Positions 1 through 64,000 of a stretch of 64,000 nucleotides of DNA are shown piece by piece. The first letter of the stretch is position 1, and every line of letters starts with the position of its first letter. Below the pieces are notes generated by a model that made no database searches, was not told where the DNA came from, and saw only the letters and a list, made by a program, of their open reading frames with translations. The DNA comes from an uncultured Gammaproteobacteria bacterium (lineage in GTDB: Bacteria; Patescibacteriota; Patescibacteriia; Magasanikbacterales; GWA2-37-8), in the NCBI GenBank assembly GCA_964355175.1, contig CAYHBZ010000002.1, positions 119,189-183,188 of the forward strand. Reading direction: 5' to 3'. A program made the translations under genes and the position numbers.

Positions 1-85
1 TGGTAAGAATGTTACCCCGTGACGGCGTATTACATTTACTATATGTTCATAACTTTTTGTTTTCATTATAGATTTGGCAACCATA

Positions 86-355
86 TTAAAAATTGTTTAA
101 GGTTAAAGTATCGGAAATCCAAGAGCTGTTCCAAATAGTAATAAGTTGTTGCCAATCGGTGCCGATGAGTAAATTAAAAGTCAGAACAAAATTTCCAATC
201 ACAAAAAGCGCTACAAAGAGGGTAAAAACAAAGCTGGTAAAAGTGAGCATCCCGCTGTGATAAATGTGGCCAACATTGATGAAAGAAAAAATGGCGAATA
301 CCGCCAAGAAGGCGAAGTAAATGAAGAGTATTATGTACAACGGGATTGTGATCAT
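86..355 (-). CDS. small hypothetical membrane protein (89 aa)
   Basis: ORF with two to three hydrophobic helices and normal host GC; no family recognised. Confidence 0.35.
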   Translation of the reverse strand: MITIPLYIILFIYFAFLAVFAIFSFINVGHIYHSGMLTFTSFVFTLFVALFVIGNFVLTFNLLIGTDWQQLITIWNSSWISDTLTLNNF

Positions 356-396
356 AAAATATTATAAGTATTAATACTACCTCTACGCCCCTCCAG

Positions 397-1416
397 CTAT
401 AGTAAAGTCTGAATTTTAGGAGCCTCAAAACCTAGATGGACATACGCCGCCGGCGTGGCTTTGCGTCCACGCGGTGTGCGTTCTAGGAATCCAATTTGTA
501 ATAAGAATGGTTCATAGATATCTTCGATCGTATCCATTTCTTCGGCTATTGAAGCGGCCAAAGTATTAAGCCCCACTGGTCCGCCCTGGAATTTTTCTAT
601 CATGGTGGTGAGCAAGCGGCGATCGATTTCATCCAAGCCAAATTCATCTACCGCCAACATATTCATCGTGTCAGAAGCGATTTTTTTATTTATACTTTTT
701 TCATTTTGTACTTGCGCCATATCGCGGCTGCGTTTGAGGAGGCGGTTGGCGATACGAGGGGTGCGGCGCGCGCGACTGGATAGGAGAGTGGCGGCTTCTG
801 GTTCTAAATTTATTTCCAATATGCCGGCATTGCGTTGGATTATTTTTTCAATATCTTCTTGTTCATAAAAATTTAGATGAAAGACATGACCAAAGCGATC
901 GCGCAGTGGTCCGGGTAGTAGGCTCATCTTGGTAGTAGCGCCAATTAGGGTAAATTTTTCCAAAGGCATGCGAATAGTGCGGGCGGCTGGGCCTTGGCCG
1001 ATGATAATATCCAGAGCGTAGTCTTCCAGAGCCGGATATAGTACTTCGGCAATGGTTTTGTTGATACGGTGAATTTCGTCGATAAATAAAACATCACCTT
1101 TTTGAAGGTTGGATAATATGGCGGCCAGGTCGCCTACTTTTTCTAGAGTTGGACCGGAGGTCACTTTGATATTGGCGCCCATTTCGCGACTAATAATATG
1201 AGCTAGCGTCGTCTTGCCCAACCCTGGGTTACCATATAATAGTATATGTTCTAGCACATCTTCACGCTGTTTGGCGGCGGCAATAGAAACATTTAGGTTT
1301 TGTTTGATATTGGCTTGGCCGACAAAATCACCCAAATGGCTAGGCCGTAGAGTCATCTCAATAATATTTTCTTGCTCGGATACTTCTGAATTTACCAGTC
1401 TATTTTCTTCATCCAT
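397..1416 (-). CDS. ruvB: Holliday junction branch migration ATPase RuvB
   Basis: AAA+ Walker A GNPGLGKTTLA, Walker B VLFIDEIHR, sensor and arginine finger regions, and a C-terminal winged helix. Full-length similarity to RuvB. Confidence 0.95.
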   Translation of the reverse strand: MDEENRLVNSEVSEQENIIEMTLRPSHLGDFVGQANIKQNLNVSIAAAKQREDVLEHILLYGNPGLGKTTLAHIISREMGANIKVTSGPTLEKVGDLAAILSNLQKGDVLFIDEIHRINKTIAEVLYPALEDYALDIIIGQGPAARTIRMPLEKFTLIGATTKMSLLPGPLRDRFGHVFHLNFYEQEDIEKIIQRNAGILEINLEPEAATLLSSRARRTPRIANRLLKRSRDMAQVQNEKSINKKIASDTMNMLAVDEFGLDEIDRRLLTTMIEKFQGGPVGLNTLAASIAEEMDTIEDIYEPFLLQIGFLERTPRGRKATPAAYVHLGFEAPKIQTLL

Positions 1417-1547
1417 AGTGTTAACATTATACTATAGTAAGGTTGTGAAAGTCCAATAGTTGGCAGGGTATTTTTTGAGTGTGGATAACTTGTTCAAAAA
1501 CTGTTTTTAACTTGGGTTTTGGGCTATTTGGCAGTCATTTGACGATG

Positions 1548-1556
1548 TGGTATAAT
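1548..1556 (+). promoter_or_regulatory. extended -10 promoter element (TGgTATAAT) upstream of nrdJ
   Basis: The sequence TGGTATAAT lies ~145 nt upstream of the nrdJ start. There is no well-spaced -35, which is typical of extended -10 promoters. Confidence 0.35.
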
Positions 1557-1574
1557 AAGTTGGCTAAAATAATT

Positions 1575-1623
1575 ATTACTACATATTGTGTTAGACATGA
1601 TATACTAACACAATCAGTAGTGA
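1575..1623 (+). promoter_or_regulatory. inverted-repeat operator candidate (degenerate NrdR-box-like pair)
   Basis: CTACATATTGTGTTAG (1579-1594) and CTAACACAATCAGTAG (1605-1620) are 14/16 inverted repeats. Two ACAC..GTGT-like 16-mers have centres ~33 bp apart, just downstream of the putative -10. Confidence 0.35.
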
Positions 1624-1700
1624 TAAGTATCAGCCACAAAGAAATTAGATGCGGGTGGAATTTTGTGTCTTTCCACATTTAATTTTTTTAAACTTTTAAT

Positions 1701-4700
1701 ATGCAGACTGCTACTGCAACCAAGACTTTTAAAGTCGACGACGAGTTCAAGTACTCTCCAAAGGGATTACGCTTTCCCCGACATTATACCAAAGATGGCG
1801 TCAGCCCTTTTGATATGTTTACTTATGAGCTGCGCTCTTCAATAATTCGTCAAACAAGCGGACAAGTAATCTTTGAAATGCACGATGTGGAAGTTCCAAA
1901 GCAGTGGACTCAAGTAGCTACTGATATTTTGGCTCAGAAATATTTCCGCAAAGCCGGTGTACCTCAGTATGATGAAAATGGTGTGGCCAAAATGAAAGCT
2001 GACGGTACAGTAGAAACAGGTCCAGAAAAAAGTATGAAGCAGGTAGCGCATCGCTTGGCTGGTACTTGGCGCTATTGGGGAGAAAGATATGGTTATTTTG
2101 CCACCGCTTTGGATGCCCAGGTATTTTATGAAGAATTGGTCTACATGCTTATCAATCAAATGGTAGCTCCAAATTCTCCGCAGTGGTTTAATACTGGTTT
2201 GTATTGGGCTTATGGTATTAATGGTCCAGCTCAAGGTCATCACTATGTAGATCCAGACAATGGTATTCTTACTCGTTCCAAAGATTCTTATTCTCATCCT
2301 CAACCACACGCTTGTTTTATCCAATCTATTAAAGATGATTTGGTAAACGAAGGCGGTATTATGGATCTATGGGTGCGCGAAGCTCGCCTTTTTAAATATG
2401 GCAGTGGTACTGGTACTAATTTTTCTAATCTACGCGGTAACGGAGAAAAACTTTCTGGTGGTGGACGCAGTAGTGGTCTGATGAGCTGGCTCAAAATTGG
2501 AGACAGAGCCGCTGGTGCTATCAAGTCCGGTGGTACGACTCGTCGCGCTGCGAAAATGGTAATTTTAAATGTAGATCATCCAGATATCGAAGCCTTTATT
2601 GATTGGAAAGTAAAAGAAGAAGAAAAGGTAGCCGCTCTGATTGCGGCCGGATACGAAGGCGGATATGAAGGTGAAGCCTATCTCACCGTTTCTGGTCAAA
2701 ACTCGAACAATTCCGTGCGTGTTTCCCAAGACTTCATGGAAGCAGTAGTAAAAGACAATGGTTGGGAATTAAAAAATCGCACCGATGGTGGTGTGGCCAA
2801 AAAAATGAAAGCTCGTGATCTTTGGGATAAAATCGCGGTGGCCGCTTGGCGCTGTGCTGATCCGGGTGTGCAATTTGATACGAATGTAAATGACTGGCAC
2901 ACTTGTCCAGCTTCTGGTCGTATCAATGGCAGCAATCCTTGCAGTGAATATATGTTCCTCGATGATACTGCTTGTAATTTGGCGTCCATGAACTTGGCTC
3001 ATTATTATGATCCAGAAACTGCCACTTTTGATGTGGAAGGTTATAAATATACTACTCGCGCTTGGACTGTAGTACTTGAGCTTAGTGTATTGATGGCTCA
3101 ATTCCCAAGTGAAGAGATTGCTCAGATGAGTTTTGAATTCCGTACTCTTGGTTTGGGCTATGCTAATATTGGTAGCTTGCTAATGACCGCCGGTATTCCT
3201 TATGATTCGCCAGAGGCTTTGGCTTTTGCCGGTACTGTCACCGCTCTCATGACTGCTCAGTCTTATGAAACTTCCGCTGAGATGGCTAGCTACTTGGGTA
3301 CCTTTCTACGCTACGGAGAAAACCGCGAACACATGTTGCGTGTAATGCGCAACCACCGTCGCGCCGCTTTCAACGCCCATGAAGATGAATATGAAAGTCT
3401 GGCTATCAAACCAGTCGGTATTGATCCGCAGTATGCTCCGGCTTATTTGCTCGTAGCCGCTCGTGAAGCTTGGAATAAAGCCCTAGAGATGGGTGAAAAA
3501 TATGGTTACCGCAATGCTCAGACTACCTTGCTCGCTCCTACCGGTACTATTGGTCTGCTTATGGACTGTGCTACTACCGGTGTAGAACCAGATTTCGCTT
3601 TGGTGAAATTCAAAAAATTAGCTGGTGGCGGATATTTCAAAATTGTAAATGAAGCGGTGCCGGTGGCTCTAAAAACTTTGGGATATAATGAAAGTGAAGT
3701 AAGTGATATCGTAGATTACCTCAAAGGCCGTGCTACTCTCAAAGGTGCACCCGCAATTAATCCTCAGAGTTTGACTGCCAAAGGATTGACCGCGATTGAT
3801 TTGGAAAAAATTGAAAAATCATTGCTCAGCGCGTTTGAATTACAATTCGTATTCAACAACTGGACTTTGGGCGAAGAAACCATGGCTCGTCTTGGATTTA
3901 GCAGTGAGCAATATTTGGACCCAAATTTCAACTTCCTCAAAGCGATTGGTTTTAATGATGATGAACTCGAAATTGCTAATGAGTATGTTTGTGGCGCGAT
4001 GGCCATCGAAGGTGCTCCACATCTCAAGACCGAACATTACAAAGTATTTGATACCGCCAACAAAAATGGTAAAAAAGGCAAACGCTTTATTCACTATTTG
4101 GGCCACATCCGTATGATGGCCGCGGTACAACCTTTCTTGTCCGGTGCTATCAGTAAGACTATCAACATGCCAAATGAGGCCACTGTGGAAGATGTAAAAA
4201 TTGCTTATATGGCTTCCTGGAAATTGGCTCTCAAAGCTAATGCAATTTATCGCGATGGCTGTAAGATGTCTCAACCTTTGGCTTCTAAATCTGATTCTAA
4301 AAAAGATAAAGTAGAAGAAGTAAAAGTTGAAATGGTAGAAACAAAAACTGAAGTAATGAATGAAATCAAAACTTCTGAATCTACTGTTTCTGCTCACAAA
4401 ACTTTTTCACTTTCCAGTCAGGATCAGAGTGTGGTAAATCAGATGGTAAGTGAAGATCATGCTCAAATAAAATACGCACATGATGGCTCTAGCCAAGGAA
4501 CAAAAATTTATGTGCACGGAGAACAGCGTCAGATGCCGTACAAACGTAGCGGTCTCACTATCAAAGCCAAAGTAGCCGGACAGAAAATTTTCTTGCGCAC
4601 TGGTGAATATCCAGATGGCCGCCTCGGTGAAGTATTTATTGATATGTATCGTGAAGGCGCGGCTTTCCGTAGTATGCTAAATTTGTTTGCAATTTCTATT

Positions 4701-5204
4701 TCAACTGGTTTGCAATACGGTATACCGCTCGAAGAATATGTCGACAAATTTACTTTCACTCGCTTTGAACCAGCCGGCATGACCGATCATCCAAATGTTC
4801 GTTCTTGTACCTCTATTATTGATTTCATCTTCCGCGTACTTGGTATGGAATATTTGGGACGCACTGATTTTGTCCAAGTCAAACCAGATGGTATTCAAAA
4901 AAATCGCGCGCAGCAATTGGAAAAATTGTTTGCTGAAGCCAGAGGACAAAAAACTTTGACCTTTGATGATAATAAAATGGAAACTCAGATTGCTCAAGTT
5001 ACTGAAGTGGATGAAATTGTCACCAAGACAACCACAATAAAAAATACTGTTTCCACCGCCAATGCCGAAACTAGTGGAGCGGAAAAAATGTTGTCGTCGA
5101 TGATGGGCGACGCGCCACCATGTCCGACTTGTGGACATATCACCATTCGCAACGGTAGCTGCTATAAATGTCTGAATTGCGGTAGCACCACCGGTTGCTC
5201 TTAA
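1701..5204 (+). CDS. nrdJ: ribonucleoside-diphosphate/triphosphate reductase, class II (adenosylcobalamin-dependent)
   Basis: 1167 aa. Active-site region NPCSEYMFLDD..CNLASMNL, many RNR class II conserved blocks, and a C-terminal Zn-ribbon CPTCGH..CYKCLNCGS. Confidence 0.95.
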   Translation: MQTATATKTFKVDDEFKYSPKGLRFPRHYTKDGVSPFDMFTYELRSSIIRQTSGQVIFEMHDVEVPKQWTQVATDILAQKYFRKAGVPQYDENGVAKMKADGTVETGPEKSMKQVAHRLAGTWRYWGERYGYFATALDAQVFYEELVYMLINQMVAPNSPQWFNTGLYWAYGINGPAQGHHYVDPDNGILTRSKDSYSHPQPHACFIQSIKDDLVNEGGIMDLWVREARLFKYGSGTGTNFSNLRGNGEKLSGGGRSSGLMSWLKIGDRAAGAIKSGGTTRRAAKMVILNVDHPDIEAFIDWKVKEEEKVAALIAAGYEGGYEGEAYLTVSGQNSNNSVRVSQDFMEAVVKDNGWELKNRTDGGVAKKMKARDLWDKIAVAAWRCADPGVQFDTNVNDWHTCPASGRINGSNPCSEYMFLDDTACNLASMNLAHYYDPETATFDVEGYKYTTRAWTVVLELSVLMAQFPSEEIAQMSFEFRTLGLGYANIGSLLMTAGIPYDSPEALAFAGTVTALMTAQSYETSAEMASYLGTFLRYGENREHMLRVMRNHRRAAFNAHEDEYESLAIKPVGIDPQYAPAYLLVAAREAWNKALEMGEKYGYRNAQTTLLAPTGTIGLLMDCATTGVEPDFALVKFKKLAGGGYFKIVNEAVPVALKTLGYNESEVSDIVDYLKGRATLKGAPAINPQSLTAKGLTAIDLEKIEKSLLSAFELQFVFNNWTLGEETMARLGFSSEQYLDPNFNFLKAIGFNDDELEIANEYVCGAMAIEGAPHLKTEHYKVFDTANKNGKKGKRFIHYLGHIRMMAAVQPFLSGAISKTINMPNEATVEDVKIAYMASWKLALKANAIYRDGCKMSQPLASKSDSKKDKVEEVKVEMVETKTEVMNEIKTSESTVSAHKTFSLSSQDQSVVNQMVSEDHAQIKYAHDGSSQGTKIYVHGEQRQMPYKRSGLTIKAKVAGQKIFLRTGEYPDGRLGEVFIDMYREGAAFRSMLNLFAISISTGLQYGIPLEEYVDKFTFTRFEPAGMTDHPNVRSCTSIIDFIFRVLGMEYLGRTDFVQVKPDGIQKNRAQQLEKLFAEARGQKTLTFDDNKMETQIAQVTEVDEIVTKTTTIKNTVSTANAETSGAEKMLSSMMGDAPPCPTCGHITIRNGSCYKCLNCGSTTGCS

Positions 5205-5230
5205 ACTCACGGAAAAACGCTTGTAGTGGA

Positions 5231-5260
5231 TCCCCCGACTAAGTCGGGGGATTTTGTTTT
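5231..5260 (+). terminator. rho-independent terminator after nrdJ
   Basis: Hairpin TCCCCCGAC-TAA-GTCGGGGGA followed by TTTTGTTTT. Confidence 0.6.
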
Positions 5261-5314
5261 AGAATTTGCTTTCGTAAACTATTTTTGTTAAGATGAAAAT
5301 CTATACTAAAATCT

Positions 5315-5854
5315 ATGACTAAAATTTATACAAAAACCGGAGATAAAGGCGAAACCTCATTGCTGGGCGGTGTGCGCGTCAGTAAAGATTGTATTACCTT
5401 ACGAGTGGTCGGAGAAGTAGATGAGCTCAACTCGGTGCTTGGCCAAGTGGTTGCTCATTTATATGGTGAAGAACCAGCCGAATTTTTGGAAAAAATTCAG
5501 AGTGATTTGTTTAAAGTGGGAGCGGAGTTGGCATCTTTGCAGATGGTCATGAATTCAAAAATTTTAAAAGTAGAAGAGGAAGAAATAATAGAATTGGAAA
5601 AAACTATTGATGAATATACCGAGCAGTTGCCGGAATTAAAGAATTTTATTTTACCAGGCGGTATTATTGCCGGCGCTACACTGCACCACGCCCGCACTAT
5701 TTGTCGCAAAGCGGAGCGTGAGTTGGTTTCTTTGGGAAAAGAGCAGTCGGTGCGCGTTGAGCTGTATCAGTATTTCAATAGGTTGAGCGATTATTTATTT
5801 ACTGCGGCGCGATTTGTAAATGCCCAAAATGGCGTGGAAGAAACAATTGTTTAG
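5315..5854 (+). CDS. pduO: ATP:cob(I)alamin adenosyltransferase, PduO type
   Basis: N-terminal YTKTGDKGETSL motif and ~180 aa helical bundle typical of PduO/MMAB-type ATR. Confidence 0.85.
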   Translation: MTKIYTKTGDKGETSLLGGVRVSKDCITLRVVGEVDELNSVLGQVVAHLYGEEPAEFLEKIQSDLFKVGAELASLQMVMNSKILKVEEEEIIELEKTIDEYTEQLPELKNFILPGGIIAGATLHHARTICRKAERELVSLGKEQSVRVELYQYFNRLSDYLFTAARFVNAQNGVEETIV

Positions 5855-5868
5855 TAGAAATTATTCAC

Positions 5869-5903
5869 ACTTGACAGGGAGCATTTTAGCTTCTACAATG
5901 ACA
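5869..5903 (+). promoter_or_regulatory. sigma70-like promoter (TTGACA-17-TACAAT)
   Basis: TTGACAgggagcattttagcttcTACAAT lies ~170 nt upstream of tRNA-Leu. Confidence 0.35.
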
Positions 5904-6074
5904 ATACTTTTTTCTCTACAAAGCTGCGGTAGAACTGATGTATTAATCGGATCGGATTCTGAAAGCATTCTCTCTCTGGCTACTTTATGATTCGTTATCT
6001 AGTAGTCGCGTTTTCTAGATTTGATTCGCCAATTGAAACATGCAATTCTTCTCGCAGCTTTGTGGAGAAAATTT

Positions 6075-6155
6075 GCTCGGGTGGTGTAATGGTAGCCACA
6101 AGGGACTTAAAATCCCTCGCCGAAAGGCATGCGGGTTCGAGTCCCGCCCCGAGCA
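6075..6155 (+). tRNA. tRNA-Leu (anticodon TAA)
   Basis: Manual fold. Acceptor GCTCGGG/CCCGAGC, D-loop with GG, anticodon stem AGGGA/TCCCT with loop CTTAAAA, long variable arm CGCCGAAAGGCAT, and T-arm GCGGG-TTCGAGT-CCCGC. CCA is not encoded. Confidence 0.8.
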
Positions 6156-6162
6156 CAAGAGT

Positions 6163-6190
6163 AAAGTCACTTTAAAAAGTGACTTTTTTA
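6163..6190 (+). terminator. terminator hairpin after tRNA-Leu
   Basis: AAAGTCACTTT-AAAA-AGTGACTTTTTT. Confidence 0.5.
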
Positions 6191-6300
6191 TTTTAGGTTA
6201 AAGCCGCAGTAGCCACCATTATCAGCTATTTACAAATTTTTGAATTAGGAGTATACTTAAACAAGTATTTAATTAAACAAGTAATAAATTAATATAACTT

Positions 6301-6636
6301 ATGCTCAGTGAGAAAGAAATTCAAAAGAACCTCAAAATTCTCAATGATACCGATAAAAGTATGGCGGCGACATTTAAGGTGTTAAGCGATGTTAATCGTT
6401 ATCGAATTTTCCGTATCTTGGTAGAACAGCCAAGACTCTCTGTTAGTACTATTGCTCAGATTTTGAACATCTCTCTACCGCTAGCCTCACAGCATCTAAA
6501 AATTTTAGTACAGGCAAATCTTCTACAAAAGGTAAAAGATGGTAAAAAAGTTTTCCCTATAATTGAGCAAAGCAATCCTTTTGTTCCAGCCATTCTCAAG
6601 ACAATCAAACACGCGTATAAAATGCGAGTTAAATAA
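6301..6636 (+). CDS. ArsR/SmtB-family HTH transcriptional regulator
   Basis: Central winged-HTH RYRIFRIL..LSVSTIAQILNISLPLASQHLKIL typical of the ArsR family. Confidence 0.8.
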   Translation: MLSEKEIQKNLKILNDTDKSMAATFKVLSDVNRYRIFRILVEQPRLSVSTIAQILNISLPLASQHLKILVQANLLQKVKDGKKVFPIIEQSNPFVPAILKTIKHAYKMRVK

Positions 6637-6651
6637 AAATTAATAAAATAG

Positions 6652-7143
6652 ATGAAAAAAATAATTGTACCAGTAGTTATATCAGCGTTGGTAGTTTTTT
6701 TGATAGGTTATTTTCTATGGACAGCTGCTCCACGCCAAGTAGCAGTGCAAAATCCGGTCAAACAGCCATCGTCACAACCGATTCAAAATATTTATAAAAA
6801 TGAAACGCATAATTTTTCATTAATTTTTCCTCAAACATGGGATAATTATAATGTTGTTGAACAAACAAACGATGATTTTGATACTGTTTGCTTTAGTTTT
6901 AAACAGCCACAGCCGTTTTGTATATTTAGTATACTTAAATTAAACAACAATCAATGGGAACAAACAAAACTAAAACAAGAAAAAAATATTATATTAAAAA
7001 CTGAAACGTCTGTTTTTCTTTGTGATGGATGTTGCAAACAAAGTGATGATATGTCTGGCGGTGGTCAATTTAATGATTTTCATACCAAGAGATGTGGTGA
7101 GGCACCAGAGATTCTTGAAACATTTAAAATTATAAGTAGTTAG
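6652..7143 (+). CDS. hypothetical secreted/membrane-anchored protein
   Basis: N-terminal TM/signal segment and CxxC pair. No family recognised. Confidence 0.55.
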   Translation: MKKIIVPVVISALVVFLIGYFLWTAAPRQVAVQNPVKQPSSQPIQNIYKNETHNFSLIFPQTWDNYNVVEQTNDDFDTVCFSFKQPQPFCIFSILKLNNNQWEQTKLKQEKNIILKTETSVFLCDGCCKQSDDMSGGGQFNDFHTKRCGEAPEILETFKIISS

Positions 7144-7179
7144 TTGAGTAGCGCCGCATTTTATTTATTCTAAATTTAT

Positions 7180-8439
7180 ATGAAAAAAAATCTTATATTT
7201 GGCGTTATTGCAGTCGCTATCACTATTTTATTGGCTTATAGCATTCGGTTGGCTGTGCAAAAGAAAACAACTTCTCCGGCGCTAGCATCGCAGCAGTCAG
7301 CTCAGCCGATCGATTGTATTGATGAACCAGAAGGAAAACCGGTGATTACTTCGCTATCTGTTACTTCTAGCAAACAGGGGACAAACATAGAAATATTTGG
7401 TTGTAATTTTTCTGGATTTGAAGGAGATAAAAAAGCATGGATCGAAAATGAGAAAGGAATAAAAGGAATTTTCTTTGTTTATGATGGGTCAACTTCAAAG
7501 CATTTAAGAGTTACATTAGAAGAAAAACTTTGTCAGATTGATACGATGTATTCAGGCCTACCTTGTGATACTTGGCTTACCCTTGTTCCGGGAGTATATA
7601 AAATATTTGTGGATTCTTGGGGAAAAGCGAGTAATAAAATTGAATTTACCGTTGATCAATTAGTAAAAAAAAGCACTCCTATTACTTATTATATTCTCGA
7701 TAAAACAAATACTAATCAGACTTTTTGTAATGGAGCTGATATGGACAGCGTTGGTTTTAAGGCTGCTTTAACTAAAAAAATTGATATAAATGTTCCTGAT
7801 AATTTAACAACTGAAGAAAAAATTATCAAAACCCTCAGTTTGGCCGCCGCCGCGAATTCTTTTAATAAACCTTATACTCGTATTGAAGAAATTTCTTATA
7901 AAAATAATATTGTCTACATGGGGCCAAACGAAGGGTGGGCAGGTTCATCTATTTTTTATTGTGCTTGGAAGCCGTTTGTAGAAAAGAATTTGGAACAGTT
8001 TGTAGATGTAAAAGAAATTGTTTGGGATGCTTTTCCCGCGGTTTTACCCAAAAAAACAGTAAAAATATTTTTTAATAACACAAAATTTGATCCAGGTTTA
8101 ACAGATTGCTCTAAAGTATATTCGGTGAATCGTTTTATCGAGCCTACTTCGGCAGTAGCGCGCGCGGCCCTAGAAGAATTGTTCAAAGGGCCGACAGCTA
8201 ATGAAAAAAAAGTTGGTTACCTTAGTAATTTAAATAGTGGGGTAAAAATTCAAAAACTAACCATTGAAAATGGGATTGCCAAAGTGGATTTTTCCGCGGA
8301 ATTAGAAAAAAATGTAGGAGGATCTTGTCGGGTTGCGGCTATAGTTGCTCAAATTAAGGAAACTTTAAAACAATTTCCCACTGTTCAAGATGTTGTAATT
8401 TCAATCGACGGTCGCATTGAAGATATTTTACAACCGTAA
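7180..8439 (+). CDS. membrane-anchored protein with C-terminal GerMN-like domain
   Basis: N-terminal TM. C-terminal ~100 aa (AALEELFKGPT..GYLSNL..IAKVDFSAE..GGSCRVAAIVAQIKETLKQFPTVQDVVISIDG) matches the GerMN/Gmad2 pattern. Confidence 0.65.
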   Translation: MKKNLIFGVIAVAITILLAYSIRLAVQKKTTSPALASQQSAQPIDCIDEPEGKPVITSLSVTSSKQGTNIEIFGCNFSGFEGDKKAWIENEKGIKGIFFVYDGSTSKHLRVTLEEKLCQIDTMYSGLPCDTWLTLVPGVYKIFVDSWGKASNKIEFTVDQLVKKSTPITYYILDKTNTNQTFCNGADMDSVGFKAALTKKIDINVPDNLTTEEKIIKTLSLAAAANSFNKPYTRIEEISYKNNIVYMGPNEGWAGSSIFYCAWKPFVEKNLEQFVDVKEIVWDAFPAVLPKKTVKIFFNNTKFDPGLTDCSKVYSVNRFIEPTSAVARAALEELFKGPTANEKKVGYLSNLNSGVKIQKLTIENGIAKVDFSAELEKNVGGSCRVAAIVAQIKETLKQFPTVQDVVISIDGRIEDILQP

Positions 8440-8454
8440 TAAAAATAAAAAAGT

Positions 8455-9081
8455 ATGAATATCTTTAAAACCTTGAAAATTTTTGGTGTTATATTAGTAT
8501 TGATAATTTTATCCGGTGGAGCATCTTTCGTGTTTTCAAGTGATTTAAAAGATGATAGTGAGAGCTGTGTGCCTGTATTATATGCAGAACAAGATGCGGG
8601 AGGGAACAGCGCTTATTTGGCAAACGGTGTTGTGTCTTTGAATATTGGTCAATTTTTGGATGACACTTTGGGCTCAGGAAAAAAAAGGAAAAAGGTATCT
8701 CAATTTCAGCTAAATGGGCCTTGGAATAGTTGTGATATTTTAAAGGAAGTAACTGTGCATCATCTTGGGACAGGCGCTATTTCCGATATTGATAAAATAT
8801 ATATTACGGATGAGTCAATGAATATTCTCACTCCAATTCAAAATTTTTACGGTAATAGATCGGTCAAGCTGGTTCTAAAATCTCCGTATGTTATTGCGAA
8901 AAATTCATACAATAATTTTTTTGTTGTTATAAATACGGCAACGCAGTCGTCCACAGGCACACATCAGATCGCTATTTATCCTGACAATAATGGAGCGAGT
9001 GATTTTGTCCTTAGTTCAGTAGGACATATAGTGGCTGGAGCAGAAAATGTTATTTCCACTTCGTTTACCATCATTCCTTAA
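8455..9081 (+). CDS. hypothetical secreted protein
   Basis: N-terminal TM/signal. No family recognised. Confidence 0.55.
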   Translation: MNIFKTLKIFGVILVLIILSGGASFVFSSDLKDDSESCVPVLYAEQDAGGNSAYLANGVVSLNIGQFLDDTLGSGKKRKKVSQFQLNGPWNSCDILKEVTVHHLGTGAISDIDKIYITDESMNILTPIQNFYGNRSVKLVLKSPYVIAKNSYNNFFVVINTATQSSTGTHQIAIYPDNNGASDFVLSSVGHIVAGAENVISTSFTIIP

Positions 9082-9095
9082 AATATTAAGTATCT

Positions 9096-9893
9096 ATGAA
9101 AAAATTATTTTTTGCGTTTGTTGGATTAATTATTTTAACAGGAGCAGGTTGTAATAAGCAAGATTATCAAATACCACAAACCATATCTTCCACTAGTACT
9201 TATTTGTACAGCGATGATTACAATTCGCTTCAAGTAGACGTCAATGGTGACGGTAAGGAAGAGTTAATTACGCTTACAGTGAAACGTTTCGAAGGCTATG
9301 TGACTACCACTCTATATGTGAATGATCTCTCTGTAATTGTGCCTGGGTATGATCCAGCTGGATATTTTGGTATGGTAGATATTGATAGTCAAGATAATAT
9401 AAGAGAGATTGCGGTCATTGATGTTGGACCAAGCGATGATTATACAACCAATTTTTATTACTTCAACGGCACAAATTTATTGTTTATGGGTACTATTCCA
9501 TGGGTATATAAAGATATGACTTTTGATGGATTTGGCAAAATAATTACAAAAACTCGTGGTAAAATTTTGGATACATGGTTTTATGATGATGATTTCGTTA
9601 TTTCCAAAAATCACGAGCTTGTTCATGTGCCAAAAAATCTTTATGTCAGAGATACTACAGTAACGCTTTTAACTGCGCTGCCTCTACAGATATCTCCTTT
9701 AAATTCTAAAATAATTACCAATTTGAACAAAGGCGAGATCGCAAAAATTATTGGCTGTGATGATATAGCTTGGTGTGTTATAGAAAAATCCGATGGCGTT
9801 CACGGTTGGTTTGCAGTAGAAAATTTTGATATTGTGAAAGGTGTTGGGCTGCACGCCGGGGATGTTTTTTTGGGATTGTCTAATGCGGATTAG
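9096..9893 (+). CDS. putative lipoprotein (lipobox LTGAGC), possible C-terminal SH3b-like domain
   Basis: Signal peptide plus Cys. C-terminal IAKIIGCDDIAWCVIEKSDGVHGWF resembles SH3b. Confidence 0.55.
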   Translation: MKKLFFAFVGLIILTGAGCNKQDYQIPQTISSTSTYLYSDDYNSLQVDVNGDGKEELITLTVKRFEGYVTTTLYVNDLSVIVPGYDPAGYFGMVDIDSQDNIREIAVIDVGPSDDYTTNFYYFNGTNLLFMGTIPWVYKDMTFDGFGKIITKTRGKILDTWFYDDDFVISKNHELVHVPKNLYVRDTTVTLLTALPLQISPLNSKIITNLNKGEIAKIIGCDDIAWCVIEKSDGVHGWFAVENFDIVKGVGLHAGDVFLGLSNAD

Positions 9894-9948
9894 ATTATTG
9901 TGCTATCGTTTTTTTATTTTTTATCTAAAATTTTATAAAAAATGGATT

Positions 9949-9977
9949 GACAAAAGGCGTTTTTTGTGCTATAATAA
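9949..9977 (+). promoter_or_regulatory. consensus sigma70 promoter TTGACA-17-TATAAT (with TGc extended -10)
   Basis: TTGACAaaaggcgttttttgtgcTATAAT lies ~50 nt upstream of the ATG at 10029. Confidence 0.5.
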
Positions 9978-10028
9978 GTACATATTTGGCTAAATTAAGC
10001 TAAATTTATATTTTTAAACTATAAATAT

Positions 10029-10995
10029 ATGGTAGAAGGCAAAGGTGGAAGTTTATTTAAAAAATTAGTTTTAGGTGTTAGCTCACTAGCCGCATTAGGG
10101 GGGGGCACATGAAGTTGGTAAAAGTGCTGGCCACGACAGTGGCTACGAAGCTGGTGAAAAAGCTGGTAAAGCTGCCGGAACCGAGGAAGGTAAAAAAGTT
10201 GGTCTTAAACAAGGTGAAGAAACCGGTAAAAAAACTGGTTTTGCAGAAGGTAAGATAAAAGGAACGGAAGAAGGGAAAACAGCCGCACACGAAGAATTAG
10301 CCAGAGCCGCTGATCCAAAAACTGAACAAGAAAAGAAAGAACAAGAGGCTAAGGAGTCACGGAAGTTTCAAGAAGATCAAGAAAAAACAAAAAAAGGATT
10401 AGATTCTTTGCAGATTAATAAAGGTGAAGAGAAAAATTTTAAAGCTTCAAAAGAAGCGGCCGAAGTTTCCGGAAAAGCATTTGAATTGAAGGTAAAAGAA
10501 GATTTGGGCAGCTATCCAAGTTGGTTGCGGGTTGGAAATAGTCATGAAATTGATAATTCTGCTGATGTAATCATCTCAATGACGCAGACTGAATCGGGTC
10601 TGAAGTTAGTTAGAGAAAAAGTGAGGGCGGATAAAGATTTTAAAGTAGTGTTTGAAAAATTATTTGAAAGACTTTCTAATTTAAGAGATAAAATTAGCCA
10701 AGATGGAAATAACCTAGAAGATGGAGAGGTTTTATATATAGAGGATAAAGATTCGTGGATGAATCTTGACTCAGAAGAAGACGAAAAAGGCCATGTGACC
10801 TATTCGGAAACAATTCAAAATTACAACGAAGCAACAGGAGAAACAAAAGAAGAAGTTAAAGTTATTACTGAAAAAGAAAATGATCGAAGATGGAAAATCT
10901 ATAATAAGGAAAAAGATAATGAGGTGAAAAGGAAACAGGAAAAAGTAAATATTTTAGCTAAAGTTTTAGCCGAGAATGTTGTAGAGGTAAAATAA
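10029..10995 (+). CDS. K/E/G-rich low-complexity repeat protein with N-terminal signal/TM; reading frame interrupted at a G8 homopolymer (10098-10105)
   Basis: ATG at 10029 encodes MVEGKGGSLFKKLVLGVSSLAALGGG and then hits TGA at 10110. A long stop-free frame (10099..10995; ..EAGEKAGKAAGTEEGKKVGLKQGEETGKK..) becomes contiguous if the G tract has 7 rather than 8 G. The ORF-track call 10408..10995 is the TTG-initiated tail of this frame. Confidence 0.5.
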
Positions 10996-11104
10996 CTAAT
11001 AAAAAAGAGCGGTCAGGGCCGTTCTTTTTGTATTTGTCATGGGATTGTTTTTTTGGTAAGATTGTACACAGTTGTATTAGTTTATTTTTATTGTCATAAT
11101 TTTT

Positions 11105-11974
11105 ATGTCAGCAGATAAATACACTGCCGTGTGGGTATCCCACACCTCCATCTCAGATTTTCTAAAATGTCCTCGCGCTTATTTTTTGAAGAATGTTTAT
11201 CGCGATCCATCTACGCGTCACAAAATAAAATTAATGACGCCGGCTTTGGCGCTGGGACAAGCAGTGCATGAGGTGTTGGAATCTCTTTCTCAATTACAAC
11301 GCGGCGCTCGCTTCAATGAGCCGTTGCCGGTAAAATTTGACCGTGCTTGGGAAAAAGTAAAAGGTGAAAAAGGTGGATTTCCCAACGATGAAGTAGAATA
11401 CAAATATAAAAAACGCGGCTTGGATATGCTCGCGCGCGTCTATAATCATCCGGGGCCAATAAATAATTTGTCCGTAAAAATTCAGATGGATCTGCCGTAC
11501 TATTGGCTGTCTGAAGAAGAAAATATTATTTTGTGTGGCAAAGTAGATTGGCTCGAATATCTGCCGGACACCGACAGTGTTCACATTATTGATTTTAAAA
11601 CCGGTAAAATTCAGGAAGAAGAAAGTTCGTTGCAGCTCCCAATTTATAGTTTGCTTGTTTCCAATTGTCAGAAAAGAAAAACTACCAAAGCTAGTTATTG
11701 GTATTTAGGTGACAGCGACGCTCTCACCGAAAAAACTTTACCTGATGTGTCGGATGCGGAAAAGAAAATTCTTGATATTGCCAGACAGATAAAAGTGGCG
11801 CGCCAAATTAACAGATTTAAATGTCCACAAGACGCGGACGGATGTTTTGCTTGTCGCCCGTTTGAAGCTATTTTAAAACGAGAAGCCAAATTGGTGGGTC
11901 AGGATGAATATGGCGCGGATATTTACATCATCGATAAAACGGAAGCAGAAAATCGTGAAGGTGAAATTTTATAA
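11105..11974 (+). CDS. PD-(D/E)XK nuclease superfamily protein, Cas4/RecB-like with 4-Cys cluster
   Basis: Core HIIDFKTGK (D..E/D-x-K). N-terminal Cys in LKCPRAYF plus C-terminal CPQDADGCFACRP is the Cas4/AddB-type Fe-S Cys arrangement. Confidence 0.7.
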   Translation: MSADKYTAVWVSHTSISDFLKCPRAYFLKNVYRDPSTRHKIKLMTPALALGQAVHEVLESLSQLQRGARFNEPLPVKFDRAWEKVKGEKGGFPNDEVEYKYKKRGLDMLARVYNHPGPINNLSVKIQMDLPYYWLSEEENIILCGKVDWLEYLPDTDSVHIIDFKTGKIQEEESSLQLPIYSLLVSNCQKRKTTKASYWYLGDSDALTEKTLPDVSDAEKKILDIARQIKVARQINRFKCPQDADGCFACRPFEAILKREAKLVGQDEYGADIYIIDKTEAENREGEIL

Positions 11975-11975
11975 T

Positions 11976-12407
11976 ATGAATTTTTTAGGATATATTTTCG
12001 CGATTGGCGCGGCCGTTGCTTGGGGGATGGTATATACGCTAGATCAAAAAATAATGGACAAAGTTTCTCCGCTCAGTCTACTATTTTTTTCTTATGTTGT
12101 CTCGACCTTAATAGTTTTGCCGTTGATGTTTTTGGAAAAAGGGTCGTTTCAGTCAATCATTACTTCGGGAAAGAATAATTTAGGTTTATTGTTTATTTCT
12201 ACTTTTCTCACAATCTTGGCCAGTTTTTTGATTTTAAGCAGTGTTAAGATTTTGCATGCTCCGACCGCTTCGGTGCTGGAGATCTCATATCCGCTATTTG
12301 TCACCCTTTTTGCCTTTTTACTATATAATGAGGTTATCACCTGGCAGTTTGTGCTAGGGGCAGTATTGGTTTTTTCCGGGACGGCTATTATTATCCGCTT
12401 TCATTAG
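11976..12407 (+). CDS. EamA/DMT-superfamily half-size membrane transporter
   Basis: Four to five TM helices with an EamA-like pattern. Start placed at the ATG immediately after the upstream stop, in the same frame as track ORF 11904..12407. Confidence 0.55.
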   Translation: MNFLGYIFAIGAAVAWGMVYTLDQKIMDKVSPLSLLFFSYVVSTLIVLPLMFLEKGSFQSIITSGKNNLGLLFISTFLTILASFLILSSVKILHAPTASVLEISYPLFVTLFAFLLYNEVITWQFVLGAVLVFSGTAIIIRFH

Positions 12408-12807
12408 CTCTATATTTAAACAAAAATGTGGATAACTTTGCGCTAAAATCAGCATAAAATTGTACTTTTTGGCTAATATAAGGCAAAAGACGGTAAAATG
12501 CTTGACAAAATCTAGTCACCTCGCTCCATTTGACAAATCTTTCTTTTTATTGTACTATTTAGAAACTTTCAAAAGCGTGGATCGCACCCAAGAAAAGCGC
12601 TAAGATAAGCAAAAAAGTGGCGTTTATTTGACAAAATAAACTACTACTTGCAAGGAAAATCAATAAAACATTTTTCATGTCAACCTTGCGTTTTTTCGCT
12701 AAAATATAACAAAAAAGCTCAAAGGACCTGTTATTTTGGTACTTTTTTTGTTTGCATTTTTCAAAAATTATTTATTTTTTTAACATTTTTTAAATAAATT
12801 TCCTTTT

Positions 12808-15800
12808 ATGCCTATATTCAAGCGCCAAGCTCTCAAGGAAAAGGATAGAAAGTTTTTTACAAAAGTAAAAAACGCTATTCCGCTTCCTAACTTGATTGAG
12901 ATCCAAACGGACTCTTACAATTGGTTTACCAAAATTGGTATCAAAGAATTGTTTGAAGAAGTTTCTCCAATCACTGATTTCTCCGGACGTAATTTGGAAT
13001 TGTATTTAGAAGATTATTATTTGGACGAACCGCGCTTCGATGAAGTGACTTGTAAGAAACGAAATGTTTCTTATGAAGCTCCTTTGCGTATTACTGCTCG
13101 TCTTTTGAATAAAAATACCAAACAGAGTAAATCTCAAGAAATTTATTTGGGTGATATCCCAATGATGACACAGCGCGGTACTTTCATTGTGAATGGTATC
13201 GAACGCGTAATTGTATCTCAGCTTATCCGCTCTGCCGGTGCATTCTTTACTGCGGAAAATGTTCGTGGTCGCCGCTACTACGGTGCCAAAATTATTCCAA
13301 ATCGCGGTGCATGGCTTGAAATTGAAACTGACCAGAATAACGCACTGTGGGTAAAAGTAGATCGCAAACGTAAAGTCGCCGTAACATCTTTGTTGCGTGC
13401 TTTTGGCGTTGAAAGTGATGAAGAAATTATTGCCGCTTTCAAAAAAGTAAATACTCATCCAACTATTGATTTCATCGACGCCACTTTGAAAAAAGATTTA
13501 GCCAAGAATATGGATGAAGGTTTAATAGAAGTTTACAAACGTATTCGTCCGGGTGATTTGGCTACTCCAGATAATGCCAAAGGTTTAATCCACGCCATGT
13601 TCTTTAATTTTGAACGCTATGATTTGGGACGCGTGGGTGTTTACAAATTCAACAACAAGTTTGATGTGGAGTCCAAACCGGAAGATTATGACAACAAAGA
13701 AAATCGCGTGTTGTCTTCCGAAAAATTAATCGCGGTAATTTCCGAAATTATTCGCCTCAATGTGACTCAAGAAGAACCGGATGATGTAGATCATTTGGGT
13801 AATCGTCGTATCCGCGCTGTGGGTGAATTGGTACAGAATAGATTCCGCGTGGGTCTGGCTCGTATGGAACGTATCGTGAAAGATCGTATGAGTACCTATG
13901 ATGTAGAACAGCTCGTACCAAACAAAGTAATCAATGCTCGTCCGGTAATGAGTGCCATTCGTGAATTCTTTATGAGTTCTCAGATGTCTCAGTTCATGGA
14001 TCAACACAACCCATTATCTGAACTCGAACACAAACGCCGTTTGTCCGCACTTGGACCTGGTGGTTTGTCTCGTGATCGCGCCAGTTTTGAAGTGCGTGAT
14101 GTGCATACTACTCACTACGGTCGTATTTGTCCGATTGCTACACCGGAAGGACCGAATATCGGTTTGGTAAACCACCTTTCCAGTTTTGCTCGTATCAATG
14201 AATTTGGTTTTATTGAAACTGCTTATAAGAAAATTTTGCGTGAAGTAAAAAATGACGCCTCTCTCACTGAGGGTGAAATTTTACGTGGCGATGTTGGTGG
14301 CTTTAAAGATGGTACCGCTATCACCAAAGAAGTCGCTGTTAAATTGGCCAAAGAAAAATTAGCTTCTATCACCGTTAAATCCCGCGTGACTAATGAAGTA
14401 GTTTATTTGAGCGCTTTTAAAGAAGAAAAATATCTCACTGCTTCTGCTCGTACTCGCGTGGATGAAAAGGGTTACTTCCTCGATGAACGCGTACCAGCTC
14501 GTGTAAATGCCAAACCAGGTAATGCTCGCACTGAAGATTTGGATTTCATCGATGTTGGTAGTGCTCAGATTGTAAGTATTGCTACCTCCTGTATTCCATT
14601 CCTCGAACACGATGATGCTACCCGCGCTTTGATGGGTACAAACATGCAGAGACAAGCCGTACCATGTATTCGTCCAGAGGCTCCTTTGGTCGGTACCGGT
14701 GTGGAACACGAAGCCGCTAAATATTCCGGCCAGGTTGTGATTGCTCCGGAAGATGGCGAGATCGTAGAATGTGATGGTGGTCATATCGTACTCAAAGGTA
14801 AAAAAGATACTTATACTTATCAATTAAATAAATTCGTTCGCGCCAACGCCGCCACTTGTATCAACCAACATCCGACAGTGGTGGTTGGTGAGAAAATAAA
14901 AAAGGGTCAGATCATCAGTAATGGCCCAAGTATTGCCGACGGTGAGTTGGCACTTGGCCAGAACATGTTGGTCGCCTATATGGCTTGGGATGGTTTCAAC
15001 TATGAAGATGCCGTGATTCTTTCCGAGCGCGTAGTGCACAAAGATCGCTACACTTCTATTCATATTGAAGACTATACTATTGATGTTCGTGAAACTAAAC
15101 TTGGACCGGAAGTAGTGACTTCTGATATCCCAAATGTTTCTGAAGAAAAATTAAAGAATCTAGATTCCGAAGGTATTGTCCGTGTTGGTGCCGAAGTAAA
15201 ATCCGGTGATATTTTGGTGGGTAAAATTACTCCAAAAGGTGAAACTGAATTATCCGCGGAAGAAAGATTGTTGCGCGCCATCTTTGGTGAAAAAGCTCGT
15301 GATGTTCGTGATTCTTCTATGTATCTTGAACACGGTGAACACGGTAAAGTAATTGGCATCCAAGTATTTTCCGAAGAAGCCGGTGATAAACTCGAACCAG
15401 GTGTTATCAAAGAGGTACAGGTTAAAGTGGCTGATATGCGTAAAATTCAGGTGGGTGATAAAATGGCCGGTCGCCATGGTAACAAAGGTGTTATTTCCAA
15501 AGTTGTACCTTCTGAAGATATGCCGTTCCTTGAAGATGGTACTCCTATTGATATTATTCTTTCCCCACTTGGTGTTATCTCCCGTATGAACTTGGGTCAG
15601 TTGCTTGAAACTCATTTGGGTTTAGCGGCCAATGCTTTGGGATATAAAGTAGCTACTCCAGTGCTTGATGGTTTGACCGAAGATCAAATTTACGCTGAAT
15701 TGAAAAAAGCCGGTTTGCCAGTTTCTGGTCAGGCTCAGCTTTATGATGGTCGTACCGGTGAACCATTTGATTACCACACTACTATTGGTTACAACTACAT

Positions 15801-16248
15801 GCTGAAGTTGAACCACATGGTAGAAGATAAAATTCACCAACGCAGTATTGGTCCTTACAGTCTTATCACTCAGCAGCCGCTTGGTGGTAAAGCTCAGTTT
15901 GGTGGTCAGAGATTTGGTGAAATGGAAGTTTGGGCTCTGGAAGCTTATGGTGCCGCTCATACTCTGCAAGAAATCCTCACTATTAAATCCGATGATGTTC
16001 CTGGTCGCTCCAAAGCTTATGAAGCGATTATTAAAGGTGAGCCAATTACTCGTGTAAATATTCCTGAATCATTCAACGTATTGGTTCGTGAAATTAAAGG
16101 TCTTGGTCTTGAAGTGGAATTATTGAAGAAAACAGCTTCTGGAGAATTTCGTCCAATGGAAGAAGTGAAAGCTGAAGAAGAATTGCAGAATAAGAAAAAC
16201 GAAAACGCGCTCAACGATATGGGTGGCGTAAGTGAAAATAATCAATAA
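12808..16248 (+). CDS. rpoB: DNA-directed RNA polymerase subunit beta
   Basis: 1146 aa with all RpoB conserved blocks, for example GDKMAGRHGNKGVISK and NGERVIVSQL. Confidence 0.97.
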   Translation: MPIFKRQALKEKDRKFFTKVKNAIPLPNLIEIQTDSYNWFTKIGIKELFEEVSPITDFSGRNLELYLEDYYLDEPRFDEVTCKKRNVSYEAPLRITARLLNKNTKQSKSQEIYLGDIPMMTQRGTFIVNGIERVIVSQLIRSAGAFFTAENVRGRRYYGAKIIPNRGAWLEIETDQNNALWVKVDRKRKVAVTSLLRAFGVESDEEIIAAFKKVNTHPTIDFIDATLKKDLAKNMDEGLIEVYKRIRPGDLATPDNAKGLIHAMFFNFERYDLGRVGVYKFNNKFDVESKPEDYDNKENRVLSSEKLIAVISEIIRLNVTQEEPDDVDHLGNRRIRAVGELVQNRFRVGLARMERIVKDRMSTYDVEQLVPNKVINARPVMSAIREFFMSSQMSQFMDQHNPLSELEHKRRLSALGPGGLSRDRASFEVRDVHTTHYGRICPIATPEGPNIGLVNHLSSFARINEFGFIETAYKKILREVKNDASLTEGEILRGDVGGFKDGTAITKEVAVKLAKEKLASITVKSRVTNEVVYLSAFKEEKYLTASARTRVDEKGYFLDERVPARVNAKPGNARTEDLDFIDVGSAQIVSIATSCIPFLEHDDATRALMGTNMQRQAVPCIRPEAPLVGTGVEHEAAKYSGQVVIAPEDGEIVECDGGHIVLKGKKDTYTYQLNKFVRANAATCINQHPTVVVGEKIKKGQIISNGPSIADGELALGQNMLVAYMAWDGFNYEDAVILSERVVHKDRYTSIHIEDYTIDVRETKLGPEVVTSDIPNVSEEKLKNLDSEGIVRVGAEVKSGDILVGKITPKGETELSAEERLLRAIFGEKARDVRDSSMYLEHGEHGKVIGIQVFSEEAGDKLEPGVIKEVQVKVADMRKIQVGDKMAGRHGNKGVISKVVPSEDMPFLEDGTPIDIILSPLGVISRMNLGQLLETHLGLAANALGYKVATPVLDGLTEDQIYAELKKAGLPVSGQAQLYDGRTGEPFDYHTTIGYNYMLKLNHMVEDKIHQRSIGPYSLITQQPLGGKAQFGGQRFGEMEVWALEAYGAAHTLQEILTIKSDDVPGRSKAYEAIIKGEPITRVNIPESFNVLVREIKGLGLEVELLKKTASGEFRPMEEVKAEEELQNKKNENALNDMGGVSENNQ

Positions 16249-16259
16249 TTTCTTCCTAT

Positions 16260-19200
16260 ATGCAAAAAGATTCTTTAAGAAACACTGATTTTGACGCGAT
16301 TCGCTTGCGTCTCGCTTCGCCTGAAACCATTCGTGGTTGGTCTTTTGGTGAAGTCAACAAACCGGAAACAATTAACTACCGTACTCAGAAGCCGGAAAAA
16401 GGTGGTTTGTTTGCCGAAGAAATCTTTGGGCCTACCAAAGATTGGGAATGTTACTGTGGTAAATACAAAAAAATTCGTTACAAAGGAATTGTCTGTGACA
16501 AATGTGGAGTAGAAGTTACTACTTCGCTCGTACGTCGTGAACGTATGGGTCACATTGAGCTCGCTGCTCCGGTAGCTCATATTTGGTTCTTGCGTTCCGT
16601 GCCTTCCAAGGTTGGTTTAATTTTGGATGTGCCGGTACAAGCTTTGGAAAAAGTAATTTACTTTGCTTCTTTTATTGTGTCGCATGTTGATGATGCCGGT
16701 AAAAAATTGGCTTCTGATCAAATGCGTCAGGAATATAAAACTAAGAAGAAACAAATCGAGCAGGAAGGCGAAGCCGCTTTGAAAAAAGGTAATGATGAAA
16801 AAGCTTCCGCCTCTGCTCTAGAAAAAATTCAGCAAGAAACTGAACGTAAAGTTTTGGCTTTGGAACAAGATTTCACAGCTGCTGAAAAAGAACTCAAAGA
16901 ATTGCAGGTGCTCAAAATTTTATCGGAAAATCGTTATCAGGAATTGTCTTTGCGTTTTGGTCATTTGTTTGAAGCTGGTATTGGTGCGGAAGCAGTTTAC
17001 GGATTGCTGGAAAGAATTAATATCGAAGAAACTATCAAACAGATTGCTGATGAACAGACTACTTCCAAAGGTACAAAATTGGAACGTCTGATTCGCCGCC
17101 GTAAACTTCTCAACAGTTTGCGCATTAACAAGATTCGTCCAGAATGGACAATCATGAAATGTATTCCAGTTATTCCTCCAGATTTGCGTCCGATGGTAGC
17201 TCTCGACGGCGGTCGTTTTGCTACTTCCGATTTGAATGATCTTTATCGTCGTGTTATCAACCGCAACAATCGTTTGCGTCGTTTGCTTGAACTGGATGCT
17301 CCAGAAGTTATTTGTCGCAACGAAAAACGTATGTTGCAAGAAGCTGTCGATGCTTTGATCGACAATAATGCTCGTCATAGTAAAACCGTTTTGGCCGCTA
17401 CCGGTCAAAAACGTCAGTTGCGTTCCTTGGCTGATATTCTCAAAGGTAAACAAGGTCGTTTCCGTCAGAACTTGCTCGGTAAACGTGTTGACTATTCCGG
17501 TCGTAGCGTTATCGTCGTAGGTCCTCAACTTAATATTGATGAATGCGGTTTGCCAAAACGTATGGCTTTGGAATTGTTCAAACCATTTATCATGGGTGAA
17601 ATTATTAAACGTGAATTGGCTCACAATGTCCGCTCTGCTTCTCGCTATATTGAAGCGGAGCATGACGAAGTATGGGACATCTTGGAAGAGCTTACTCAAA
17701 CTACTCGCGTATTTTTGAATCGTGCTCCTACCTTGCATCGTCTTGGTATTCAGGCTTTTCATCCGCGCCTCGTAGAAGGTAAAGCTATTCAATTGCATCC
17801 GCTTACTTGTACTGCTTTTAACGCCGACTTTGATGGTGACCAAATGGCCGTCCATTTGCCGCTCACTGCCGAAGCTCGCTGGGAAGCTGACAATCTCATG
17901 GCTGCGGAAAAGAATTTGCTCAAACCAGCGACTGGTCAGCCGGTAATTACTCCAAAACAGGATATTGCTTTGGGATGTTTTTATCTCACTCACCACAAGA
18001 GTACTGATACCGCTCCAGTAAAAAGATATTTCTCTTCTCCTGCCGAAGCCAAATTGGCTTACAAGATTCGCAATATTACTTTGCACGAAAGAATTAAAAT
18101 TCGTTTTACTCCGGAAGAAATGGCCGGTAAATTCCCAGAAGGAACTGATAAATTAATTGAAACTTCTTTGGGACGTATTTTGTTCAATGAAATTTTGCCA
18201 CCAAAAATCTCTTTCTACAATGACACTATTACCGTTAAGAAATTAGCGGAAATTATTCACTTGTGTTTGGAATTTTATGGTCAGCAAGAAACCGCTTACT
18301 TCTTGGATGAATTGAAAAATCTTGGTTACCGCTATGTTACTAAATCCGGTTACTCTCTTGGTGCTTCAGATTTTCCAAAGATTGAGGAAAAACCAGCTTT
18401 GATCGCTGTTGCCGATAAACAGATTGTAGAAGTAGAAGAACAGTATCAAGAAGGTTTGCTTACTCAAGCAGAACGTCACGCGAAAATTCTGGAAATTTGG
18501 ACCGCTACCAAAGATAAAATTATTGCTAACAACCAACAGACTTTGGATAAAAACGGTCCAGTATACGCCATGATCGAATCCGGTGCGCGTGGTACTTGGG
18601 GTCAGCTTGGTCAGGTTATCGGTATGAAAGGTTTGGTAGTGTCCCCATCTGGTGATATTATCGAATTGCCGGTAAAAGGAAACTTCAAAGAAGGTTTCGA
18701 TGTGCTTGAATACTTTATTTCCTCTCACGGTACTCGTAAAGGTTTGTCCGATACGGCTTTGCGTACCGCTAACGCCGGTTACTTGACTCGTCGTTTGGTA
18801 GATGTGGCACAGGATGTAGTGGTACTCGAAGAAGAATGTGGTGATACTACCGGTGAAATCTTCTCAATCGCTCAATCCAAAGAAATGGGTGAAAAATTAT
18901 CCGATCGTGTTTGGGGTCGCTATACTTTGGCCGATATTAAAGTAGACGGTGAAGTAGTCGTAGAAAAAGGCGGCGTGATCGATGGTAAAATTACTCGTTT
19001 GGTAGATGAAAATAAAGTGGATAATATCCATGTACGCAGTGTGCTACAATGTAAATTACCAAAAGGTGTGTGCCGCAAATGTTATGGGTTCGACTTGGCC
19101 CACAACAAACCGGTAGAATTTGGTACCGCTGTAGGTATTATCGCCGCTCAATCTCTAGGTGAACCTGGTACTCAGCTTACTTTGCGTACCTTCCACTCTG

Positions 19201-20141
19201 GTGGTGTAGCCGGTGGTGATATCACCCAAGGTTTGCCTCGTGTAGAAGAATTGTTTGAATGTCGTCCTCCAAAACGTAAAGCAGTGTTGTCTGAAGTAGA
19301 CGGTACTGTGGAAATTGAAGATGCGGATGGTAAGATTGTTACTTCTTCTACCGGTAAGAAAATATTTGAAGGCCGCCGCGGTCAGAAGATCGTGAAGGTG
19401 CATTTCGAAGGTATGGATGAAATGAAATTGAAGTTTGATAGCGGTGATGAAGTGATGGTAAAAGATGGCGATCAAGTATTGCCAGAACAAACCATCTTGG
19501 TTCGTGGTACATCTGGTGAAGAGATCAAAGCTAAATATGAAACCAAGGTGAAGATTGTGAAAAACAATATGACCCTTTCATATGTTGGTCCAAAAATTCG
19601 CGAATATATCATCCCGTTAGGTTATAAATTGTATGTCAAAGAGGGTGATAAGGTAGTGAAAGGTCAGATCATGACCGACGGTAGTATTAATTTGCAGGAA
19701 TTATTTGAACTATCCGGTCGTCCAGCTGTACAGCGCTATATCTTACAAGAAGTACAGAACATCTATTCTTCTCAAGGTCAGAAAGTAAATGACAAACATG
19801 TAGAGTTGCTTATTTGTCAGATGTTTAGTCGCGTACAGATCGAAGAAGCCGGTGATACTGAATTATTGCCAGGTGAAATCGTAGAAAAAGCTCAGATCAG
19901 ATATGCCAACCTATTGGCCAACAAGAATAAAGGCAAAGAGGCTACCTTCAAAGAATTGCTCTTTGGTGTCAGCCGCGTATCGCTCTCTACTCAGAGCTTC
20001 CTCTCCGCCGCTTCCTTCCAGGAAACAGCCAAGGTGTTGATCAATACTGCTCTTACCGGCAAGATCGATTACCTCGAGGGTCTCAAAGAGAATGTGATTA
20101 TTGGTCGTTTGATTCCAGCTGGTACTGGTTTCAAGAAATAA
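16260..20141 (+). CDS. rpoC: DNA-directed RNA polymerase subunit beta'
   Basis: 1293 aa. Zn-binding CYCGKY..CDKCGV, catalytic NADFDGDQMAVH, and bridge helix and trigger loop regions. Confidence 0.97.
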   Translation: MQKDSLRNTDFDAIRLRLASPETIRGWSFGEVNKPETINYRTQKPEKGGLFAEEIFGPTKDWECYCGKYKKIRYKGIVCDKCGVEVTTSLVRRERMGHIELAAPVAHIWFLRSVPSKVGLILDVPVQALEKVIYFASFIVSHVDDAGKKLASDQMRQEYKTKKKQIEQEGEAALKKGNDEKASASALEKIQQETERKVLALEQDFTAAEKELKELQVLKILSENRYQELSLRFGHLFEAGIGAEAVYGLLERINIEETIKQIADEQTTSKGTKLERLIRRRKLLNSLRINKIRPEWTIMKCIPVIPPDLRPMVALDGGRFATSDLNDLYRRVINRNNRLRRLLELDAPEVICRNEKRMLQEAVDALIDNNARHSKTVLAATGQKRQLRSLADILKGKQGRFRQNLLGKRVDYSGRSVIVVGPQLNIDECGLPKRMALELFKPFIMGEIIKRELAHNVRSASRYIEAEHDEVWDILEELTQTTRVFLNRAPTLHRLGIQAFHPRLVEGKAIQLHPLTCTAFNADFDGDQMAVHLPLTAEARWEADNLMAAEKNLLKPATGQPVITPKQDIALGCFYLTHHKSTDTAPVKRYFSSPAEAKLAYKIRNITLHERIKIRFTPEEMAGKFPEGTDKLIETSLGRILFNEILPPKISFYNDTITVKKLAEIIHLCLEFYGQQETAYFLDELKNLGYRYVTKSGYSLGASDFPKIEEKPALIAVADKQIVEVEEQYQEGLLTQAERHAKILEIWTATKDKIIANNQQTLDKNGPVYAMIESGARGTWGQLGQVIGMKGLVVSPSGDIIELPVKGNFKEGFDVLEYFISSHGTRKGLSDTALRTANAGYLTRRLVDVAQDVVVLEEECGDTTGEIFSIAQSKEMGEKLSDRVWGRYTLADIKVDGEVVVEKGGVIDGKITRLVDENKVDNIHVRSVLQCKLPKGVCRKCYGFDLAHNKPVEFGTAVGIIAAQSLGEPGTQLTLRTFHSGGVAGGDITQGLPRVEELFECRPPKRKAVLSEVDGTVEIEDADGKIVTSSTGKKIFEGRRGQKIVKVHFEGMDEMKLKFDSGDEVMVKDGDQVLPEQTILVRGTSGEEIKAKYETKVKIVKNNMTLSYVGPKIREYIIPLGYKLYVKEGDKVVKGQIMTDGSINLQELFELSGRPAVQRYILQEVQNIYSSQGQKVNDKHVELLICQMFSRVQIEEAGDTELLPGEIVEKAQIRYANLLANKNKGKEATFKELLFGVSRVSLSTQSFLSAASFQETAKVLINTALTGKIDYLEGLKENVIIGRLIPAGTGFKK

Positions 20142-20153
20142 GATTTTTCAAAA

Positions 20154-20181
20154 CACCCCGACTCAATCGGGGTGTTTTTTT
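20154..20181 (+). terminator. rho-independent terminator after rpoC
   Basis: CACCCCGACTCAATCGGGGTG followed by TTTTTTT. Confidence 0.7.
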
Positions 20182-20184
20182 GTT

Positions 20185-20211
20185 GTCATCCTGAGCAAAG
20201 CGAAGGATCCC
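20185..20211. repeat. GTCATCC..GGATC intergenic repeat, copy a
   Basis: GTCATCCTGAGCAAAGCGAAGGATCCC. Related to the copies at 21185, 23339/23381 and 34304. Confidence 0.4.
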
Positions 20212-20260
20212 TTCATGCGCTTGATTTTTGGTTAATATATGTTAAAATTATGTTATTATC

Positions 20261-20437
20261 ATTCTCCACGAAACAATTATTTTTTAACAGTGAAACGTTC
20301 GCACAATTTGCAACTCCTTCCGCTCTGGCCGTGAACTCGTCGTTTGGCTCCTCAAACAGCACGGCCAGCCACGCGTCAGGACTCACAAATTGTCTGCTCA
20401 CTTTTTCAATGTTAAAAAATAATTGTTTCGTGGAGAA
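20261..20437. repeat. 177-bp element bounded by perfect 29-bp inverted repeats
   Basis: ATTCTCCACGAAACAATTATTTTTTAACA (20261-20289) and its exact reverse complement (20409-20437) flank a 119-bp GC-richer core. The core contains hairpin CTGGCCGTG..CACGGCCAG. Confidence 0.5.
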
Positions 20438-20455
20438 TTCTAAATTTATAAGTTT

Positions 20456-21178
20456 ATGTCAGGACATTCAAAATGGCACAATATTCAACAGCGCAAGGGT
20501 AAACAGGATGCCAAGCGCAGTAGTATGTTTTCTAAATTTTCTAAGGCGATTACTATCGCCGCACAGCGTGGCGGCGGTGATCCCGACTCTAATTTTTCTT
20601 TGCGTATCGCGATAGATAAAGCCAAAGCGGTATCAATGCCAAAGGATAATATTGAGAGGGCTGTCAAAAAAGGTATTGGTGCGGATGGTGGTGCTCAGAT
20701 CGAAGAAGTGTACTACGAAGCTTTTGGTCCAGGCGGTACAGCAGTGATTATTAAATGTCTCACTGATAATAAAAATCGTACCGTGGCTGATGTAAAACAT
20801 ATTTTGACCAAAAATGGTGGCAGTATGGGAGGTAATGGTAGTGTGATGTGGATGTTTGAACAGTGTGGAATTATTCAGTTTGAAAAGTCTAAAATACCGG
20901 GAGGTATGGAGCTTTTTGAATTGGAAATTATTGAAGCTGGAGCGGACGATATATCTATTGAAGGGGATCAAGTAGAGATAAAAACTAAGGTAGAAAATTT
21001 TGGCAAAGTATCTGGTAAACTAAAAGAGCTTGGTATTGAAGCGGACGATGCTGGTCTGCGCTACGTCGCCAAAGAAGAAATGGCCATAGACGAAGAAGTG
21101 CGTGAACAAATATCCGGATTATTTGAAGCCCTAGAAGAAAATGATGATGTGGATGATTATTATACCAACGCCGGTTAA
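20456..21178 (+). CDS. yebC: YebC/PmpR-family probable transcriptional regulatory protein
   Basis: MSGHSKWHNIQQRKGKQDAKR.. N-terminus and overall YebC architecture. Confidence 0.9.
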   Translation: MSGHSKWHNIQQRKGKQDAKRSSMFSKFSKAITIAAQRGGGDPDSNFSLRIAIDKAKAVSMPKDNIERAVKKGIGADGGAQIEEVYYEAFGPGGTAVIIKCLTDNKNRTVADVKHILTKNGGSMGGNGSVMWMFEQCGIIQFEKSKIPGGMELFELEIIEAGADDISIEGDQVEIKTKVENFGKVSGKLKELGIEADDAGLRYVAKEEMAIDEEVREQISGLFEALEENDDVDDYYTNAG

Positions 21179-21184
21179 ACCTTA

Positions 21185-21237
21185 TGTCATCCCGAACGAA
21201 CGTGAGGGATCTTTCGTTGCACTCAAGATGACAAAAT
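21185..21237. repeat. GTCATCC..GGATC intergenic repeat, copy b, with outer TGTCATC/GATGACA inverted repeat
   Basis: TGTCATCCCGAACGAACGTGAGGGATC...GATGACA fills the yebC-ruvC gap. Confidence 0.4.
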
Positions 21238-21241
21238 AAAT

Positions 21242-21745
21242 ATGATTCTAAAAACCGAAATTATACTTGGTATTGATCCTGGTTTTGGCCGTATGGGTTT
21301 TGGTATTATAGAAAAATTAAAAACAGGGGAGTGGAAAGCGCTTGATTATGGTTGTATTGATACATCGCCGAAGAAAAAATTTACCGATCGACTGTTAGAG
21401 ATTAGCAATTCCATAAATTTTCTGATAAAAAAACATAAACCAAATAGAATGGCCGTAGAAAAACTTTTCTTTTCTAGAAATGTAACTACCGCTATTGAGG
21501 TGGCGCAAGCGCGCGGAGCAATATTATTATCAGGCGCGCAAGCTGATTTGGAAATTGATGAATTTACACCACCGCAAATAAAACAAGCTATCACTGGATA
21601 CGGCAGTGCTGAAAAACAGCAGATGCAAAGAATGGTGGCGATAATTCTTGGAATAAAAGGTAAAATAAAATCCGATGACGCGGCTGATGCTTTGGCGGTG
21701 GCACTCTGTGCTGGACAAAGTGCGTGGATTAAAAAATTAAGATAA
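21242..21745 (+). CDS. ruvC: crossover junction endodeoxyribonuclease RuvC
   Basis: ILGIDPGFGRMGFGII N-terminal RNase H-like motif. Length 167 aa. Confidence 0.9.
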   Translation: MILKTEIILGIDPGFGRMGFGIIEKLKTGEWKALDYGCIDTSPKKKFTDRLLEISNSINFLIKKHKPNRMAVEKLFFSRNVTTAIEVAQARGAILLSGAQADLEIDEFTPPQIKQAITGYGSAEKQQMQRMVAIILGIKGKIKSDDAADALAVALCAGQSAWIKKLR

Positions 21746-21751
21746 TTTTAT

Positions 21752-22681
21752 ATGAATTATATTATTTTAAACAATGGAGAAAAAATGCCAGTATTGGGAT
21801 TAGGTACTTGGAAATCTCCCAAGGATAAAGTTGGGCAAGCGGTCAAATATGCTATTACAGAATGTGGTTATAGGCATATTGATTGCGCTGCTATTTATGG
21901 AAATGAAAAAGAGATAGGGGAGGTTTTTAAAGAGATCTTTTCAGAGGGTAAGATAAAAAGAGAAGATATTTTTATCACTAGCAAATTATGGAATGATTCA
22001 CATGCTAAAAATGATGTAGAGGCTGCTTACAAAAAAACTTTAATTGATTTGCAACTAGATTATTTGGATTTATATCTTGTGCACTGGGCCGTGGCCTCGC
22101 CGAAAGGTTTGGGTGGGGACCCGGTTGATGAAAATGGCGTCATTATTATTGATCCAATTTCTACTCAGGAAACTTGGCAGGCAATGGAAAAATTACTGTC
22201 AGATGGGTTGGTTAAATCAATTGGAGTTGCTAATTTTACTGGTCCGTTGTTGATAGATTTGCTGACGTATGCCAAAATTATTCCTGCTGTTAATCAGATT
22301 GAATTACATCCGTATAATCAACAGTCTAAATTAGTAGATTTTTGCAAATATAAAAAAATCGCAGTTACCGCTTATTCGCCTTTGGGTTCGCCGGCCAATA
22401 ACAAAAAACAAGAAAATCCACCTAGATTGTTTGATGATGAAAAAATAAAATATTTAGCGAATAAATATAATAAAATTCCAGCACAGATTTTAATTAGATG
22501 GGCAATCCAACGCGGTACAATCGCTATTCCAAAAAGTGTTACTCCGGAAAATATTAAAAATAATATTAAAATTTTTGATTTTGAGTTATCCGATGATGAT
22601 ATGGATGAAATATCAAAATTAGATAAACGTCATCGTTTTATTGATCCGAGCCAGTGGTGGGGTATTCCATATTTTGATTAA
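21752..22681 (+). CDS. aldo/keto reductase (AKR family)
   Basis: GLGTWKS..YRHIDCAAIYGNE..LWN..H.. AKR signature. 309 aa. Confidence 0.88.
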   Translation: MNYIILNNGEKMPVLGLGTWKSPKDKVGQAVKYAITECGYRHIDCAAIYGNEKEIGEVFKEIFSEGKIKREDIFITSKLWNDSHAKNDVEAAYKKTLIDLQLDYLDLYLVHWAVASPKGLGGDPVDENGVIIIDPISTQETWQAMEKLLSDGLVKSIGVANFTGPLLIDLLTYAKIIPAVNQIELHPYNQQSKLVDFCKYKKIAVTAYSPLGSPANNKKQENPPRLFDDEKIKYLANKYNKIPAQILIRWAIQRGTIAIPKSVTPENIKNNIKIFDFELSDDDMDEISKLDKRHRFIDPSQWWGIPYFD

Positions 22682-22684
22682 ATT

Positions 22685-23335
22685 ATGTTAAAAGTTTTAT
22701 ACGAAGACAATCACCTAATCGCTGTATTCAAACCGGCCGGTGTTTTGGTACAAGGGGATGATACCGGGGATGAATGTCTAATGGATGAAGTGAAAGATTA
22801 TATCAAAGAAAAATATAATAAGCCTGGGCAGGTATTTTTGGGGCTTTTGCATAGATTGGATCGTCCGGTGTCGGGGGTAGTTTTATTTTCCAAAACCAGT
22901 AAGGGAGCCGCTAGATTATCCGAGCAGATTCGTAGTCATACAGTGCAGAAAACTTACCGGTGTCTGGTAGAGGGTAAGCTTAAAAAAGAAAAAGGCACTT
23001 TGGTAAATTGGCTCAGAAAAGATGAACAAAAAAATAAGACCACTGTTTTTGATGTAGAAAGAGGGGATGCAATGTATGCTGAATTGGATTACAAGGTATT
23101 AAAGACTGATGGTAAAAATTCACTGCTGGAAATTAATCTCAAGACCGGTCGTCCACACCAGATTCGCTCCCAGCTGGCGCATCTAGGGCATCCGATAATT
23201 GGCGATCTAAAATACGGCGCCAGATATGCCAATCCAGATAAATCCATTTCACTTTGTTCAACTTCTTTCACTTTTGAAACCGCTACTGGTGGAGAAACAA
23301 AAACAGCGACTGTAGAGCCGCCGTTTTCTCTATAA
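22685..23335 (+). CDS. RluA-family pseudouridine synthase
   Basis: HRLDRPVSGVVLFSKT catalytic-Asp motif of the RluA family. Confidence 0.85.
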   Translation: MLKVLYEDNHLIAVFKPAGVLVQGDDTGDECLMDEVKDYIKEKYNKPGQVFLGLLHRLDRPVSGVVLFSKTSKGAARLSEQIRSHTVQKTYRCLVEGKLKKEKGTLVNWLRKDEQKNKTTVFDVERGDAMYAELDYKVLKTDGKNSLLEINLKTGRPHQIRSQLAHLGHPIIGDLKYGARYANPDKSISLCSTSFTFETATGGETKTATVEPPFSL

Positions 23336-23411
23336 CATTTTGTCATTCCCGTGAAAACGGGAATCTAATGAATTAATGTGGATTCCCGTTTTCACGGGAA
23401 TGACAAAATGT
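23335..23411. terminator. bidirectional hairpin: perfect 27-bp inverted repeat (GTCATTCCCG family) between convergent genes
   Basis: TTGTCATTCCCGTGAAAACGGGAATC (23339-23365) and its exact reverse complement (23381-23406), separated by a 15-bp spacer. Each arm contains the sub-hairpin CCCGTGAAAACGGG. Confidence 0.55.
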
Positions 23412-24106
23412 TATATTTTCTCAAAGAGCGGTTTATATATATCTTCCTTGATATCTATTTTTAATTCTGTGTGATTTATCTTGTATGTGAATTCTATTGG
23501 CGCGTCCGATATTACGCAGAGCGGTTGTTTTTCTGTGCCTTCGCCCATCACCAGTACGGCGGCGGTAGCCAGACTATCGGCAATATCGGTTTTGGAAAAT
23601 TCAAATGGTCGTCCGAATAAATCCGGTTTACCAATATAATTTTTTATCCCTTTGAACCCGGCGTATCCTAGAGAGATGCCGACCACGCCGGCGCGTAGAG
23701 GCAATAGGCGACTATCGGTAACGATTACCCCTAGTTTTTTGAGACGATATTTTTTTCGTATGTGATCACGAATTATTTTGGCACTGGCGTAGCTATTCTG
23801 TGGTAATAATATTAATTTGCCATTGGCGTTGGATTCGTCCACGCCGGCGTTGGCCAATACATCACCATCTTTTATCGTAAGGTATACATATTTGGTTTTT
23901 ACACCCCAATCACTTTCTTTTTTTATGATAGCGTCTTTTTCTTTTTCATTTTTTACCACACAAAATCTGCCCTCTGATAAAGCAATAATTTTGGAAGTTA
24001 CTACTACGACATCTTTCTCTTTTATTTTGGGTAAATATTTATCCAAAAAATCCAAAAGATTTTCGTTTTCTTTAAACAGTTTGGTTTTGAACGGTTGGAC
24101 TAGCAT
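23411..24106 (-). CDS. CofE-like protein (F420-0:gamma-glutamyl ligase family fold)
   Basis: VVVTSKIIALSEGR, ANAGVDESN and DSRLLPLRAGVVGISLGYAG blocks match the CofE/nitroreductase-associated ligase family pattern. Confidence 0.65.
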   Translation of the reverse strand: MLVQPFKTKLFKENENLLDFLDKYLPKIKEKDVVVVTSKIIALSEGRFCVVKNEKEKDAIIKKESDWGVKTKYVYLTIKDGDVLANAGVDESNANGKLILLPQNSYASAKIIRDHIRKKYRLKKLGVIVTDSRLLPLRAGVVGISLGYAGFKGIKNYIGKPDLFGRPFEFSKTDIADSLATAAVLVMGEGTEKQPLCVISDAPIEFTYKINHTELKIDIKEDIYKPLFEKI

Positions 24107-24752
24107 TTTCTTTTCCTTTTAATAAACGAATACCGACATAGCTGAAAGGAGTGAACAAGAAGCCCATCATTACTTTGTAGATCCACCATGGTATGATGAT
24201 CATAATCAAAGTTTTGAGCGGATACACGCCGTAGAAAGCCACAAACATGAAAATTACAGTATCAAGCAATTGAGACCATATATTGGAAAGATTGGCGCGG
24301 ATCCAAAAATATTTGGCGCCGATATTCTTTTTGAAGAAAAAGAAAGACAATACATCCTGGTATTCACCGATAATATAAGCCAGGAGTGAAGCGATAGAAA
24401 TACGAGCAGAAAGGCCAAATACGGTATCGTAGCTTTCTTTGACCCATAGCGCGCGACTACCCCAAGGAGCAATGTAGGAAATGCCAGAGTAGATCAAAAA
24501 TAGTAGAATGCTCAGAGCGCCGGCAATTACGAACATGCGAGCCGTTTTTTTGCCGTAGACTTCACCGATGACATCGGTGGTCATAAATACAAAAGGGAAA
24601 GAAAATACCGCTACCGAAATTTGTGTACCCCACAAAAACGGCATAAGTTTGGTGCCCAAAGTATTGGAGGCAAAAAGCGATACAATATATATAGTTAAGG
24701 CGATTACTAGTTTAAGTGAGAATTCCGTTTTTTCCTGTTTGGTTTCCATCAT
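24072..24752 (-). CDS. queuosine-precursor transporter YhhQ/VUT-family membrane protein
   Basis: Six TM helices. TDVIGEVYG and RANLSN..SQLLDT..F..AFYG resemble YhhQ (DUF165). Confidence 0.65.
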   Translation of the reverse strand: MMETKQEKTEFSLKLVIALTIYIVSLFASNTLGTKLMPFLWGTQISVAVFSFPFVFMTTDVIGEVYGKKTARMFVIAGALSILLFLIYSGISYIAPWGSRALWVKESYDTVFGLSARISIASLLAYIIGEYQDVLSFFFFKKNIGAKYFWIRANLSNIWSQLLDTVIFMFVAFYGVYPLKTLIMIIIPWWIYKVMMGFLFTPFSYVGIRLLKGKENASPTVQNQTV

Positions 24753-25579
24753 AGGATTTGTTTTAAGATATTATTTATAAAATTAAAGTCTCCATCTTCT
24801 CCTATTACTACATCAAATTTTGGCGCAAATTTTTCTTCCAGTTCTTTTTTGTTGGCAAAAGCAATGGTGAGAAGATTGGTATAGTCAAAACCCTCAATCA
24901 TGCCCAGGTCGTCAATTTGATCGCCAAGTAAAATGACATTTGTTCTTTCTTTGAGCTTTTCAAAGAAAGGGAATTCTCGCAAAATTATTTCATATTTATT
25001 TTGTGAATGAATAATAGGTTTTTTGTAATTTATCATGTAGTCTTCAGCGTCGTATTCGTAATAGTTGGCTACAATATGAACATTGTCGGTAAGTATACCG
25101 CACAATTTCAATTGTTTTTCAATCATATAAGCCACACCACCCGACATTATTATTACCGGCACATTGTATTGGTGTAGTAGCTGAAAAGCTTCCACCACCC
25201 CAGCGCGTAGTTGGAGGTGTCCGGCCGCCATGGCGGCATCCATATCACGCTTGTTGAGCTTGGAGTGAATTAGGAGCTCGCTATGTTTTATCCACCATTC
25301 TTCCATTTTTATTAATCGCTCAGCGCGGGGGATAGATTGATCATGTTCAAGCGGATGATATTTCTCAAAAAGTTCATAAGATGCGGCGGCGTATTCGGGT
25401 GTGAGGTGGCCGCCGGCGCGCAACAGACCAATAATTGATCCGACCGGCTTTCCATCTATATAGGCCACTTCGCTGAGGGTCTTATCAAAGTCCGCCAAGA
25501 TATGCAGTTTAGGGGCTTTGCCTTCAGCCATCTTTTTTATCACGGCCGCAAGTTTTGCTTCATTATATATGAGATTCAT
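24749..25579 (-). CDS. HAD-superfamily pyrimidine 5'-nucleotidase, NT5C3/UMPH-1-like (eukaryote-type)
   Basis: HAD motif I ADFDKTLS. C-terminal VILLGDQIDDLGM and the terminal NNILKQIL closely parallel cytosolic 5'-nucleotidase III. Confidence 0.65.
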   Translation of the reverse strand: MNLIYNEAKLAAVIKKMAEGKAPKLHILADFDKTLSEVAYIDGKPVGSIIGLLRAGGHLTPEYAAASYELFEKYHPLEHDQSIPRAERLIKMEEWWIKHSELLIHSKLNKRDMDAAMAAGHLQLRAGVVEAFQLLHQYNVPVIIMSGGVAYMIEKQLKLCGILTDNVHIVANYYEYDAEDYMINYKKPIIHSQNKYEIILREFPFFEKLKERTNVILLGDQIDDLGMIEGFDYTNLLTIAFANKKELEEKFAPKFDVVIGEDGDFNFINNILKQIL

Positions 25580-25668
25580 ACAAATTGACCGAGCTTACTA
25601 TATATAGTAGAATTATTTAACATCCTAACCGCCGTATATTAGCTTGAATTATAGAGAAAATCACCCTT

Positions 25669-26946
25669 TTGGTCAATATGATAAAGCGAATTGTCGACCT
25701 CCATATCCATTCTAAATATGCGCGTGCTTGCTCGCCTTTGCTTGAAATTCCCAATATTGCCAAAGCTTGTGAACAGAAGGGCATAAATATTTGTGGTACC
25801 GGGGATTTTACGCATCCTTCTTGGTTTGCGCATTTGGAAAAAGAACTAAAAGAGATAGGTAATACCGGTCTTTATGCCTGGAAAAATGGCCAGAGTCCGA
25901 CTAGGTTTATTTTGACCAGCGAGATTGCTTGTATTTATAAACATAAAGACAAAGTACGCCGTATGCATCTGATTTTGGTTGCCCCTAGTTTGGAAGCGGC
26001 CGCAAAATTAAATGAAGCTTTTGTTGGGCGTAAGGTAAATTTGCGCTCCGATGGCCGCCCTATCATGGGTTTGCACGCCAAAGAAGTGCTCAAAATGATG
26101 ATCGCGATAGACAAACGCTTTATGCTCATTCCGGCCCATGCCTGGACCCCTTGGTTTGCGGTGTTTGGATCTAAATCAGGGTATGACAGCCTAGAAGAAT
26201 GCTTTGAAGAATTGACACCACATATCAAAGCGATAGAAACTGGGCTATCTAGTGATCCGACTATGAATCACCAGCTTCGCCAGCTGGATAATATTGTGCT
26301 TATATCCAATTCAGATGCTCACAGCTTGGATAATCTTGGGCGTGAAGCCAATGTATTTGCTTTTGAAAAAGAAAAAGATATCACTTATGATGGCGTACGC
26401 GACTGTATCGAAAGCAATGATCAAAAAAAGTTTTTATATACTATCGAATTTTATCCGGAAGAAGGTATGTATCATGTTGATGGTCACCGTATCTGTAAAG
26501 TAAGTATGGAACCAAAAGAAACCAAGAAAAATAAAAACATTTGTCCGGTATGTAAAAAATCATTGACCATAGGCGTATTGCATCGGGTGTCGGATCTGGC
26601 CGATCGCGAGGTCAAAGATATTAAACCCGGTAAATTTATCCCACATAAATATATTGTGCCGTTGCGTGAGATTATCGCGGAAGCATTTGAAGTGGGTAAA
26701 GGAAGTAAAAAGGTAGATACCGAATATAAAAGCATGATAAGTAATCTTGGAAGCGAATTTTTTATTTTACTCGATGCGAATTTGGAAGAAATAAAAGAAG
26801 TTGTAAGTAATCCTAATATTTATATTGGTATAAAAAATATGCGGGCGCAGGATGTGGTGGCTACCCCTGGATTTGATGGCCAGTATGGTAAAGTAAAAAC
26901 TATTAAAACCCCTATAAAAACAGCCAAACAAGCGAAATTGATATAA
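25669..26946 (+). CDS. PHP-domain phosphoesterase with C-terminal Zn-ribbon, endonuclease Q (EndoQ)-like
   Basis: N-terminal DLHIHSKYA PHP motif, further His/Asp metal ligands, and a C-terminal C..CPVCKK cluster. Size ~420 aa as for EndoQ. Confidence 0.55.
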   Translation: MVNMIKRIVDLHIHSKYARACSPLLEIPNIAKACEQKGINICGTGDFTHPSWFAHLEKELKEIGNTGLYAWKNGQSPTRFILTSEIACIYKHKDKVRRMHLILVAPSLEAAAKLNEAFVGRKVNLRSDGRPIMGLHAKEVLKMMIAIDKRFMLIPAHAWTPWFAVFGSKSGYDSLEECFEELTPHIKAIETGLSSDPTMNHQLRQLDNIVLISNSDAHSLDNLGREANVFAFEKEKDITYDGVRDCIESNDQKKFLYTIEFYPEEGMYHVDGHRICKVSMEPKETKKNKNICPVCKKSLTIGVLHRVSDLADREVKDIKPGKFIPHKYIVPLREIIAEAFEVGKGSKKVDTEYKSMISNLGSEFFILLDANLEEIKEVVSNPNIYIGIKNMRAQDVVATPGFDGQYGKVKTIKTPIKTAKQAKLI

Positions 26947-26971
26947 TATAAGTACAAAAATAAAAAGCAAA

Positions 26972-27002
26972 TAAAAAATCCGCAATTAAGCGGATTTTTT
27001 TG
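26972..27002. terminator. bidirectional terminator (A-run/hairpin/T-run)
   Basis: AAAAAATCCGCAATTAAGCGGATTTTTTT serves the + gene ending at 26946 and the - mini-gene ending at 27008. Confidence 0.6.
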
Positions 27003-27007
27003 AAGAA

Positions 27008-27112
27008 CTATTTCTTCTTTTTAGCAGCTTTCTTTTTCTTTGGAGCAGCTTTTCTCTTTTTAGGAGCAGCTTTCTTCGCTTTAGCTTTTTTTACTTTTTT
27101 AGCTTTTGGCAT
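27008..27112 (-). CDS. 34-aa Lys/Ala-rich highly basic mini-protein ([34 protein letters not shown])
   Basis: Not in the ORF track because it is too short. Strong SD AGGAGGTG 7 nt upstream of the ATG (rc of 27113-27130) and flanked by a terminator. Composition resembles histone H1/HU-tail (AKKA) repeats. Confidence 0.5.
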   Translation of the reverse strand: MPKAKKVKKAKAKKAAPKKRKAAPKKKKAAKKKK

Positions 27113-27327
27113 AATGTTTCACCTCCTGGGTACTCTCTTTAAAGTGAGAGTCTTTTAATTTTTTCTACTCGCGAGTGCGAGAAAAAATTTTTTAGAAGAA
27201 TCTTTTTACAAGACAAGCATTGTTGTAAAAAAATTTTTTCTTTCGACCTACATATATTATAATCTTTTCCTTTGGAAAATGGAATAGTATTTGGGAAAGT
27301 TATACACAGGGTGTCAATGGAATCTAA

Positions 27328-27506
27328 TTTATAAAATATTTTAATTTATTTTTATACTTTGCTTCGCTTTGGACAAATTGAAAATTTTTTCTTTACGTAA
27401 AATGCATAACTCGCTTCGCTCAAACAGATGCATTTTACTAAAAAAATTCTCAATTTGTTTCCAAGAGCTTCGCAGAGTATAAAAATAAATTAAAATATTT
27501 TATAAA
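27328..27506. promoter_or_regulatory. ~180-bp complex palindrome with three direct GCTTCGC motifs at ~52-54 bp phasing
   Basis: The arm TTTATAAAATATTTTAATTTATTTTTATAC (27328-27357) is mirrored at 27477-27506. There is an inner palindrome GTAAAATGCAT..ATGCATTTTAC. GCTTCGC occurs at 27361, 27413 and 27467. Confidence 0.4.
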
Positions 27507-27523
27507 TTAAAAAACTTTATTCT

Positions 27524-27556
27524 TTAAATAAAAAAATAACACTTTGTAGTGTTATT
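27524..27556 (-). terminator. terminator for the tRNA-Lys/tRNA-Arg transcript
   Basis: On the minus strand, AAATAACACTACAAAGTGTTATTT is followed by a T-rich run. Confidence 0.5.
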
Positions 27557-27561
27557 TGTTG

Positions 27562-27633
27562 TGCCCTCGGCAGGAGTCGAACCCACATCCCCAGGTTCGA
27601 AGCCTGGTGTCCTATCCGTTGAACGACAAGGGC
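27562..27633 (-). tRNA. tRNA-Arg (anticodon TCG)
   Basis: Manual fold of the reverse complement. Acceptor GCCCTTG/CGAGGGC, anticodon stem CCAGG/CCTGG with loop CTTCGAA, and T-arm TGGGTTCGACTCCTG? (GGTTCGA). 72 nt. Confidence 0.7.
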
Positions 27634-27662
27634 GTAAAACCCTCGTCAATGCGAGGGTTAAG

Positions 27663-27735
27663 TGGGCCGGCCGGGGATCGAACCCGGGACCTTATCCTTA
27701 AGAGGGATCTGCTCTACCAGCTGAGCTACCGGCCC
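27663..27735 (-). tRNA. tRNA-Lys (anticodon CTT)
   Basis: Reverse complement GGGCCGGTAGCTCAGCTGGTAGAGC..CTCTTAA..CCGGGTTCGATCCCCGGCCGGCCCA. Acceptor and T-arm are canonical. The anticodon stem has one 27:43 mismatch. An intergenic hairpin AACCCTCG-TCAAT-GCGAGGGTT separates it from tRNA-Arg. Confidence 0.65.
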
Positions 27736-27744
27736 GAAAGGTGA

Positions 27745-28512
27745 TTACTCTGAATCACCGGTTTGTTTTTTCATTATTTCAATCTTTGGTCCTTTCCACG
27801 CTTTTATTTTTAGCGCGGCTTCGGCCGCTTCGGTTTGGGCTTCTTGTTTACTGCTACCCATGCCCGAGGCAATTAATTCTTTTTCTAAAAATATACCTAC
27901 CTTAAACATTTTGTCATGATCTGGTCCACTTTCTTCAAGTACTCTATAGGTTGGAGTGACACCTATTAATTCTTGAGCGGATTCTTGGAAGCGACTCTTG
28001 GCGTCCATATACAGACCATTTTCTAAAATGTAAGGTAATTTAGTAAGAACATAGCGGGCAATGAATTGCTTGGCACCATCATATCCTTGATCTACATATA
28101 TGGCACCCACTACTGCTTCGAAAGCATTCGCCATGATATAGTCTCGAGCTTTGGTGCCAGCGTCTTTGGCTTCACCGTGGCTGAGAAATAGATATGGCTC
28201 CATGCCAATTTCATACGCGACGCTGGCCAGCATTTTGGCATTTACCAGAGCGGCGCGCCAGTTGGTGAGTTCACCTTCTGGATTTTCATATTGATTGTAA
28301 AGATATTCAGTGACGACTAATTCTACCACAGCATCTCCTAAAAATTCAAGTCTTTCGTTTTGGCCCAGAGCGAAGTCATGGTGCTCATTGAGATAAGAGC
28401 GGTGCACGAAGGCTTGGTATAAGATGTTGATGTTTTTGAATTTTACTCCTAGTTTATTTTCTAGTAAGGGGAAATTTTTTTCCTGTACTTCGGGTAAACT
28501 GTTGATGTCCAT
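27745..28512 (-). CDS. rnc: ribonuclease III
   Basis: RNase III signature ERLEFLGDAVVELVVTEY and a C-terminal dsRBD. Confidence 0.93.
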   Translation of the reverse strand: MDINSLPEVQEKNFPLLENKLGVKFKNINILYQAFVHRSYLNEHHDFALGQNERLEFLGDAVVELVVTEYLYNQYENPEGELTNWRAALVNAKMLASVAYEIGMEPYLFLSHGEAKDAGTKARDYIMANAFEAVVGAIYVDQGYDGAKQFIARYVLTKLPYILENGLYMDAKSRFQESAQELIGVTPTYRVLEESGPDHDKMFKVGIFLEKELIASGMGSSKQEAQTEAAEAALKIKAWKGPKIEIMKKQTGDSE

Positions 28513-28602
28513 ATATAGTGAGATTGCTCACTTATCGTATAGCGCGCAATAAATGGGCGATAGAGGATAAGCGATAAATTAAATAAGTGAGAGAAGAAGA
28601 AA

Positions 28603-29070
28603 TTATTTTTTCTTTTCAGTTGGCGTTTCCACTTCGGCAATTGGTTCGCCGTTTGGGAACATATCTTTGTATAGAGAGCCAAGTACTCCGTTTACAAATT
28701 TGCCGCTAGCTGGGCCGCCGTAGCTTTTGCCGAGCTCGATGGCTTCGTTAATAGCTACTTTTGGTGGTACTTCGGGATTAAATTTTAATTCCCAGATCCC
28801 AATGCGTAGAATATTTCTATCAACGATAGTGATTTTTTCCAAAGGCCAGTTGGGCGCGTATTTCACGATGATTTCGTCAACTTCTTTTTGATGGTCGATA
28901 ACACCGTCGACGATTTGAGTAGCAAAATTTTTTTCACTGCCAAGACCAATACCAAATTCTACAATATTATGTTCCAAAATCGCCGGTAACCCCGCGCTTG
29001 GCTGGCCACGAAAATCCCATTCGAAAATGGTTTGCATGGCGATAGAGCGTGCCAGATGACGATTGGACAT
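28603..29070 (-). CDS. nusB: transcription antitermination factor NusB
   Basis: [17 protein letters not shown] and [13 protein letters not shown] NusB blocks. Start placed at the internal Met (MSNRHLAR); the track ORF extends 13 codons upstream. Confidence 0.75.
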
Positions 29071-29116
29071 AAAAGGAAACACAAGGCCAATAGCAAAGCT
29101 ATTGGCCAAGAGTTAA

Positions 29117-29329
29117 TTATTTTTTATTTTTACGAGTCGTACGAGTGGTGCGTTTTGCAACGTCGAGAACTTGACGTCCGCGATATGTGCCACAAAAAGC
29201 GCAAGCACGATGTGGACGGATAGTTTTACCGCATTTAGGGCAGATAGTAGCAGCCGATTCTTTGAGTCCGTGTTGAGCGGCGCGGCGGCGTTTATCACTG
29301 CTGGTACGGCGATGGCCGGGTAAACCCAT
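29117..29329 (-). CDS. rpmF: 50S ribosomal protein L32 (bL32)
   Basis: HRRTSSDKRRRAAQH and Zn-ribbon CPKCG..HRACAFCGTYRGR. Confidence 0.85.
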   Translation of the reverse strand: MGLPGHRRTSSDKRRRAAQHGLKESAATICPKCGKTIRPHRACAFCGTYRGRQVLDVAKRTTRTTRKNKK

Positions 29330-29459
29330 AGGGATTAACGTTATTTAGTAAAAAAATGAACTTGGAAAGCCAAATTACCCCTATATAATAGCATAAAAAG
29401 AAGCTTTTGTAAAGACCCCGGTTGATTTTTCTGCTCATTTGAATTAAGATAGGGGTGTT

Positions 29460-30431
29460 ATGATAAAAATTACTCAAATTCAGGACGAAAAACAGTGGCA
29501 AGAGGCCACTTTGAAGCTCGCCGCTCCTTTTTCCCATGCTTGGGACTGGGGTCAGATTTTGGTGGCTGAAGGTAGAAAAGTGGAAAGATTGGTAGCTCAG
29601 GAAGATGGTTCTGTAGTGATGACTGCTCAGGTGATCTATATGCCTATGGGCCTAAGCTTTAAATACGCTTTTTGTCCAAAAGGGCCGATTGGCAAAATGA
29701 ATGAAGAAGTTTTGGAAGCCTTTGGCGATTATTTTAAAACCAAAAAAGTTTTGTTTTGGCGTATTGAACCAACACAAAAAATTGAAAATAAAAATATAGT
29801 GAAAAGCCGTGATATCAACCCTAGTGCCACGATGATTTTGGATTTGCAAAAAACCGAGGAAGAAATTTTGTCCGGCATGCATAGTAAGACCAGATATAAT
29901 ATTAATTTGTCACACAAGAAAAATTTGGAAATAAAGAATGAAAAAAATCTTCCGGTGTTTTGGGAGCTGATGAAAAAAACCGGCGCGCGCGACGGATTTC
30001 GATTGCACGAATCCAGACACTATCAGGCGATAGTGGATTCGCGTTTTTCTACACAGATTACAGTATATATTCACGGCAAAGCTATCGCTACTATGGTGCT
30101 CGTGGGATATGGCGACACTTTTACATACTTATTTGGAGCGAGTGATCATGATTATCGCGCGATGATGGCGCCGTATATGCTGCAATGGAGCGCTATGACA
30201 CTAGGAAAAAATAACGGTTATAAATTTTATGATTTTTTTGGTGTGGCGCCAAATATTTCCGATAATGAACATTATGAATACGACAGCGAACATCAGTATG
30301 GTGGTGTGAGTAGATTCAAAAGTGGTTTTGGGGCCCAGTATACCGAGTCGCCAGGAACATTTGATTTTATTATCAATAAGTTTGGGTATAATTTATATCT
30401 GCGGTTGAGGAAGTTGAGGCAGATGATTTAA
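29460..30431 (+). CDS. FemAB-family peptidoglycan interpeptide-bridge aminoacyltransferase-like protein
   Basis: Acetyltransferase-fold repeats. The HSKTRYNINLSHKKNLEIK block is typical of FemX/FemAB. Confidence 0.75.
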   Translation: MIKITQIQDEKQWQEATLKLAAPFSHAWDWGQILVAEGRKVERLVAQEDGSVVMTAQVIYMPMGLSFKYAFCPKGPIGKMNEEVLEAFGDYFKTKKVLFWRIEPTQKIENKNIVKSRDINPSATMILDLQKTEEEILSGMHSKTRYNINLSHKKNLEIKNEKNLPVFWELMKKTGARDGFRLHESRHYQAIVDSRFSTQITVYIHGKAIATMVLVGYGDTFTYLFGASDHDYRAMMAPYMLQWSAMTLGKNNGYKFYDFFGVAPNISDNEHYEYDSEHQYGGVSRFKSGFGAQYTESPGTFDFIINKFGYNLYLRLRKLRQMI

Positions 30432-30435
30432 AATT

Positions 30436-30993
30436 ATGAAAGTTATTTTATTTGATTTTTTTGGAGTACTGTCTACACCCGCGTATATGGAAGTAATAAA
30501 AAAGTTTATTCCTATTACGCAGCAAGATAATTGGATTAAAAAGCTCGATATGTTGGATTCGGGTGATATCTCTGAGGAACAGCTGGTTGCAGAGATTTCC
30601 GCTTATTCACAAGCTTCTTCAGCGGAAATTTGGTTTGTGGCCAACAGTTCTCCGAAACTTAATCACAAATTAGTTAATTTTATTAAAAGTGATTTGAAAG
30701 CCAAATTTCAGGTTGGATTACTTACCAATATACCCAAAAGTTTAATAGAAAGAATTTTAAAACAAGAGCTAGATTTATTTGATTTTAAATTTATTTCTTC
30801 TGAATTAAAGTTGATAAAGCCAGATAAAAGAATTTTTGAGTTGGCGGTATCCAGAGTGGGTTGTCCGGTCAATGAAATATTATTTATTGACGATGGACAG
30901 AAAAATATAGAAGTTGCACAAGGTCTGGGAATAAATGTTATCTTGTATGATAATTTTAGTCAGTTGTTGAAAGAAATAAAACAATATATTTAA
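30436..30993 (+). CDS. HAD-family hydrolase (subfamily IA-like)
   Basis: Motif I ILFDFFGVL and C-terminal motif IV LFIDDGQKN. Confidence 0.75.
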   Translation: MKVILFDFFGVLSTPAYMEVIKKFIPITQQDNWIKKLDMLDSGDISEEQLVAEISAYSQASSAEIWFVANSSPKLNHKLVNFIKSDLKAKFQVGLLTNIPKSLIERILKQELDLFDFKFISSELKLIKPDKRIFELAVSRVGCPVNEILFIDDGQKNIEVAQGLGINVILYDNFSQLLKEIKQYI

Positions 30994-30999
30994 ATAAAA

Positions 31000-31025
31000 A
31001 TTCCCGACTAAGTCGGGAATTTTTA
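31000..31025. terminator. bidirectional terminator ATTCCCGACTAAGTCGGGAAT
   Basis: A-run, hairpin and T-run between the HAD gene (+) and the convergent TrmB-like gene (-). Confidence 0.6.
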
Positions 31026-31772
31026 TTATCTTCCAATAAATGGCGTAGCTGAATCCCAGGCCATATCAAACATTGTTTTCATCGTATCAGCAATTGCTTT
31101 TTCTTCTATGCGCACGGCGAAGACATTATGTCCTTGGATTTTGAAAATGACCACAATGTCGTCGTAGATAGCATTATCGTTAAAAATTCCTGGAGCTTTA
31201 GAAGCGATTCTAGAGGAGTAAGTTTTGCCGGCGATAGAAGCATAATGTTTAGAACTTTTTTGTGCTTCGGAAGTGTCGGCAATAATTTCACGGGTGCGGG
31301 TTTCATTTTTATTTACCGCTTCAGCGATTTTTATAAACATTTCTTGGAAGTTTTTTTCTACGGCGCGCAAATCGGACCAAAAGCGAATTTGGTTCGCGTT
31401 GCATATTTCTTGGTAGATTTGTTCGAGTGCTTCGCGTCCTTCCAAAAAAGATATTTTTGGCCGTCCGGACATTTGGTTTTGGATAGCCTGCAATTCGGGT
31501 ATTAAATTTTTTGCTTCTTGTAATTGGCGCTCAATCCTTTTTTCTAGCATGATTGGGTCCACGGCTTTGAAGGTTTCTTTTTTGCCAGAAGGGTATTTTT
31601 CTAGTAGGCCGTCTTTTACCAATTCTTCTACATATATATAGGCGGTTGGGCGCTTGATTTCAGCTTTTTTGGCTATATCTTGGATAGAGGCAGTGCCTAG
31701 AGATAGGGTAGAAAGGTATATTTTTGCCGCTTTTTCAGATAAGCCAATAGATTGGAGAGCTTTTAATTCCAT
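31026..31772 (-). CDS. TrmB-family transcriptional regulator
   Basis: N-terminal wHTH LSEKAAKIYLSTLSLGTASIQDIAKKAEIKRPTAYIYVEEL and a C-terminal TrmB-like effector domain. Confidence 0.7.
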   Translation of the reverse strand: MELKALQSIGLSEKAAKIYLSTLSLGTASIQDIAKKAEIKRPTAYIYVEELVKDGLLEKYPSGKKETFKAVDPIMLEKRIERQLQEAKNLIPELQAIQNQMSGRPKISFLEGREALEQIYQEICNANQIRFWSDLRAVEKNFQEMFIKIAEAVNKNETRTREIIADTSEAQKSSKHYASIAGKTYSSRIASKAPGIFNDNAIYDDIVVIFKIQGHNVFAVRIEEKAIADTMKTMFDMAWDSATPFIGR

Positions 31773-31929
31773 AGGTTTGGATATTAAATAATTGTATTTA
31801 TTATAACATAAATATATAAATTTGTCAATACTTTTGACAGATTATAAAAATAGAAATGGCTAAAATAAGCCATTTTTTAATTTATAAAACTTAAAATTAG
31901 GTAAGATAGTTTTACAAATCTGACATTTC

Positions 31930-31938
31930 TGGTATAAT
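31930..31938 (+). promoter_or_regulatory. extended -10 (TGgTATAAT) at the boundary of GC-island A
   Basis: The last AT-rich, host-like sequence before GC content jumps. Confidence 0.35.
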
Positions 31939-32048
31939 GGCTTGTTACGCTGATAACCCGCAAAGAGTGGGTTTGGCCTCTGACCGGACAATAGCGTCCG
32001 TCGTTCTTTCCCAATTGGCAGCTATGCCTTAAATAGTCAGAGGACAAG

Positions 32049-32750
32049 ATGAATTTGAAGGATTTCGCCAATCAGTTCGGTATCTCGGCCATCGCTCGTC
32101 GGCACTTCGCCTATCGCAAGCCGGTGTCCGATGCCGAACTGGGCGGGTACTCGACCCGTGGTGCGTTGACCTATATGCGGGCGCTCGAAGCGTCGCGCAT
32201 GGGTCTGTCGCACCTCGAAGCCCACAAGGCTTTCGAACAGGGTCGGCAGTTGGTGGAGCTGGGCATCACGCCCGGCTTGATCATCACCGGTTGCGATCAG
32301 CGCAACCAGGATGGTGGCCACGCCACGGCTGAAGGCATCTCCTTGGCGGGTACAACGCAGCCCTCGGTGTTCACCAGTCCCGCCGTCACCTATCCGCACT
32401 ACACCTCTTTCGAGATGGTGAAGTCGGCTCTGGAGACGCATGGCGATCTGGCTGTTCACCGCGTGCTCGCTGGCCAGCTCCACGGTATCTGGTCCGAGCC
32501 GGCGTTGGTCTTCGACGCTCGCATCCTCGCTGCGGTTCAGGCGGATTATGGGGTCGACGGCCCCGTTCTCTTTGACCTGAATTTCGAACAGATCACGTTG
32601 CTCTACTTTCGCCTTGTGCGGAAGTTGGAGCTCTGCGAGATCCCGTTCGATGACAAAGCGTGGATGCCGAAGTTGGGCGGTGGAGTCGTGATCTCCGCTG
32701 ACCGCAAGACCGCGATGGAATTCGCGGCTGACCTGACGGTCGTTGAGTAG
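32049..32750 (+). CDS. hypothetical protein, 233 aa, encoded in a high-GC island (island A)
   Basis: Stop-free ORF with high-GC codon usage (CTG/GGC/GCC/CGC) in a ~38% GC genome. SD GAGGA 6 nt upstream. No family recognised. Confidence 0.6.
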   Translation: MNLKDFANQFGISAIARRHFAYRKPVSDAELGGYSTRGALTYMRALEASRMGLSHLEAHKAFEQGRQLVELGITPGLIITGCDQRNQDGGHATAEGISLAGTTQPSVFTSPAVTYPHYTSFEMVKSALETHGDLAVHRVLAGQLHGIWSEPALVFDARILAAVQADYGVDGPVLFDLNFEQITLLYFRLVRKLELCEIPFDDKAWMPKLGGGVVISADRKTAMEFAADLTVVE

Positions 32751-32873
32751 ATTTTTATACTCGATGACAGTTGGTCAAGTTAGGGGCTGTTAGTACGCTT
32801 TCGTACTCTCAGCCCTTTGACCTTTAGTTTATTAATTCTATTAGTAAGCTGAAGGTGAAATAAATTATATATT

Positions 32874-33209
32874 ATGAATGATAAAAAAATATTGTTAAAA
32901 GGTCTTGGTGCTAGTCAAGGACAAACACAAGGGATAGCTAGAGTAATACTACCAGGAGAAAGCTTTTCTGATTTTAAAGAAGGAGAAATTCTGGTCACTA
33001 CTATTACTGATCCAACGATGGTAATGGCGATGGTGAAAGCCACGGCAATTATCACAGACTTGGGCGGAATTACTTCTCATCCAGCCATTCTTAGTCGAGA
33101 GATGGGAATACCATGTATAGTAAACACTAAAGACGCCACTAAAAAAATTACTAACGGCCAAACAATTTTCATTGATGGCCAAAAAGGAGAAATTTATGTC
33201 TTGGATTAA
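32874..33209 (+). CDS. stand-alone PEP-utilizing enzyme mobile (phosphohistidine) domain protein
   Basis: GGITSHPAILSREMGIPCIV signature with catalytic His. 111 aa. Confidence 0.8.
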   Translation: MNDKKILLKGLGASQGQTQGIARVILPGESFSDFKEGEILVTTITDPTMVMAMVKATAIITDLGGITSHPAILSREMGIPCIVNTKDATKKITNGQTIFIDGQKGEIYVLD

Positions 33210-34263
33210 ATCTTTTACACACAGTTCGTTCAATTTATTTGCTGGTAATATTTTGGACGCTTTCCAGCCGCTTGATTTTTTTCACTTTTATCCTTTGTGG
33301 CATGATTTGTGGGTGAAAAGAATTGCTGCAGTGATAAAATCTTTGGATTTGGAGAATAAAAAGTTTGCCGAAGTAAAGCATATTTTGCCGCCGCCTTCCA
33401 ATATGCGCGCTATCTTGCAAAAGTTGATCCCGTGTTACCAAGGTGTGCAAGAAAAAAATATTGAGGAGTATAAAACAGTAACCAATTTTTTTGCGCGTAT
33501 GTTGTCCGAGGCTTGTCCGACCGATCCTTTTGCGATGAATTCAAATATTGCTCATTCAGAACAAGAAATTGGTGAAATGATAAAAAGTATTCAATGGAAA
33601 TTTGGCGATTCGTATTCTGCTAAAAAGATCGGGCGTTTAATTACAGCGGCCGGTTCATTGGTGCATGGATTATATAATGATTTGGCTACAGATTTTGGTT
33701 GGGAGGCCTATGGTCCTTATATTACTGGAGAAAAAGAAACTATCTTGATCAGACATTTTCCTGATTTGCGTCCGCTTGATCTTTGGTCAGAAAATTTTGT
33801 GGCTTCAATAAAAGATTTGGCTATTTACACTTGGTATCAAGACGTAGATTGGGAAATATCTTTTGTAGGATGTCATACTCTGGTAAAAAATGGCGATCCA
33901 ATAAGCGGTATGAAAAAATTTGCTGTGGTCGCTGATGGCCGAGTATTGTCGGTAGAGGAAATCGTTTCTTTGGTAGATATATTGGCACAAAAAGCTGAAA
34001 CTCTTTACAAAGAAATTCGTATCAAAGACATTGAAGAGACTAAAAGGATGATTTTGAGACAAGAACATTATCAGTTGAAAAAAATGTTTGATGCGGCTGG
34101 GTTGGATTGGAACACGACCGCTGAGATTCATGCCCGTGTAGAGAATAAGCCGTTGCTTGATAATTTTTTACCGCGTGGGAAAATTTTAGTTAGTGTGGAA
34201 GAATATAAAGAGGAATTTGGTATTAAGTATTTTGCTAAAGAAGTGTTAGAGGTGGACTTATAA
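33196..34263 (+). CDS. hypothetical protein (355 aa), translationally overlapping the PEP-utilizers domain gene
   Basis: ATG at 33196 overlaps the upstream stop by 14 nt, in the same frame as track ORF 33172. No family recognised. Confidence 0.55.
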   Translation: MSWIKSFTHSSFNLFAGNILDAFQPLDFFHFYPLWHDLWVKRIAAVIKSLDLENKKFAEVKHILPPPSNMRAILQKLIPCYQGVQEKNIEEYKTVTNFFARMLSEACPTDPFAMNSNIAHSEQEIGEMIKSIQWKFGDSYSAKKIGRLITAAGSLVHGLYNDLATDFGWEAYGPYITGEKETILIRHFPDLRPLDLWSENFVASIKDLAIYTWYQDVDWEISFVGCHTLVKNGDPISGMKKFAVVADGRVLSVEEIVSLVDILAQKAETLYKEIRIKDIEETKRMILRQEHYQLKKMFDAAGLDWNTTAEIHARVENKPLLDNFLPRGKILVSVEEYKEEFGIKYFAKEVLEVDL

Positions 34264-34270
34264 AAATAAA

Positions 34271-34298
34271 AACCTCCGTTTGATAACGGAGGTTTTTT
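34271..34298 (+). terminator. rho-independent terminator
   Basis: AACCTCCGTT-TGATA-ACGGAGGTT followed by TTTTT. Confidence 0.6.
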
Positions 34299-34303
34299 GT
34301 TGA

Positions 34304-34350
34304 AGATCCCTCACTTTGTTCGGGATGACAGTGTTTGTGTGGAATGACAA
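34304..34350. repeat. GTCATCC..GGATC intergenic repeat, copy d (reverse orientation) plus extra GGAATGACA half-site
   Basis: GATCCCTCACTTTGTTCGGGATGACA matches the reverse complement of copy b at 24/27 positions. Confidence 0.4.
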
Positions 34351-34353
34351 TTT

Positions 34354-36822
34354 TTACAGCATCGTCACACTTACCACTTTATCATCAGTCTCTTTGAATC
34401 TCATCAAGCGTACACCCTGAGTGGCGCGGCCGGAGGAGGAGATGGATTTGAATGGCAGACGGATGACTTGGCCTTTGGCGGACATGATCAAGAGATCTTT
34501 GTCTTGCTCCAGTACCGAGTCTACGACTTTGGCAAAGGTGAGGTTGCCGGTCTTGGCGGTGATTTCAGCAGTTTTGATACCACTACCACCACGACCCTGG
34601 ACTTTATATTCATCCAGCTCGGTGCGTTTACCGACACCGTTTTCACCTACGGTCAAAAATTCTAATGATTTATTTTTTGGATCTACCACATCCATGCCGA
34701 TTACTTCGTCGGTGCCTTTGAGGCGCATGCCGCGCACACCGCCGGCAGTGCGACCCATTTCACGCACATCTTTTTCTTTGAAGTGAATCGCTTGGCCTTG
34801 TTTGGTGGCTATCATCACTTCGTCATTGCCGGTAGTTGGTTTGACCCATTCAAGGTTGTCATCGGCTTTGAGTTTGAGGGCAATCAATCCACTGCGGCGG
34901 ACATTGGCAAAATCTTCTAAGGCACATTTTTTGATATTACCGCGAGTGGTGACCATTACCAAATATTTAATGTTGGTGAGATCATTCATGCCAAGTAAGG
35001 CAGTCACTTTTTCATTTGGGGCAAGCTGTAAGAAATTTACGAGCGCTTGTCCTTTCGCAGTACGAGAAGCCTGAGGAATGTCATAAGCCATGAGCTGGAA
35101 CACGCGACCACGGTTGGTGAAGAATAAAATGTTATCATGAGTATTGGTGCTCAAAAGATTTTGCACACTTTCTTCTTCTTTGGTGTTCACTCCGATCACG
35201 CCTTTGCCACCGCGAGATTGCTGGTGGAAAGTATCCGGTGGCAAGCGTTTGATATAGCCATCGGTGGTGACCATTACTATAGTTGGTTCATTTGGGATCA
35301 AATCTTCGGTAGTAAATTCTTTTACACCGTGAGCCACGATCTTGGTGCGGCGTTCTTCACCAAATCTTTCTTTGATCTCCGCAGTTTCAGATTTTACAAT
35401 TCCCAAGATTTTTTTGGCCGATGCCAAGATGCTTTCCAATTCTTTGATGATAGCGCGTTTTTCTTTTAATTCATCTTCGATTTTTTGTCTTTCCAAGTTG
35501 GCCAACTGTTGGAGTTTCATTTCCAAAATGGCAGTGGCTTGGCGATCCGAGAATTTAAATTTAGCCATCAAGTTTACTTTGGCTTCTTCTTTATCGCTAC
35601 TAGCGCGAATCAATTTGATGATCAAATCAATCTTGTCGAGCGCCATGGATAAGCCTTCTAATATATGTTCACGATCTTTGGCTTTATCCAAATCAAATTG
35701 AGTGCGACGACGAATTACAACTTGGCGATGTTTGATAAATTCTTCCAAGATGTGTTTGATGTTGAGAATTCTTGGTTGGATGCCATCTACCAAAGCCAAA
35801 GAATTGTAATGGAAGGTAGTTTGTAAATCAGTTTGTTTGTAAAGCTGGTTGAGAACTTTTTGTGGGTAAGAATCTTTTTTCAATTCAATCACCACACGTA
35901 CGCCATCTTTGTTGGATTCATCGCGCAAGTCGCGGATGCCTTCCATTTTTTTCTCTTGTACCAAGTTGGCGATCTTTTCTATCATCTCCGCTTTGTTTAC
36001 TTGGTATGGTACTTCCGTCACTACGATCTGGAACATGCCGCTCTTTTTCGCTTCTTCAATTTCAGCCTTGGCACGCACTACCACTCCGCCTTTACCAGTA
36101 GCGCAAGCGGCAAAAATATCTTTCTTATTATAGATGATACCGCCGGTTGGGAAGTCTGGTCCTTTGATAATATCGCAAAGTTCTTCGATAGAAGTATCTG
36201 GATTTTCAATAAGCTGGGCGATACCATCACAAAGCTCAGAAAGATTGTGTGGAGGAATAGAGGTGGCCATACCAACTGCGATACCCATTGTACCATTGAG
36301 CAGAAGATTTGGCAGTTTGGTTGGCAATACAGTTGGCTCATTGTGAGAGCCGTCGTAAGTAGGGATGAAGCTAACAGTATTTTTTTCAATATCAAAAAGC
36401 ATCTCTTCGGCAATGGAGCGCAAGCGAGCCTCGGTATAACGCATCGCCGCCGCACTGTCGCCATCCATGCTACCAAAGTTACCTTGACCATCTACCAACA
36501 TATGGCGCATGGAAAATTCCTGAGCCATACGCACCATCGCTTCATAGATGGAGGAGTCACCGTGCGGATGGTATTTGGCCATCACTTCACCGACTACATG
36601 GGCGGATTTACGGTATTTATTGTTGTGACGCAAACCAATATCCCACATCGCATAAAGAATACGGCGGTGCACTGGTTTGAGACCATCACGCACATCTGGT
36701 AAGGCACGAGAAATAATAACACTCATCGCGTATTCCAAATATGATCTTTGCATTTCACCGACAATCGGGGCGTTGATAATTTTTCCTATATCGTTGGTTG
36801 GTATATCAAGTTTATTTTGCAT
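34354..36822 (-). CDS. gyrA: DNA gyrase subunit A
   Basis: Active-site region [24 protein letters not shown] and a C-terminal beta-pinwheel. Start at MQNKLD; the track's 30-codon N-terminal extension overlaps the upstream gene and is rejected. Confidence 0.9.
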
Positions 36823-36823
36823 A

Positions 36824-37417
36824 TTAGTTTTTGGTAGTGGTAGGAATAGTGGATGTATTAGAAAGGGTGGAGGTAGTGCTGGTCGGTGTGGTAATGGCGG
36901 CGCTGGTGGCACTAGTAGTATTAGTAGCTGATGACGCAGTTTGTTTTTTTAGTGCTTCCGCCAGTAATTCTTTTATCTGTAATTTTGTCAGTTGATTTTG
37001 CAAATCATTTTGTTTTTCGGTTTGAAAAGCTTGATTGAGATCAGTAGAAGTTTTATCTATGATTTTTTTCTCTTCAGTTTTTTTCCAATTAATAGTGGTG
37101 AAATTGGACCACAGTGAATATCCCCAGAAAAATACTATCGCCACTAGCAGTACGGCCATGCCAGCATAAAACCAATAAGTCATCTTGTTGTGGTGCGAGA
37201 GTTGTTCGGTCACAAATTTTTCGCGGATGCTTTGTTTTGATTCAAATTTTTTTTCTGGAATTTTTACCGGCGGTTTTTCTATCACTGGTTCGGCTTCTTT
37301 TTCTGCCGGCAAATCACGCGTCATGCGGATATTATTATATATCAGCGACGGCATTGGTTTTTTTTCCGGTTCCCCTAGATTTTCTTTTTTCTTTTTGCCT
37401 CCTTTTTTGGCTGGCAT
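36824..37417 (-). CDS. hypothetical single-TM protein with Thr/Ser-rich C-terminus
   Basis: Lys-rich N-terminus, one TM and a [18 protein letters not shown] tail. Its stop abuts the gyrA start, suggesting translational coupling. Confidence 0.55.
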
Positions 37418-37420
37418 ATT

Positions 37421-38035
37421 TTAATAATTTTTTTCTAACACCATTAATTTTGTTTCGCCACTTGGTAAATCTTTTTTCTTCAGAATTAATTTTTTGTCAG
37501 TCAGTTCGGCCTTGAGTCCACTCACTTTGATGAAATCAGAAAGCGGACGTACTTTTGGATCAGTGTCACATTGGTAGCCCATTGGGATCACAATACGTGG
37601 TTCGATAGCAGTAATCAATTCCGACGCTTCTTCTGGTGACAAATATTCTTTGCTATCGCCAACGGCAATAATCAACACATCTGGTGTGCCAAGTTTTTCA
37701 ATAGTAGCGTCGTCAATTTTTTGAGTAATTTTGCCCAAATGCACGACGTTCAAATTTTCAGCATTGATTTTAAAAATCTGTCCGCCTTCTACCGGCAGGG
37801 AATAGCACATTACGCCCTTGACTTCGCATTCACCAAAAGTAGAGATAATAAAAGGATCTTGAGAGGTAGTAGCCGCACCATCTAGGCCATGGCTGTATAG
37901 GGCCATTTGGGGAGTGAAACTACGAGGAAATTCGCCATTATCGGGTTTGTAAGCATCGATTAATACCACGACCTCTTCGTCTTGGTTTTTGGTCTGCAGG
38001 CGCACGCAGGTTTGTCCGAGCCAGGAAATGTGCAT
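37421..38035 (-). CDS. MBL-fold metal-dependent hydrolase (UPF0173-like)
   Basis: N-terminal HISWLGQTCVRLQT resembles MBL-fold UPF0173/UlaG-like proteins. Confidence 0.55.
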   Translation of the reverse strand: MHISWLGQTCVRLQTKNQDEEVVVLIDAYKPDNGEFPRSFTPQMALYSHGLDGAATTSQDPFIISTFGECEVKGVMCYSLPVEGGQIFKINAENLNVVHLGKITQKIDDATIEKLGTPDVLIIAVGDSKEYLSPEEASELITAIEPRIVIPMGYQCDTDPKVRPLSDFIKVSGLKAELTDKKLILKKKDLPSGETKLMVLEKNY

Positions 38036-38202
38036 ATTTTGCTGAAATTAGCGTTTAAAATGGATAAAAAATGACTAGTAAAATTATACCATAAGGCCTT
38101 TTTGGGCGCAAGGCTAAAATGACTGTTTTTGGGTTGACATTTTGGAGATTTTATAGTAGTTTTTAGTCATGGCCGCAATCCCGCGGTTGGAGATTACAAG
38201 TC

Positions 38203-38340
38203 ATGATGCCTGGGGCTGTGAAAATTCTTCCTGAGTGGATAGGTTTTGTAGTTGATTTCATCATCGATCATCCCAAGAAATTGGGTTTTCTGATCGGCCT
38301 GCTGATTGTAGGAGGCGCCGTTTGGTGGCTCTGCTCTTGA
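38203..38340 (+). CDS. possible 45-aa small membrane peptide
   Basis: MMPGAVKILPEWIGFVVDFIIDHPKKLGFLIGLLIVGGAVWWLCS with a C-terminal TM. Lies in a locally GC-richer patch with GGAG upstream. Speculative. Confidence 0.3.
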   Translation: MMPGAVKILPEWIGFVVDFIIDHPKKLGFLIGLLIVGGAVWWLCS

Positions 38341-38468
38341 GCCTCCATCCGTCAACGCGCTCCCCCGACTTGGTCGGGGGCGGGAAGGAAGTTAAAACCA
38401 CCCACTACTCACTTTGGGGCTAAGATTTGGCCATAGAGTGAGGAGGATTTTCGGGTGGTTTTGCTTTC

Positions 38469-38497
38469 TTGACAAAATAGCTCAAAAGGTATATAAT
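38469..38497 (+). promoter_or_regulatory. perfect consensus sigma70 promoter TTGACA-17-TATAAT for rpsA
   Basis: TTGACAaaatagctcaaaaggtaTATAAT. The leader contains hairpin TCCTGA-CTAAGA-TCAGGA. Confidence 0.6.
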
Positions 38498-38579
38498 CAC
38501 CTCATAAAATTAAACATTCAAGCCAGCCCAATTTAGTGGCTAGCACTCTATCCTGACTAAGATCAGGAAGGGATAAGCA

Positions 38580-39746
38580 TTGTTTTTTTGTTATATGACA
38601 GACGTAAACAAAAATGGCGCCAAGCAAGACTTCAAAACCTTGTTACAAAACATGGCGATCAACGTGCCAAAAGTTGGCGACGTAGTAAAAGGAAAAGTGC
38701 TTTCCGCTGATCGCGGTGAAGTGCGTATTGATATTGAAGGTGTGACTACCGGTGTTGTCCGTGGTCGCGAACTTTTTGTAGAATCCCGCGAATATGCCAA
38801 CCTCAAGGCTGACGATGAAGTGGAAGCTACAGTAATCGATCTTGAAAATGAAAATGGTGAAATGGAATTATCTTTCCGTATCGCTGGTTTTGCCCGCGCT
38901 TGGGATAATATGCGCAAATGGATGAAAGAAAGTCTTACTATCAAAGCTAAAGTTTTGTCCGCCAACAAAGGTGGTGTAATGATGCAGGTGGGTGCGATTG
39001 CTGGTTTTATGCCAGTGTCCCAGCTTTCTCCTGATCACTATCCACGCGTAACCGGTGGCGACAAAAATCGCATCTTGGATAAATTGCGTGAACTTTCTGG
39101 TAAAGAATTTGAAGTCAAAGTAATTGACGTCGATGAAAAAGACGAAAAATTAATCGTTTCCGAACGCGCTGTTTGGGAAGATTCTCAGAAAGCTGTACTT
39201 GAAGCTTATAAGATTGGCGATATCGTCGATGGCGAAATATCCGCTCTTACTTCATTTGGTGCTTTCATGAAATTTGGTGATGGCCTGGAAGGCTTGGTCC
39301 ATATTTCTGAAATCGCTTGGCAGAGAATTGATCACCCGAAAGATGTTCTCAAAGTTGGTGATCAGGTAAAAGCTCAGATTATCCAGCTCGATCACTCCAA
39401 AATTTATTTGTCTTTGAAACGCTTGGTAGATGATCCTTGGAAGCAGGTAAAAGAAAAATACAAGATGGGTGAAAAGGTAAAAGGTAAAGTGCTCAAAATT
39501 GAACCGTTTGGTTTGATGGTAGCCTTGGATGCCGATATCCATGGTTTGGCTCATATCTCTGAACTTTCTGATGATCCAATTTCCAATATTCACGATAAAT
39601 TTAAATTGGGACAAGAATTGGAATTTGAAGTGGTTTCCTTGGAACCAGCCGAACATCGCTTGGGTCTCAAAGTGGCCGGCGTGAAAGGCAAGGCTAAGAA
39701 AGAAGAAAAGAAGCCGGAAGCTAAAGAAGAAGCTAAGGTTGAATAA
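38580..39746 (+). CDS. rpsA: 30S ribosomal protein S1 (four S1 domains)
   Basis: Repeated S1 OB-fold motifs (GDVVKGKV.., GDIVDGEI.., GEKVKGKV..) and a Lys/Glu-rich tail. Confidence 0.9.
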   Translation: MFFCYMTDVNKNGAKQDFKTLLQNMAINVPKVGDVVKGKVLSADRGEVRIDIEGVTTGVVRGRELFVESREYANLKADDEVEATVIDLENENGEMELSFRIAGFARAWDNMRKWMKESLTIKAKVLSANKGGVMMQVGAIAGFMPVSQLSPDHYPRVTGGDKNRILDKLRELSGKEFEVKVIDVDEKDEKLIVSERAVWEDSQKAVLEAYKIGDIVDGEISALTSFGAFMKFGDGLEGLVHISEIAWQRIDHPKDVLKVGDQVKAQIIQLDHSKIYLSLKRLVDDPWKQVKEKYKMGEKVKGKVLKIEPFGLMVALDADIHGLAHISELSDDPISNIHDKFKLGQELEFEVVSLEPAEHRLGLKVAGVKGKAKKEEKKPEAKEEAKVE

Positions 39747-39762
39747 TATAAAAAATTAGTTA

Positions 39763-39790
39763 AAAACCGTCCTAAAGTTAGGGCGGTTTT
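39763..39790 (+). terminator. rho-independent terminator after rpsA
   Basis: AAAACCGTCC-TAAAGTTA-GGGCGGTTTTT. Confidence 0.6.
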
Positions 39791-39857
39791 TATATTGACT
39801 TTTTATTATTTTTGTAGTACTATTTTTTAGGTTTCGTGGTCTAATAGTGGGGGTGGT

Positions 39858-40328
39858 ATGCAAGCGAAAAGGATGGGTCTAGCGTCTGATCGTCTCGCCG
39901 GAATCCTGTATCCAGTGGAATCACTGGTGGTGCAAGACAAGCCGGTGTCCGCAAACTTCGGACTGGATCGAATCGAGTTCGTTCCGGTTCTCAAACAGGA
40001 GGAGAGTTGTATCAGCGGGAAGGAGTTTTTAGGACGCGTGAAGACCTTGGGAGGTGAATTCGGTCTCTGTGACATTGAGGTGTTGATCGGTGACCAACAG
40101 AACCTGTCGACGGATCTGCGTGACAAGGAGATCTACTTCGTCGCGGCTCGAGTTTTTAATCCAACCACGCAAGAGATCAGCATTCCCTACATGGCGTTCA
40201 GCGAAAATCGCCAGAGTTGGGTCGTCCGTTTCCATTCGGTGGGAATCTATCGTGGCGATGGCGATGGCTGTGCCGTCATGGTCTCGATTTTCTACTCGAA
40301 CAGTTTGGTGCCCAGGTTTAAAGCCTGA
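39858..40328 (+). CDS. hypothetical protein, 156 aa, in high-GC island B
   Basis: GC ~55% compared with the host ~38%. RBS context CTAATAGTGGGGGTGGTATG. A host-like promoter TTGACT-17-TACTAT lies upstream. No family recognised. Confidence 0.55.
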   Translation: MQAKRMGLASDRLAGILYPVESLVVQDKPVSANFGLDRIEFVPVLKQEESCISGKEFLGRVKTLGGEFGLCDIEVLIGDQQNLSTDLRDKEIYFVAARVFNPTTQEISIPYMAFSENRQSWVVRFHSVGIYRGDGDGCAVMVSIFYSNSLVPRFKA

Positions 40329-40385
40329 ACCACCAAATTAACCCCATTCATATGTTGAGTTTGCTCCATATGGATGGGCGGGATT

Positions 40386-40450
40386 TAAAATCACCCACTA
40401 TCGCTATTTAAAAATATTTTAATGTTTTTAAATAGCGTGGGTGATTTTTT
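40386..40450 (+). terminator. long inverted-repeat terminator after island B
   Basis: AAAATCACCCACTATCGCTATTTAAAAA..TTTTTAAATAGCGTGGGTGATTTTTT. Confidence 0.45.
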
Positions 40451-40565
40451 ATTTGAAAAGGCCTTTACTCTTGATTATTTGGAAGTTTTCAGGTAGAATC
40501 ATTGTATTAATTACTACTATATAATAGGATAGTAAAGCGACTGATTTCCTATCTAACTTAAATTT

Positions 40566-42407
40566 ATGAAAAACTTTTTAAAGAATTTTTTGGCTGTATT
40601 TCTGGTACTACTTGTAGTGGCGGGAGTTTTGGGTTTGACCCGTACTGGCCAAGATAAAAAACCAGAAAATGTGGATATAGCAAAATTGGTACAGGAAATA
40701 AATGCCGGCACGGTGAAAAAAGTAACAGTGCAAGGTGATACTCTGACTGCGGAACTGAAAGATCCAAATGCTAAACCACAAGTGGTAAAAAAAGAAATGG
40801 GTGAATCTTTTGGTGATTTAATGAAAAATTACGGCGTGTCTGATGCCGCTCGCGCCGGTGTGGCCGTAGAAGTAAAAGATGAAAGCTCTTGGAAATTTTG
40901 GGCGGGGAATTTATTGCCGGCAATTATTCCTCTGGTTATTATCATGGTATTTTTATATTTCATGACTCGCAGTGTGCAGGGCGGCAATAATAAAGCCATG
41001 GGTTTTGGTCAGAGCAATCCGAAACAATTTGATCCGGAAAACAAAGGTAAGAAAACTTTTGCCGATGTGGCCGGAGCTAAAGAAGCCAAACAAGAATTGG
41101 AAGAAATTGTGGATTTTCTCAAAGATCCAAAAAAGTTTGCCGATATTGGCGCTAAAATTCCAAAAGGTGTATTGCTCATGGGATCTCCGGGTACCGGTAA
41201 AACTTTGATGGCGCGCGCTGTGGCTGGTGAAGCCGGTGTGCCATTCTTCCATATGAGTGGTTCGGAATTTGTGGAAATGTTTGTGGGTGTGGGTGCTAGT
41301 CGTGTGCGTGATCTTTTTGCCAAAGCCAAGAAAGCCGCTCCTGCCATTATATTTATTGATGAAATCGACGCTGTCGGTCGCCGTCGTGGTACTGGCTTGG
41401 GCGGTGGTCATGATGAACGCGAACAAACTCTCAATCAGATCTTGGTAGAAATGGATGGCTTTGAAGCCAACCTTGGTGTGATTATTATGGCCGCTACCAA
41501 TCGTCCGGATGTGCTCGACCCAGCTTTACTTCGTCCTGGTCGTTTTGATCGTCGTGTGACTATTGATATGCCGGATATCAAAGACCGTGAAGAAATTTTG
41601 AAAATTCATGCTCAAGGAAAACCAATGGAGCCGGAAGTTTCTTTGGCCAAATTAGCTCAGCGCACTCCGGGATTTTCCGGTGCGGATTTGGATAATCTTC
41701 TAAATGAAGCGGCCATATTAGCCGTACGTCGTGGCAAGAAAACTGTGGGTGAAAGTGAAGTGCTCGAAAGTGTAGAAAAAGTATTATTGGGACCAGAAAG
41801 AAAAAATCGTGTTACCAGCGAAAGAGATAAAAAGATGACTGCTTATCATGAAGCTGGTCATGCCGTAGTTGGCCATTTTATGGCACACTGTGATCCGATT
41901 CGTAAGGTGTCGGTAATTTCTCGCGGTTCAGCCGGTGGTTATACCTTGCACATGCCGATTGAAGATAAACATTATCAGACAATCGCGCAGTTTAAAGATA
42001 CTTTGGCGATGATGATGGGTGGGTATGTGGTGGAAAAAATGATTTTTGGTGATGAAATGCTTTCTACCGGACCAAGCTCAGATTTGCGCAACGCTACCAA
42101 AACTGCCAGAGCCATGGTGATGCATTATGGTATGAGCTCCAAGCTTGGACCTCGCACTTTTGGTGCGCAGGAAGAAATGATTTTCCTCGGTAAAGAAATT
42201 CACGAACAGCGTGATTATAGTGATGAAACCGCTCGTCAGATTGACGCGGAAATAAAAGAGCTGCTCGATCAAGCCGAAAAACGCGCGCGTGAGATAGTGG
42301 TAAATCAAAAAGCAAAAATGGAAGATTTGGTGGCTGAATTGATGGTCAAAGAAACGGTAGAGCAGGATGATGTGATCAGAATTTTGGGAGACAGACCTCA
42401 GGTTTAA
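40566..42407 (+). CDS. ftsH: ATP-dependent zinc metalloprotease FtsH
   Basis: Walker [12 protein letters not shown] region and HEAGHAV zinc site. Confidence 0.95.
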
Positions 42408-42426
42408 AGAGTATGCTGCGATATTT

Positions 42427-42453
42427 AAAGATGGCCTAATAAGCCATCTTTTT
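42427..42453 (+). terminator. rho-independent terminator after ftsH
   Basis: AAAGATGGC-CTAATAA-GCCATCTTTTT. Confidence 0.55.
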
Positions 42454-42612
42454 ATTGTTTTATATTGACATTTTCATGTAATCGTGTTATTGTGCTTTGT
42501 TGTTCTTTTAATTGGAGCAGATACATATAAGAAGATTTTTTTAGTCTTTTTATAAGTGTCTGTTCTGGTCTAAACCCAACGCGCTGTGTGCGCAAATTTC
42601 TAGGAGCTTACC

Positions 42613-43191
42613 GTGAGCAAGCAACTGTGGATCATGTGTCTGGTGGCGATCGTGTCTGGCGGTTGCGCTGACTTCAGCGTGCCTTCCGATCTTCATTTCG
42701 CCTGTCCTGAGCAGTCGTCAGATTGCAATGGGTCGGCGGACTGCCAGATTGGTCAGGGTGACATCGTGTCGCACGACACGACCGGCGACATCCAGCCGGT
42801 GCAACTCGGCAACGAGTGTACGCAGAACACCGACTGCGACGACGACCAATGCTGGACCGGCGACTACTGTGTGCTGGGTAAGTGCAAACACGCAGGCTAC
42901 GGCGGTTGTGGCGGTGGTCCAGGCGAGTGTGAAGTCAATTCGGACTGTGATGACGCCAACACCTGTACTACCGACAGTTGCTTCCCGCTGTACAGCTCCT
43001 GCCAGTATCAGGCTTTGCCGTTTCAAGTCTGTGAGGACGGCAATACTTGCTTCGCTGACAAGTTGTGCACCATCGAAGGTGTGTGTGCGGGTACGAACCT
43101 GTGCGATGACGACGACCCCTGCACCTACGATTATTGTGATGATTTCAAGAAGTGCGCGCACAAAGGGCCGATCACCGGCTGTAACCCCTGA
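42613..43191 (+). CDS. Cys-rich lipoprotein with four Myxococcus-type cysteine-rich repeats, in high-GC island C
   Basis: GTG start with SD AGGAG. Signal plus lipobox VSGGC. Four repeats of the C..DCDD..C..D.C....C type (e.g. CEVNSDCDDANTCTTDSCFP) resemble the myxobacterial disulfide repeat. GC ~60%. Confidence 0.6.
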   Translation: MSKQLWIMCLVAIVSGGCADFSVPSDLHFACPEQSSDCNGSADCQIGQGDIVSHDTTGDIQPVQLGNECTQNTDCDDDQCWTGDYCVLGKCKHAGYGGCGGGPGECEVNSDCDDANTCTTDSCFPLYSSCQYQALPFQVCEDGNTCFADKLCTIEGVCAGTNLCDDDDPCTYDYCDDFKKCAHKGPITGCNP

Positions 43192-43258
43192 ACTACTGCT
43201 TTGGGCAATAAAGAAATTGAGCCCAAACAGTGTAGGGAAGCAGCGGGATCTTTAAGAG

Positions 43259-43320
43259 ACCGTTCGCCAACCTACTTTGTTTCCAAATTTTTGGTGACAG
43301 AGTAGGGCGAACGGTTTTTT
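43259..43320 (+). terminator. inverted-repeat terminator after island C (homologous to the one after island D)
   Basis: GACCGTTCGCCAACCTACTTTGTTTCCAAATTTTTGG..GGCGAACGGTTTTTT. Confidence 0.45.
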
Positions 43321-43386
43321 GTTTTTCAAAAATATGCTATAATAATATTCAAGAGGGCAAAGTTAATTGCCAATTGTTATTGCATT

Positions 43387-44355
43387 ATGCACGAGCCAAC
43401 TTTTCGCCAAGCGTTGTCACATTCTTGGACACTGGTGAAGCAAAAAAAGTCTTTATGGATTTTTGGTTTGTTGTCCGCGGTGATTGGACAATGGGGACTC
43501 AGTGATTTTTTGGGAGCATTTTATCGCACCGCGAAAAATGGTTTTTATTTTTTTAATCAACAAACATTTTCTTCTTTTTATTTAGGTTTAGACTGGCATA
43601 AGTTGGTAGTGATTTTACTGTCTTTATGGTTGCTTGGAATAATTTTATTATTGGCAATCAGTTTGGTGTTTGTCGCCACTGGCGCGCGCGGAGCCATTAT
43701 TTCTTACGCGATTCATTACTATAAAACCGGTAAAGTTTTGGCACTGCACGATGCTTGGCATAAAGGTGTAAAGAAATTTGGCGCGTTGTTATCCGTCACG
43801 GTGTTGAGTAGATTTTTTCAAGTAGTTGATTTGGGATTGTTTTCAATTTTAGCACGAATGATTTTAAGAAATGATAATTTTGCTTCCAGTTTTTTGGTTG
43901 TGATGGTGGCCGCTTTGGCGATATTGATCGCTCTGTTGCTTGAGGCCACGGCAATTTATGCTAGTGGATATATTTTGCTTGAGAATAAAAGTATTAAAGA
44001 GTCTTTGAAAAAAGGCTGGGCACTTTTGTCGGACCATCTCTTGGTTTCGCTTGAGCTTGGATTGGTTTTGGTGCTTTTAAATGTATTATTTTTGGGTGTG
44101 GCGGTTTACGGATCTTTTGTGGCTTTTGTGCCGTCGCTTGTCGTGTGGATTATTGCCGGTTTGACCGGGTTCAATGCTTTGGTTGCTTTTGGTATGTATA
44201 CCGGCATGGTGTTATACACCGCCATTATTTTGGTAGCTGCCGGTATTTTCAACGCCTTTGTTACTTGTGCCTGGGTGTATTTATTTATGAAGATGCATCA
44301 CGAAGGATTGCCTAGTCGCACCATCATTTTTTTGAAAAAGTTTTTTAGAATGTAA
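43387..44355 (+). CDS. hypothetical polytopic membrane protein
   Basis: Around 6-8 TM helices, upstream of pilB. No family recognised. Confidence 0.55.
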   Translation: MHEPTFRQALSHSWTLVKQKKSLWIFGLLSAVIGQWGLSDFLGAFYRTAKNGFYFFNQQTFSSFYLGLDWHKLVVILLSLWLLGIILLLAISLVFVATGARGAIISYAIHYYKTGKVLALHDAWHKGVKKFGALLSVTVLSRFFQVVDLGLFSILARMILRNDNFASSFLVVMVAALAILIALLLEATAIYASGYILLENKSIKESLKKGWALLSDHLLVSLELGLVLVLLNVLFLGVAVYGSFVAFVPSLVVWIIAGLTGFNALVAFGMYTGMVLYTAIILVAAGIFNAFVTCAWVYLFMKMHHEGLPSRTIIFLKKFFRM

Positions 44356-44360
44356 TAATT

Positions 44361-46088
44361 ATGTCCTCGGATTTTCCCTCTATCGGAAATTTACTCCAGA
44401 AACCCGCTGATGATAAGGCGCCTGCGCAGCCTGTGGCCGCTGATAAAGACAACACGGCTAAGTTTACGCAGAAGATGAAGAAAATTGAGCTCAAAGAAAA
44501 AGAAGAAATTACCGCGCAAAACGCGGCCCAACTCGGTCTTCAGTATATTGATCTCAGTGCTTTTCCAGTGTCAGCCGAATCTCTGCGTAGTATTCCACAA
44601 GATGTCGCTCAAGAGCGCGGTGTGATTTGTTTTTATTCTACGCCCGAGGAATTGAGAGTGGGTATACTTGAACCGAGCGAAGAGCTCGGGCAATTTATTT
44701 TTGATTTAGGCGAGCGACATCATGCCAAAACTACAATTTATTTGGTCTCTGAAAATAGTTTTGAACATGTTTTGAAATTATATGATAATTTGCCGATTGT
44801 AAAAGAAATCACCAAAGATATTAGCATTACCGATGATGATTTGGCGAAGTTTGGTGAAGATATAAATAATTTACAAAAATTACAGGAAAAATTTGTGGAT
44901 GTATCCGTGACCGATATTTTGATTTTAATGATTGCGGCCGCGTTGAAAATTAATTCTTCCGATGTCCATGTGGAAGCCGAAGAAAGCGGTATCGCGGTGC
45001 GCTATCGTATTGATGGTATTTTGCACGATGTAGCCACTTTGCCCAAAGAACAATGGAAGCGTTTTGTATCGCGTATTAAATTACTGGCCGCGTTGAAAAT
45101 TAATGTTACCGATAAGCCTCAGGATGGTCGTGTAACCTTGCGTTTGGGTAGTGGGACTCTCGATGTGCGTGTTTCTACTTTGCCGACTATTCATGGCGAG
45201 AGTGTGGTAATGCGTATTTTGCACAGTGGTAGCAAAGGTGTTACTTATGATGAGCTTGGTTTGCGCGGCGAGGCTTATGAGAAATTGAAAAAAGAAGTAG
45301 AGCGACCAAATGGCATGATTATTACCACCGGTCCTACTGGTAGTGGTAAGACTACTACCCTATATGGTATTTTGCGTACGCTAAATAAACCAGGTGTGAA
45401 GATTATTACTTTGGAAGATCCTATTGAAATTAAAATGAATGGTATTAACCAAAGTCAGGTGGATATTTCTCGTGATTATACTTTTGCCAAAGGTTTGCGT
45501 AGTATTTTGCGTCAGGATCCGGATATTTGTATGGTGGGTGAAATCCGCGACCTAGAGAGTGCCGAGATCGCTATTCAGGCCGCGCTTACTGGTCACTTAA
45601 TGCTGTCTACTATCCATACCAATAGTGCCTCTGGTGCTGTTCCTCGTTTCCTGTCTATGGGTGTGAAGCCATTTTTGTTGGCTCCGGCTCTCAACGCCGT
45701 GATTGGTCAGCGTTTGGTGCGTAGAATTTGTCAGAATTGTGTAGTGGAAGATGCGGTGGGACCAGAAACTCTGCGCCAGGCCACTGAATTGTTGGAAAAA
45801 ATGCCACCAGCAGAAAAAGCCAAGGTAGATATGACTAATTTGCATTTTTATAAAGGCGCCGGGTGTGAGCAGTGTAGTGGTCTAGGATATAAAGGCCGTA
45901 TTGGTATCTATGAAATCTTTATTATGACCAAAGAAGTAGAGCAGATTATTTTGAGCGCCCAAGTTTCTGAATATACTATCCAAGAAATTGCGGTAAAAAA
46001 TGGGATGGTTACTATGGCCCAAGATGGTGTGCTCAAGGCGCTTGATAAAATTACTTCGCTCTACGAAGTATTTAGGGTAAGTCAGTAG
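44361..46088 (+). CDS. pilB: type IV pilus/type II secretion assembly ATPase PilB/GspE
   Basis: Walker A TGPTGSGKTTTLY, Asp box, His box and the C-terminal CxxC..CxxC Zn motif of GspE/PilB. Confidence 0.9.
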   Translation: MSSDFPSIGNLLQKPADDKAPAQPVAADKDNTAKFTQKMKKIELKEKEEITAQNAAQLGLQYIDLSAFPVSAESLRSIPQDVAQERGVICFYSTPEELRVGILEPSEELGQFIFDLGERHHAKTTIYLVSENSFEHVLKLYDNLPIVKEITKDISITDDDLAKFGEDINNLQKLQEKFVDVSVTDILILMIAAALKINSSDVHVEAEESGIAVRYRIDGILHDVATLPKEQWKRFVSRIKLLAALKINVTDKPQDGRVTLRLGSGTLDVRVSTLPTIHGESVVMRILHSGSKGVTYDELGLRGEAYEKLKKEVERPNGMIITTGPTGSGKTTTLYGILRTLNKPGVKIITLEDPIEIKMNGINQSQVDISRDYTFAKGLRSILRQDPDICMVGEIRDLESAEIAIQAALTGHLMLSTIHTNSASGAVPRFLSMGVKPFLLAPALNAVIGQRLVRRICQNCVVEDAVGPETLRQATELLEKMPPAEKAKVDMTNLHFYKGAGCEQCSGLGYKGRIGIYEIFIMTKEVEQIILSAQVSEYTIQEIAVKNGMVTMAQDGVLKALDKITSLYEVFRVSQ

Positions 46089-46146
46089 TCGTTTTTTTGA
46101 TTTTGTGGTATAATTATTTTAGCTTGTAAAATATTTTATTTTAAAT

Positions 46147-47286
46147 ATGCGTGTTCGTCACACTGAAACCAGAGAGCTATATGCTCAGCCCTCGGTTGGT
46201 TTCTATCGTACTATTGCACTATCATTTTTGGTTTTAACTGTAGTGTTGCTCGGAGTAGTGGTGCTAATTACTTCTAAAAAAGCGACTATTACTATCATGG
46301 CCAAGGAAGATACGCGCAGTGTGAATATGAATGTGAAAGTAGCCGCTATTGCTGACGGCAAAGAAACAATCTCCGGTTTGGTTTCTTCAAGTGTGGTAAA
46401 TTTTTCTCAAAAATATTTTCCTACCGGTTCCAAAACTATCGAAGGTATAGCCGGTGGTGAGGTAATGCTTTTCAATAAGACCAACGAATCTCAAACTCTG
46501 GTAAAGACTACACGTTTATTAACTCCAAGCGGAGTCTTGTTTCGTTTGAGTGATAAAGTAACAATACCTGCCAATGGTGAAATAAAAGTGCAGGTCTATG
46601 CCGATAAGGCCGGCAAGGATAGTAATGTTGGCCCAAGTACCTTTACTATTCCTGGTTTGGCCACTGACAAACAAAAAGTAATTTATGCTCAGAGTACAGT
46701 GGCGATGGACAACGCGGTGCGCCAGGTAGGTATTCTCACGGAAGCAGATGTTCAGGCGGCGCAAAAAGATTTTGAACAAAAAATTAAAGAACAATACGCG
46801 GCCAGCTCTACGGACTCAATGTATAAGGTGGTATCAGTCTTGAACCTCAATCCGATAGTAGATAAAAAAGTGGGTGATGAGGTGGATGGATTTTCTCTAA
46901 GTGGCACTAGTACAGTGGTGGTAGTGAGCTATAATAAACAAAGTCTAAATGATTTGATATCCGGAGCCGTATCTTCCAAGGTGGATGGCAGTTTGGAAAA
47001 AGTGCTCAATATTACCAGTGATCCAAAAGTGGCGATGGCTTCATATAATGCTGTTGGTAATAGTGCGCAGATCTCGGTGAACCAAGATGTGATGGTGACA
47101 CTTGATGCTAACGCTGAAAAACTTTCCCCACAATATTTTATGGGTAAAACAAAAGATGAGATTGAAAGGTATGTTTTTGAGCTTGATCATGTGGCCGGCG
47201 TGCAGGTAGACTTTACTCCTTCGTGGAGTTCTAAAGCCCCAACTGTGCCGGATAAGATCAAGATAATAGTGAAGGATATAAAATAA
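46147..47286 (+). CDS. hypothetical membrane-anchored protein
   Basis: N-terminal TM followed by a beta-rich extracytoplasmic region, downstream of pilB. Confidence 0.55.
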   Translation: MRVRHTETRELYAQPSVGFYRTIALSFLVLTVVLLGVVVLITSKKATITIMAKEDTRSVNMNVKVAAIADGKETISGLVSSSVVNFSQKYFPTGSKTIEGIAGGEVMLFNKTNESQTLVKTTRLLTPSGVLFRLSDKVTIPANGEIKVQVYADKAGKDSNVGPSTFTIPGLATDKQKVIYAQSTVAMDNAVRQVGILTEADVQAAQKDFEQKIKEQYAASSTDSMYKVVSVLNLNPIVDKKVGDEVDGFSLSGTSTVVVVSYNKQSLNDLISGAVSSKVDGSLEKVLNITSDPKVAMASYNAVGNSAQISVNQDVMVTLDANAEKLSPQYFMGKTKDEIERYVFELDHVAGVQVDFTPSWSSKAPTVPDKIKIIVKDIK

Positions 47287-47311
47287 AATTAATTTTATTT
47301 ATTTAGTATAT

Positions 47312-47908
47312 ATGATCAAGAAAAAAATAGTCAAAAAAAATATAAATAAACCAGATTTTCATATTACCGATCGTGTGCTATTTGTCGCTATGATGTTGCT
47401 TGTTTTTTCGGCCAGCGCTACTTTTGCTGCTACTAAGTCTGTTCCCAAACCAGCTCAGACTAAGTCTGTACCAGCGGCGGCTCCAGCTCCAGTCGCGGCT
47501 TCTTGTGGTGGTAGTGCTTGGTCAAAAGTAATCGTTGGCACAGGAAACGGTAGTGATGTTCAAGAGGTAGGACAGGCCCAATTGAAATTTAAAAAACTAA
47601 CTTTAAGTAAATCACTTTCACAGGCTAATTTGGAAAAGCTCATTACCGACGGCTGTTCTTTTAAAGTAGTAGAGGAGATGTTCGAGTCTGCTGGTGCTTA
47701 TAAAAAGATGAGTTTTGAGTGTTCGTTTGTAAATGTTGCTAATACCGCTGGTTTACCATATTTATTCTCATGTTCTCCTTCGCAAGAAGAAGGTCATAAC
47801 ACCACTTGGTTGCATTACGGTGCCAGTGGTGTTTACTACCATGGCAATGAGGACGCCCAAGATATTGGTGCTGATAAAGTCAATTTTAGTTTATTTACCA
47901 AAAATTAA
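47312..47908 (+). CDS. hypothetical secreted protein
   Basis: N-terminal TM/signal and a low-complexity Pro/Ala linker. Confidence 0.5.
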   Translation: MIKKKIVKKNINKPDFHITDRVLFVAMMLLVFSASATFAATKSVPKPAQTKSVPAAAPAPVAASCGGSAWSKVIVGTGNGSDVQEVGQAQLKFKKLTLSKSLSQANLEKLITDGCSFKVVEEMFESAGAYKKMSFECSFVNVANTAGLPYLFSCSPSQEEGHNTTWLHYGASGVYYHGNEDAQDIGADKVNFSLFTKN

Positions 47909-47984
47909 TTTAAACTATAAAATATCCGCTTAATAAGCGGATATTTTATTTATTGACTTTTTTTTGAGATTGTTATATTCTTAT

Positions 47985-48130
47985 ATTAGGCAATTGAAAC
48001 GGCTACCAACCGTTTTCCGTAAGGATCCCGATTCAGTCGAGACTAAGCCAAAAAATGAGCGAAACTTCGGGTGGAACCGTCTAGGAAATACCTTGACCCC
48101 GATATCTATATTTTAGATATCGGGTTTTTA
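47985..48130 (+). promoter_or_regulatory. T-box-like leader (Thr specifier ACC) with intrinsic terminator upstream of thrS
   Basis: The hairpin AAACGG-CTACCAA-CCGTTT presents ACC-A. A T-box-like block CGGGTGGAACCG lies at 48068-48079. The terminator CCCCGATATCTATATTTTAGATATCGGG plus TTTTT lies at 48097-48129. Confidence 0.45.
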
Positions 48131-48155
48131 TTTATACTATTTTTAATTAATTTAT

Positions 48156-49943
48156 ATGGAAGACAAACAACTGGAATACATGCGTCATAGTTGCGCGCAC
48201 TTGGTGGCCGCGGCTGTGCAGGAGCTTTATCCTGAGGCCAAATTTGGTGTGGGTCCGGCGATTGAAAATGGGTTTTATTATGATATAGATTTTGGCGCGC
48301 CGGTAGGGGAAAGTGATTTACAAAAAATTGAAGATAAAGCCAAAGAGCTTGGTAAAAAAGGTTTGGGTTATGCCCGTACTGAAATGACTATTGAAGAAGC
48401 CCAAGAATTTTTCTCCAAACGCGGACAGCCTTTCAAAGTAGAATTGTTACAAGATATTAAAGAAAAAGGCAGTACCAGAAAAAATGAGCAAGACAGGGAT
48501 CTTTCCGGATCAGTAGAAAAAGTTTCTATCTATCAGACCGGAGATTTTATTGATCTTTGTCGCGGTGGACATATTGAAAATACCAAAGATATCGGTGCTT
48601 TTAAACTAACAAAATTGGCTGGTGCTTACTGGCGTGGTAGTGAAAAAAATCCTCAGTTGACTCGCGTGTATGGTGTGCTTTTTGCTACCCAAGAAGAAGT
48701 AGATAATTACCTAAATATGGTAGAAGAAGCCAAGAAGCGCGATCACCGCAAACTTGGTAAAGAGTTGGAATTGTTTACCATTATTGATGAAATTGGCGGT
48801 GGTCTGCCTTTATTTTATCCTCAGGGCGCGGTATTGCGTCGCTTGGTAGAAAATTTTGTGATTGAGCTCCAGGAAAGACGCGGCTATGTGCCAATTTGGA
48901 TTCCACATATTACCAAAGGAAAATTGTACGAGATTTCCGGTCACCTGCAGAAATATGACGCGATGTATCCGCCAATGCATTTGGAAGGTGAAGATGATTA
49001 TTATCTCAAACCGATGAACTGTCCGCACTTCATGATGCTCTACAAGACTCAGATGCATTCGTATCGTGAATTGCCAATGCGCTGGACCTGCACTACCACC
49101 AATTATCGCTACGAAAAATCCGGTGAGCTTTCCGGTCTTACTCGCGTGCGCGCTTTGACTCAAGACGATTGTCATGTGTTCGCTCGCCCTGATCAGATTG
49201 AGGGTGAAATCAATTTGATGCTCGACATGATTAATGAAATTTATAATGCTTTTACTCTAAAAGATTTTTGGGTGCGTATCTCCGTACATGATCCGGCTAA
49301 CAAAGAAAAATATATTGGCGATGCCAAAATTTGGGAGGAATCCGAATCCGCCTTATCACGCTTAATCGAAAAGCGCGGCTGGAAGCATGAAGTAGGTGTG
49401 GGTGAAGCGGCTTTCTATGGTCCAAAATTGGATTTTATGGCCAAAGATGTGCTCGGTCGTGAATGGCAGCTTTCCACTATTCAGCTTGATATGAATTTGC
49501 CAGAGCGTTTTGAATTAGAATATACGGCTAATGACGGCACCAAACAGCGTCCGGTGGTAATTCATCGTGCTATCCTAGGATCCATTGAAAGATTTCTTGG
49601 TATCTTAATTGAGCACTTTGGTGGTAAATGGCCAGTGTGGCTTTCTCCGGTGCAGGCGGTGTTGGTACCAGTCACTGAGAAACATGCCGAAGGTGCCAGT
49701 ATGCTCAAGAATGAATTATTTGATTTGGGTGTGCGTGTAGAAATAGATGATGCCAATGAAACTCTAGGCAACCGTGTACGCAAAGCGGCCAATAAACATA
49801 TTCCATATATTATTGTCGTGGGTGATAAAGAACTTGGCGGCGAAGATTGGATGGTAAAAGTGCGCGGCGAAAAAGAACAGCTAAAAATTAGTAAGACGGA
49901 TTTTATCCAGAAGATACTCAAAGAAATAAAAGATAGATCATAA
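48156..49943 (+). CDS. thrS: threonine--tRNA ligase
   Basis: Class II aaRS motifs, editing-domain HxxxH..CxxxH (HSCAHLV) and an anticodon-binding C-terminus. 595 aa. Confidence 0.95.
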   Translation: MEDKQLEYMRHSCAHLVAAAVQELYPEAKFGVGPAIENGFYYDIDFGAPVGESDLQKIEDKAKELGKKGLGYARTEMTIEEAQEFFSKRGQPFKVELLQDIKEKGSTRKNEQDRDLSGSVEKVSIYQTGDFIDLCRGGHIENTKDIGAFKLTKLAGAYWRGSEKNPQLTRVYGVLFATQEEVDNYLNMVEEAKKRDHRKLGKELELFTIIDEIGGGLPLFYPQGAVLRRLVENFVIELQERRGYVPIWIPHITKGKLYEISGHLQKYDAMYPPMHLEGEDDYYLKPMNCPHFMMLYKTQMHSYRELPMRWTCTTTNYRYEKSGELSGLTRVRALTQDDCHVFARPDQIEGEINLMLDMINEIYNAFTLKDFWVRISVHDPANKEKYIGDAKIWEESESALSRLIEKRGWKHEVGVGEAAFYGPKLDFMAKDVLGREWQLSTIQLDMNLPERFELEYTANDGTKQRPVVIHRAILGSIERFLGILIEHFGGKWPVWLSPVQAVLVPVTEKHAEGASMLKNELFDLGVRVEIDDANETLGNRVRKAANKHIPYIIVVGDKELGGEDWMVKVRGEKEQLKISKTDFIQKILKEIKDRS

Positions 49944-49946
49944 AAC

Positions 49947-50873
49947 ATGCACAAATTACCAAAGGTTATCTTTGTTATCGGTCAGACCGCTTCCGGTAAA
50001 ACCGCCTTGGCTATAGAATTAGCCAAGAAATTTAACGGTGCTATTATAAATGCCGACTCTAGGCAGGTTTATAAAAAAATGGATATTGTCACGGCCAAGC
50101 CGCTGGCCGACAAGAACAGCTCTAAGTCGGAATATATTGTGGAAGGAATAAAGCATTATCTAATGGACATTTATGACCCAGGCAAGAATTTTACTTTAGC
50201 TGGTTTCAAAAAGCATGCTTTGGAGGCGATAAAAACAATTTTAAATAATGGTCAACTGCCTATAGTGGTGGGAGGAACCGGATTATATATTTGGTCTTTG
50301 GTGGATAATTTGGATATTCCGGCGGTCGCTCCCAATAAAAAATTACGCAGTAGTCTAGAAGAAAAATCTTTGCCTGATTTGGTAAAATTATTAAAAAATG
50401 TGGACGCAAAATCCGCAGAAAAATTAGATTTAAAAAACAAGCGCAGAGTTCTTAGGGCGCTTGAAGTATCTCTAAGCAGTGGCGAATCCTTTACGAAACA
50501 ATCCACCAAATCGGATCTAATTTATAATAGTCTGCAGATTGGTTTGGCCTGGAAGCGAGATGAAATTTATAAACGAATTGAAGATAGGGTGGATATGCAG
50601 ATAAAAAATGGAGCAATAGAAGAAACTAAAAATTTAATTGAAAGTTACCCTGATAATTTACCCAGTTTGAGCACTATCGGCTACAAACAAATTGCCGCTT
50701 TTTTACGAGGGGAGAGTACTTTGGAAGAAGCCGTGCAACAATTTAAGCGTGACGCTCGTCGTTATGCCAAACGCCAGGAGACTTGGTTTAAAAGAGATGA
50801 TAGGATACAGTGGATTGAGAAAAATGATGCCGCGGCTGCCAGCGAGCTAGTGAAAAAATTCTTGGAAAAATAA
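49947..50873 (+). CDS. miaA: tRNA dimethylallyltransferase
   Basis: P-loop GQTASGKT, DSRQVYK and the overall MiaA architecture. Confidence 0.9.
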   Translation: MHKLPKVIFVIGQTASGKTALAIELAKKFNGAIINADSRQVYKKMDIVTAKPLADKNSSKSEYIVEGIKHYLMDIYDPGKNFTLAGFKKHALEAIKTILNNGQLPIVVGGTGLYIWSLVDNLDIPAVAPNKKLRSSLEEKSLPDLVKLLKNVDAKSAEKLDLKNKRRVLRALEVSLSSGESFTKQSTKSDLIYNSLQIGLAWKRDEIYKRIEDRVDMQIKNGAIEETKNLIESYPDNLPSLSTIGYKQIAAFLRGESTLEEAVQQFKRDARRYAKRQETWFKRDDRIQWIEKNDAAAASELVKKFLEK

Positions 50874-50880
50874 TTAAAAC

Positions 50881-51053
50881 AAAAAAATACCGTACAATTT
50901 TCACCTGATAAAAGTTCGCATAATTGGCTATAAATTTTCGTTATGGCCCTAAGGGTAGGGCCATTGTCCCGACTAAGTCGGGACACCACTCAAATTTACT
51001 TACGCCAATTAGGGGCTCACTTTTATGCGGTAAAAATTGTACGGTATTTTTTT
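50881..51053. mobile_element. MITE-like element copy 1: ~130-bp conserved core with imperfect TIRs, inserted in the loop of a bidirectional terminator palindrome
   Basis: The host palindrome AAAAAAATACCGTACAATTTT (50881-50901) and AAAAATTGTACGGTATTTTTTT (51032-51053) flank the core 50902-51031. The core is ~95% identical to 60961-61081. The core ends CCTGATAAAAGT..CATAATTGGC and GCCAATTAGG..ACTTTTATGCGG are inverted. Confidence 0.55.
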
Positions 51054-51056
51054 GTT

Positions 51057-52943
51057 TTAATTATTTAGAGGAATCTCATCTCCGGTGAGTTCCAGTTGTT
51101 TGCCGGTGACGCTGTCTTGGGCTTGGATGTGCACTTTGGAAACCAGGATATTTTGAGTAGGATTTTTCTTATTGATAACTACTGAGAATGGCAGGGCTAA
51201 GACATCGCTATTTTCGGTAAGCTCAGGGATATCCCATACCAGATGTTTGGAGTTTTGGTCAAAGGACAGGGTGCCGGCTGGAGTAGACGAAGCGCTCATA
51301 AAGGTGATGTCGCCAAACAAATCAGCAGTTACTTTGATATTTTTGAGAGTGTGAAAAGTGTTGGAAAGAATCCAGGTAATATCGTGATTTTCGCGTTCTT
51401 TACTGTCGGAGCTGATCTCATTTTTTTGTTTAAATTTTAAATCTGAATTCAAAGTAATTATAATGGCGTTGCCAGAAATTGTCTGGGTAGCGCCCGTTTT
51501 ATCAGTATAGGTCAAGTTCGTGTTTACAGTAACTTGGTAGGTATCAACACTCGACCAAGGAGCGGTATCACTGTTTTTTATCGGAAGTTGGAACTCAATA
51601 TTAGTTTGTCCGGAAGGCTTTATTAGATTTAGATCTTTGTCTTTACTGCTATCCCACGCCAAAGCAGCACGACGAATGGAATCTGAAATTTGTGAGCCAG
51701 TAATATCACCATCATGTTTGTCGGCAATGTCGGACCAAGCTAAAACACTTTGTTTTTTGTAAGATGGAGAGTCTACTACCAATTGAACCTTTGCTTTACT
51801 GATATCATCTTTGCCGGCATTTTTCACGGCGATAGTAAAGTTTAAAATTTCACCTGGCTTGGAATCAAAATCGGTCAAAGAACCGTTGATAGCGGTATTA
51901 ATAATTACCGAATTCTTAATCAGTTCCGTCCTTAGGGTGGATTCAGCCAAAAGGTAGCTGGTTTGAGCTTGTTGGTCCGCCAACGAAACTTGCACCTTTA
52001 GATCCGAAGCATCAGCCGAAGCGTCATTGAATTGTCCACTGAAAGAGATTACGTATTGGTTGGCCAAAGTAGAAGTAGCGGCTTTTATATTCCAAACATT
52101 TTTCTCCAGCGGCAAGCTCGAGCTAGCCATTACAAAGCTGGGAGGGAAAATAGGAGACACTATCAAGTTTTTGTTGGCTAAATTGTCTTTGCTTTTGATA
52201 GTAATGGTATAGGTCGAAGGACTGCCTACCGCCACTTTGTCGAGACCGGCAATGGCCACCGATATTGGGGCTTGGTTTGGTTTGATATCCAAGGTGGCTA
52301 CTTTTTGCATCTCGGAATTGAAATTTTCTGGAGTGAAGTTGAGTAACGCGCGCCAGGAAATAGCGGTGCCGACCGATCCGAAAGAATTACCGGTAATTTG
52401 CAAAGTTTTTTCTTCGTGTGGTTTTAATGTGCCGAGATCCCATGCATTTTTTCCAATATTTTTTGGTTCCAGTGAGCTTTGTAGGAAAGAGAATCCTGTA
52501 GGATAGTTTAGGGTTAAGGTGACTTTGTTTAAATTTACACCCTGATTATTTTTGAAGCGTATGCTATAGGTAGTGGTGGCCCCTACGACAAAATTTTGCG
52601 GTCCTTCAATCGCCAAATCCACCTGTGAGTCATCGAATTGTCCACCATTTGGTAGGAATAAGAAGCCGGTCCAGGCCATGGCGGCTAATAAGGCAACGGT
52701 GAAAAAGAATTTGAACATGCCAGCGATAAAAGATCCACTTGAAGTGCGTTTGATCTCGCGCATGTTTGGCAAGCGACCGCTGTCATCTTCGTAAATATCT
52801 TTTAATTGGCGACCGATTTTTTCGCTAGTTTGATCCTCGGCGGATTCTTCTGCCACTACTTTGCGAACGCGGCGTGGTTTTTTTGGAGCAGTTGATTCGT
52901 TTGAAAAAAATTTTTCTTCGGACATAAATTTATTTATTTTCAA
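51057..52943 (-). CDS. hypothetical membrane-anchored protein with large beta-rich extracytoplasmic region (628 aa)
   Basis: N-terminal basic region, one TM, then repetitive beta-strand-like segments. Overlaps the upstream gene by 14 nt, suggesting an operon. Confidence 0.6.
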   Translation of the reverse strand: MKINKFMSEEKFFSNESTAPKKPRRVRKVVAEESAEDQTSEKIGRQLKDIYEDDSGRLPNMREIKRTSSGSFIAGMFKFFFTVALLAAMAWTGFLFLPNGGQFDDSQVDLAIEGPQNFVVGATTTYSIRFKNNQGVNLNKVTLTLNYPTGFSFLQSSLEPKNIGKNAWDLGTLKPHEEKTLQITGNSFGSVGTAISWRALLNFTPENFNSEMQKVATLDIKPNQAPISVAIAGLDKVAVGSPSTYTITIKSKDNLANKNLIVSPIFPPSFVMASSSLPLEKNVWNIKAATSTLANQYVISFSGQFNDASADASDLKVQVSLADQQAQTSYLLAESTLRTELIKNSVIINTAINGSLTDFDSKPGEILNFTIAVKNAGKDDISKAKVQLVVDSPSYKKQSVLAWSDIADKHDGDITGSQISDSIRRAALAWDSSKDKDLNLIKPSGQTNIEFQLPIKNSDTAPWSSVDTYQVTVNTNLTYTDKTGATQTISGNAIIITLNSDLKFKQKNEISSDSKERENHDITWILSNTFHTLKNIKVTADLFGDITFMSASSTPAGTLSFDQNSKHLVWDIPELTENSDVLALPFSVVINKKNPTQNILVSKVHIQAQDSVTGKQLELTGDEIPLNN

Positions 52944-55506
52944 TAATTAATCCCCAAGTATGATCGGCGTTCAAATTAAAATTGGCGATACTGGCTCCGT
53001 TTTTGGCTAATTCTATATTATCGCCTTGTTGATGCGATGCTTGGTAGTTGGTTGGTAAAATTATTTGACTTTCAAAAGCGCTGTCGATGCCGGATTGTCT
53101 TTGGACTATCAGTTGATACGGACTCATTTTTTTCACCGCTAGGAATTTTTGCCATAGATCTTGACTAGCACTATTCATTGTTTCGATTCTAAAAGGCAGG
53201 CGATAAGTAAATTGGATTTGGCTGGTTTGGCCGGGAGTGGTGACGATCCAATTGCCAAAAGCCGTTTTATCAAATTCTTCTGTTATCCGTGTGCCGGTGC
53301 GTTCGTCTATTTTTATTTCTTTTTCGGTTTGATTTAACAGATCATCGTCCTTATAATAATTTTCCGGCACATGAAAATCAGATTCATCCGGCCAGGTAAA
53401 TCCGTTGGCAGAAATAAGCTCACTGCCACGCGGCACATAGACACGGATATAATCAATATTAGGAGCGCCATACATTTCTTCCTGTGATTCGCCGCCGTGG
53501 GTGCGGGTAATTATTACCGTATCGGATATAGAGCCGTCACTGTCGACAATCACTTGGTGACTGATGGATTGTTTTATTCTAGCGTCACTTTTTTGACCAT
53601 GGATATTGGTATTGAATACGGCCAGATAATCTTGGTTGGAATTGGTAGGTAAAATTTTTCCAGCCCAACCCATTTGTTGTGTGGCGTTTTGAGCGGTTTG
53701 GTCGATAAAGTATGCTTGGATTTCTTTTTTGGAAAGAGCATCTTGCAAATTTGTCAACAATGGAATCAAATTTTTTGGTTCGCTATTTTTGAAGTGTTCG
53801 ATAAATTGTGGAGCCAGATCAGAAAGAATTTGTTTTGGTTTGTGTAATTTTTTTTCTGGACCCGATTCTACGACTTTTTGAATAGTTGGCAAGGCATTAT
53901 TAGCGGAAATAATTAGACCGCGTTTGCTGTCGCTGATCGGCCCGGTAATTGCCAGCAGTCTTTCGAGTACGCTGGCGTTGATAGCAATCACGCCATCGGC
54001 CGTAATATTGCGACTGTGACGATAAAACCATAATATTTTTTGAGCGGAAACGGAAAAATCCGGAAACCAATTGGCATCTTGGAATTCCCAGCGTTTGTTG
54101 GTTAGCAAAAGTGGAGTTGGTGGAATTATATATTGATCTAGCTGTCCTTGTAGATCATAGGTGCCGCCGGCTGGGACTTCTAGGTTTAAAATTTTTCCAT
54201 CTTTGATATCTAATATCGCAAAACTTCCCATAAAACCTCCGGTCGGACGCAACTCCGCTGGATTTTGGAAGACCAATAAATAACGGCGCTGACCCTGAGC
54301 GCCAAAAATTTCTTTGAGCGATCCGCCCAAATCAGAAAGGCTCTGTAGGTCGGCCAATACTGCTCCGAAAATATTTTGGAAATCTTTGAATGGCCCTTGA
54401 TAAGCCAGTGGCAAGGCCTGGTCATCCACGCCATCTAAATCATCCATGGCCGCTTGATAATTTGGGATAGCGGCATGTAGGTGTTCCATCAGAATATTCA
54501 TTCTATTCTCCAGAGTGCTGGTAGCATCAGTCTGACTCTCTGTGATTCCTTTGAGCAGATAGGTGTTGCCCAAAGCGATTTTTTGTCCAGCCAATAATAA
54601 ATTTTGACGACTCTTTACTTCATTTTCCATTACTGGAATAACCGAAACTATTTTTTGCAGAACTTCATGTTTGGTTTGCATTGTCTCGACAGCATTGCCA
54701 AAACTATTGAGCGCCTCATTGATAGCGATTTGCGCTGTTGGCAAATCAGAATGCATCAAAGCGGCAGTGGAATTTTGCAGGGACATAAAACCGTTGGTGC
54801 TGTCGGAAACGATTTTATTTTTGGTGAGCTGAATATCTTGGTAGTAGCTATTGGCTTTGCCCGGCACTATCAAAATAATAGCGAGCACTACTAAGGCCAC
54901 TGTTATTTTTTGTAAAATTAAATTGCTCTTTGCCCAACCGCCAAAATCTTTGGTCGCGTCTTCGATATGCTGGGCGGTTTTTGTTTCCCAATTATTCCAA
55001 TTCTGTTTGAGGATGTTTAATTTATTTGGTCGTGAAATTTTTACTACCGGAGTAGGATTTTTTTGGACCGGAATTTGAGAATTTAAAGGTCTAAATAATT
55101 TTTCAGTTGTAAATTTGTTGAAAATTGGAGTTTCATCGGCGGCTTGCTCGCGAGTGGGTTCAGTCGTGATCGGATAGATGATTTTGTGTTCACGCACTTC
55201 TTTTATTTTTTTATAAGCATCTTCAAAATCGGATCGATGCGACTGTGGACCCACAGTTTGGACTTGGTCCAGAGCCGTATCAGGTTGTTTTTTGAGATTA
55301 ACAACATGAGGTGAGTGAGTAGGGGTGTTGGTGACATGGTGAACAAAAAATTTGATGTGTGAAAAATTTGGCTGGCTATTTTTGGGCACAACTAAAGAGG
55401 CCTGGTAGATTTCGCAGGTGGATTTATTGTGGCCGCTTTTGTCGCAGAAGGCACAGCGGCGTAGTTGTGGCCTTTTTTTAGAGAAAAATTTTTTAATTTT
55501 GGACAT
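52930..55506 (-). CDS. hypothetical membrane protein (858 aa) with N-terminal CCHC zinc-knuckle-like motif
   Basis: CAFCDKSGHNKSTC (C-x2-C-x4-H-x4-C) near the N-terminus, one TM and a large extracytoplasmic domain. Confidence 0.6.
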   Translation of the reverse strand: MSKIKKFFSKKRPQLRRCAFCDKSGHNKSTCEIYQASLVVPKNSQPNFSHIKFFVHHVTNTPTHSPHVVNLKKQPDTALDQVQTVGPQSHRSDFEDAYKKIKEVREHKIIYPITTEPTREQAADETPIFNKFTTEKLFRPLNSQIPVQKNPTPVVKISRPNKLNILKQNWNNWETKTAQHIEDATKDFGGWAKSNLILQKITVALVVLAIILIVPGKANSYYQDIQLTKNKIVSDSTNGFMSLQNSTAALMHSDLPTAQIAINEALNSFGNAVETMQTKHEVLQKIVSVIPVMENEVKSRQNLLLAGQKIALGNTYLLKGITESQTDATSTLENRMNILMEHLHAAIPNYQAAMDDLDGVDDQALPLAYQGPFKDFQNIFGAVLADLQSLSDLGGSLKEIFGAQGQRRYLLVFQNPAELRPTGGFMGSFAILDIKDGKILNLEVPAGGTYDLQGQLDQYIIPPTPLLLTNKRWEFQDANWFPDFSVSAQKILWFYRHSRNITADGVIAINASVLERLLAITGPISDSKRGLIISANNALPTIQKVVESGPEKKLHKPKQILSDLAPQFIEHFKNSEPKNLIPLLTNLQDALSKKEIQAYFIDQTAQNATQQMGWAGKILPTNSNQDYLAVFNTNIHGQKSDARIKQSISHQVIVDSDGSISDTVIITRTHGGESQEEMYGAPNIDYIRVYVPRGSELISANGFTWPDESDFHVPENYYKDDDLLNQTEKEIKIDERTGTRITEEFDKTAFGNWIVTTPGQTSQIQFTYRLPFRIETMNSASQDLWQKFLAVKKMSPYQLIVQRQSGIDSAFESQIILPTNYQASHQQGDNIELAKNGASIANFNLNADHTWGLIIENK

Positions 55507-55590
55507 GCTAAAAACCAGAAATCTTAACTTCCTATATTATACACTTTTTTGGAGATATTAGCACGAGAAAAAATGAGCAGTTATCCACTT

Positions 55591-56706
55591 TTAGAGGCAA
55601 TTTTTGTAGGTGAATTGAGTTTTTTGTGTCGTAGAAGTCCAGGAGTATTTTTGGAGTATTTTTTGGCTATTTTCTGCGAGTTTTTTAGAGAGGTTTTTGT
55701 CTTCTATGACTAGCTGAGCGGTTTGGGCTAGATGATGGGGGTCGGTCGGGTCAAAATAGGCGGCCGCATCACCCAAAATCTCGGGTAGGCAGGTGCGATC
55801 CGAGCTGATTACCGGCAAATTGTATTGCATAGCCTCAAGCGGCGGCAAGCCAAAGCCTTCATATAGGCTAGGAAAGACATAGAGCGTAGCCTTTTTGTAT
55901 AAATTGGCCAAAGTTGCATCGTCGACAAAATCGGTCAGAATAACATTTTTAATATTTTTTTCTTTAATTATTTTTTTCAGACGTTCGTAGAAGTAATTAT
56001 TTTTTCCAGCCAACACCAGCTGATAATTTTTGTCGTATTTATCACAAAAAATTTCCCAGGCAGTGAGTAATGTTTCCAAATTTTTATGAGGGTAAGCTAC
56101 ACCTACATATAGCCAATATGGCTGAGTTATAGAGTATTTTTTATTTAGATCAATGTCGACAAAGTCCTTGATTGGCAAGGGTGAAAGCAAAATGGTAACA
56201 ATTTTTTCAGCTTTTATTTTCAGGGTATCTTTAATATCTTTTTTTGTAGATTCACTAACGGTAATTATTTTTTTTGCTGAGTTTACCGCGTGTTTAAGAA
56301 CCATTAAAAATATTTTATTTTTTAACCAATAAAGTATTGGCGAGAGTGTGCTGGCGCGACGGCTAGGGTAATGCAAAAGCAATAAATCATGGATAGTGAC
56401 TACAAAATTATCGTTGAAAAATAACGGTACATTCCAGTGGGGAAAATGCACCAAGTCTACTTTTAGTTTTTTAATTATTTTGGGTAGAAAAATTTGTTCT
56501 TTCCAACCGTACCAGGGGATATCAACCAGAATTTTTTGGAAGTTTGGATTGGTAGGGGAATATTCTGACCAGTTTTCCTGGCGCAACAAAATAACATACT
56601 GATTTTCAGTATCAATTTTTTCAAGGTTTAGGATCAGCTGTTCAATATAGCGCCCCAGGCCACCTTGTTTGGGGCCATACATACGGGCATCGATAGCTAT
56701 TTTCAT
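55591..56706 (-). CDS. glycosyltransferase family 4
   Basis: C-terminal EGFGLPPLEAM and the E-x7-E region of GT4. Confidence 0.85.
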   Translation of the reverse strand: MKIAIDARMYGPKQGGLGRYIEQLILNLEKIDTENQYVILLRQENWSEYSPTNPNFQKILVDIPWYGWKEQIFLPKIIKKLKVDLVHFPHWNVPLFFNDNFVVTIHDLLLLHYPSRRASTLSPILYWLKNKIFLMVLKHAVNSAKKIITVSESTKKDIKDTLKIKAEKIVTILLSPLPIKDFVDIDLNKKYSITQPYWLYVGVAYPHKNLETLLTAWEIFCDKYDKNYQLVLAGKNNYFYERLKKIIKEKNIKNVILTDFVDDATLANLYKKATLYVFPSLYEGFGLPPLEAMQYNLPVISSDRTCLPEILGDAAAYFDPTDPHHLAQTAQLVIEDKNLSKKLAENSQKILQKYSWTSTTQKTQFTYKNCL

Positions 56707-56832
56707 AATTTCTAAATTATATCAGGATCTTGACCTTTTGGCTATTTTCTAGTTATATTCCATATAGTTATGTTGGCCGGTAGCGTAGGGTACGCTGATT
56801 CGGCTTAGTGATCGGTCTCTAAGGGGGTGGTC

Positions 56833-57099
56833 ATGCGTAAGCAGACTGGAGTGGATGTGTTGAACACCCGCGAATTCAAGGAGGCTTTGGCGGAGGTTCT
56901 GCAGAAGGCTTTTCCTGACTGGCAGGACGAGACCGAGATCGATCAATTGTCTGTTTGGACGATCTTCGTCGAGCTCAAGTCGGCGCTTGGTCGTCGTGGA
57001 CAGAGCGAAGAACCGGTCAACTTTCCTCGGGTCCACGACATGACGGCTCAGGAGCTCATCCTGAACATGTGCCAGGCGTATGGAATTGTCGCGCCGTAG
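56833..57099 (+). CDS. hypothetical acidic protein, 88 aa, in high-GC island D
   Basis: GC ~58%. RBS context TCTCTAAGGGGGTGGTCATG is nearly identical to that of island B. The track ORF starts at an upstream GTG (56827). Confidence 0.5.
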   Translation: MRKQTGVDVLNTREFKEALAEVLQKAFPDWQDETEIDQLSVWTIFVELKSALGRRGQSEEPVNFPRVHDMTAQELILNMCQAYGIVAP

Positions 57100-57165
57100 G
57101 AGGGTCAGATGCGCGCTCGCGCTCCGCCGCTTTAATAGTGGGCAGGAGGGTGAGTGGCTACTATA

Positions 57166-57226
57166 AACCGTTCACCACCTGTTTTGTTTCTAAATATTTG
57201 GAGATAAAACAAGTGAACGGTTTTTT
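57166..57226 (+). terminator. inverted-repeat terminator after island D (homologous to the one after island C)
   Basis: AAACCGTTCACCACCTGTTTTGTTTCTAAATATTTGGAG..GTGAACGGTTTTTTG. Confidence 0.45.
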
Positions 57227-57300
57227 GTTTAAATTTTTTTTAAAATGGATTGCCAAAATAGGTTTTTTACATTATAATTAAGGTGTAATAATTTTTTGGT

Positions 57301-58515
57301 ATGCCGTATCTCAGTCGCATTCTCAACAGCACTGTCAGCGACAGTAGTGAAGCGGTAATTGGTAAACTGGAAGATTTTTTGGTAAAGCCAAAAGCCGGCG
57401 AATATTGTCCGATTGAATATTTAATTATAAAAAAGCGTCACTCCAAAAAAAGAGTGATTATTCCTTACGAAGCGGTGGAAAATTTCAGCAAAGAAGAAGT
57501 GTCTTTGCGTGTTTTATTTTCTAAAATAAATTTTTTGGAGAGTGCTCCACCTGGATATGTGCGCCTAAATCGTGATGTGATGGATCAGCAAATAGTGGAT
57601 CTTTCTGGCGCGCGCGTGGTGCGCGTAAACGATCTGCGTATTGGCGACTTTGAAGGTAAAATGAATATTTTGGCCATTGATATCAGTAATCGCGGCCTTC
57701 TGCGCCGTTTGGGACTTACCTGGCTTGATGTCTTTAATTTATTAAAAGTAAATTTGATTGATTGGCGTAAAGTCCAGCTGGTAAAGGGTGAATTGAAATT
57801 GGACAGTGCCTCCAAAGATCTCACCAAATTACATCCGGCCGATATTGCCAATATCGTTGAAGATCTGAGCTTGAATCAGGGTAGTAATTTGGTTTTGTCG
57901 CTTGATAAAAATACGGCCGCTCAAGTATTTGAAGAGATTGACCCGGAGATGCAGAAATTATTAATTTCACATCTTAGTCCCGAGCATGCCGCGCGTATCA
58001 GTGAGCGTATGTCGGTAGATGAGTTGGTGGATTTGATTCATTTTTTGCCGGAATACAAATCCAAACAACTCATGGATTATGTGGAAAACGATCGCATGAA
58101 ACATGTTCATAAACTTTTGAAATACGAAGATAATACTGCCGGTGGTCTGATGTCGCTGGATTACCTCAGCTGTTTGCCGGAAGAAACCGTGGGTCAGGCT
58201 ATAGAAAAAATTCGAAAACTTTCCGATAGATTTCGCGCCATTAATTATGTGTACATTTTAGATGAAAATGGTAAATACAAAGGTGTCGCCTCTTTGCGTC
58301 GTTTGCTTATCAATGATCACGCTACCCAGCTAGGCAAGATTATGAAAAAAAGTGCTAATTTGCCGGTATTACTTCCAAATCATTCGGTAAAGAGAGTATC
58401 TCATATGATGACCAAGTACGATCTGAATACAGTGGCGGTATTGGATAAAGATAATAATTTTTTGGGAGTAGTCACCGTGGATGATGTGATGCGTGTGTTA
58501 TTGCCAAACGCCTAA
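57301..58515 (+). CDS. MgtE-N domain plus tandem CBS protein (no transmembrane domain), N-terminal PRC-barrel-like region
   Basis: MgtE intracellular N-domain (ADIANIVEDLS..AAQVFEEIDPEMQ) followed by a CBS pair. Lacks the MgtE TM channel domain. Confidence 0.75.
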   Translation: MPYLSRILNSTVSDSSEAVIGKLEDFLVKPKAGEYCPIEYLIIKKRHSKKRVIIPYEAVENFSKEEVSLRVLFSKINFLESAPPGYVRLNRDVMDQQIVDLSGARVVRVNDLRIGDFEGKMNILAIDISNRGLLRRLGLTWLDVFNLLKVNLIDWRKVQLVKGELKLDSASKDLTKLHPADIANIVEDLSLNQGSNLVLSLDKNTAAQVFEEIDPEMQKLLISHLSPEHAARISERMSVDELVDLIHFLPEYKSKQLMDYVENDRMKHVHKLLKYEDNTAGGLMSLDYLSCLPEETVGQAIEKIRKLSDRFRAINYVYILDENGKYKGVASLRRLLINDHATQLGKIMKKSANLPVLLPNHSVKRVSHMMTKYDLNTVAVLDKDNNFLGVVTVDDVMRVLLPNA

Positions 58516-58518
58516 AAT

Positions 58519-59775
58519 ATGAGCATTGAAAAAAAACGAAAAACACTGTGGACCAGAATTTTGCTAATTAGCTCGGTAGTTGGTCCGGGGATTATTGCCG
58601 GTACGGCCGATAACGATGCGGGTGGAATTGCGACTTATTCGGTGGCAGGCGCACAGTTTGGCTATCATCTGATTTGGGTCTTATTTTTGGTCACTTTTGT
58701 TTTGGCTATCACCCAGGAAATGGGTGCTCGTTTGGGTATTGTATCGGGCAAAGGTTTGGGCGCTTTGATTCGTGAAAATTTTCCTTTCAAAGCGACATTT
58801 TTGATAATCCTTTTGAGTTTTATTGCCAATTGGGCAAATATTTTAGCCAATGTAGCCGGTATGTCGGCGGTGGCCACAATTTATGGTATTCCGGCTTGGG
58901 CTTTTGTATTCAGCTCAGCTGGCTTACTCAGCTGGCTGGTAATATCTGGAAATTTTAAAAATATTCAGCGAGTATTTCTCACTTCTTCGCTGATGTATTT
59001 GGCCTATGTTTTTGCCGGTTTTATGATTCATCCAGATTGGGTTGAGGCAACCAAGTCTATTGTGGTGCCGTCTATTATTCCAACTCCGGAATTTCTATTT
59101 ATGGCCATTGCTTTAATTGGTACTACTGTTACCATTTGGGGTCAGTTTTTTGTTCAATCTTATTTTGCTGAAAAGGGTGTGCGCACCGAAGATTTAACTT
59201 TGGCCAGATTGGATGTTGGCGCTGGTGCTATTTGGACAAATTTTGTGGCCTTTTTTATCATCGTGGCTACGGCCGGCACATTATATGTAAAAAATATTAG
59301 CATTACCGATGCCGCCGATGCCGCTTTGGCACTGGAGCCCTTTGCCGGAGCTATGGCCAAACATTTATTTGCCTGGGGTCTATACAATGCCGCCATGCTT
59401 GGCGCCGGTGTAGTGACTATTTCTACTGCTTATACGATCACCGAAGCGTTTGGTTGGGAAGGGAAAATAAATGCGGGATTTAAAGAATCAGCTTCATTTT
59501 ATAAGATATTTTTGGTGTGTATTTTTTCAGCCGCAGTCATAGTGCTTATACCAAATTTTCCAATCGTGACAGTGTTGGTCGCCTCGCAAGCGCTGAATAC
59601 TTTTGTCTTACCAATATTATTTTTCTTTCTATTGCGTCTGCTTAACCGCAAAGATATTATGGGTAAATATGTCAACGGAATAGCGGCGAATATTTTTGGC
59701 TGGGTTTCGATTGTCGCGCTTACACTTTTAAATTTGGCTTATTTCATTTATCTGATTGTTTCTAAATTTAAATAA
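58519..59775 (+). CDS. NRAMP-family divalent metal cation transporter (MntH-like)
   Basis: GPGIIAGTADNDAGGIATYS and ITQEMGARLG NRAMP signature regions. 11-12 TM helices. Confidence 0.88.
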   Translation: MSIEKKRKTLWTRILLISSVVGPGIIAGTADNDAGGIATYSVAGAQFGYHLIWVLFLVTFVLAITQEMGARLGIVSGKGLGALIRENFPFKATFLIILLSFIANWANILANVAGMSAVATIYGIPAWAFVFSSAGLLSWLVISGNFKNIQRVFLTSSLMYLAYVFAGFMIHPDWVEATKSIVVPSIIPTPEFLFMAIALIGTTVTIWGQFFVQSYFAEKGVRTEDLTLARLDVGAGAIWTNFVAFFIIVATAGTLYVKNISITDAADAALALEPFAGAMAKHLFAWGLYNAAMLGAGVVTISTAYTITEAFGWEGKINAGFKESASFYKIFLVCIFSAAVIVLIPNFPIVTVLVASQALNTFVLPILFFFLLRLLNRKDIMGKYVNGIAANIFGWVSIVALTLLNLAYFIYLIVSKFK

Positions 59776-60916
59776 TAATTTTTTCAATAGCGGCCAACCA
59801 ATTGGTAGCCGCTTTTCCCCAAGAGTAATTTTCGGCCACAGTGTGGCCTTTTTTAATATAATTATTTTTTAATTGAGAATCGGTCAATAAAATTTTTATC
59901 CCTTGAGTGAGCTCGGTTACTTTATTCGGATTTACCAGATAAGAGGCATTGCCAGCAATCTCCGGTAGAGATGAGCGGTTGGCGGCGATAGTGGGTGCGC
60001 CCATACGCATCGCTTCAATGAGTGGGAAGCCAAAACCCTCGTAGAAACTATCGAAAATAAATAAGGAAGACAAGGTGTAAAAAACCGGTTTGTCTTCGGC
60101 TGCAATATAGCCGATAAATTTTATCTGCGAGGCGAGCGGTGATTTGATGGCGGTTTCGTAAATTTCTTTATTTTTCCAACCAGGAGCGCCCACGATTATT
60201 AGAGAGTATTTGGCCGTAAGTTCGGCGGGTAATTTTTCATAAGCTTTTATCACGGTGATGATGTTTTTGCGAGGCTCAATAGAACCTAAAAACAAAATAA
60301 AATTTTCCGGCAGGCTGTAGCGGTGTAGTACACGAGTTTTGTCCGTAGCCAAAGTAGGATTGGTAAGAGAAAAATTATTATCCACGCCAGGATAAATGGT
60401 TTTTATTTTTTCTTTTGGTATTTGATAATAATTCACTAAATCACGCCTAGTATTTTTTGAAGGTACAATAACTAAACTAGCGTTTTGGCATTGTTTCTTT
60501 GGTCCAATTATTTTATGCCAGAAGTTTTGTTTGATAGTGTAAAATTCTGGGAAAAGTTCAAATGATAGGTCGTGAATCGTGAGCAGGTATGGGATGTGAT
60601 GGCTGAGATTAAAAAAATTTAAATTGGGCGCGTACCAACAATCAATTTTTACCGGAATAAATTGATCAATTTTGATGAGTTTAAACAACAGCGCCAGGTT
60701 AAAAAATTTATTTGGATAGTTGCCCTGTACATAGTGAACATTATTTTGTTGCCAGGGCAAATTTTTGAGATTATAGTTTTTTGCGGCATTATAAAATAGG
60801 TAATACCGGTTTTTGGTATCCAATTTAAAAATAGCGTTGAGGAGCTCAAAGGTATACTCGCCAACGCCAGTTTTGTTTTTTGTCATCAGTGGGCGGATGT
60901 CGATGCCAATGTTCAT
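59768..60916 (-). CDS. glycosyltransferase family 4
   Basis: EGFGFPLIEAM motif and GT-B fold length. Confidence 0.85.
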   Translation of the reverse strand: MNIGIDIRPLMTKNKTGVGEYTFELLNAIFKLDTKNRYYLFYNAAKNYNLKNLPWQQNNVHYVQGNYPNKFFNLALLFKLIKIDQFIPVKIDCWYAPNLNFFNLSHHIPYLLTIHDLSFELFPEFYTIKQNFWHKIIGPKKQCQNASLVIVPSKNTRRDLVNYYQIPKEKIKTIYPGVDNNFSLTNPTLATDKTRVLHRYSLPENFILFLGSIEPRKNIITVIKAYEKLPAELTAKYSLIIVGAPGWKNKEIYETAIKSPLASQIKFIGYIAAEDKPVFYTLSSLFIFDSFYEGFGFPLIEAMRMGAPTIAANRSSLPEIAGNASYLVNPNKVTELTQGIKILLTDSQLKNNYIKKGHTVAENYSWGKAATNWLAAIEKIII

Positions 60917-60934
60917 ATATGTTCAAGTATCACG

Positions 60935-61107
60935 CCGGATAAGATGTCTAATAATTTTTACCTGATAAAAGTTCGCATAATTGGCTATAAATTTTCGTTA
61001 TGGCCCTAAGGGTAGGGCCATTGCCCTTTCAGGGCACCACTCAAATTTATTGACGCCAATTAGGGGCTCACTTTTATGCGGAAAAAATTATTAGACATCT
61101 TATCCGG
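60935..61107. mobile_element. MITE-like element copy 2, inserted in the loop of a different host palindrome
   Basis: The host palindrome CCGGATAAGATGTCTAATAATTTTT (60935-60959) and its reverse complement (61083-61107) flank a core that is ~95% identical to copy 1. The internal hairpin is GCCCTTTCAGGGC here, against GTCCCGACTAAGTCGGGAC in copy 1. Confidence 0.55.
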
Positions 61108-62206
61108 CTCGGCTGGTTTGAAATTTAGAATATTGCTCGGTGACAAATTTCTCTATCTCGGTTTTGAAGCGGTCGGTGGAGAAATTTTGGGCGTGGGTGC
61201 GAATTTTTGTGCTATCAAAAGTAGTGTGGTCAAAATTGAGTAGGGTGTGTAGGAGTGATTCCCAAGTTTGTTCGGTAAAGAATACGCCGGTTTGGCTAGG
61301 GATTACTGTTTCGGTGGCGCCGCCTTGATTGAAAGCGATTATTGGACGACCAGCGGCCATAGCCTCGAGTGGTGTGATGCCGAAATCTTCTTTTTGAGGA
61401 TGAATAAAAGCAATGGCTTCGCTAAGTAATTTAATTTTTTCTTCTTCGGAGATTTTGCCGTAGAATTCAATATTGGCTTTGGCCATTCTTTTTAGGTGAG
61501 GGTATTCGGTACCGGTGCCAAAAATTTTTAGCGGCCAACCTAGACGGTTGAAGACTTTTATTATCAAGTCCATGCGTTTGTATGGTACCAAGCGTCCGCC
61601 GGCTACAAAATAATTTCCCAATTTAGGAGCGATTTGAAATCTAGCCGTGTCTACCGGAGGAAAAATTACTTCACTGGTGCGGCGATAATATTTTTCAATA
61701 CGGCGTTTGACGGTATTTGAGTTGGCGATAAAATGATCAACACGCTGGGTGCTAAGTTGATCCCACAAACGCAGACGATGGGTCAGTAGTGGTAAAATAA
61801 TTTTCACCAGTCGGTTGTTTTTTAAGTCTGAAAGATAGTTGTTACCATCGCCCCACAAAAAGCGTGGTGGAGTGTGGCAGTAGGCGATATGGAGAGTATC
61901 GGGTGAAGTAATAACTCCTTTGGCAAAACCCGAAGATGATGAGATTACCAGATCAAATTTTTGTAATTGGTGGCGTTCGGTGGCCAGGGGCATGAGCGGT
62001 AGATACCACTGAAAAATTTGATTTACAAATGGCAGGCGATTGAGAAAAGAAGTATGAATTTTTTCACTATCCAAGTAGTTAATTTTATTGGCATCGTGGA
62101 ATAAAACAAAAATTGGCGCATCCGGCCAAATTTCATGTAAGGCTTTGAGCACTTTTTCCGCCCCTCCATCCTGAGAAAGATAATCGTGAACTAGGGCCAC
62201 CTTCAT
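61100..62206 (-). CDS. glycosyltransferase family 4
   Basis: FGITPLEAMAAGRP motif. Confidence 0.85.
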   Translation of the reverse strand: MKVALVHDYLSQDGGAEKVLKALHEIWPDAPIFVLFHDANKINYLDSEKIHTSFLNRLPFVNQIFQWYLPLMPLATERHQLQKFDLVISSSSGFAKGVITSPDTLHIAYCHTPPRFLWGDGNNYLSDLKNNRLVKIILPLLTHRLRLWDQLSTQRVDHFIANSNTVKRRIEKYYRRTSEVIFPPVDTARFQIAPKLGNYFVAGGRLVPYKRMDLIIKVFNRLGWPLKIFGTGTEYPHLKRMAKANIEFYGKISEEEKIKLLSEAIAFIHPQKEDFGITPLEAMAAGRPIIAFNQGGATETVIPSQTGVFFTEQTWESLLHTLLNFDHTTFDSTKIRTHAQNFSTDRFKTEIEKFVTEQYSKFQTSRAG

Positions 62207-63624
62207 ATAATAGATCCGGTTTTGCGCAAGACGATAAATGGAGTTTTAATTAAAATTACCAAGTCGGTAAATAGATTCCAGTGTTCAATATAAAAAATAT
62301 CCAGGCGGGCTTCTTCATCAAAGCTCAGATTACTGCGTCCGGAAATCTGGGTGATACCGGTAATACCTGGTTTGATAGCAATTACGGTTTTATGCCATTT
62401 TTCGTATTTATTTACTTCGCGCACTTGGTGTGGGCGCGGGCCGACCAAACTCATTTCGCCCTTTAGAACATTGAAAAATTGAGGAAATTCATCGATGCTA
62501 AAACAACGAATAAAGCGACCAAATGGAGTAATGCGAGGATCATTTTTAATCTTATAAACCGGGCCTTTTTTTTCACTTTTTTCTTCGATTAATTTTTTTT
62601 CTAGTTTTAAAGCCGCTTCACCATTTTTGCCAAACTGTTCACCGGTGCAATATTTTTGGTACATCGAACGAAATTTGAGCGTAAGAAACTTTTCTCCTTC
62701 TTGTCCGACGCGTTCGTTTTTATAAATAATTGGAAAACCACTTTCTAGTGCAATTACTATGGAGGTGATCAAAAAAATAGGAGAAAAAATGATGATCAAA
62801 AATAAACTGCCCACTATATCAGTCGTGCGTTTGATAATGCGGCCCCAGCCGGTAAGGCGAGTGCGGCGTAATTCTATAATTGGTATGCCGGCAATAGTAG
62901 ATATGGCCATATTGGATGAAATAGTCGCAAATAAATCAGCCGAATATTTGAAAGTAATATGATTTTCATTGGCGAAATCAATAGCCTGTAGGGCTTCGTC
63001 TTCACGACTTTTTGGATTGGTGAAAATTATTTCATCAATCCCAGATTTTTTGAGGCTATTAAATTTTTCCAAATTGAAATTTGGAACTTGTCCAATAATT
63101 TTATATCCAAAGTGAGAAGAAGCGGTCAGAGTGTTTAAAATTTGTTCTTCCACTTCGCCGCTACCAATAATGACAGTGCGACGCAAGCCAAGCCCGAGGC
63201 GGTAGCAAAAAATTTTGAGCAATCGCAAGACAATGCGACCAGTGCAAACATAGATCATCGCCAATACCCAGCTGGCCAACACCAAAAAGCGAGAATCAAA
63301 TTTTTGGAAAGTAAAGAATACATAGATAGTGATAGCCGCAAACCCGGTGGCGCAAGCAAAAAATACGCGGTTGAGCTCGCTGGTTAGTTTGCGATTGGGA
63401 TTGGTGCTGTATAATCCGGAAATTGCGAAGATGACTATCCAGCCGCCGGCGACTATGAGTACCAGTGGCCAATATTTTTCCCATGGCAGATTAAAAATCA
63501 CCGGACGAATGGCCGTAGTGATTTTGGCAAAACGCAAACCATAGGCCGTAAAAGCGGCCAATAGGAGCATGAGATAATCTAGCGGTAACTGTAAAAAAGT
63601 AAATGTTAGTTCAAAGCGTTTCAT
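62203..63624 (-). CDS. undecaprenyl-phosphate sugar phosphotransferase (WbaP/exopolysaccharide priming transferase)
   Basis: Four to five N-terminal TM helices and the C-terminal bacterial sugar transferase domain (PRPHQ.., KPGITGITQISGRS). Confidence 0.9.
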   Translation of the reverse strand: MKRFELTFTFLQLPLDYLMLLLAAFTAYGLRFAKITTAIRPVIFNLPWEKYWPLVLIVAGGWIVIFAISGLYSTNPNRKLTSELNRVFFACATGFAAITIYVFFTFQKFDSRFLVLASWVLAMIYVCTGRIVLRLLKIFCYRLGLGLRRTVIIGSGEVEEQILNTLTASSHFGYKIIGQVPNFNLEKFNSLKKSGIDEIIFTNPKSREDEALQAIDFANENHITFKYSADLFATISSNMAISTIAGIPIIELRRTRLTGWGRIIKRTTDIVGSLFLIIIFSPIFLITSIVIALESGFPIIYKNERVGQEGEKFLTLKFRSMYQKYCTGEQFGKNGEAALKLEKKLIEEKSEKKGPVYKIKNDPRITPFGRFIRCFSIDEFPQFFNVLKGEMSLVGPRPHQVREVNKYEKWHKTVIAIKPGITGITQISGRSNLSFDEEARLDIFYIEHWNLFTDLVILIKTPFIVLRKTGSII

Positions 63625-63715
63625 ACTCTATATTTTAAGCTAAAAATGATTTTGCGTCAATTGGTCATAAAATTGACTTTTGCCCACAATTTAGATAAAA
63701 TTAAGCCATAAAAAT

Positions 63716-64000
63716 ATGCAATTGATTATTCCCGCCAGTCAAGTCAACGATCCGGAACATTTTATCCGCCGATGTGGATATGGACAGCACCGCACGCGTA
63801 CCGGTGAGACTAGCTATGTGAAGCGCGTCCATCGCGACTGGTACCCTCGTTTTCATGTGTATGTGAAAAAACAAGGTGAAAATTTTGTTTTTAACTTGCA
63901 TTTGGACCAGCGCGCTCCGGTATATGAAGGGCAGACCGCTCATGCGGGGGAATATGACGGTACAGTAGTAGAAAAAGAAGGAGAAAGAATTAAAAGTTTT
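63716..64000 (+). CDS. hypothetical protein, 5' partial at window edge
   Basis: ATG at 63716 with an open frame to the window end (95+ codons), so it is absent from the ORF track. The overlapping minus-strand 80-aa ORF is probably spurious. Confidence 0.35.
   Translation, partial: MQLIIPASQVNDPEHFIRRCGYGQHRTRTGETSYVKRVHRDWYPRFHVYVKKQGENFVFNLHLDQRAPVYEGQTAHAGEYDGTVVEKEGERIKSF

Follow-up and report, generated by a model that had tools for sequence, protein, structure and literature searches.

A candidate poly-G contingency locus in an uncultivated Magasanikbacteria bacterium, with two tract lengths in otherwise identical contigs

Phase variation by simple sequence repeats is textbook biology of host-adapted pathogens, and where the switching of such contingency loci has been measured it proceeds at about 1e-5 to 1e-2 per division. 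In the Opa genes of Neisseria, which are driven by a constitutive promoter, CTCTT repeats lie within the part that codes for the signal peptide, a layout in which the reading frame alone decides whether mature protein is produced (reference 51 in PMC11032452). The locus described here, from an environmental bacterium of the Candidate Phyla Radiation (CPR), likewise has its repeat within a segment that encodes a signal-peptide-like N-terminus. It differs from Opa in that the Opa repeat is a pentanucleotide and the Opa proteins are beta-barrel outer-membrane adhesins unrelated to the 321-aa protein considered below.

In Campylobacter and Neisseria, phase switching by poly-G tracts of the length seen here is well established (PMC8355987, PMC3786947). 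The poly-G genes of Campylobacter jejuni, Neisseria (hmbR, hpuA) and Helicobacter resemble the present locus, as we read it, in several respects: a G or C homopolymer at the 5' end of the gene serves as a one-base ON/OFF toggle, the tract is kept against codon preference, the target is accessory, fast-evolving and probably surface-related, and the allele length varies between otherwise identical genomes (PMC8355987, PMC3786947, PMC5084427). In contrast to these genes, the present one belongs to an uncultivated environmental CPR bacterium and not to a host-adapted pathogen, and whereas the tracts of C. jejuni are mostly G9 to G10, the tract here is short (G7/G8) and is the only one in 64 kb. 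Listeria monocytogenes inlA offers a further parallel, in which the opening codons of a gene for a surface protein contain a homopolymer and the truncated product is very short; frameshifts in its 5' poly(A) tract arose several times independently and revert at approximately 1000 times the point-mutation frequency (PMC2831843). The inlA tract is a poly(A) rather than a poly(G), and the virulence function of the gene is known.

No report of repeat-mediated phase variation in the CPR was found in the searchable literature. To our knowledge, the biology of these bacteria, including host attachment and phage exposure, is known nearly exclusively from genomes. The only comparable CPR case that we found in the searched literature is a hypervariable PTD-repeat gene of Gracilibacteria (BD1-5), which shows extreme local variation and for which slipped-strand mispairing has been discussed (PMC6851277). 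It differs from the locus reported here in that an in-frame array of 9-mers varies the protein sequence, rather than a homopolymer shifting the frame between ON and OFF. The mechanism proposed below is well known; new, as far as the searchable literature shows, is the setting, with an orphan protein family in an environmental CPR bacterium and a switch that would be visible across metagenome samples.

The window (the whole stretch of 64,000 nucleotides that was analysed) contains an ATG at 10029 that opens a short ORF of 27 aa (MVEGKGGSLFKKLVLGVSSLAALGGGT), terminated by the TGA at 10110-10112. In the +1 frame no stop codon occurs between 10099 and the TAA at 10993-10995, and no ATG, GTG or TTG precedes position 10408. 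The run of eight G, the early TGA and the long open +1 frame are all present in the sequence as the original prediction had described them, and, as it had also proposed, one G fewer fuses both frames into a single product, a 321-aa protein that is residue for residue the same as P0006, a protein encoded in three assemblies of the same strain. When P0006 was compared with the window by tblastn, its residues 24-321 matched positions 10099-10992 with 100% identity. The tract forms the Gly-Gly codons 24 and 25 and the first base of the next codon; it thereby lies at codons 24-26 of 321, where a single-unit change flips the frame. The predicted products are 321 aa for G7, 322 aa for G10 and 76 aa for G9. 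Since the G7 fusion protein exists as P0006 and intact orthologues read through G7, the "gene" starting at TTG 10408 (P0001, the 195-aa tail, as the gene was called in the source genome) is indeed no more than the tail of a longer gene. This gene is monocistronic and runs from the promoter at 9947-9975 through the ATG at 10029 and the stop codon ending at 10995 to the terminator at 11002-11029 (Table 1). Within the window, neither a paralogue of the gene nor any other notable simple repeat was found.

Table 1. Features of the poly-G locus and its surroundings, in coordinates of the window.
Feature	Position	Strand	Remarks
tRNA-Leu(taa)	6075..6156	+	left border of the variable island with the cassette
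Promoter-gene-terminator cassette	9900..11030	+	present or absent between close lineages
Sigma-70-type promoter	9947..9975	+	TTGACA 9947-9952, 17-nt spacer, TG 9967-9968, TATAAT 9970-9975; 12/12
A/T-rich conserved leader (5' UTR)	9976..10028	+	tandem GCTAAATTAA/GCTAAATTTA
First gene segment, ATG frame	10029..10104	+	codons 1-25 of the 321-aa product, same as the P0006 N-terminus
Poly-G tract	10098..10105	+	G8 here (putative OFF allele); G7 in frame (putative ON allele)
Second gene segment, +1 frame	10105..10995	+	residues 26-321; stop TAA 10993-10995
Premature TGA	10110..10112	+	met in the G8 (putative OFF) state after 27 codons
GxxxG-repeat segment	10117..10275	+	residues 30-82, with 14 glycines spaced by exactly 4; pLDDT <50
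Predicted folded C-terminal region	10315..10977	+	residues 96-316: long helix, helical bundle, three-stranded sheet, terminal helix
Intrinsic terminator	11002..11029	+	12-pair stem, then T run

The perfect TTGACA-17-TATAAT promoter that had been noted upstream of the ATG is there in sequence, with its position corrected from 9949-9977 to the one given in Table 1. It is the sole 12/12 match within 9000-12900, and its TG makes it an extended -10 promoter. At the orthologous loci L001, L002, L003, L020 and L034 the promoter is near-identical base for base, and the whole region from promoter to ATG is almost unchanged between the window and L001 despite a coding dS of about 1. No Shine-Dalgarno sequence is evident in the leader. 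A search with the promoter as a DNA pattern returned one true orthologue, L020; numerous other hits had the promoter in common but were otherwise unrelated.

To compare tract lengths within the strain, we used consensus contigs, for whose sample accessions a literature search returned no publication. The contig of the window is ENA ERZ4201063 NODE_6 (463,850 bp, coverage 12.1), from the same SPAdes series as the samples in which G7 was found. In ENA ERZ4201064 NODE_2 (L008; 953,736 bp, coverage 10.5), an alignment of 20,967 nt spanning window positions 29-20995 has 0 mismatches and 1 gap, and this lone gap is G7 versus G8. Logan ERR3856788 (L009; 14,539 nt, 0 mismatches, 1 gap) and ENA ERZ4201065 (L010; 3,228 nt, 1 mismatch, 1 gap) also carry G7, and at all three loci the single gap is the G tract. 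By comparison, Logan SRR24858484 (L007) aligns with the window over 6,588 nt with 0 mismatches and 0 gaps and carries G8; it is a separate run with a separate Logan assembly, not necessarily a physically separate sample. Further sequence from ERR3856788 (L031) adds 12.7 kb with 0 differences from the window. The comparison of a G7 sample with the window thus extends over 33.7 kb, in which no substitution occurs and the G tract is the sole difference. Tract length thus differs between clonal genomes with identical flanks, being G7 in L008, L009 and L010 and G8 in the window and L007, and these two lengths are the only ones seen in the strain. P0006, which is encoded on ERZ4201064, Logan ERR3856788 and ERZ4201065, is the exact predicted 321-aa product of the G7 allele and falls into the same 90%-identity cluster as P0001.

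It is quite unlikely that the strain is truly G7 throughout and that the G8 of the window is a sequencing or assembly artefact in the form of a homopolymer miscall. Such an error would be in keeping with the classical preference of indel errors for homopolymers, with the modest assembly coverage (about 12x, 10.5x and 3x, the window contig having just ~12x) and with the fact that every intact orthologue encodes the G7 product. However, two assemblers agree on G8 (SPAdes for ERZ4201063 and Logan for SRR24858484) and two agree on G7 (SPAdes for ERZ4201064 and ERZ4201065 and Logan for ERR3856788). As the tract length does not depend on the assembler used for a dataset, it is the samples that differ and not the assembly programs. 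Both lengths, moreover, came from the same project and pipeline, and the frameshift-derived 195-aa call is present on four contigs. None of 50 other homopolymers of at least 7 nt (7 of them at least 8 nt) differs in length over the same 33.7 kb, which makes a generally homopolymer-error-prone platform unlikely. Together with the retention of the tract in rare codons of diverged orthologues and a separate out-of-frame G9 tract in another lineage (see below), the comparison favours a genuine hypermutable tract, with G7 and G8 as its alleles, rather than a homopolymer error.

The original prediction had also foreseen a Lys-rich peptide from a tract of nine G. Here it was not borne out: records contain no product of this kind, and in L001 and L002 an ACG stands in place of the ATG at 10109. 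Since a search with the 76-aa product of the G9 frame returned no matches, there is no evidence for a third allele; products of neither G9 nor G6 are on record.

The occurrence of a G8 run is unsurprising from base composition alone, as dinucleotide-preserving shuffles of the sequence contained a mean of 3.8 matches to G7, with at least 2 in 83 of 100 shuffles. The real sequence, however, is depleted in G/C runs, with 9 G5 runs against 22.8 expected, 0 G6 runs against 5.2 and 0 G7 runs against 1.2, and the G8 is the sole G or C run exceeding 5 within the 64 kb. GGG is the rarest Gly codon (6.1%), and GGGGGG was found in 0 of 73 Gly-Gly dicodons from 38 long ORFs. Because the window has one such tract only, no genome-wide contingency strategy is visible in it.

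A search with the G7 fusion product identified a full-coverage 321-aa orthologue (P0002, 59% identity), the P0001 tail and a few others. The junction in P0002 and P0005 reads ...SSLAALGGAHEVGK..., exactly as in the G7 reading, and comparison of the orthologues showed the intact ones to pass through a G7 tract at this point. At the DNA level, L001 and L002 have G7 at the same Leu-Gly-Gly-Ala site and are in frame, and L020 has a G8 that is nevertheless in frame because its Leu codon is TTG (TTG GGG GGG GCA). Between L001, L002, L020 and the window the neighbouring codons differ at synonymous positions, whereas the tract stays. With a dS between the window and L001 of 0.46 in codons 1-50 and of about 1 overall, GGG-GGG has been kept in 4 lineages at a dS of 0.5-1 despite being a rare codon pair. 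In L003 the site has no tract (GGT GGG TTT GGG GCA), and an out-of-frame G9 is found at codons 8-10, i.e. a tract has recurred independently at a second Gly site of the same N-terminal region. A G8 instead of this G9 would restore MAGERSSGGGFLKGLRENPTVRRIVAGVGLAVGGFGAGHETGK... and the full-length protein, and the N-terminus restored in this manner resembles those of distant relatives, e.g. P0027 (...SWLKGKLAKGVALLGLIGGAEQAG). A distant relative, L035, reads GGC GGT and has no tract. Protein-pattern scans (species-representative genomes and JGI metagenomes; family alignment) returned no relatives.

Other lineages have lost the gene in part or completely. In L004-L006, from three samples, a 178-nt 5' deletion equivalent to window positions 9975-10152 takes away the last base of the -10 element, the leader and the ATG with 41 codons including the tract. 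L034 is a pseudogene through an internal deletion and a frameshift in an A run, and its tract is interrupted (GGGGGT). The entire cassette (window about 9900-11030) is cleanly missing from L033, in which the equivalent of window position 9899 is joined directly to that of 11031 with an overlap of ~4 nt, and the gene is absent from L024-L029. The cassette belongs to a variable island whose gene content differs between lineages and whose right border is a conserved PD-(D/E)XK nuclease gene at 11105. The names attached to close relatives of this nuclease assign the bacterium to Candidatus Magasanikbacteria. While this neighbouring nuclease gene has a dN/dS of 0.02-0.07, the value for the poly-G gene is 0.21-0.35; judged by these ratios, the gene evolves rapidly yet remains under constraint. 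Its position in a variable island beside a tRNA gene, its dN/dS and its repeated losses are, taken together, what would be expected of a target of fluctuating selection. The adjacent ORFs of 858 aa and 628 aa were considered as MutS and MutL and rejected; they encode DUF4012 and DUF11 proteins instead.

As several lineages lose the gene irreversibly, G8 could be one more loss, namely a single indel that knocked out a dispensable accessory gene, in which case the tract would be mutable as any homopolymer is and would have no selected role in switching. The irreversible lesions that arose independently elsewhere (the deletion in L004-L006, the deletion and A-run frameshift in L034, the absence from L033 and L024-L029) would fit such ordinary decay, as would the tiny size of the family (clustering at 90% identity gives 6 clusters, at 50% it gives 14) and the fact that just two tract lengths were seen. 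We nonetheless regard decay as unlikely. The tract has been retained in the rarest Gly codons across the four lineages mentioned, L003 gained its second tract independently at another site, and the dN/dS indicates that the gene is maintained overall where it is present. Furthermore, the putative OFF allele bears no further lesion and is, apart from one G, 100% identical to the ON allele, and it is in the decaying copy of L034 that the tract is interrupted, as would be expected once selection for mutability lapses.

An alternative in which the G8 allele is not silent at all is recoding, the full-length protein being obtained from G8 because the ribosome shifts by +1 on GGG-GGG-G or the RNA polymerase slips. 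A perfect +1 re-pairing of tRNA-Gly would be possible on G8, and both out-of-frame alleles (G8 here, G9 in L003) are one G above the in-frame length. Known bacterial transcriptional slippage, however, relies on long A/T runs. The frame break is not conserved either, the same strain and three orthologous lineages being in frame at this site, which moreover has neither a slow codon nor a stop codon. Folding of the RNA across leader and tract gave no significant structure (z = 0.04) and no frameshift stimulator, and an Rfam search of the same region returned no match and no riboswitch. On these grounds recoding is very improbable, and a programmed ribosomal frameshift gene of the prfB or dnaX type was rejected, since the frame is intact in orthologues as well as in the sister strain and neither an RNA structure nor an Rfam match was obtained.

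The N-terminus of the 321-aa protein consists of a basic n-region and a hydrophobic stretch, LVLGVSSLAAL (13-14 residues hydrophobic; mean Kyte-Doolittle hydropathy of 1.6 over 15 residues), and ends in LGGA|HE. A motif of the form ...GGA(H/E/Y)(E/Q)(V/A)G recurs in all distant relatives. The product of the ATG at 10029, described beforehand as a signal- or TM-like peptide, is thus signal-peptide-like by hydropathy and by its conserved motif; it resembles a signal peptide of the Sec type or else a short anchor in the membrane. On the basis of hydropathy and the conserved motif, the protein is probably secreted.

The characterization of the remainder as K/E/G-rich low complexity applies to about residues 26-125 but not to residues 96-316, for which a folded domain is predicted. 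In the AlphaFold2 model, residues 1-95 are of low confidence, and the helical domain, the three-stranded sheet and the long terminal helix are of high confidence. Searches of Pfam, NCBIfam and PHROGs gave sub-threshold matches only, which were confined to the repeat segment. Among these, FliH/YscL (NCBIfam models with cut-offs of 180-192 bits but scores of 24.3 and 22.2, only residues 34-109 matched) and Yae1_N (PF09811, 15 bits against a gathering score of 27.5) were rejected as assignments; the matches arise because the glycines are spaced by exactly 4. FliH/YscL and Yae1 GxxxG proteins do share with the present protein a long run of glycines at this spacing among charged residues, but here the C-terminal domain is unrelated to theirs, the N-terminus is signal-like and there is no flagellar or type III secretion context. 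A sequence search of the PDB yielded no significant match, every Foldseek match against the PDB had E > 0.5, and a structure comparison with BFVD gave no match. Judged from the model, the helical domain appears to have no known relative. The family comprises 6 clusters at 90% identity in a set of 5.8 billion proteins and 14 representatives at 50% identity in an exhaustive search, and none of the members found carries an annotation. Gene callers at this locus reported just the 195-aa tail.

Genomes that are otherwise identical differ in the tract alone, the tract is retained in rare codons and lies at the 5' end, a second tract arose independently, and the gene is accessory, fast-evolving and often lost. 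These are features of the contingency loci of Campylobacter, Neisseria and Listeria (PMC8355987, PMC3786947, PMC2831843), and they make it probable that the locus is a slipped-strand contingency locus whose on/off state is set by the poly-G tract and which is OFF in the window. Slippage at the tract would then be the cause of the change in length. With G7 the gene would be in frame and ON; with G8, translation would halt after 27 codons, and the window would carry the OFF allele and the sister samples the ON allele. The promoter looks constitutive and strong, for which reason tract length would be the main determinant of expression, and because the tract lies at the 5' end, inside the signal-like segment, the OFF state would be a clean null. 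If the change is reversible, one population could hold or generate both expressing and non-expressing cells, so that heterogeneity might be expected even within a sample, with the switching rate governing its extent. Such an arrangement would suit a protein that is secreted or displayed at the surface and on which selection fluctuates, and with the protein exported, the selective agent might be phage, or the recognition of a host or partner.

In our estimation there is about an even chance that ultra-small, uncultivated CPR/Patescibacteria rely on poly-G contingency loci of the classical kind, a Magasanikbacteria lineage having kept hypermutable tracts over substantial divergence where the signal peptide of a fast-evolving, secreted and strongly transcribed protein is encoded, and having re-invented one at a second site. 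Were this switch real, natural populations would toggle the protein, plausibly through a phage arms race or host-cell recognition, and the CPR would have its first documented case of phase variation mediated by repeats, directly observable in environmental metagenome series. Should the G7/G8 difference instead be an error or plain decay, it would be of interest for annotation only. Verification of the switch would single out this family of orphan proteins as likely interface molecules that deserve study and would imply that a frameshifted "pseudogene" in a CPR MAG can represent a regulated state and not an error. The ratio of G7 to G8 would in that case also provide a simple read-level marker with which the dynamics of an uncultivated population could be followed from sample to sample. 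With seven or eight units, the tract is at the short end of those known for fast switching.

The gene of the 321-aa protein is preceded by the promoter TTGACAAAAGGYGTTTTTTGTGCTATAAT (28-29 nt, window 9947-9975), the spacer of which contains an inverted repeat, ACAAAA...TTTTGT. Verbatim copies of this promoter were found at L011-L019 and L021-L023, loci that were identified by the promoter DNA pattern and are unrelated to the 321-aa-protein gene. The copies precede unrelated genes in other Magasanikbacteria/Patescibacteria MAGs, and the promoter was also detected in a Ruminiclostridium MAG, 5' of a tRNA-like sequence, as well as in a Tissierellaceae MAG. TTGACAAAAGGYGTTTTTTGTGCTATAAT could be an 'ideal' promoter that these genomes have in common, or else a promoter module that is mobile. 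A second perfect TTGACA-17-TATAAT promoter is located in the window at 38469-38497, 5' of the gene of an S1-domain protein (~38580).

The leader of the 321-aa-protein gene is near-identical across lineages, in contrast to the coding sequence, for which a dS of ~1 was obtained in the same lineages. No obvious Shine-Dalgarno sequence was found in this leader. Since it neither matched an Rfam family nor showed a significant fold in RNA folding, the leader may instead be a protein-binding or translation-enhancer element.

Features at the locus and elsewhere, with positions in the window unless another locus is named
Feature	Position	Strand	Remarks
Variable island	6075-11105		from tRNA-Leu(taa) to the PD-(D/E)XK nuclease gene
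Leader of the 321-aa-protein gene	9976-10028		tandem GCTAAATTAA/GCTAAATTTA at about 9990-10009
Lys-rich ORF, 49 aa (MKLVKVLATT...)	10109-10258		third frame, ATG 3 nt past the G tract
DUF4012 protein (858 aa) and DUF11-repeat protein (628 aa)	51057-55506	minus	adjacent large genes
Family pseudogene	L034 187-713		called as P0033 and P0034

The ATG of the Lys-rich ORF that follows the G tract is replaced by ACG in the orthologous loci L001 and L002, and no recorded product corresponds to this ORF, which most likely arises incidentally from the GxxxG codon composition. The locus has a further long G/C tract in a lineage other than that of the window: an intergenic C8 homopolymer at L002 955-962, between the orthologue and the nuclease gene. 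In the family pseudogene of L034, the repeat and coil region was lost by an internal deletion, the G tract is broken up (GGGGGT), and the frameshift lies in an A run 1 base short of the in-frame length.

Comparison of the window with L001, L004, L024 and L026, the corresponding loci of other lineages, revealed that the content of the surrounding island is variable. The window carries genes for a MarR/ArsR-like regulator, a Germane-domain protein and two signal-peptide or lipoprotein-like proteins; L004 contains an HNH endonuclease gene, L024 harbors two other genes, and the island of L026 is empty.

Outside the island, MutS/MutL identity was rejected for the 858-aa and 628-aa genes in favor of DUF4012 and DUF11-repeat proteins, which are probably cell-surface proteins. 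The rpoB region of L024 (5686-8870; NCBI MAG GCA_040384245.1) comprises two calls, one of 477 aa and a second extending beyond the locus, where other lineages have a single 1146-aa gene; the split may be an assembly issue or may stem from a frameshift or insertion.

Follow-up and report, generated by a model that had tools for sequence, protein, structure and literature searches.

The window, that is, the whole stretch of 64,000 nucleotides analyzed here, contains between rpsA and ftsH a gene for a protein of 156 amino acids (39858..40328, plus strand, ATG start). Relatives of the window genes carry the labels Candidatus Magasanikbacteria/Patescibacteria. The gene is preceded by the intrinsic terminator hairpin of rpsA (39761..39792, plus strand), which was detected by a terminator scan and as an inverted repeat, is nearly invariant across four orthologous loci, and has a T-run that leads into the −35 element of the promoter that follows. 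This predicted sigma-70-like promoter of the 156-aa gene, TTGACT-17-TACTAT (39795..39823, plus strand), shows 9 of 12 consensus matches in a promoter scan; in the orthologues, the −35 element does not vary, and TAnnnT is kept in the −10 element. A G-rich, Shine–Dalgarno (SD)-like box, GTGGGGGTGGT (39846..39857, plus strand), abuts the ATG, and its GGGGG core is present in four of four orthologues. The end of the unit is given by a promoter-like site for ftsH, TTGATT-17-TAGAAT (40471..40499, plus strand; promoter scan). An earlier, sequence-only reading of this stretch had described the ORF, the rpsA terminator, and the promoter; all three exist, and the two signals are conserved in the orthologues. 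Judged by these predicted signals, the ORF most probably is a genuine single-gene transcription unit. The protein lacks a signal peptide, and single-sequence searches against Pfam, PHROGs, PADLOC, and NCBIfam gave no significant match, in agreement with the lack of recognizable motifs stated before. Likewise, Rfam at the gathering threshold and at E <= 1 returned only sub-threshold noise for the gene region. The ORF has a GC content of 52.2% in a window of 40.5% overall. The high-GC island reported to begin at 39840 is hence real as an anomaly, with a GC content below the ~55% that had been stated. Nearly all of the anomaly resides in third codon positions: GC1/2/3 of the ORF are 0.56/0.38/0.62, compared with a GC3 of 0.38 in rpsA and 0.37 in ftsH, and its GC3 is a robust outlier (z = 5.5) against the median of 0.38 for 52 long ORFs of the window.

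Two hairpins follow the gene. The first one is GC-rich, lies 15 nt past the stop codon (40343..40378, plus strand), and had been overlooked by the sequence-only reading. It folds and is conserved in four orthologues, herein with a stem that is kept and a loop that is variable. The second one, found by inverted repeats and folding, is a long hairpin with a subsequent T-run that forms the intrinsic terminator of the gene (40387..40455, plus strand), as had been proposed. Its outer arms at 40387-40398 and 40437-40448 flank inner arms at 40402-40418 and 40421-40437. The terminator is 86–99% identical among the orthologues, the CDS only 65–87%; both hairpins together are 78–95% identical as opposed to 65% for the CDS, meaning that the non-coding flanks are more conserved than the coding sequence. 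The joint fold of the 3′ region has a z of −7.7 compared with shuffles. Pairing is preserved by every stem substitution among the four orthologues, including one compensatory and three one-sided changes in the terminator stem. The conserved hairpin behind the stop codon could mark a site that is still recognized by something. Another GC-rich stretch (51–52%) is located 5′ of rpsA at 38126-38460 and comprises a promoter-like TTGACA, an SD (GGAG), a hydrophobic 45-aa ORF (38203-38340), and a long hairpin terminator, of which the 5′ arm, AAAACCACCCACTAC, resembles the arm AAAATCACCCACTAT of the terminator of the 156-aa gene.

A search of 5.8e9 proteins returned nothing beyond the identical protein and three homologues at 80, 63, and 61% identity, all three of them encoded between rpsA and ftsH (L004, L001/L002, and L003). 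Orthologues in the same slot speak against the island being recent, as had been assumed. The sequence-only reading had named homologues of normal host composition at this locus as its refutation; homologues are indeed present there in sister genomes, but their composition is abnormal as well, with a GC content of 52–54% and a GC3 of 0.60–0.66. Seven contigs encode exactly this protein, and it is the only sequence of its 90% cluster. Among the orthologue genomes, rpsA is 98% identical with a dS of ~0.35–0.42, and ftsH is 93–96% identical with a dS of 0.7–0.9. The 156-aa gene, at only 64–86% identity, changes approximately 3–20 times faster than its flanking genes: its dN amounts to 0.08–0.29 compared with 0.011–0.046 in rpsA, ftsH, and a gene with a lactamase fold. 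Its dN/dS ranges from 0.12 to 0.6, with 0.12–0.22 for distant pairs. Differences between the orthologues are distributed over the codon positions as 43/31/77, which is a coding-like pattern, and the reading frame is kept with in-frame indels. In the closest pair (window and L004), the first 45 codons are almost identical, and dN/dS is 0.5–0.9 for residues 46–141, with ~0.9 in residues 101–141. Selection on the gene is thus purifying, though relaxed.

Only two genomes, L009 and L008, which are more distant, lack the gene at the locus. In the nearest outgroup, L009, with an ftsH of 75% identity, rpsA is directly followed by ftsH and the gap is empty (L009:5642-6000), which bears out the remark that a gene is unexpected in this place. 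The gap of L008 (L008:3261-5869) is occupied by an unannotated 234-aa ORF and an M23/Kelch protein and contains no homologue of the 156-aa gene. In L001 (L001:6666-11946), the orthologue is accompanied by a 50-aa gene and a 1707-aa gene without a Pfam domain. Because its contents differ in this way, the rpsA–ftsH gap can be regarded as a site where lineage-specific genes accumulate. The 156-aa gene has been inherited vertically within one Magasanikbacteria-like genus.

Distant relatives become visible by a profile of the four orthologues, which was searched against 1.84e9 representative proteins. It yielded 47 relatives with E values of 1e-8 to 1e-3 and 20–30% identity at the protein level. 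Hence, the 156-aa protein is no orphan, as it had been called. Family members are mostly 136–253 aa long; one contains four tandem copies of the domain and another one two. The family alignment is full-length, with the consensus '...LEFVxFLxxGExxIxGxEMRxRAxxLxxNLGLxDAxxLLxxQxxIPxxLRxKxIVFPGTxLR..G...VPxLxW..GRWxLxF..L....RLxRxK'. No domain was found by a Pfam scan of all 48 members, no match by a sequence search of the PDB with the family profile, and none by Foldseek of the predicted model against PDB and BFVD; a scan of viral contigs gave no confirmed match. The AF2 model of the 156-aa protein reaches a pLDDT of 89.7 with the family alignment, on which this confidence depends, since the four orthologues alone gave 36.6. 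In metagenomes, 64 family loci were found, largely in groundwater. One member, L103:5848-6375, has no template repeat (TR) and possesses an Asn-rich and adenine-rich C terminus (A fraction 0.26; '...NPDGNRNVAYLNWNGKQWYLNFNWLENDWNSNDRLPRLRE'), which looks like an undiversified, TR-like variable region (VR).

Part of this family belongs to diversity-generating retroelements (DGRs). In 10 of 31 family loci, the family gene is followed on its strand, at a distance of one or two genes, by the gene of a reverse transcriptase (RT) of 300–370 aa, matching RVT_1 with E values of 1e-22 to 1e-26, and a bAvd gene sits between the family gene and the RT. In each cassette examined, the last 106–131 nt of the family gene are repeated ~485 nt downstream with 81–91% identity. 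Such VR/TR pairs occur in L093, L097, L098, L136, and L108, and in the five pairs inspected, the mismatches fall on TR adenines in 11 of 11, 17 of 17, 22 of 23, 18 of 19, and 16 of 18 cases. Of all mismatches, 87/88 affect codon positions 1–2. Mismatches almost exclusively at TR adenines are the defining signature of DGRs. The TR-linked family members are bona fide DGR variable proteins. The family link was tested in a non-circular manner: hhalign aligned the four orthologues with a set of 11 TR-linked targets over window residues 32–129, with a probability of 98.1% and an E value of 6e-14. The 156-aa protein is a divergent member of this so far nameless family of small DGR variable proteins from the ultra-small CPR/Patescibacteria. 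About half of the family loci with sufficient flank have no TR. Targets of CPR DGRs have been described as having no recognizable domains and as probably novel C-Lec variants ('clade 2' of Roux et al. 2021, PMC8144416, where Paul et al. 2017 is cited on CPR targets).

The region behind the VR carries structures of its own. The hairpin at 40343-40378 of the window takes the position of the first inverted repeat 3′ of the VRs in DGR-linked relatives, and the layout of two hairpins after the stop codon is also present in L097, L098, L129, L125, and L108. The hairpin could be what is left of a structure at the target site, or it could open a tandem pair of terminator hairpins. Furthermore, one to five copies of CCTTGG/CTTGG/CTCGG occur within 75 nt past the stop codon in 12 of 13 TR-linked CPR targets, where ~0.26 are expected, often as GGATCCTTGG ... 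GGTCACTTGG. Examples include L093:3149-3223, L097:4051-4125, and L158:4178-4252; the latter is from a Magasanikbacteria genome and belongs to a different target family with CCTTGG/CTCGG repeats behind the stop codon. The repeats are also found after some TR-less family genes with intact VRs (L112, L114, L132, and L133). They are possibly the target-site recognition element of this CPR DGR clade.

The high GC3 is common to the family. Of 38 loci in which two or more flanking ORFs are available, 36 have a family gene with a GC3 above that of its flanks, by +0.23 on average; in L093, for example, the family gene reaches 0.85 next to neighbors with 0.41/0.34. The excess over the flanks amounts to +0.32 in TR-linked members, +0.16 in TR-less members, and +0.24 in the window clade, herein with a Mann–Whitney p of 0.01 between TR-linked and TR-less loci that are not phylogenetically independent. 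At third positions of the family, A is depleted 0.50-fold and T 0.63-fold. Adenine avoidance was considered as the cause of the high GC content and rejected: as T3 (1.6-fold) is depleted along with A3 (2-fold), the effect is a general one on GC3 and not specific for A. Compared with the RT of the same cassette, the target GC3 is higher by +0.18 to +0.54 in ten cassettes of the family. Three further cassettes, from Giovannoni-, Jorgensen-, and Parcubacteria and with unrelated targets, show target/RT values of 0.74/0.44, 0.75/0.45, and 0.67/0.39, which corresponds to about +0.28 to +0.30. Over 14 CPR DGR cassettes with at least four unrelated target families, target GC3 was seen to range from 0.54 to 0.85 and the GC3 of the RT in the same cassette from 0.31 to 0.50, a difference of +0.18 to +0.54 (L093, L097, L098, L099, L104, L108, L125, L126, L136, L158, L159, L160, L161). 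The RT lies at or below the GC3 of the surrounding host genes. The excess appears to hold for CPR DGR targets generally.

A strong SD is the second trait of this kind. SD-like boxes precede 23 of 31 family genes, often as 'AAGGAGnnTCGTC-ATG', as opposed to 35 of 217 flanking ORFs and 4 of 45 host ORFs of the window. Host genes of the window are nearly devoid of an SD, with a GGAG/GAGG/AGGA/GGGG box in these 4 of 45 long ORFs. Judged by its spread over the family, the combination of high GC3 and strong SD represents a set of inherited family traits and not marks of a recent foreign origin. No earlier report of target GC3 far above RT GC3 was found in the searchable literature, and GC3-rich DGR targets beside AT-rich RTs, with solo homologues keeping part of the excess, may be new. 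It can be proposed only tentatively, and with more doubt than confidence, that DGR targeting in CPR bacteria leaves a mechanistic signature made up of GC3 enrichment over the whole gene and, in SD-poor genomes, a strong SD. Targets would be kept at a GC3 of 0.55–0.85 and the RT of the cassette at 0.31–0.50, and once the element is lost, the excess would decay into 'fossil' GC3 islets like the 156-aa gene. If true, genes that are or once were hypermutated could be picked out by simple scans of base composition, and the cause would add a new aspect to DGR biology. Candidate causes would then be a GC bias in the repair of repeated cDNA-mediated conversion, retro-conversion of the target mRNA with itself as template, or the need for a stable duplex around the homing site. 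Should the pattern hold at scale, it would offer a cheap way of finding DGR targets and ex-targets and raise the mechanistic question of how DGR activity or selection shapes synonymous sites.

The copy in the window is solo and degenerate. Its region homologous to the C-terminal VR of the family, as derived from the family alignment and a comparison of C termini, comprises residues ~98–156 (40149..40325, plus strand). Herein the canonical motif W..GGRW.L.F.WLD...RL.R.K is lost and replaced by 'AFSENRQSWVVRFHSV', followed by an insertion of 14–17 aa and by 'LVPRFKA'. The adenine fraction of this region is 0.18 in the window and 0.18–0.24 in the clade, like the rest of the gene, compared with 0.07–0.15 in TR-linked VRs. 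Profile searches for RT and Avd together with tblastn found neither of them in the 64-kb window or in the flanks of the relatives; the window reaches −40/+24 kb around the gene and is part of a genome of ~954 kb. A TR-like copy was not found in the window or the relatives' flanks by blastn-short and repeat searches, and when the last 110 nt of the gene are compared with the window without gaps, the closest stretch has 57/110 mismatches. CCTTGG/CTCGG repeats downstream of the gene number zero in the window clade. An RT search gave >8000 CPR matches, and among the best 120, none is from the 953,736-bp contig carrying the gene. The differences to the closest orthologue, with 20/14/20 by codon position, are spread over residues 46–141 and are unlike the DGR pattern.

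Family membership, the lack of a nearby TR, Avd, or RT, and the decayed VR therefore make it most likely, with a probability of roughly 0.6, that the 156-aa gene is an ex-target, meaning a 'fossil' of DGR diversification, or an otherwise non-diversified solo paralogue. A past linkage to a DGR and a present inactivity throughout the genome can be inferred, and the protein probably still works as a putative binding module. The promoter at 39795-39823 would drive a monocistronic mRNA, and the G-rich SD would draw ribosomes to the GC-rich start region. The predicted product would be a cytoplasmic protein of 156 aa with an N-terminal helical part and a C-terminal β domain, the latter being the presumptive homologue of the DGR-diversified ligand-binding surface. 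Transcription would stop at the second hairpin and its T-run, and the first hairpin would either be the relic or analogue of the inverted repeat after VRs or act as a tandem terminator. In canonical members, the last ~105–130 nt are rewritten from the nearby TR by Avd and RT with adenine-specific errors, thereby diversifying the ligand-binding surface on a probably C-type-lectin-like fold. The window gene and its three orthologues would form a solo branch of the family that is now altered by ordinary, fast point substitution. What was formerly an 'orphan foreign island' can now be interpreted as a binding-module protein that is a descendant or sister of hypermutated CPR proteins. Such proteins are thought to act at the interface with hosts or phages, and the window gene would be a version frozen at a housekeeping locus.

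Alternatively, the gene may never have been a DGR target; its product would then be an ordinary CLec-like binding protein, one of the older pool that supplied the recruits for DGR targeting. The many family loci with enough flank and no TR (about half) are consistent with this, as are the insertion and the conserved C terminus LVPRFKA that the window clade has to itself. However, the gene shares the GC3 excess and SD of the family, both of which are stronger in TR-linked members, as well as the two-hairpin 3′ layout, and its homology runs through the strands equivalent to the VR. An origin outside DGR targeting is thus considered unlikely.

An active role as a remote target, diversified in trans by a DGR elsewhere in the genome and recognized through the hairpin behind the stop codon, is quite improbable, even though several observations would fit. 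The gene is homologous to bona fide targets, the hairpin is placed like the inverted repeat of DGR-linked relatives and classic DGRs, and DGRs are present in Magasanikbacteria (L158). Canonical VRs and CCTTGG repeats persist at several family loci without a TR, which may themselves be remote targets, and the dN/dS of ~0.9 between the window and L004 in residues 101–141 could reflect diversification. Within −40/+24 kb, however, there is no TR, RT, or Avd; the VR motif is decayed and interrupted by an insertion, its A content is not depleted, and the CCTTGG repeats are absent. Third-position changes are as many as first-position changes, and differences begin far 5′ of where a VR could lie. Seven assemblies share one and the same sequence, with a single-member 90% cluster, and Wu et al. 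2018 (PMC5758913) encountered remote targets (>100 kb) only in lineages other than CPR.

A recently imported foreign cassette with a common origin with island D, and perhaps with other GC-rich islands, was the interpretation of the sequence-only reading; it is largely refuted and very improbable. The composition and the SD are indeed atypical for the host, and the gap, being empty in L009 and filled with other genes in L008 and L001, shows by its varying contents that the slot does gain genes. The likeness of the ribosome-binding sites of island B (the 156-aa gene) and island D holds for 9 nt: GGGGGTGGT occurs exactly twice in the window, at 39849 before the 156-aa ORF and at 56823 before island D, with an expected count of 0.25 and 2 of 100 shuffles reaching two occurrences. 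Upstream alignment reveals nothing beyond it, two of the four orthologues have GGGGGCAAT instead, and the proteins are unrelated, which leaves the claimed common origin without a basis. A common origin of islands A–D was rejected as well, as their proteins are mutually unrelated and their flanks do not align. GC3-rich ORFs of the window each have an SD (GAGGA at 32049, GGGGGTGG at 39858, AGGAG at 42613, and GGGGGTGG at 56833); since all four carry a G-rich SD, the likeness is better read as convergence or a shared requirement. A need of GC-rich mRNAs for a strong SD in an SD-poor genome would explain it better than descent. Import is further contradicted by synteny in four genomes at a flanking-gene dS of 0.35–0.9 and by borders at rpsA and ftsH that contain no integrase, direct repeat, or tRNA. 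No relatives were confirmed in viral contigs, and no family member was seen in a high-GC genome. As homologues show the same GC3 excess at 36 of 38 loci, composition does not date an import, and as the co-resident RTs of DGR cassettes are host-like or lower in GC3, it does not track transfer either. For anomalous GC in AT-rich, SD-poor genomes, recent transfer is hence not a necessary reading.

Further elements of the window were observed alongside. Island C (42613-43191) occupies the slot after ftsH and encodes, at a GC content of 57% and a GC3 of 0.70, a Cys/Asp-rich lipoprotein, in which 'SGGC' resembles a lipobox (VGC in relatives). The gene has syntenic counterparts at L003:6158-6724 and L004:3715-4266, is too diverged for tblastn, and its antisense strand has been annotated by gene callers in L004 and L005. 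Other GC3-rich ORFs are located at 32049-32750 (233 aa, GC3 0.77), 56833-57099 (88 aa), and 63701-63943 (minus strand, 80 aa, GC3 0.58); they are homologous neither to each other nor to the 156-aa protein, and the first two have no match in the family libraries searched. An intergenic element of ~140 nt is present in two copies 10 kb apart (50896-51038 and 60953-61089) that are 92–97% identical; it contains the hairpin GGCCCTAAGGGTAGGGCC and has no match in Rfam.

Finally, the ORF could be open by chance if the GC-rich DNA were non-coding, for instance the template of a structured RNA, and happened to lack stop codons. This would agree with GC-rich DNA leaving several frames open in an AT-rich genome (two antisense ORFs, 99 and 68 aa long, and one of 83 aa in an alternative frame overlap the gene) but is refuted by the kept frame with in-frame indels, third-position-biased substitutions with a dN/dS well below 1, and protein relatives at 20–30% identity, next to a confident predicted fold and no Rfam match above threshold.

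Among known systems, a horizontally acquired islet resembles the locus in its atypical composition and translation signal and in a gap that varies between lineages. It differs in that the gene is syntenic in congeners and has neither mobility genes nor border repeats, and the atypical composition is common to homologues in dozens of unrelated low-GC hosts. The solved C-type-lectin folds of the DGR variable proteins Mtd, TvpA (2y3c), AvpA (5ioo), and TaqVP show only twilight-level similarity to the window protein, with no match by Foldseek or PDB sequence search. The protein is half the size of TvpA and Mtd, and unlike DGR proteins with a C-type-lectin fold, it has no FGE-sulfatase-type signature (no Pfam match). 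With the remote DGR targets of Treponema and Lineage 4 (PMC5758913), it has in common that a gene of a target family is located away from any RT. What defines such a target is a TR that matches it except for A-to-N differences; no TR of this kind was found for the window gene within 64 kb. In comparison with the CPR/Patescibacteria DGR targets (PMC8144416), the window gene is without TR, Avd, and RT in 64 kb, its degenerate VR contains an insertion, CCTTGG repeats do not follow, and no variants exist in seven assemblies. Yet it corresponds to these targets in being small and free of a signal peptide, TM segment, or Pfam domain, in combining a high GC3 of the gene, a strong SD, and a pair of hairpins past the stop codon, and in its profile-level homology to members with a proven VR, TR, Avd, and RT.

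Follow-up and report, generated by a model that had tools for sequence, protein, structure and literature searches.

Is the GC-rich gene for a small cysteine-rich protein that lies between ftsH and a pilB-linked membrane gene a fresh foreign insertion, or an old resident of this slot? An earlier note on this DNA had described it as an inserted island, and we addressed the question in a window of 64 kb out of the 954-kb genome of a Ca. Magasanikbacteria (CPR) bacterium. The location was as described, with the membrane gene 5 nt from pilB. The ORF (42613..43191, + strand) encodes 192 aa from a GTG codon, replaced by ATG in the orthologue from strain L001, and direct reading of the sequence places the Shine-Dalgarno (SD) sequence AGGAG at 42602-42606 of the + strand, with a spacing of 6 nt to the GTG; purine-rich equivalents are found in all orthologues. 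GC content, previously given as ~60%, was 0.572 for the whole ORF with a peak of 0.61 in 200-nt windows, and the GTG start and AGGAG were also as noted earlier. The value at third codon positions (GC3) was 0.70 vs 0.37-0.42 in ftsH, the membrane gene and pilB, with a median of 0.38 among the 47 window ORFs of at least 100 aa. GC is elevated at all three codon positions, the unconstrained tether segment included, and the protein is rich in Ala, Gly, Pro and Val. In pooled codon usage, the family differs from comparison genes in AAG (0.68 vs 0.18) and TGC (0.53 vs 0.06). These values are those of a real gene with a foreign-looking composition. The features of the coding region are the following:

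42613..43191, + strand: Cys-rich lipoprotein ORF (putative), GC 0.57 and GC3 0.70, with an L001 orthologue 89-93% identical and at least 14 clusters in the family
42613..42666, + strand: predicted signal peptide with lipobox VSGG-C (Cys18), the Cys fully and the G before it almost fully conserved in 14 members
42667..42816, + strand: low-complexity tether (aa 19-68), poorly conserved in alignments, AlphaFold pLDDT ~27
42817..43188, + strand: four CTDC-type cysteine repeats, placed by motif positions, with the best PF00526 stretch at aa 164-181

That the sense ORF is spurious and the true gene an antisense 147-aa ORF (42718-43161, - strand), which the automatic gene caller chose in the ERZ4201063 assembly at a locus where long ORFs in alternative frames do exist, is virtually untenable and already refuted by conservation of the sense frame, with its dN/dS of 0.13-0.20, its cysteine framework invariant across 14 clusters, and its signal peptide, SD and in-frame indel. 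In GC-rich DNA, alternative frames with few stop codons are no surprise. The locus is mis-annotated as the antisense ORF in one assembly and as an 89-aa truncation in another, so that current annotations largely miss the family.

Analysis of the N-terminus (MSKQLWIMCLVAIVSGGC) revealed the layout MSK-QLWIMCLVAIV-SGG-C18, in which a charged n-region and a hydrophobic h-region precede a lipobox cysteine located within the first ~35 residues. The -3 position of the lipobox is occupied by Ser, where Leu, Val or Ile are canonical, an arrangement that we take to fit a permissive PROSITE-type rule. The signal peptide and lipobox previously pointed out at this site were thus recovered, with Cys18 invariant in 14 family members, and the product is probably a lipoprotein, putatively anchored in the membrane through this residue. 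The 8-aa indel relative to L001 falls inside the tether (aa 19-68). The mature window protein contains 23 cysteines, an odd number, and that of L001 contains 22. AlphaFold2 on the 14-sequence alignment gave a poor model (pLDDT 48, pTM 0.29), and a profile search of the sequences of solved structures in PDB gave no match at E <= 1.

The region downstream of the tether holds four copies of the core C-[DE]-[DG]-x(1,3)-C-x(2,3)-[DE]-x(1,2)-C, located at 42835-42870, 42946-42981, 43030-43068 and 43102-43137 (aa 75-86, 112-123, 140-152 and 164-175, respectively). A C-x3-[ST]-D extension is confined to the first two, so the array consists of two long and two short units rather than the four repeats of about 30 aa proposed earlier. 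PF00526 (Dicty_CTDC) was the sole Pfam family that matched the window protein at E <= 10, with 19.9 bits (E 6e-4), a score below the 27-bit gathering cut-off of the family. The same family was matched by 14 of 14 family members at E <= 0.01 (best value 1.7e-23), and the nine non-family proteins checked, out of 1367 relatives found by phmmer at E <= 1e-3, were all PF00526 proteins (96-262 bits). The CTDC framework C-D-D-x-N-x-C-T-x-D-x-C in tandem units of ~24 aa is present, and the family alignment shows no variation in its Cys, D and T columns. On the other hand, searches at E <= 10 in NCBIfam (including TIGRFAM models) and Pfam gave no match of the window protein to TIGR02232 or DUF4215, and three strong CTDC proteins were likewise devoid of a TIGR02232 match in NCBIfam. 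The Myxococcus-type, TIGR02232-like identity formerly suggested was rejected on these grounds: TIGR02232/DUF4215 domains are also extracellular cysteine-rich repeats abundant in Myxococcota, but the repeat is a different one. By profile and motif matches, the repeats are of the Dictyostelium-type CTDC family (PF00526), and the protein is predicted, probably correctly, to be disulfide-rich.

PF00526 proteins include Dictyostelium proteins of the extracellular matrix and the spore coat, and bacterial surface proteins that are large and contain many repeats. They share with the window family the ~24-aa cysteine repeat (C-D-D-x-N-x-C-T-x-D-x-C ... C), the alternation of three sub-types, as in P0019 and P0031, and an extracytoplasmic, presumably disulfide-bonded state. 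In contrast, they contain 5-36 repeats in 500-5000 aa, whereas members of the window family have 2-7 repeats in 150-260 aa, are putatively lipid-anchored, and are restricted to a CPR clade, where they occupy a fixed locus. PF00526 is among the repeat families without known structure (PMC8078820). Our literature search on the CTDC repeat in bacteria, on GC content and horizontal transfer in Magasanikbacteria and on Cys-rich lipoproteins of CPR bacteria found nothing specific.

The ORF is embedded in a compact set of predicted expression signals, which define the cassette:

42427..42451, + strand: ftsH intrinsic terminator from the terminator scan, 9-bp stem and T run, left cassette boundary
42465..42493, + strand: candidate cassette promoter TTGACA-17 nt-TATTGT with TG before the -10 element, 10/12 matches in the promoter scan
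42512..42568, + strand: long 5'-UTR hairpin of ~23 bp, with a comparable predicted hairpin in 8/8 orthologues (z -3.1 to -6.7)
42581..42593, + strand: small GC-rich hairpin, GCGC-loop-GCGC, just 5' of the SD
42602..42606, + strand: SD AGGAG, by direct reading
43192..43235, + strand: 3'-UTR hairpin P1, beginning right after the stop codon and predicted in 9/9 orthologues
43236..43258, + strand: purine-rich linker GGGAAGC..CG..TCTTT between P1 and P2, conserved in the alignment
43255..43326, + strand: hairpin P2 (~25 bp) followed by TTTTTTGTTTTT, predicted intrinsic terminator of the cassette, covariance model 96 bits
43335..43343, + strand: extended -10 element TGCTATAAT of the membrane-gene/pilB operon, right cassette boundary

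Alignment of eight orthologous loci showed that TTGAC and TG-TA---T of the promoter are invariant, and that the long hairpin of the ~115-nt leader comes in two sequence types. Upstream of this hairpin, at 42502-42515, there is a conserved GTTCTTTTAATTGG motif present in two copies only in the window, the second one in the leader of another GC-rich 'island' (B). All orthologues have a predicted small GC-rich stem at the matching place, with differing sequences, and the inner stems of P1 also keep their pairing with changed sequence (TTTGGGC/GCCCAAA vs TCGG/CCGA and CTAG/CTAG). The P2 hairpin (43259-43318) has a predicted energy of -38.4 kcal/mol (z -9.2), is followed by T6GT5, and is 84-100% identical in sequence among 10 loci. 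It thereby combines the sequence features of an intrinsic terminator, that is, a stable GC-containing hairpin, a U tract and a position 3' of the stop codon. This strong predicted terminator and the conserved promoter suggest that the cassette is most likely transcribed autonomously. An Rfam search of the window at gathering thresholds returned three tRNAs only, and a permissive search of the cassette and of the related locus L061 gave just sub-threshold chance matches (e.g., RybB, 21.5 vs 40 bits).

The distribution of the gene bears directly on its origin. At least 14 protein clusters belong to the family, which is found at the same slot in three Magasanikbacteria-like host groups, defined by FtsH and PilB identity. 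The order ftsH, Cys lipoprotein gene, membrane gene (about 322-323 aa) and pilB is kept in 10 loci (L001, L023, L026/32, L027/37, L051, L056, L061, L062, L063 and L064), and every family copy shows GC3 of 0.54-0.71 vs 0.22-0.43 in the flanks. With the exception of one nested lineage, the slot is filled in every relative with available context, with a 5' leader and 3' hairpin of the same type. In the exception, L021/L022, FtsH is 95% identical to that of the window and both outgroups carry the gene; the TGCTATAAT element of the membrane-gene promoter directly adjoins the ftsH terminator-like hairpin in L021. This empty slot is best read as a loss rather than a gain. Since the same family, leader and hairpin fill the slot in relatives, the window allele has been inherited or exchanged within the clade.

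These observations contradict the inserted island of the earlier note. If a myxobacterial Cys-rich lipoprotein gene of the TIGR02232 type had recently entered the window genome alone, this would account for a GC3 of 0.70 against ~0.38, for the empty slot in L021/L022 and for non-family relatives that are mostly Myxococcota MAGs with GC of 0.55-0.74. However, TIGR02232 and DUF4215 are unmatched, identity to non-family proteins reaches at best 31-47% over repeats, the sole close homologue (89%) is syntenic and resides in the sister strain L001, the family and its conserved AT-rich UTR modules share one slot in three host groups, and the empty lineage is nested among carriers. Of the marks of a recent island, atypical composition was found; absence from close relatives and a close donor homologue were not. 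This explanation is largely refuted already, and we regard it as very improbable. Rather than a recent arrival from outside, the gene is a fast-evolving resident of one slot across the clade.

As for a more distant source, 14 of the 19 loci with CTDC relatives in GTDB genomes belonged to Myxococcota or 'Deltaproteobacteria' MAGs (GC 0.55-0.74), but identity was just 31-47% across repeat segments, in large proteins with many repeats, and no close donor was found among 15 billion proteins, none exceeding 47% identity. The idea of a high-GC deltaproteobacterial donor therefore stands as regards where the relatives mostly lie and falls as regards a close donor. The CTDC module probably derives originally from a GC-rich lineage, before the sampled lineages diverged, and the foreign origin of the lipoprotein gene would then be ancient. 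According to neutral theory, long residence leads to amelioration towards host GC; no such amelioration is seen in the family.

Comparison of orthologues revealed a coding region that is hypervariable and fast-evolving. The window and L001 proteins are 89-93% identical and differ by an in-frame 8-codon indel, and the close pairs are under purifying selection, with dN/dS of 0.20 (window-L001), 0.13 (L023-L026) and 0.14 (L027-L051). Between the window and L023, FtsH is 93% identical and the Cys protein about 32% at the amino acid level; between L023 (clade 1) and L032 (clade 2), the corresponding values are 81% for FtsH and 67% for the Cys protein. P1 and P2 of the window are 84% and 93% identical to those of L056, with ~41% nucleotide identity in the ORF, and between L063 (clade 1) and L064 (clade 2) the identity of P2 reaches 100%. 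Conservation outside the ORF covers the promoter, the structured 5' leader and the 3' hairpins, whose relationships do not match the host phylogeny. The Cys protein may be subject to diversifying selection, and its fast divergence could be due to relaxed constraint in the middle region instead of positive selection. Exchange within Patescibacteria has been described as the dominant mode of horizontal transfer in the group (PMC12455944). The gene was rejected as a target of a diversity-generating retroelement (DGR), no TR/VR pair involving it; in L062 a nearby DGR TR (590-723) pairs with the VR (114-247) of another gene. Within the window, the ORF has no repeat copy.

A hairpin of the P2 type was also found behind another GC-rich ORF, island D (56827-57099, 90 aa):

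57163..57232, + strand: P2-type terminator homologue after island D, covariance model 74.5 bits

This terminator (57167-57230; -27.6 kcal/mol, z -7.4) aligned with that at 43259-43318 at 82% column identity, so the homology claimed before was upheld by alignment, and the compensatory G-C to A-U change already observed in the stem proved to be one of three pairs changed on both arms. The expected count of the two-arm hairpin pattern in window shuffles was 0.00, and viral contigs gave no match to it. No Pfam family was matched by the 156-, 233- and 90-aa GC-rich ORFs or by the 322-aa membrane protein.

These hairpins raise the possibility of mobile cassettes, in which GC-rich cargo ORFs would sit in a common AT-rich platform (promoter/leader plus P1-linker-P2) and P2 would provide a site for recombination or recognition, allowing insertion, swap and excision, loosely like attC. 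P2-type hairpins occur 3' of three to four different GC-rich window ORFs (38393-38470, 40386-40456, 43255-43326 and 57163-57232), a fifth cargo with such a hairpin is present in L059, and true homologues in metagenomes have GC-rich DNA upstream in every case. In addition, three slots show presence/absence polymorphism, cassette type is incongruent with host clade, and the P2 stem is nearly invariant despite saturated synonymous sites. Against this, we found no recombinase, array or target-site duplication, and the attC R''/R' consensus is absent on direct inspection of P2. Empty sites are imprecise, as the slot between S1 and ftsH of L021 has a different terminator and another slot of this lineage holds an apparent decayed remnant. 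Covariance model matches of 39 and 17 bits may correspond to generic long hairpins, given that reverse-strand palindromes score 40-52 bits with the same model, and the exchange can be explained by ordinary homologous recombination in conserved flanks. We therefore hold mobile cassettes to be distinctly improbable. Like integron cassettes, those described here consist of a short ORF with an imperfect palindrome of conserved structure behind it, share one hairpin type among unrelated cargoes and vary in presence/absence; unlike integron cassettes, they have their own promoters, are dispersed singly between housekeeping genes, lack an integrase, and end in a hairpin and U tract that read as a terminator. 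The integron/attC reading was rejected on the core-site sequence (the arms ACCGTTCGCC/GGCGAACGGT do not fit RYYYAAC/GTTRRRY by direct reading), on the conserved promoter of the cassette itself and on the lack of an array.

A further explanation, unlikely in our judgement, dispenses with foreign origin altogether and attributes the high GC to maintenance at the locus itself; selection on the mRNA would be one route, and GC-biased gene conversion (gBGC) at a recombination hot spot the other. The first might act on stability, on structure, or on slow rare-codon translation aiding export and disulfide folding. Consistent with maintenance, GC3 stays at 0.54-0.71 in all lineages though dS is saturated, cassette exchange is frequent, and island B is alike across CPR classes, its Doudnabacteria homologue having GC3 of 0.67 vs 0.32-0.48 in the neighbours with synteny conserved. 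However, the rise at all codon positions and in the tether looks mutational rather than translational, the UTR modules of the exchanged unit stay AT-rich, contrary to simple gBGC, and the island B homologue L067 is just mildly elevated.

Altogether, we consider it fairly probable that the cassette is a self-contained monocistronic unit and an old resident of its slot, encoding a lipid-anchored CTDC surface protein that diversifies fast and is exchanged among relatives. A rapidly diversifying surface lipoprotein cassette of this kind is most likely what the alignments and motifs describe. A sigma-70-type promoter would drive a transcript with a ~115-nt hairpin leader, an SD, the small lipoprotein ORF and a two-hairpin 3' UTR, and P2 with its U tract would terminate the transcript immediately ahead of the membrane-gene/pilB operon promoter. 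After export, the protein would be lipid-anchored via Cys18 on the outside of the cytoplasmic membrane and spaced from it by a flexible tether of ~50 aa, and four disulfide-knotted CTDC repeats could be displayed at the cell surface as a binding or adhesion module. Its coding region would diversify very fast through substitutions and repeat gain and loss, and homologous recombination would swap whole cassettes between related lineages, a pattern to be expected of a surface protein engaged in an arms race with a host or phage.

Mycoplasma variable lipoproteins constitute hypervariable surface-lipoprotein loci in small-genome bacteria. They have in common with the present family a small lipoprotein with a repeat-based, fast-changing exposed part, conserved flanks and signal-peptide logic, and a reduced-genome, host-dependent bacterium. 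The gene described here differs from them in that each genome has one copy, at one slot, in that its variation is seen between lineages, and in the lack of a phase-variation switch, family array or invertible promoter.

The GC/GC3 anomaly of this locus is no mark of recent import, as it is conserved across lineages with saturated synonymous sites, and composition-based island callers would therefore mislabel such genes. The second 'island' of the window (B) behaves alike as far as Doudnabacteria.

With a similarly low probability to that given to mobile cassettes, a set of autonomous cassettes may exist in Magasanikbacteria, and perhaps in CPR bacteria at large, with GC-rich, fast-turnover cargo between conserved AT-rich regulatory modules, a shared P1-linker-P2, exchange as units, dedicated GC upkeep and a P2 that is more than a terminator. 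The cargo may include the Cys-rich lipoprotein, a 46-aa membrane peptide and proteins of 90, 156 and 194 aa, and the upkeep may result from repeated overwriting by GC-rich partners (e.g., the bacterial host of the episymbiont) or from GC-biased conversion. If true, reduced genomes would possess an accessory-gene system not described before. The prevailing view is that CPR bacteria live attached to other microbes, and to our knowledge hardly any of the molecules that mediate such contact are known. A hypervariable, putatively lipid-anchored Cys-repeat protein that occurs across a clade and is encoded beside the type IV pilus operon offers a concrete candidate for interaction with a host, particle or phage.

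Analysis of the region between ftsH and the pilB-linked membrane gene placed the cysteine-rich lipoprotein gene (Cys gene) and the parts of its cassette as follows.

42613-43191, plus strand: Cys-rich lipoprotein ORF, 192 aa, GTG start
protein residues 75-86, 112-123, 140-152 and 164-175: four cysteine-repeat cores
promoter: TTGAC ... TGnTAnnnT, invariant
leader: 19-23-bp hairpin of two sequence types
before the Shine-Dalgarno (SD) sequence: small GC hairpin, conserved
43192-43235: 3′ hairpin P1, with covariation in its inner stem
3′ UTR: purine-rich linker, conserved
43255-43326: hairpin P2 (predicted intrinsic terminator), 25 bp plus T6GT5, conserved

The foreign-looking high-GC ORF of the earlier note was borne out, with AGGAG located 6 nt before the GTG and values of 0.57 for GC and 0.70 for GC3. 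The compositional anomaly, which extends over about 42570-43250, is real, since GC3 is 0.37-0.42 in the neighboring FtsH gene, 322-aa membrane gene and pilB, and the window median is 0.38 (47 ORFs, each of at least 100 aa). MSKQLWIMCLVAIVSGGC forms the start of the protein, and ~50 aa of low complexity come next; this secretory/lipoprotein-type N-terminus and a CTDC cysteine framework support its description as a Cys-repeat lipoprotein. The four long repeats that had been proposed are present as cores, the longer C-x3-[ST]-D lead-in being found only in the first two.

Sequence comparison identifies the ORF as a genuine gene, because a syntenic copy exists in the sister strain L001 (Logan SRR22387846; DNA 92% identical over 1.8 kb, arrangement unchanged), with an in-frame 8-codon indel and ATG at the GTG position, and because dN/dS is 0.20 for the window-L001 pair and 0.13-0.14 in more distant pairs. 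Automatic annotation is wrong at this locus: an antisense 147-aa ORF (42718-43161, minus strand) was called instead in assembly ERZ4201063, and in NCBI MAG GCA_026396535.1 the 172-aa orthologue is reduced to its C-terminal 89 aa (hypothetical protein NT034_00050; L023 6455-6724). Exact sequence matches put the neighboring genes on a contig of 953,736 bp, and Pfam families recorded for orthologous genes confirmed the neighbors FtsH (AAA + Peptidase_M41) and PilB (T2SSE); the PilB protein cluster contains a member named Candidatus Magasanikbacteria, and 5 nt separate the membrane-gene end from pilB. The 379-aa gene after pilB (46147-47286), kept at that position in all relatives, gave a weak, sub-threshold Baseplate_J-like match (16.2 vs 21.1 bits).

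Assignment of the repeats to TIGR02232/DUF4215 was not supported, because at E <= 10 Pfam listed PF00526 (Dicty_CTDC) as sole family (19.9 bits vs a 27-bit cut-off) and NCBIfam none. Searched in full with HMMER, a set of 1.84 billion representatives yielded 1367 relatives at E <= 1e-3; the best 150 listed are mostly 500-5000 aa long with 5-36 matched stretches each. In nine relatives checked, PF00526 scored 96-262 bits, and three alternating repeat sub-types were common to them and to residues 106-190 of the window protein. The same family was matched by 14/14 orthologous-family members (best E-value 1.7e-23). Among the GTDB relatives, 14 of 19 loci are Myxococcota or 'Deltaproteobacteria' MAGs (GC 0.55-0.74), with only 31-47% identity across repeat segments. 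The Cys protein is a new small family made from a known repeat.

A metagenome hairpin-pattern scan and profile search extended this family to at least 14 protein clusters, all of them 150-260-aa lipoproteins with the C-terminus ...P-I-x-x-C-x-P. Wherever context was available, the gene lies between ftsH and a 323-aa membrane gene/pilB. Grouping by FtsH and PilB identity gave three host groups of related database loci.

Host clade 1: window, L001, L021, L023, L063
Host clade 2: L026/32, L027/37, L051, L061, L062, L064
Third host group: L056 alone

Occupation of this slot in all three groups contradicts an 'inserted' island private to one genome; the Cys gene is neither recent nor confined to the window's genome. 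The slot is empty in contigs L021/L022 (FtsH 95% identical to the window's), and since these are nested within clade 1, the absence would most simply be a loss. The membrane-gene promoter of L021 is immediately preceded by the T tract of the ftsH terminator, at the very position that the T tract of the cassette occupies in the window.

In clade-2 contigs L027, L061 and L062, a conserved insert of ~80 nt (…cctcataacccgctcaaagg…) sits inside the ftsH terminator, which forms a long hairpin after the ftsH stop and ahead of the cassette promoter (e.g. L061 ~3150-3260). This insert had no Rfam match; a similar string, 'ataacccgc', occurs in the leader of the window's GC-rich gene island B (31953-31961). 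One relative, L062, carries a diversity-generating retroelement (bAvd + reverse transcriptase, 776-2207) upstream of the S1 gene, with template/variable repeats at 590-723 / 114-247 (134 bp, 87% identical). The Cys lipoprotein was rejected as its target, as this pair is directed at the gene found at the start of the contig.

The non-coding cassette parts are conserved, unlike the coding part: between the window and L056, identity is 84% in P1, 93% in P2 and about 41% (nt) in the ORF, and longer alleles have three additional repeats. FtsH is 93% identical between the window and L023, the Cys protein only 32%; the Cys protein of L023 (clade 1) is 67% identical to that of L032 (clade 2), and P2 is identical in L063 (clade 1) and L064 (clade 2). 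Cassette type therefore does not track host clade, an incongruence that indicates probable exchange among relatives, in agreement with the mostly intra-phylum gene transfer reported for Patescibacteria (PMC12455944).

Long hairpins, some of them of P2 type, were also found after other GC-rich genes.

56827-57099: island D ORF, 90 aa, GC3 0.70, with its own promoter-like site and P2-type terminator
39858-40328, hairpin 40386-40456: stand-alone gene between the S1 gene and ftsH, 156 aa, GC3 0.63
38203-38343 (ORF), 38376-38470 (3′ part): small cassette between a Lactamase_B_3 gene and the S1 gene
L059 680-1264, hairpin 1323-1384 (reversed coordinates), minus strand: membrane-protein ORF, 194 aa, GC3 0.82

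The terminator of the Cys gene is indeed homologous to hairpin 57163-57232 of island D, and the compensatory change anticipated in the stem was found, three pairs being altered on both sides, G-C to A-U among them. The L059 copy contributes one more compensatory pair; its ORF, which adjoins a gene of GC3 0.27, is an additional cargo type before the same 3′ element. Weaker covariance-model matches lie at 40386-40456 and 38393-38470, and by eye all four window hairpins follow a common plan of P1 hairpin, GGGA-rich linker and long P2 hairpin; homology of these two to P2 is suggested at most, because such weak scores are reachable by any long palindrome.

The island D protein had no Pfam match, and its exact sequence was absent from the protein collection. 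The 156-aa gene, whose product likewise lacks a Pfam match, has its own promoter and long hairpin terminator; its L023 orthologue is 62% identical and also GC-rich (GC3 0.60), and L021 is without it and differs in its S1 terminator. The small cassette encodes a 46-aa hydrophobic peptide (GC3 0.51), followed by a CCCCCGAC..GTCGGGGG hairpin, the GGGA linker and the long hairpin, a layout (38203-38470) that may be likened to type I toxin genes. In L056 (732-991) this cassette recurs with another peptide; L021 and L023 are without it, a decayed remnant of its 3′ part possibly persisting in L021.

In every lineage, GC3 of the Cys gene is 0.54-0.71 vs 0.22-0.43 in its flanks, and the shift spans signal peptide, tether, repeats and codon families. 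Synonymous divergence is saturated between lineages; therefore, much more amelioration would be expected of an old import that evolved neutrally. Island B (32049-32750, GC3 0.76), whose 233-aa product had no Pfam match, is part of a family confined to CPR; it comprises ~30 clusters, with identity down to 40%, and the named ones are Magasanikbacteria and Doudnabacteria. Homologues lie at L066 5001-5705 and L067 2390-3121, in a conserved order of TrmB, B and PEP-utilizer with a divergent TrmB-family regulator, and the Doudnabacteria copy has GC3 0.67 vs 0.32-0.48 in its neighbors. The leaders of island B and the Cys gene share the motif GTTCTTT..ATTGG, with no third copy in the window. Conservation of this kind marks island B as an old CPR gene; the Cys gene and island B both being old, the window's 'high-GC islands' are long-term residents. 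The window also has three tRNA genes, at 27562-27735 (a pair) and 6075-6155, and the pair at 27.5 kb explains the GC peak at 27551-27800.

Altogether, what is unusual about the Cys gene is the combination of conserved modules around a hypervariable cargo with a persistent GC anomaly. Its predicted signals define the cassette as an autonomous transcription unit; the gene is under purifying selection in close pairs, its alleles are extremely divergent, and they are exchanged between lineages. A PDB-sequence profile search and an AlphaFold2 model gave no structural support for a mechanism. The protein would be lipid-anchored at Cys18 and display disulfide-stabilized repeats on a tether, the repeat module may ultimately have a GC-rich origin, and the putative role would be one of binding or adhesion under diversifying pressure.

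Follow-up and report, generated by a model that had tools for sequence, protein, structure and literature searches.

A MITE-Like Insert at the Tips of Host Hairpins in a Candidatus Magasanikbacteria Clade

Introduction

IS1397 and ISKpn1 are known to insert into the loops of REP sequences. REPs are also entered by members of the IS110/IS1111 family, as described for ISPpu9 (PMC12288879) and for the insertion of IS1111 into the REP of QMITE2 (PMC5896051). The hairpin-forming MITEs of bacteria have been reviewed and include the Correia/NEMIS elements of Neisseria, the pneumococcal RUP, the enterobacterial ERIC, and QMITE1 and QMITE2 of Coxiella (PMC10969869, PMC5896051).

Here, we describe an insert, designated E, which lies at the tip of a host hairpin at the 3' end of miaA in a stretch of 64,000 nt (the window) from an uncultured bacterium whose closest named relatives are Candidatus Magasanikbacteria. 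E resembles the hairpin-forming MITEs in being small (MITEs measure 100–200 bp), gene-less, and multi-copy, in its inverted ends and long rod, in its intergenic or 3' UTR placement, and in its presence or absence between relatives. Known MITEs, however, have clear target-site duplications (TA, or 7–11 nt) and a known or suspected parent insertion sequence, neither of which was found for E, and E departs from them further in being restricted to the very dyad of a host palindrome and in having ends with conserved mismatches, including a directly repeated GYTCRC motif. With the REP-targeting insertion sequences E shares an insertion that is directed to a hairpin, and the IS110 family likewise inserts without target duplication; those elements are autonomous, carry a transposase, and use one conserved repeat family, whereas E is gene-less and its host palindromes all differ, and any targeting must therefore read the structure or the AT-rich dyad, not a common sequence.

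The IVS of 23S rRNA is an insert of ~100–150 nt at a helix tip, sporadic among strains and removed by RNase III. As in the IVS, an apical loop is replaced in E and the stem extended while the base of the helix stays intact, but E lies in terminators and not in rRNA helices, has no sequence similarity to the IVS, and its processing by RNase III is hypothetical; IVS are mentioned for Coxiella (PMC5896051). SPRITE and REP repeats are, like E, associated with hairpins resembling terminators at gene 3' ends, although there the repeat itself is the hairpin and has the same sequence everywhere, whereas E is nested inside a host hairpin that is unique to its site. The attC sites of integrons are imperfect palindromes of 57–141 nt with conserved basal mismatches and a variable terminal structure, and are recognized as folded single strands. 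E is similar to these sites (PMC8876359) in its imperfect palindrome with conserved basal mismatches and a variable tip, but has no GTTRRRY/RYYYAAC core, cassette array, or nearby integrase.

Our literature searches yielded no account of an element of this type from Patescibacteria. With genomes of about 1 Mb, members of this group have hardly any DNA to spare, and few mobile elements have been recognized in them; a repeat family maintained solely at the dyads of terminator hairpins would show a hiding place for selfish DNA. E is also a natural test of the extent to which enlargement of a terminator loop is tolerated.

Results

Structure of the Two Copies in the Window

The gap between miaA and a convergent DUF11/CLIPPER-like gene is filled entirely by a single continuous hairpin-forming unit (50868–51066). 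Its left arm (50868–50901), which is locus-specific, includes the miaA stop codon (50871–50873), its right arm (51033–51066) includes that of the DUF11/CLIPPER-like gene on the minus strand (51057–51059), and the two arms, of 34 nt each, are perfectly complementary. The original prediction had described this flank as a perfect 21-bp inverted repeat unique to the locus: The repeat is indeed perfect and unique in the window, but longer than was thought. Between the arms lies copy 1 of E (50902–51032), which comprises 131 nt with a conserved core of the form ACC...GGT (50903–51031); the sole mismatch at the border of arm and core is that between C at 50902 and A at 51032. Two GYTCRC motifs on the plus strand, GTTCGC (50914–50919) and GCTCAC (51015–51020), lie opposite each other in the fold, and the apex carries a conserved hairpin, hp1 (ATGGCCCTAAGGGTAGGGCCAT; 50943–50964), and a variable hairpin, hp2 (GTCCCGACTAAGTCGGGAC; 50966–50984), the tip of which is that of the host terminators at 5234 and 31002. 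The same hp2 motif had been claimed for three host terminators, and is found (CCCGACTAAGTCGGG) in two of them, at 5234 and 31002; the third, at 38364, carries only a one-mismatch version.

Copy 2 (60960–61082) is located between two same-strand glycosyltransferase genes, at a site termed c2. It lies in its own perfect 26-nt palindrome (60934–60959 and 61083–61108), which had been overlooked previously; the right arm includes the stop codon of the upstream glycosyltransferase gene (61100–61102), and its outer part is derived from the ancestral gene end and spacer. This host hairpin is situated within the glycosyltransferase operon and has no T-run; the hosts of E are thus not terminators in every case. 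The two copies share an identical block of 63 nt (50904–50966 and 60961–61023), where shuffled sequences give an expectation of 0 matches. Over 128 nt, the two are 89.8% identical, a value lowered by the unequal lengths of the variable hairpin; without this hairpin, the identity is 97.2% (105/108), and the earlier estimate of ~95% for the core against 60961–61081 was therefore roughly right. The absence of a conserved open reading frame was also recognized correctly: hp2 ranges from 11 to 19 nt among the copies, with length differences that are not multiples of three, and protein coding was rejected since these indels shift the frame.

Distribution of E

E was found in eight locus-by-species instances at six genomic sites, which belong to the window species, a Candidatus Magasanikbacteria MAG, and one metagenome contig. 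Scanning 185,579 GTDB representatives with a 20-mer of hp1 detected three copies in only one other species, MAG CALRGC01 (L005, L006, and L007), a scan of the JGI metagenomes with a 20-mer of the right arm detected one diverged copy (L008), and walking along syntenic contigs revealed a further copy of the MAG at the c2 site (L014/L015). A third copy of the window species is present at the parB/tsaD junction about 8 kb past the right end of the window (L021), so that this species has three copies within 20 kb. The distribution is narrow and patchy, with one GTDB species and one JGI contig, and scans of viral contigs with patterns of E and of the related inserts E2 and E3 described below gave no match. 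The copy number of E is low.

In all eight instances, E is positioned at the dyad center between perfect, site-specific arms of 19–36 nt that reach the conserved end of the element; its length is 120–131 nt, and the instances are 88–100% identical outside hp2. If insertion in palindromes of ~40 bp were random, it would not always strike the dyad. Each of the further copies lies inside a palindrome, and in a different one at every site, as the original prediction requires. All of the six sites but c2 separate convergent genes and have an A-run and a T-run on the outside. The genomic neighborhood consists of housekeeping genes (thrS, miaA, glycosyltransferases, parAB, tsaD, ruvABC, gyrA, and rnc). 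Four contigs from other samples (L002, L003, L016, and L022) end inside E or its arm; assembly breaks of this kind are expected for a repeat, and were counted toward the reading of E as a mobile repeat.

Filled and Empty Orthologous Sites

To compare orthologous sites, relatives were located through their MiaA homologues (88, 81, 79, 77, and 71% identity), which led to syntenic contigs. The miaA site is filled in the window species and empty in five relatives (L009, L012, L014, L017, and L020), all of which have instead a plain palindrome of A-run, stem, and T-run measuring 31–54 bp: AAAAAAATATCGGTAAAATTTACCGATATTTTTT in L009, AAAAAAATACCTCTAGTAGAGGTATTTTTTT in L014, and AAAAACACCGGTAAAAATTTTACCGGTGTTTTT in L020, with similar hairpins having 5-nt loops in L012 and L017. 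The outer part of the left arm of copy 1 is orthologous to the plain terminator of the relatives, and an outer arm (TAATTAAAAYAAAAAAATA), both stop codons included, is common to L009 and the window, which shows that the palindrome belongs to the host and that E is an insert at its tip. The five orthologous plain terminators without E also bear out the initial view that the flank is not a part of the element.

The c2 site is filled in two species (the window species and the MAG) and empty in five. The genes overlap or are only 3–6 bp apart in L009, L012, L017, and L026, L020 carries no E but a hairpin of 16 bp whose loop measures 11 nt, and in the window and the MAG a hairpin homologous to that of L020 carries E. 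The gene-proximal arm stems from the ancestral gene end and spacer (L009, ATGTCTTCAG; L014, ATGTCTTCTCAG). With three relatives having no hairpin and L020 the hairpin only, the order of events can be read either way: The hairpin came first, or the element came first and was then excised. An inverted duplication of one flank upon insertion, an idea derived from c2, is weakened by the E-less hairpin of L020 and by the finding that all five empty miaA sites are full palindromes. The parB/tsaD site contains E in two species (the window species and the MAG), E2 in two (L023 and L024), and a plain terminator in one (L026, a more distant relative). L009/L025, the closest species to that of the window, is without E at miaA and at c2, and about 24 kb of its sequence contain no copy. 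Taken together, the sequences show that E is an insert relative to the hairpin, centered on the dyad at every site and without evident coding capacity.

Copies at Orthologous and Non-orthologous Sites

Outside hp2, the miaA copy of the window (win_c1) is identical (108/108) to the L005 copy, which is located at a non-orthologous site in the MAG, and 99.1% identical to the L007 copy, whereas copies at orthologous sites are less alike across the two species (91.7% at c2 and 95.4% at parB); the flanking genes are 75–86% identical at the nucleotide level. The two hp1 variants, A (AUGGCCC...GGGCCAU) and B (ACGGCUC...GAGCCGU), do not follow the sites either: At c2, variant A is found in the window and variant B in the MAG, and at parB the reverse. 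This shows that the relationships among E copies follow neither locus orthology nor species. Since identical copies occupy non-orthologous sites while orthologous copies are less alike, E is an insert that spreads.

Junctions and Possible Turnover of Hairpin Tips

The left flanks end in T(2–6)A and the right flanks start with TA(2–6); TA is present at the left end in seven of nine sequences and at the right end in eight of nine, and a longer direct repeat is absent. As a self-complementary dinucleotide within a perfect palindrome, TA gives no means of separating a duplication from the dyad symmetry. Two readings of the junctions can be distinguished. The T/A-runs may belong to the element, as is suggested by the alignment of E with E3, in which case integration would be blunt at an AA|TT dyad and without duplication; this reading is favored because the plain terminators of the relatives have tips in which an A-run is followed by a T-run. 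Alternatively, a duplication of the TA at the center of a T(n)A(n) tip, as in IS630/mariner, would fit the junctions.

The hairpin tips themselves vary. A contig of the window species that comes from a second sample, L004, matches the window at 99.8% over 3.1 kb, and the two diverge only at the tip of hp2 (TTAC versus GACTAAGTC); it should be noted that this contig has 3.5x coverage, and its hp2 may be an assembly chimera with another E copy. The hp2 of the window is the hairpin of the host terminators at 5234 and 31002 and is absent from the loci of the relatives, and the stems of orthologous terminators differ between species and are still perfect palindromes. As far as can be judged from sequence, this pattern suggests templated conversion between hairpins.

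Fold and Covariation

The whole copy 1 unit folds as one rod with a tip forked into hp1 and hp2, with a minimum free energy of −76.6 (plus strand) and −86.0 kcal/mol (minus strand), compared with about −35 for shuffled sequences; for both window units, the fold energy corresponds to z = −10 to −12 against dinucleotide shuffles. The RNAalifold consensus of the E copies contains 51 pairs, and the few substitutions are almost exclusively in loops or compensated. Pairs 48/67 and 52/63 of hp1 are of one type in six copies, of the other in three, and broken in none of the nine sequences, the double compensatory changes (U–A to C–G and C–G to U–A) being present in three of the nine. The stems of hp2 covary as well (GUCCC, GCCC, GCCCC, and GGCC). 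This demonstrates that the fold of E is maintained through compensatory changes.

The GYTCRC pair is located at the base of the rod and is not inverted; it forms a loop of two G–C/Y–R pairs, a tandem mismatch, and two further pairs. Where GTTCGC faces GCTCAC, the mismatch, flanked by G–C pairs, is a tandem U.C/C.U on the plus strand and a tandem G.A/A.G on the minus strand, and the strand with the tandem G.A folds better by 9–14 kcal/mol in both E and E3. The arms contain zero G–U pairs across ~200 paired positions, which points to a symmetry that is probably kept at the DNA level. The conserved mismatches in the "TIRs" of E and the compensation in hp1 and hp2 are also expected of a functional RNA or of a single-stranded DNA structure. 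An assignment of the strand of a putative RNA was attempted and abandoned: The energies favor the minus strand of the window, but loop types, wobble pairs, and gene orientation conflict, and the single wobble pairs in E point both ways, with one favoring each strand.

Related Insert Families

When about 250 kb of the clade were searched for hairpins with long arms and a large "loop", only E and three other insert families were recovered, which we designate E2, E3, and E4. E2 is found in L012 (3897–4014) and L020 (2559–2676), and also in L023 and L024, where an insert of ~70 nt occupies the parB/tsaD apex. E3 lies in the window on the plus strand (20280–20420) at the center of a palindrome (20243–20456) that has no T-run, and has a homologue in L005 (4398–4584); E4 is likewise found in the window (27325–27509). 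The covariance model of E matches E3 on the plus strand only (43.2 bits, E-value 1.6e-7), and E2 weakly (34 bits). The alignment of E with E3 has co-linear termini of ~35 nt (TTTTTTAAC-AG-TGAAACGTTCGCACAATTTG ... CAAATTGTCTGCTCACTTTTTCAATGTTAAAAAA) and unrelated interiors. Kept ends with a swapped interior are expected if a mobilizing enzyme recognizes the ends, and would represent the classic pattern of non-autonomous elements with a common mobilizing enzyme.

The GYTCRC motif is present on both arms in E, E2, E3, and E4, in the form of TTTCGC/GCTCAA in E2 and CTTCGC/CTTCGC in E4, and an "AACYCG-hairpin-CUCAAA" motif is common to otherwise different insert families. E is therefore a member of a small superfamily within a Candidatus Magasanikbacteria (Patescibacteria/CPR) clade. 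E2 copies within one species differ mainly at one hairpin tip, and the tetraloop of the E2 hairpin, GCGA, lies on the strand opposite to that of the motif.

Comparison with Known Element and RNA Classes

E has several of the generic features of a MITE: It is short (below ~300 bp), gene-less, and multi-copy, with filled and empty sites. Terminal inverted repeats are present and imperfect, with ACC-(2-nt mismatch)-ATAAAAGT on one side, ACTTTTAT-(2-nt mismatch)-GGT on the other, and a T-run and A-run outside; these ends may resemble mariner-type ITRs. The junction TA is compatible with IS630/Tc1-mariner, of which no IS630-like element was seen in the sampled DNA. Neither the window nor the ~84 kb examined of its contig, the 463,850-bp NODE_6 of ERZ4201063, contained a transposase, integrase, or HUH gene, as judged from 30 ORFs of the window searched against Pfam and the precomputed annotation of NODE_6 (159–199 kb). 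The covariance model search of about 250 kb of related loci revealed no transposase-bearing parent with matching ends, and the intact relative that the original prediction had proposed to look for was thus not encountered in the sampled DNA. Given neither a parent nor a clear target duplication, the sequences do not establish assignment to a specific transposon family. The initial proposal of a small non-autonomous mobile element that targets hairpins or palindromes is nonetheless supported, with "MITE" denoting a form and not a demonstrated mechanism.

In Rfam searches, only three tRNAs reached the gathering score in the window. The core of E, for which a known RNA family had been considered initially, matched no family at gathering thresholds or at E-values ≤10, where E, E2, and E3 gave only generic long-hairpin matches (plant miRNA precursors and snoRNAs) far below the cut-offs. 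A promoter scan detected no sigma-70-like promoter within E, and a terminator scan called no terminator in E, where the "loop" measures 131 nt compared with 3–8 nt for an intrinsic terminator; the host arms with their A/T-runs fit an intrinsic bidirectional terminator and match the plain terminators of the relatives.

Several further classes were considered and rejected. REP/BIME are G+C-rich palindromes of 20–40 bp with one sequence at many sites, often tagged with GTAG/CGTC and accompanied by a RAYT gene; the arms around E differ from site to site, and neither the GTAG tag nor a RAYT gene was found in the examined DNA. An SRP RNA in the interior of E3 found no match in Rfam. The other candidates were dismissed from reading the sequences: integron attC sites, as there are no R''/R' cores (RYYYAAC...GTTRRRY) at the base and the copies are single ones between housekeeping genes; a hammerhead, as CUGAUAA does not have the G of CUGAUGA; a canonical K-turn, as two Watson–Crick pairs separate the bulge from the tandem G.A; a dif/Xer site, as CGCATAA-like words are present without an 11-6-11 architecture; and an IS91-type GTTC target, as the motif is internal and away from the junction.

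Discussion

Our preferred reading, which we hold with slightly better than even confidence, is that E is a non-autonomous mobile DNA element of ~130 bp, MITE-like in form, which inserts at hairpin dyads. The ends of E are conserved and imperfectly inverted over ~35 nt. They consist of a T-run, then A and CC, 2 mismatched nt, a stem of 8 bp, the GYTCRC loop, and a second stem of 8 bp, and they enclose a variable interior ending in two hairpins. Integration would take place at the dyad center (AA|TT or TA tip) of pre-existing AT-tipped palindromes, the targets being mostly bidirectional intrinsic terminators in short gaps between convergent genes, and would be carried out by a trans-acting enzyme that recognizes the conserved termini and the hairpin target. 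The inserted rod would stack coaxially on the host stem and leave the terminator base and U-tract intact, which is probably the reason why copies persist at hairpin tips where there is little spare intergenic DNA. Termination would presumably be preserved despite E, and RNase III (rnc, 27745–28512) may process transcripts across the long perfect stem.

The conserved fold also raises the question of whether E, E2, E3, and E4 could be a structured RNA module, which would be part of an operon transcript or form the 3' end of the transcript of the gene upstream, and in which the perfect closing helix would serve as an RNase III stalk or terminator stem, the G.A and hp1 loops would bind a protein or RNA, and spread would be secondary. 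The very stable fold (z about −10 to −12), the two double compensatory changes in hp1, the covarying hp2 stems, and the almost invariant unpaired segments fit such a module, as do the tandem-G.A strand, which folds 9–14 kcal/mol better in E and E3 and has hp2 loops of GUAA or GAA, the GYUCRC/GYUCRC loop and "AACYCG-hairpin-CUCAAA" shared by otherwise different families, and an RNase III encoded in the genome. We nevertheless consider it unlikely: E, E2, and E3 have no Rfam match, no promoter was detected inside E, and the strand signals conflict, with the GCGA tetraloop of E2 on the other strand, one wobble pair each way, and, among tandem genes, co-transcription of the G.A strand in the case of E2 and of E at c2 but of the U.C strand in the case of E3. 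Arms without a single G–U pair in roughly 200 paired positions speak for DNA-level symmetry, and the narrow, patchy presence and absence at orthologous sites is unlike that of a housekeeping RNA. An explanation without any enzyme, by which replication would switch templates between extruded hairpins at the microhomology of A/T-runs and thereby also keep the arms complementary, seems quite unlikely to us, even though it draws on a range of observations. Neither a clear target duplication nor a transposase was found in the examined DNA, the insertion point is always the dyad, and the length of the junction T/A-runs varies from 2 to 6 nt. The window and L004 differ only at the hp2 tip, where the window has the tip of the host terminators at 5234 and 31002, and the parB/tsaD apex holds E in two species and E2, with its unrelated interior, in two. 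Orthologous arms differ at several positions by species with complementarity still perfect, and in L014 the right junction (TAAAAATTG) repeats the left one in inverted orientation, with nothing corresponding to it in L020, whose hairpin is without E. An ectopic copy of 130 nt, however, requires two precise switches, and three copies in 20 kb together with identical copies in another species suggest a rate far above that of known templated mutagenesis; the conserved termini of E and E3 are better explained by recognition than by microhomology, and the L004 difference comes from the contig with 3.5x coverage and a possibly chimeric hp2. Very improbable is that E is merely an ordinary oversized terminator or a chance repeat, vertically inherited and immobile. 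Its terminator positions and the A-run and T-run flanks at most sites agree with this, but the presence/absence data already contradict it, as the orthologous terminators of five relatives do not contain E. In addition, identical copies occupy non-orthologous sites in different species, shuffles give an expectation of 0 matches, and the host hairpins of c2 and E3 have no T-run.

Beyond the preferred reading of E as a MITE-like mobile element, it is possible, if doubtful, that E, E2, E3, and E4 together constitute a new kind of mobile DNA, confined to hairpin tips, directed by structure to a dyad of any sequence without duplication, recognized through the GYTCRC/GYTCRC loop as single-stranded DNA, and moved by an enzyme or by template switching. 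The template-switching variant of this idea would also rewrite ordinary hairpin tips and keep terminator arms complementary. If targeting is structural, so that any palindrome serves regardless of sequence and nothing is duplicated, the mechanism would be a new one, and the tandem-mismatch motif provides a concrete handle for a search for a partner protein. E-type elements also break the assemblies of these genomes, with four contigs ending in them, and may pass wrongly for sRNA genes or CRISPR-like repeats.

Related Inserts at the Tips of Host Palindromes

The element E, a gene-less rod of ~130 nt lying at the dyad center of site-specific palindromes, shares its type of position with other insert families of the same clade. 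The second family, E2, is ~70 nt long and occupies the apex of perfect palindromes that differ from site to site (L023 10848–10978, L024 ~960–1052, L020 2559–2676, and L012 3897–4014, all from related genomes); an example reads GTGACTTTTTCGC...hairpin with loop GCGA...CATAACCCGCTCAAAAGTAAC, and a search of E2 against Rfam gave no match. The apex of the parB/tsaD terminator is filled by E2, and the same apex holds E in two other species. It should be noted that the thrS–miaA spacer measures 330–525 bp in several relatives (L014 9476–10001, L017 9506–10001, and L020 2558–3072) versus 3 bp in the window; the extra DNA in L020 includes one copy of E2.

E3 (window 20243–20456, core 20280–20420; second copy at L005 4398–4584) has termini that are co-linear with those of E, whereas its interior is different, being 79% conserved between the two species that carry it. 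It sits upstream of yebC–ruvC at the center of a palindrome that is perfect over 29 nt and 85% matched over 53 nt, and the L005 copy has the 8-nt direct repeat CGTTCACT on both sides. E4, adjoined by tRNA-Arg/tRNA-Lys genes (window 27325–27509), is a 117-nt insert between perfect arms of 34 nt each that are 97% A+T; GCTTCGC is present on both arms, and the apex, AACUCG-CUUCG-CUCAAACAG, is similar to those of E3 and E2.

The tip of hp2, the variable apical hairpin of E, is in copy 1 the hairpin CCCGAC-TAA-GTCGGG, which is also present at two terminators in the window (5234–5248 and 31002–31018) and recurs with one mismatch at 38364–38378; it was not found in ~250 kb of related genomes.

Assemblies of the window lineage are fragmented by E elements; contigs of other samples end within E or an E arm at one end (L002, L003, and L016) or at both (L022).

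Origin and Evolution of the Host Palindromes

Orthologous miaA and parB terminator stems, compared across L009, L012, L014, L017, L020, L021, L007, L025, and L026, differ at many positions between species (gene identity 75–86%), yet nearly all are still perfect palindromes, often up to a single central base, which suggests fast concerted evolution of both arms. In L020 (13470–13527), a 16-bp hairpin with a ~20-nt leader separates two glycosyltransferase genes that formerly abutted. Comparison with L009 12741–12748, L012 20797–20801, and L017 20311–20314 shows one arm to consist of the old gene end plus spacer and the other of an inverted copy thereof; this looks like the de novo birth of a hairpin through inverted duplication.

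Between convergent genes at window 23331–23415 lies a perfect inverted repeat of 35 nt with a 15-nt spacer, and because each arm contains a terminator-like hairpin (TTCCCGTGAAAACGGGAA), two back-to-back terminators here form a larger palindrome.

Recombinase and Retroelement Genes near parB and tsaD

In L025, from the species closest to the window, parB and tsaD are set apart by two additional genes. A large serine recombinase (507 aa, Resolvase and Recombinase domains) and a type I-like N6_Mtase/Methylase_S gene both adjoin tsaD in the region 4361–8796, which is probably an integrated island. In another relative (contig C6Ah5Wt6), the surroundings of parB encode a reverse transcriptase (RVT_1) that is accompanied by the accessory gene bAvd, as in diversity-generating retroelements, and also a LAGLIDADG_3 protein.
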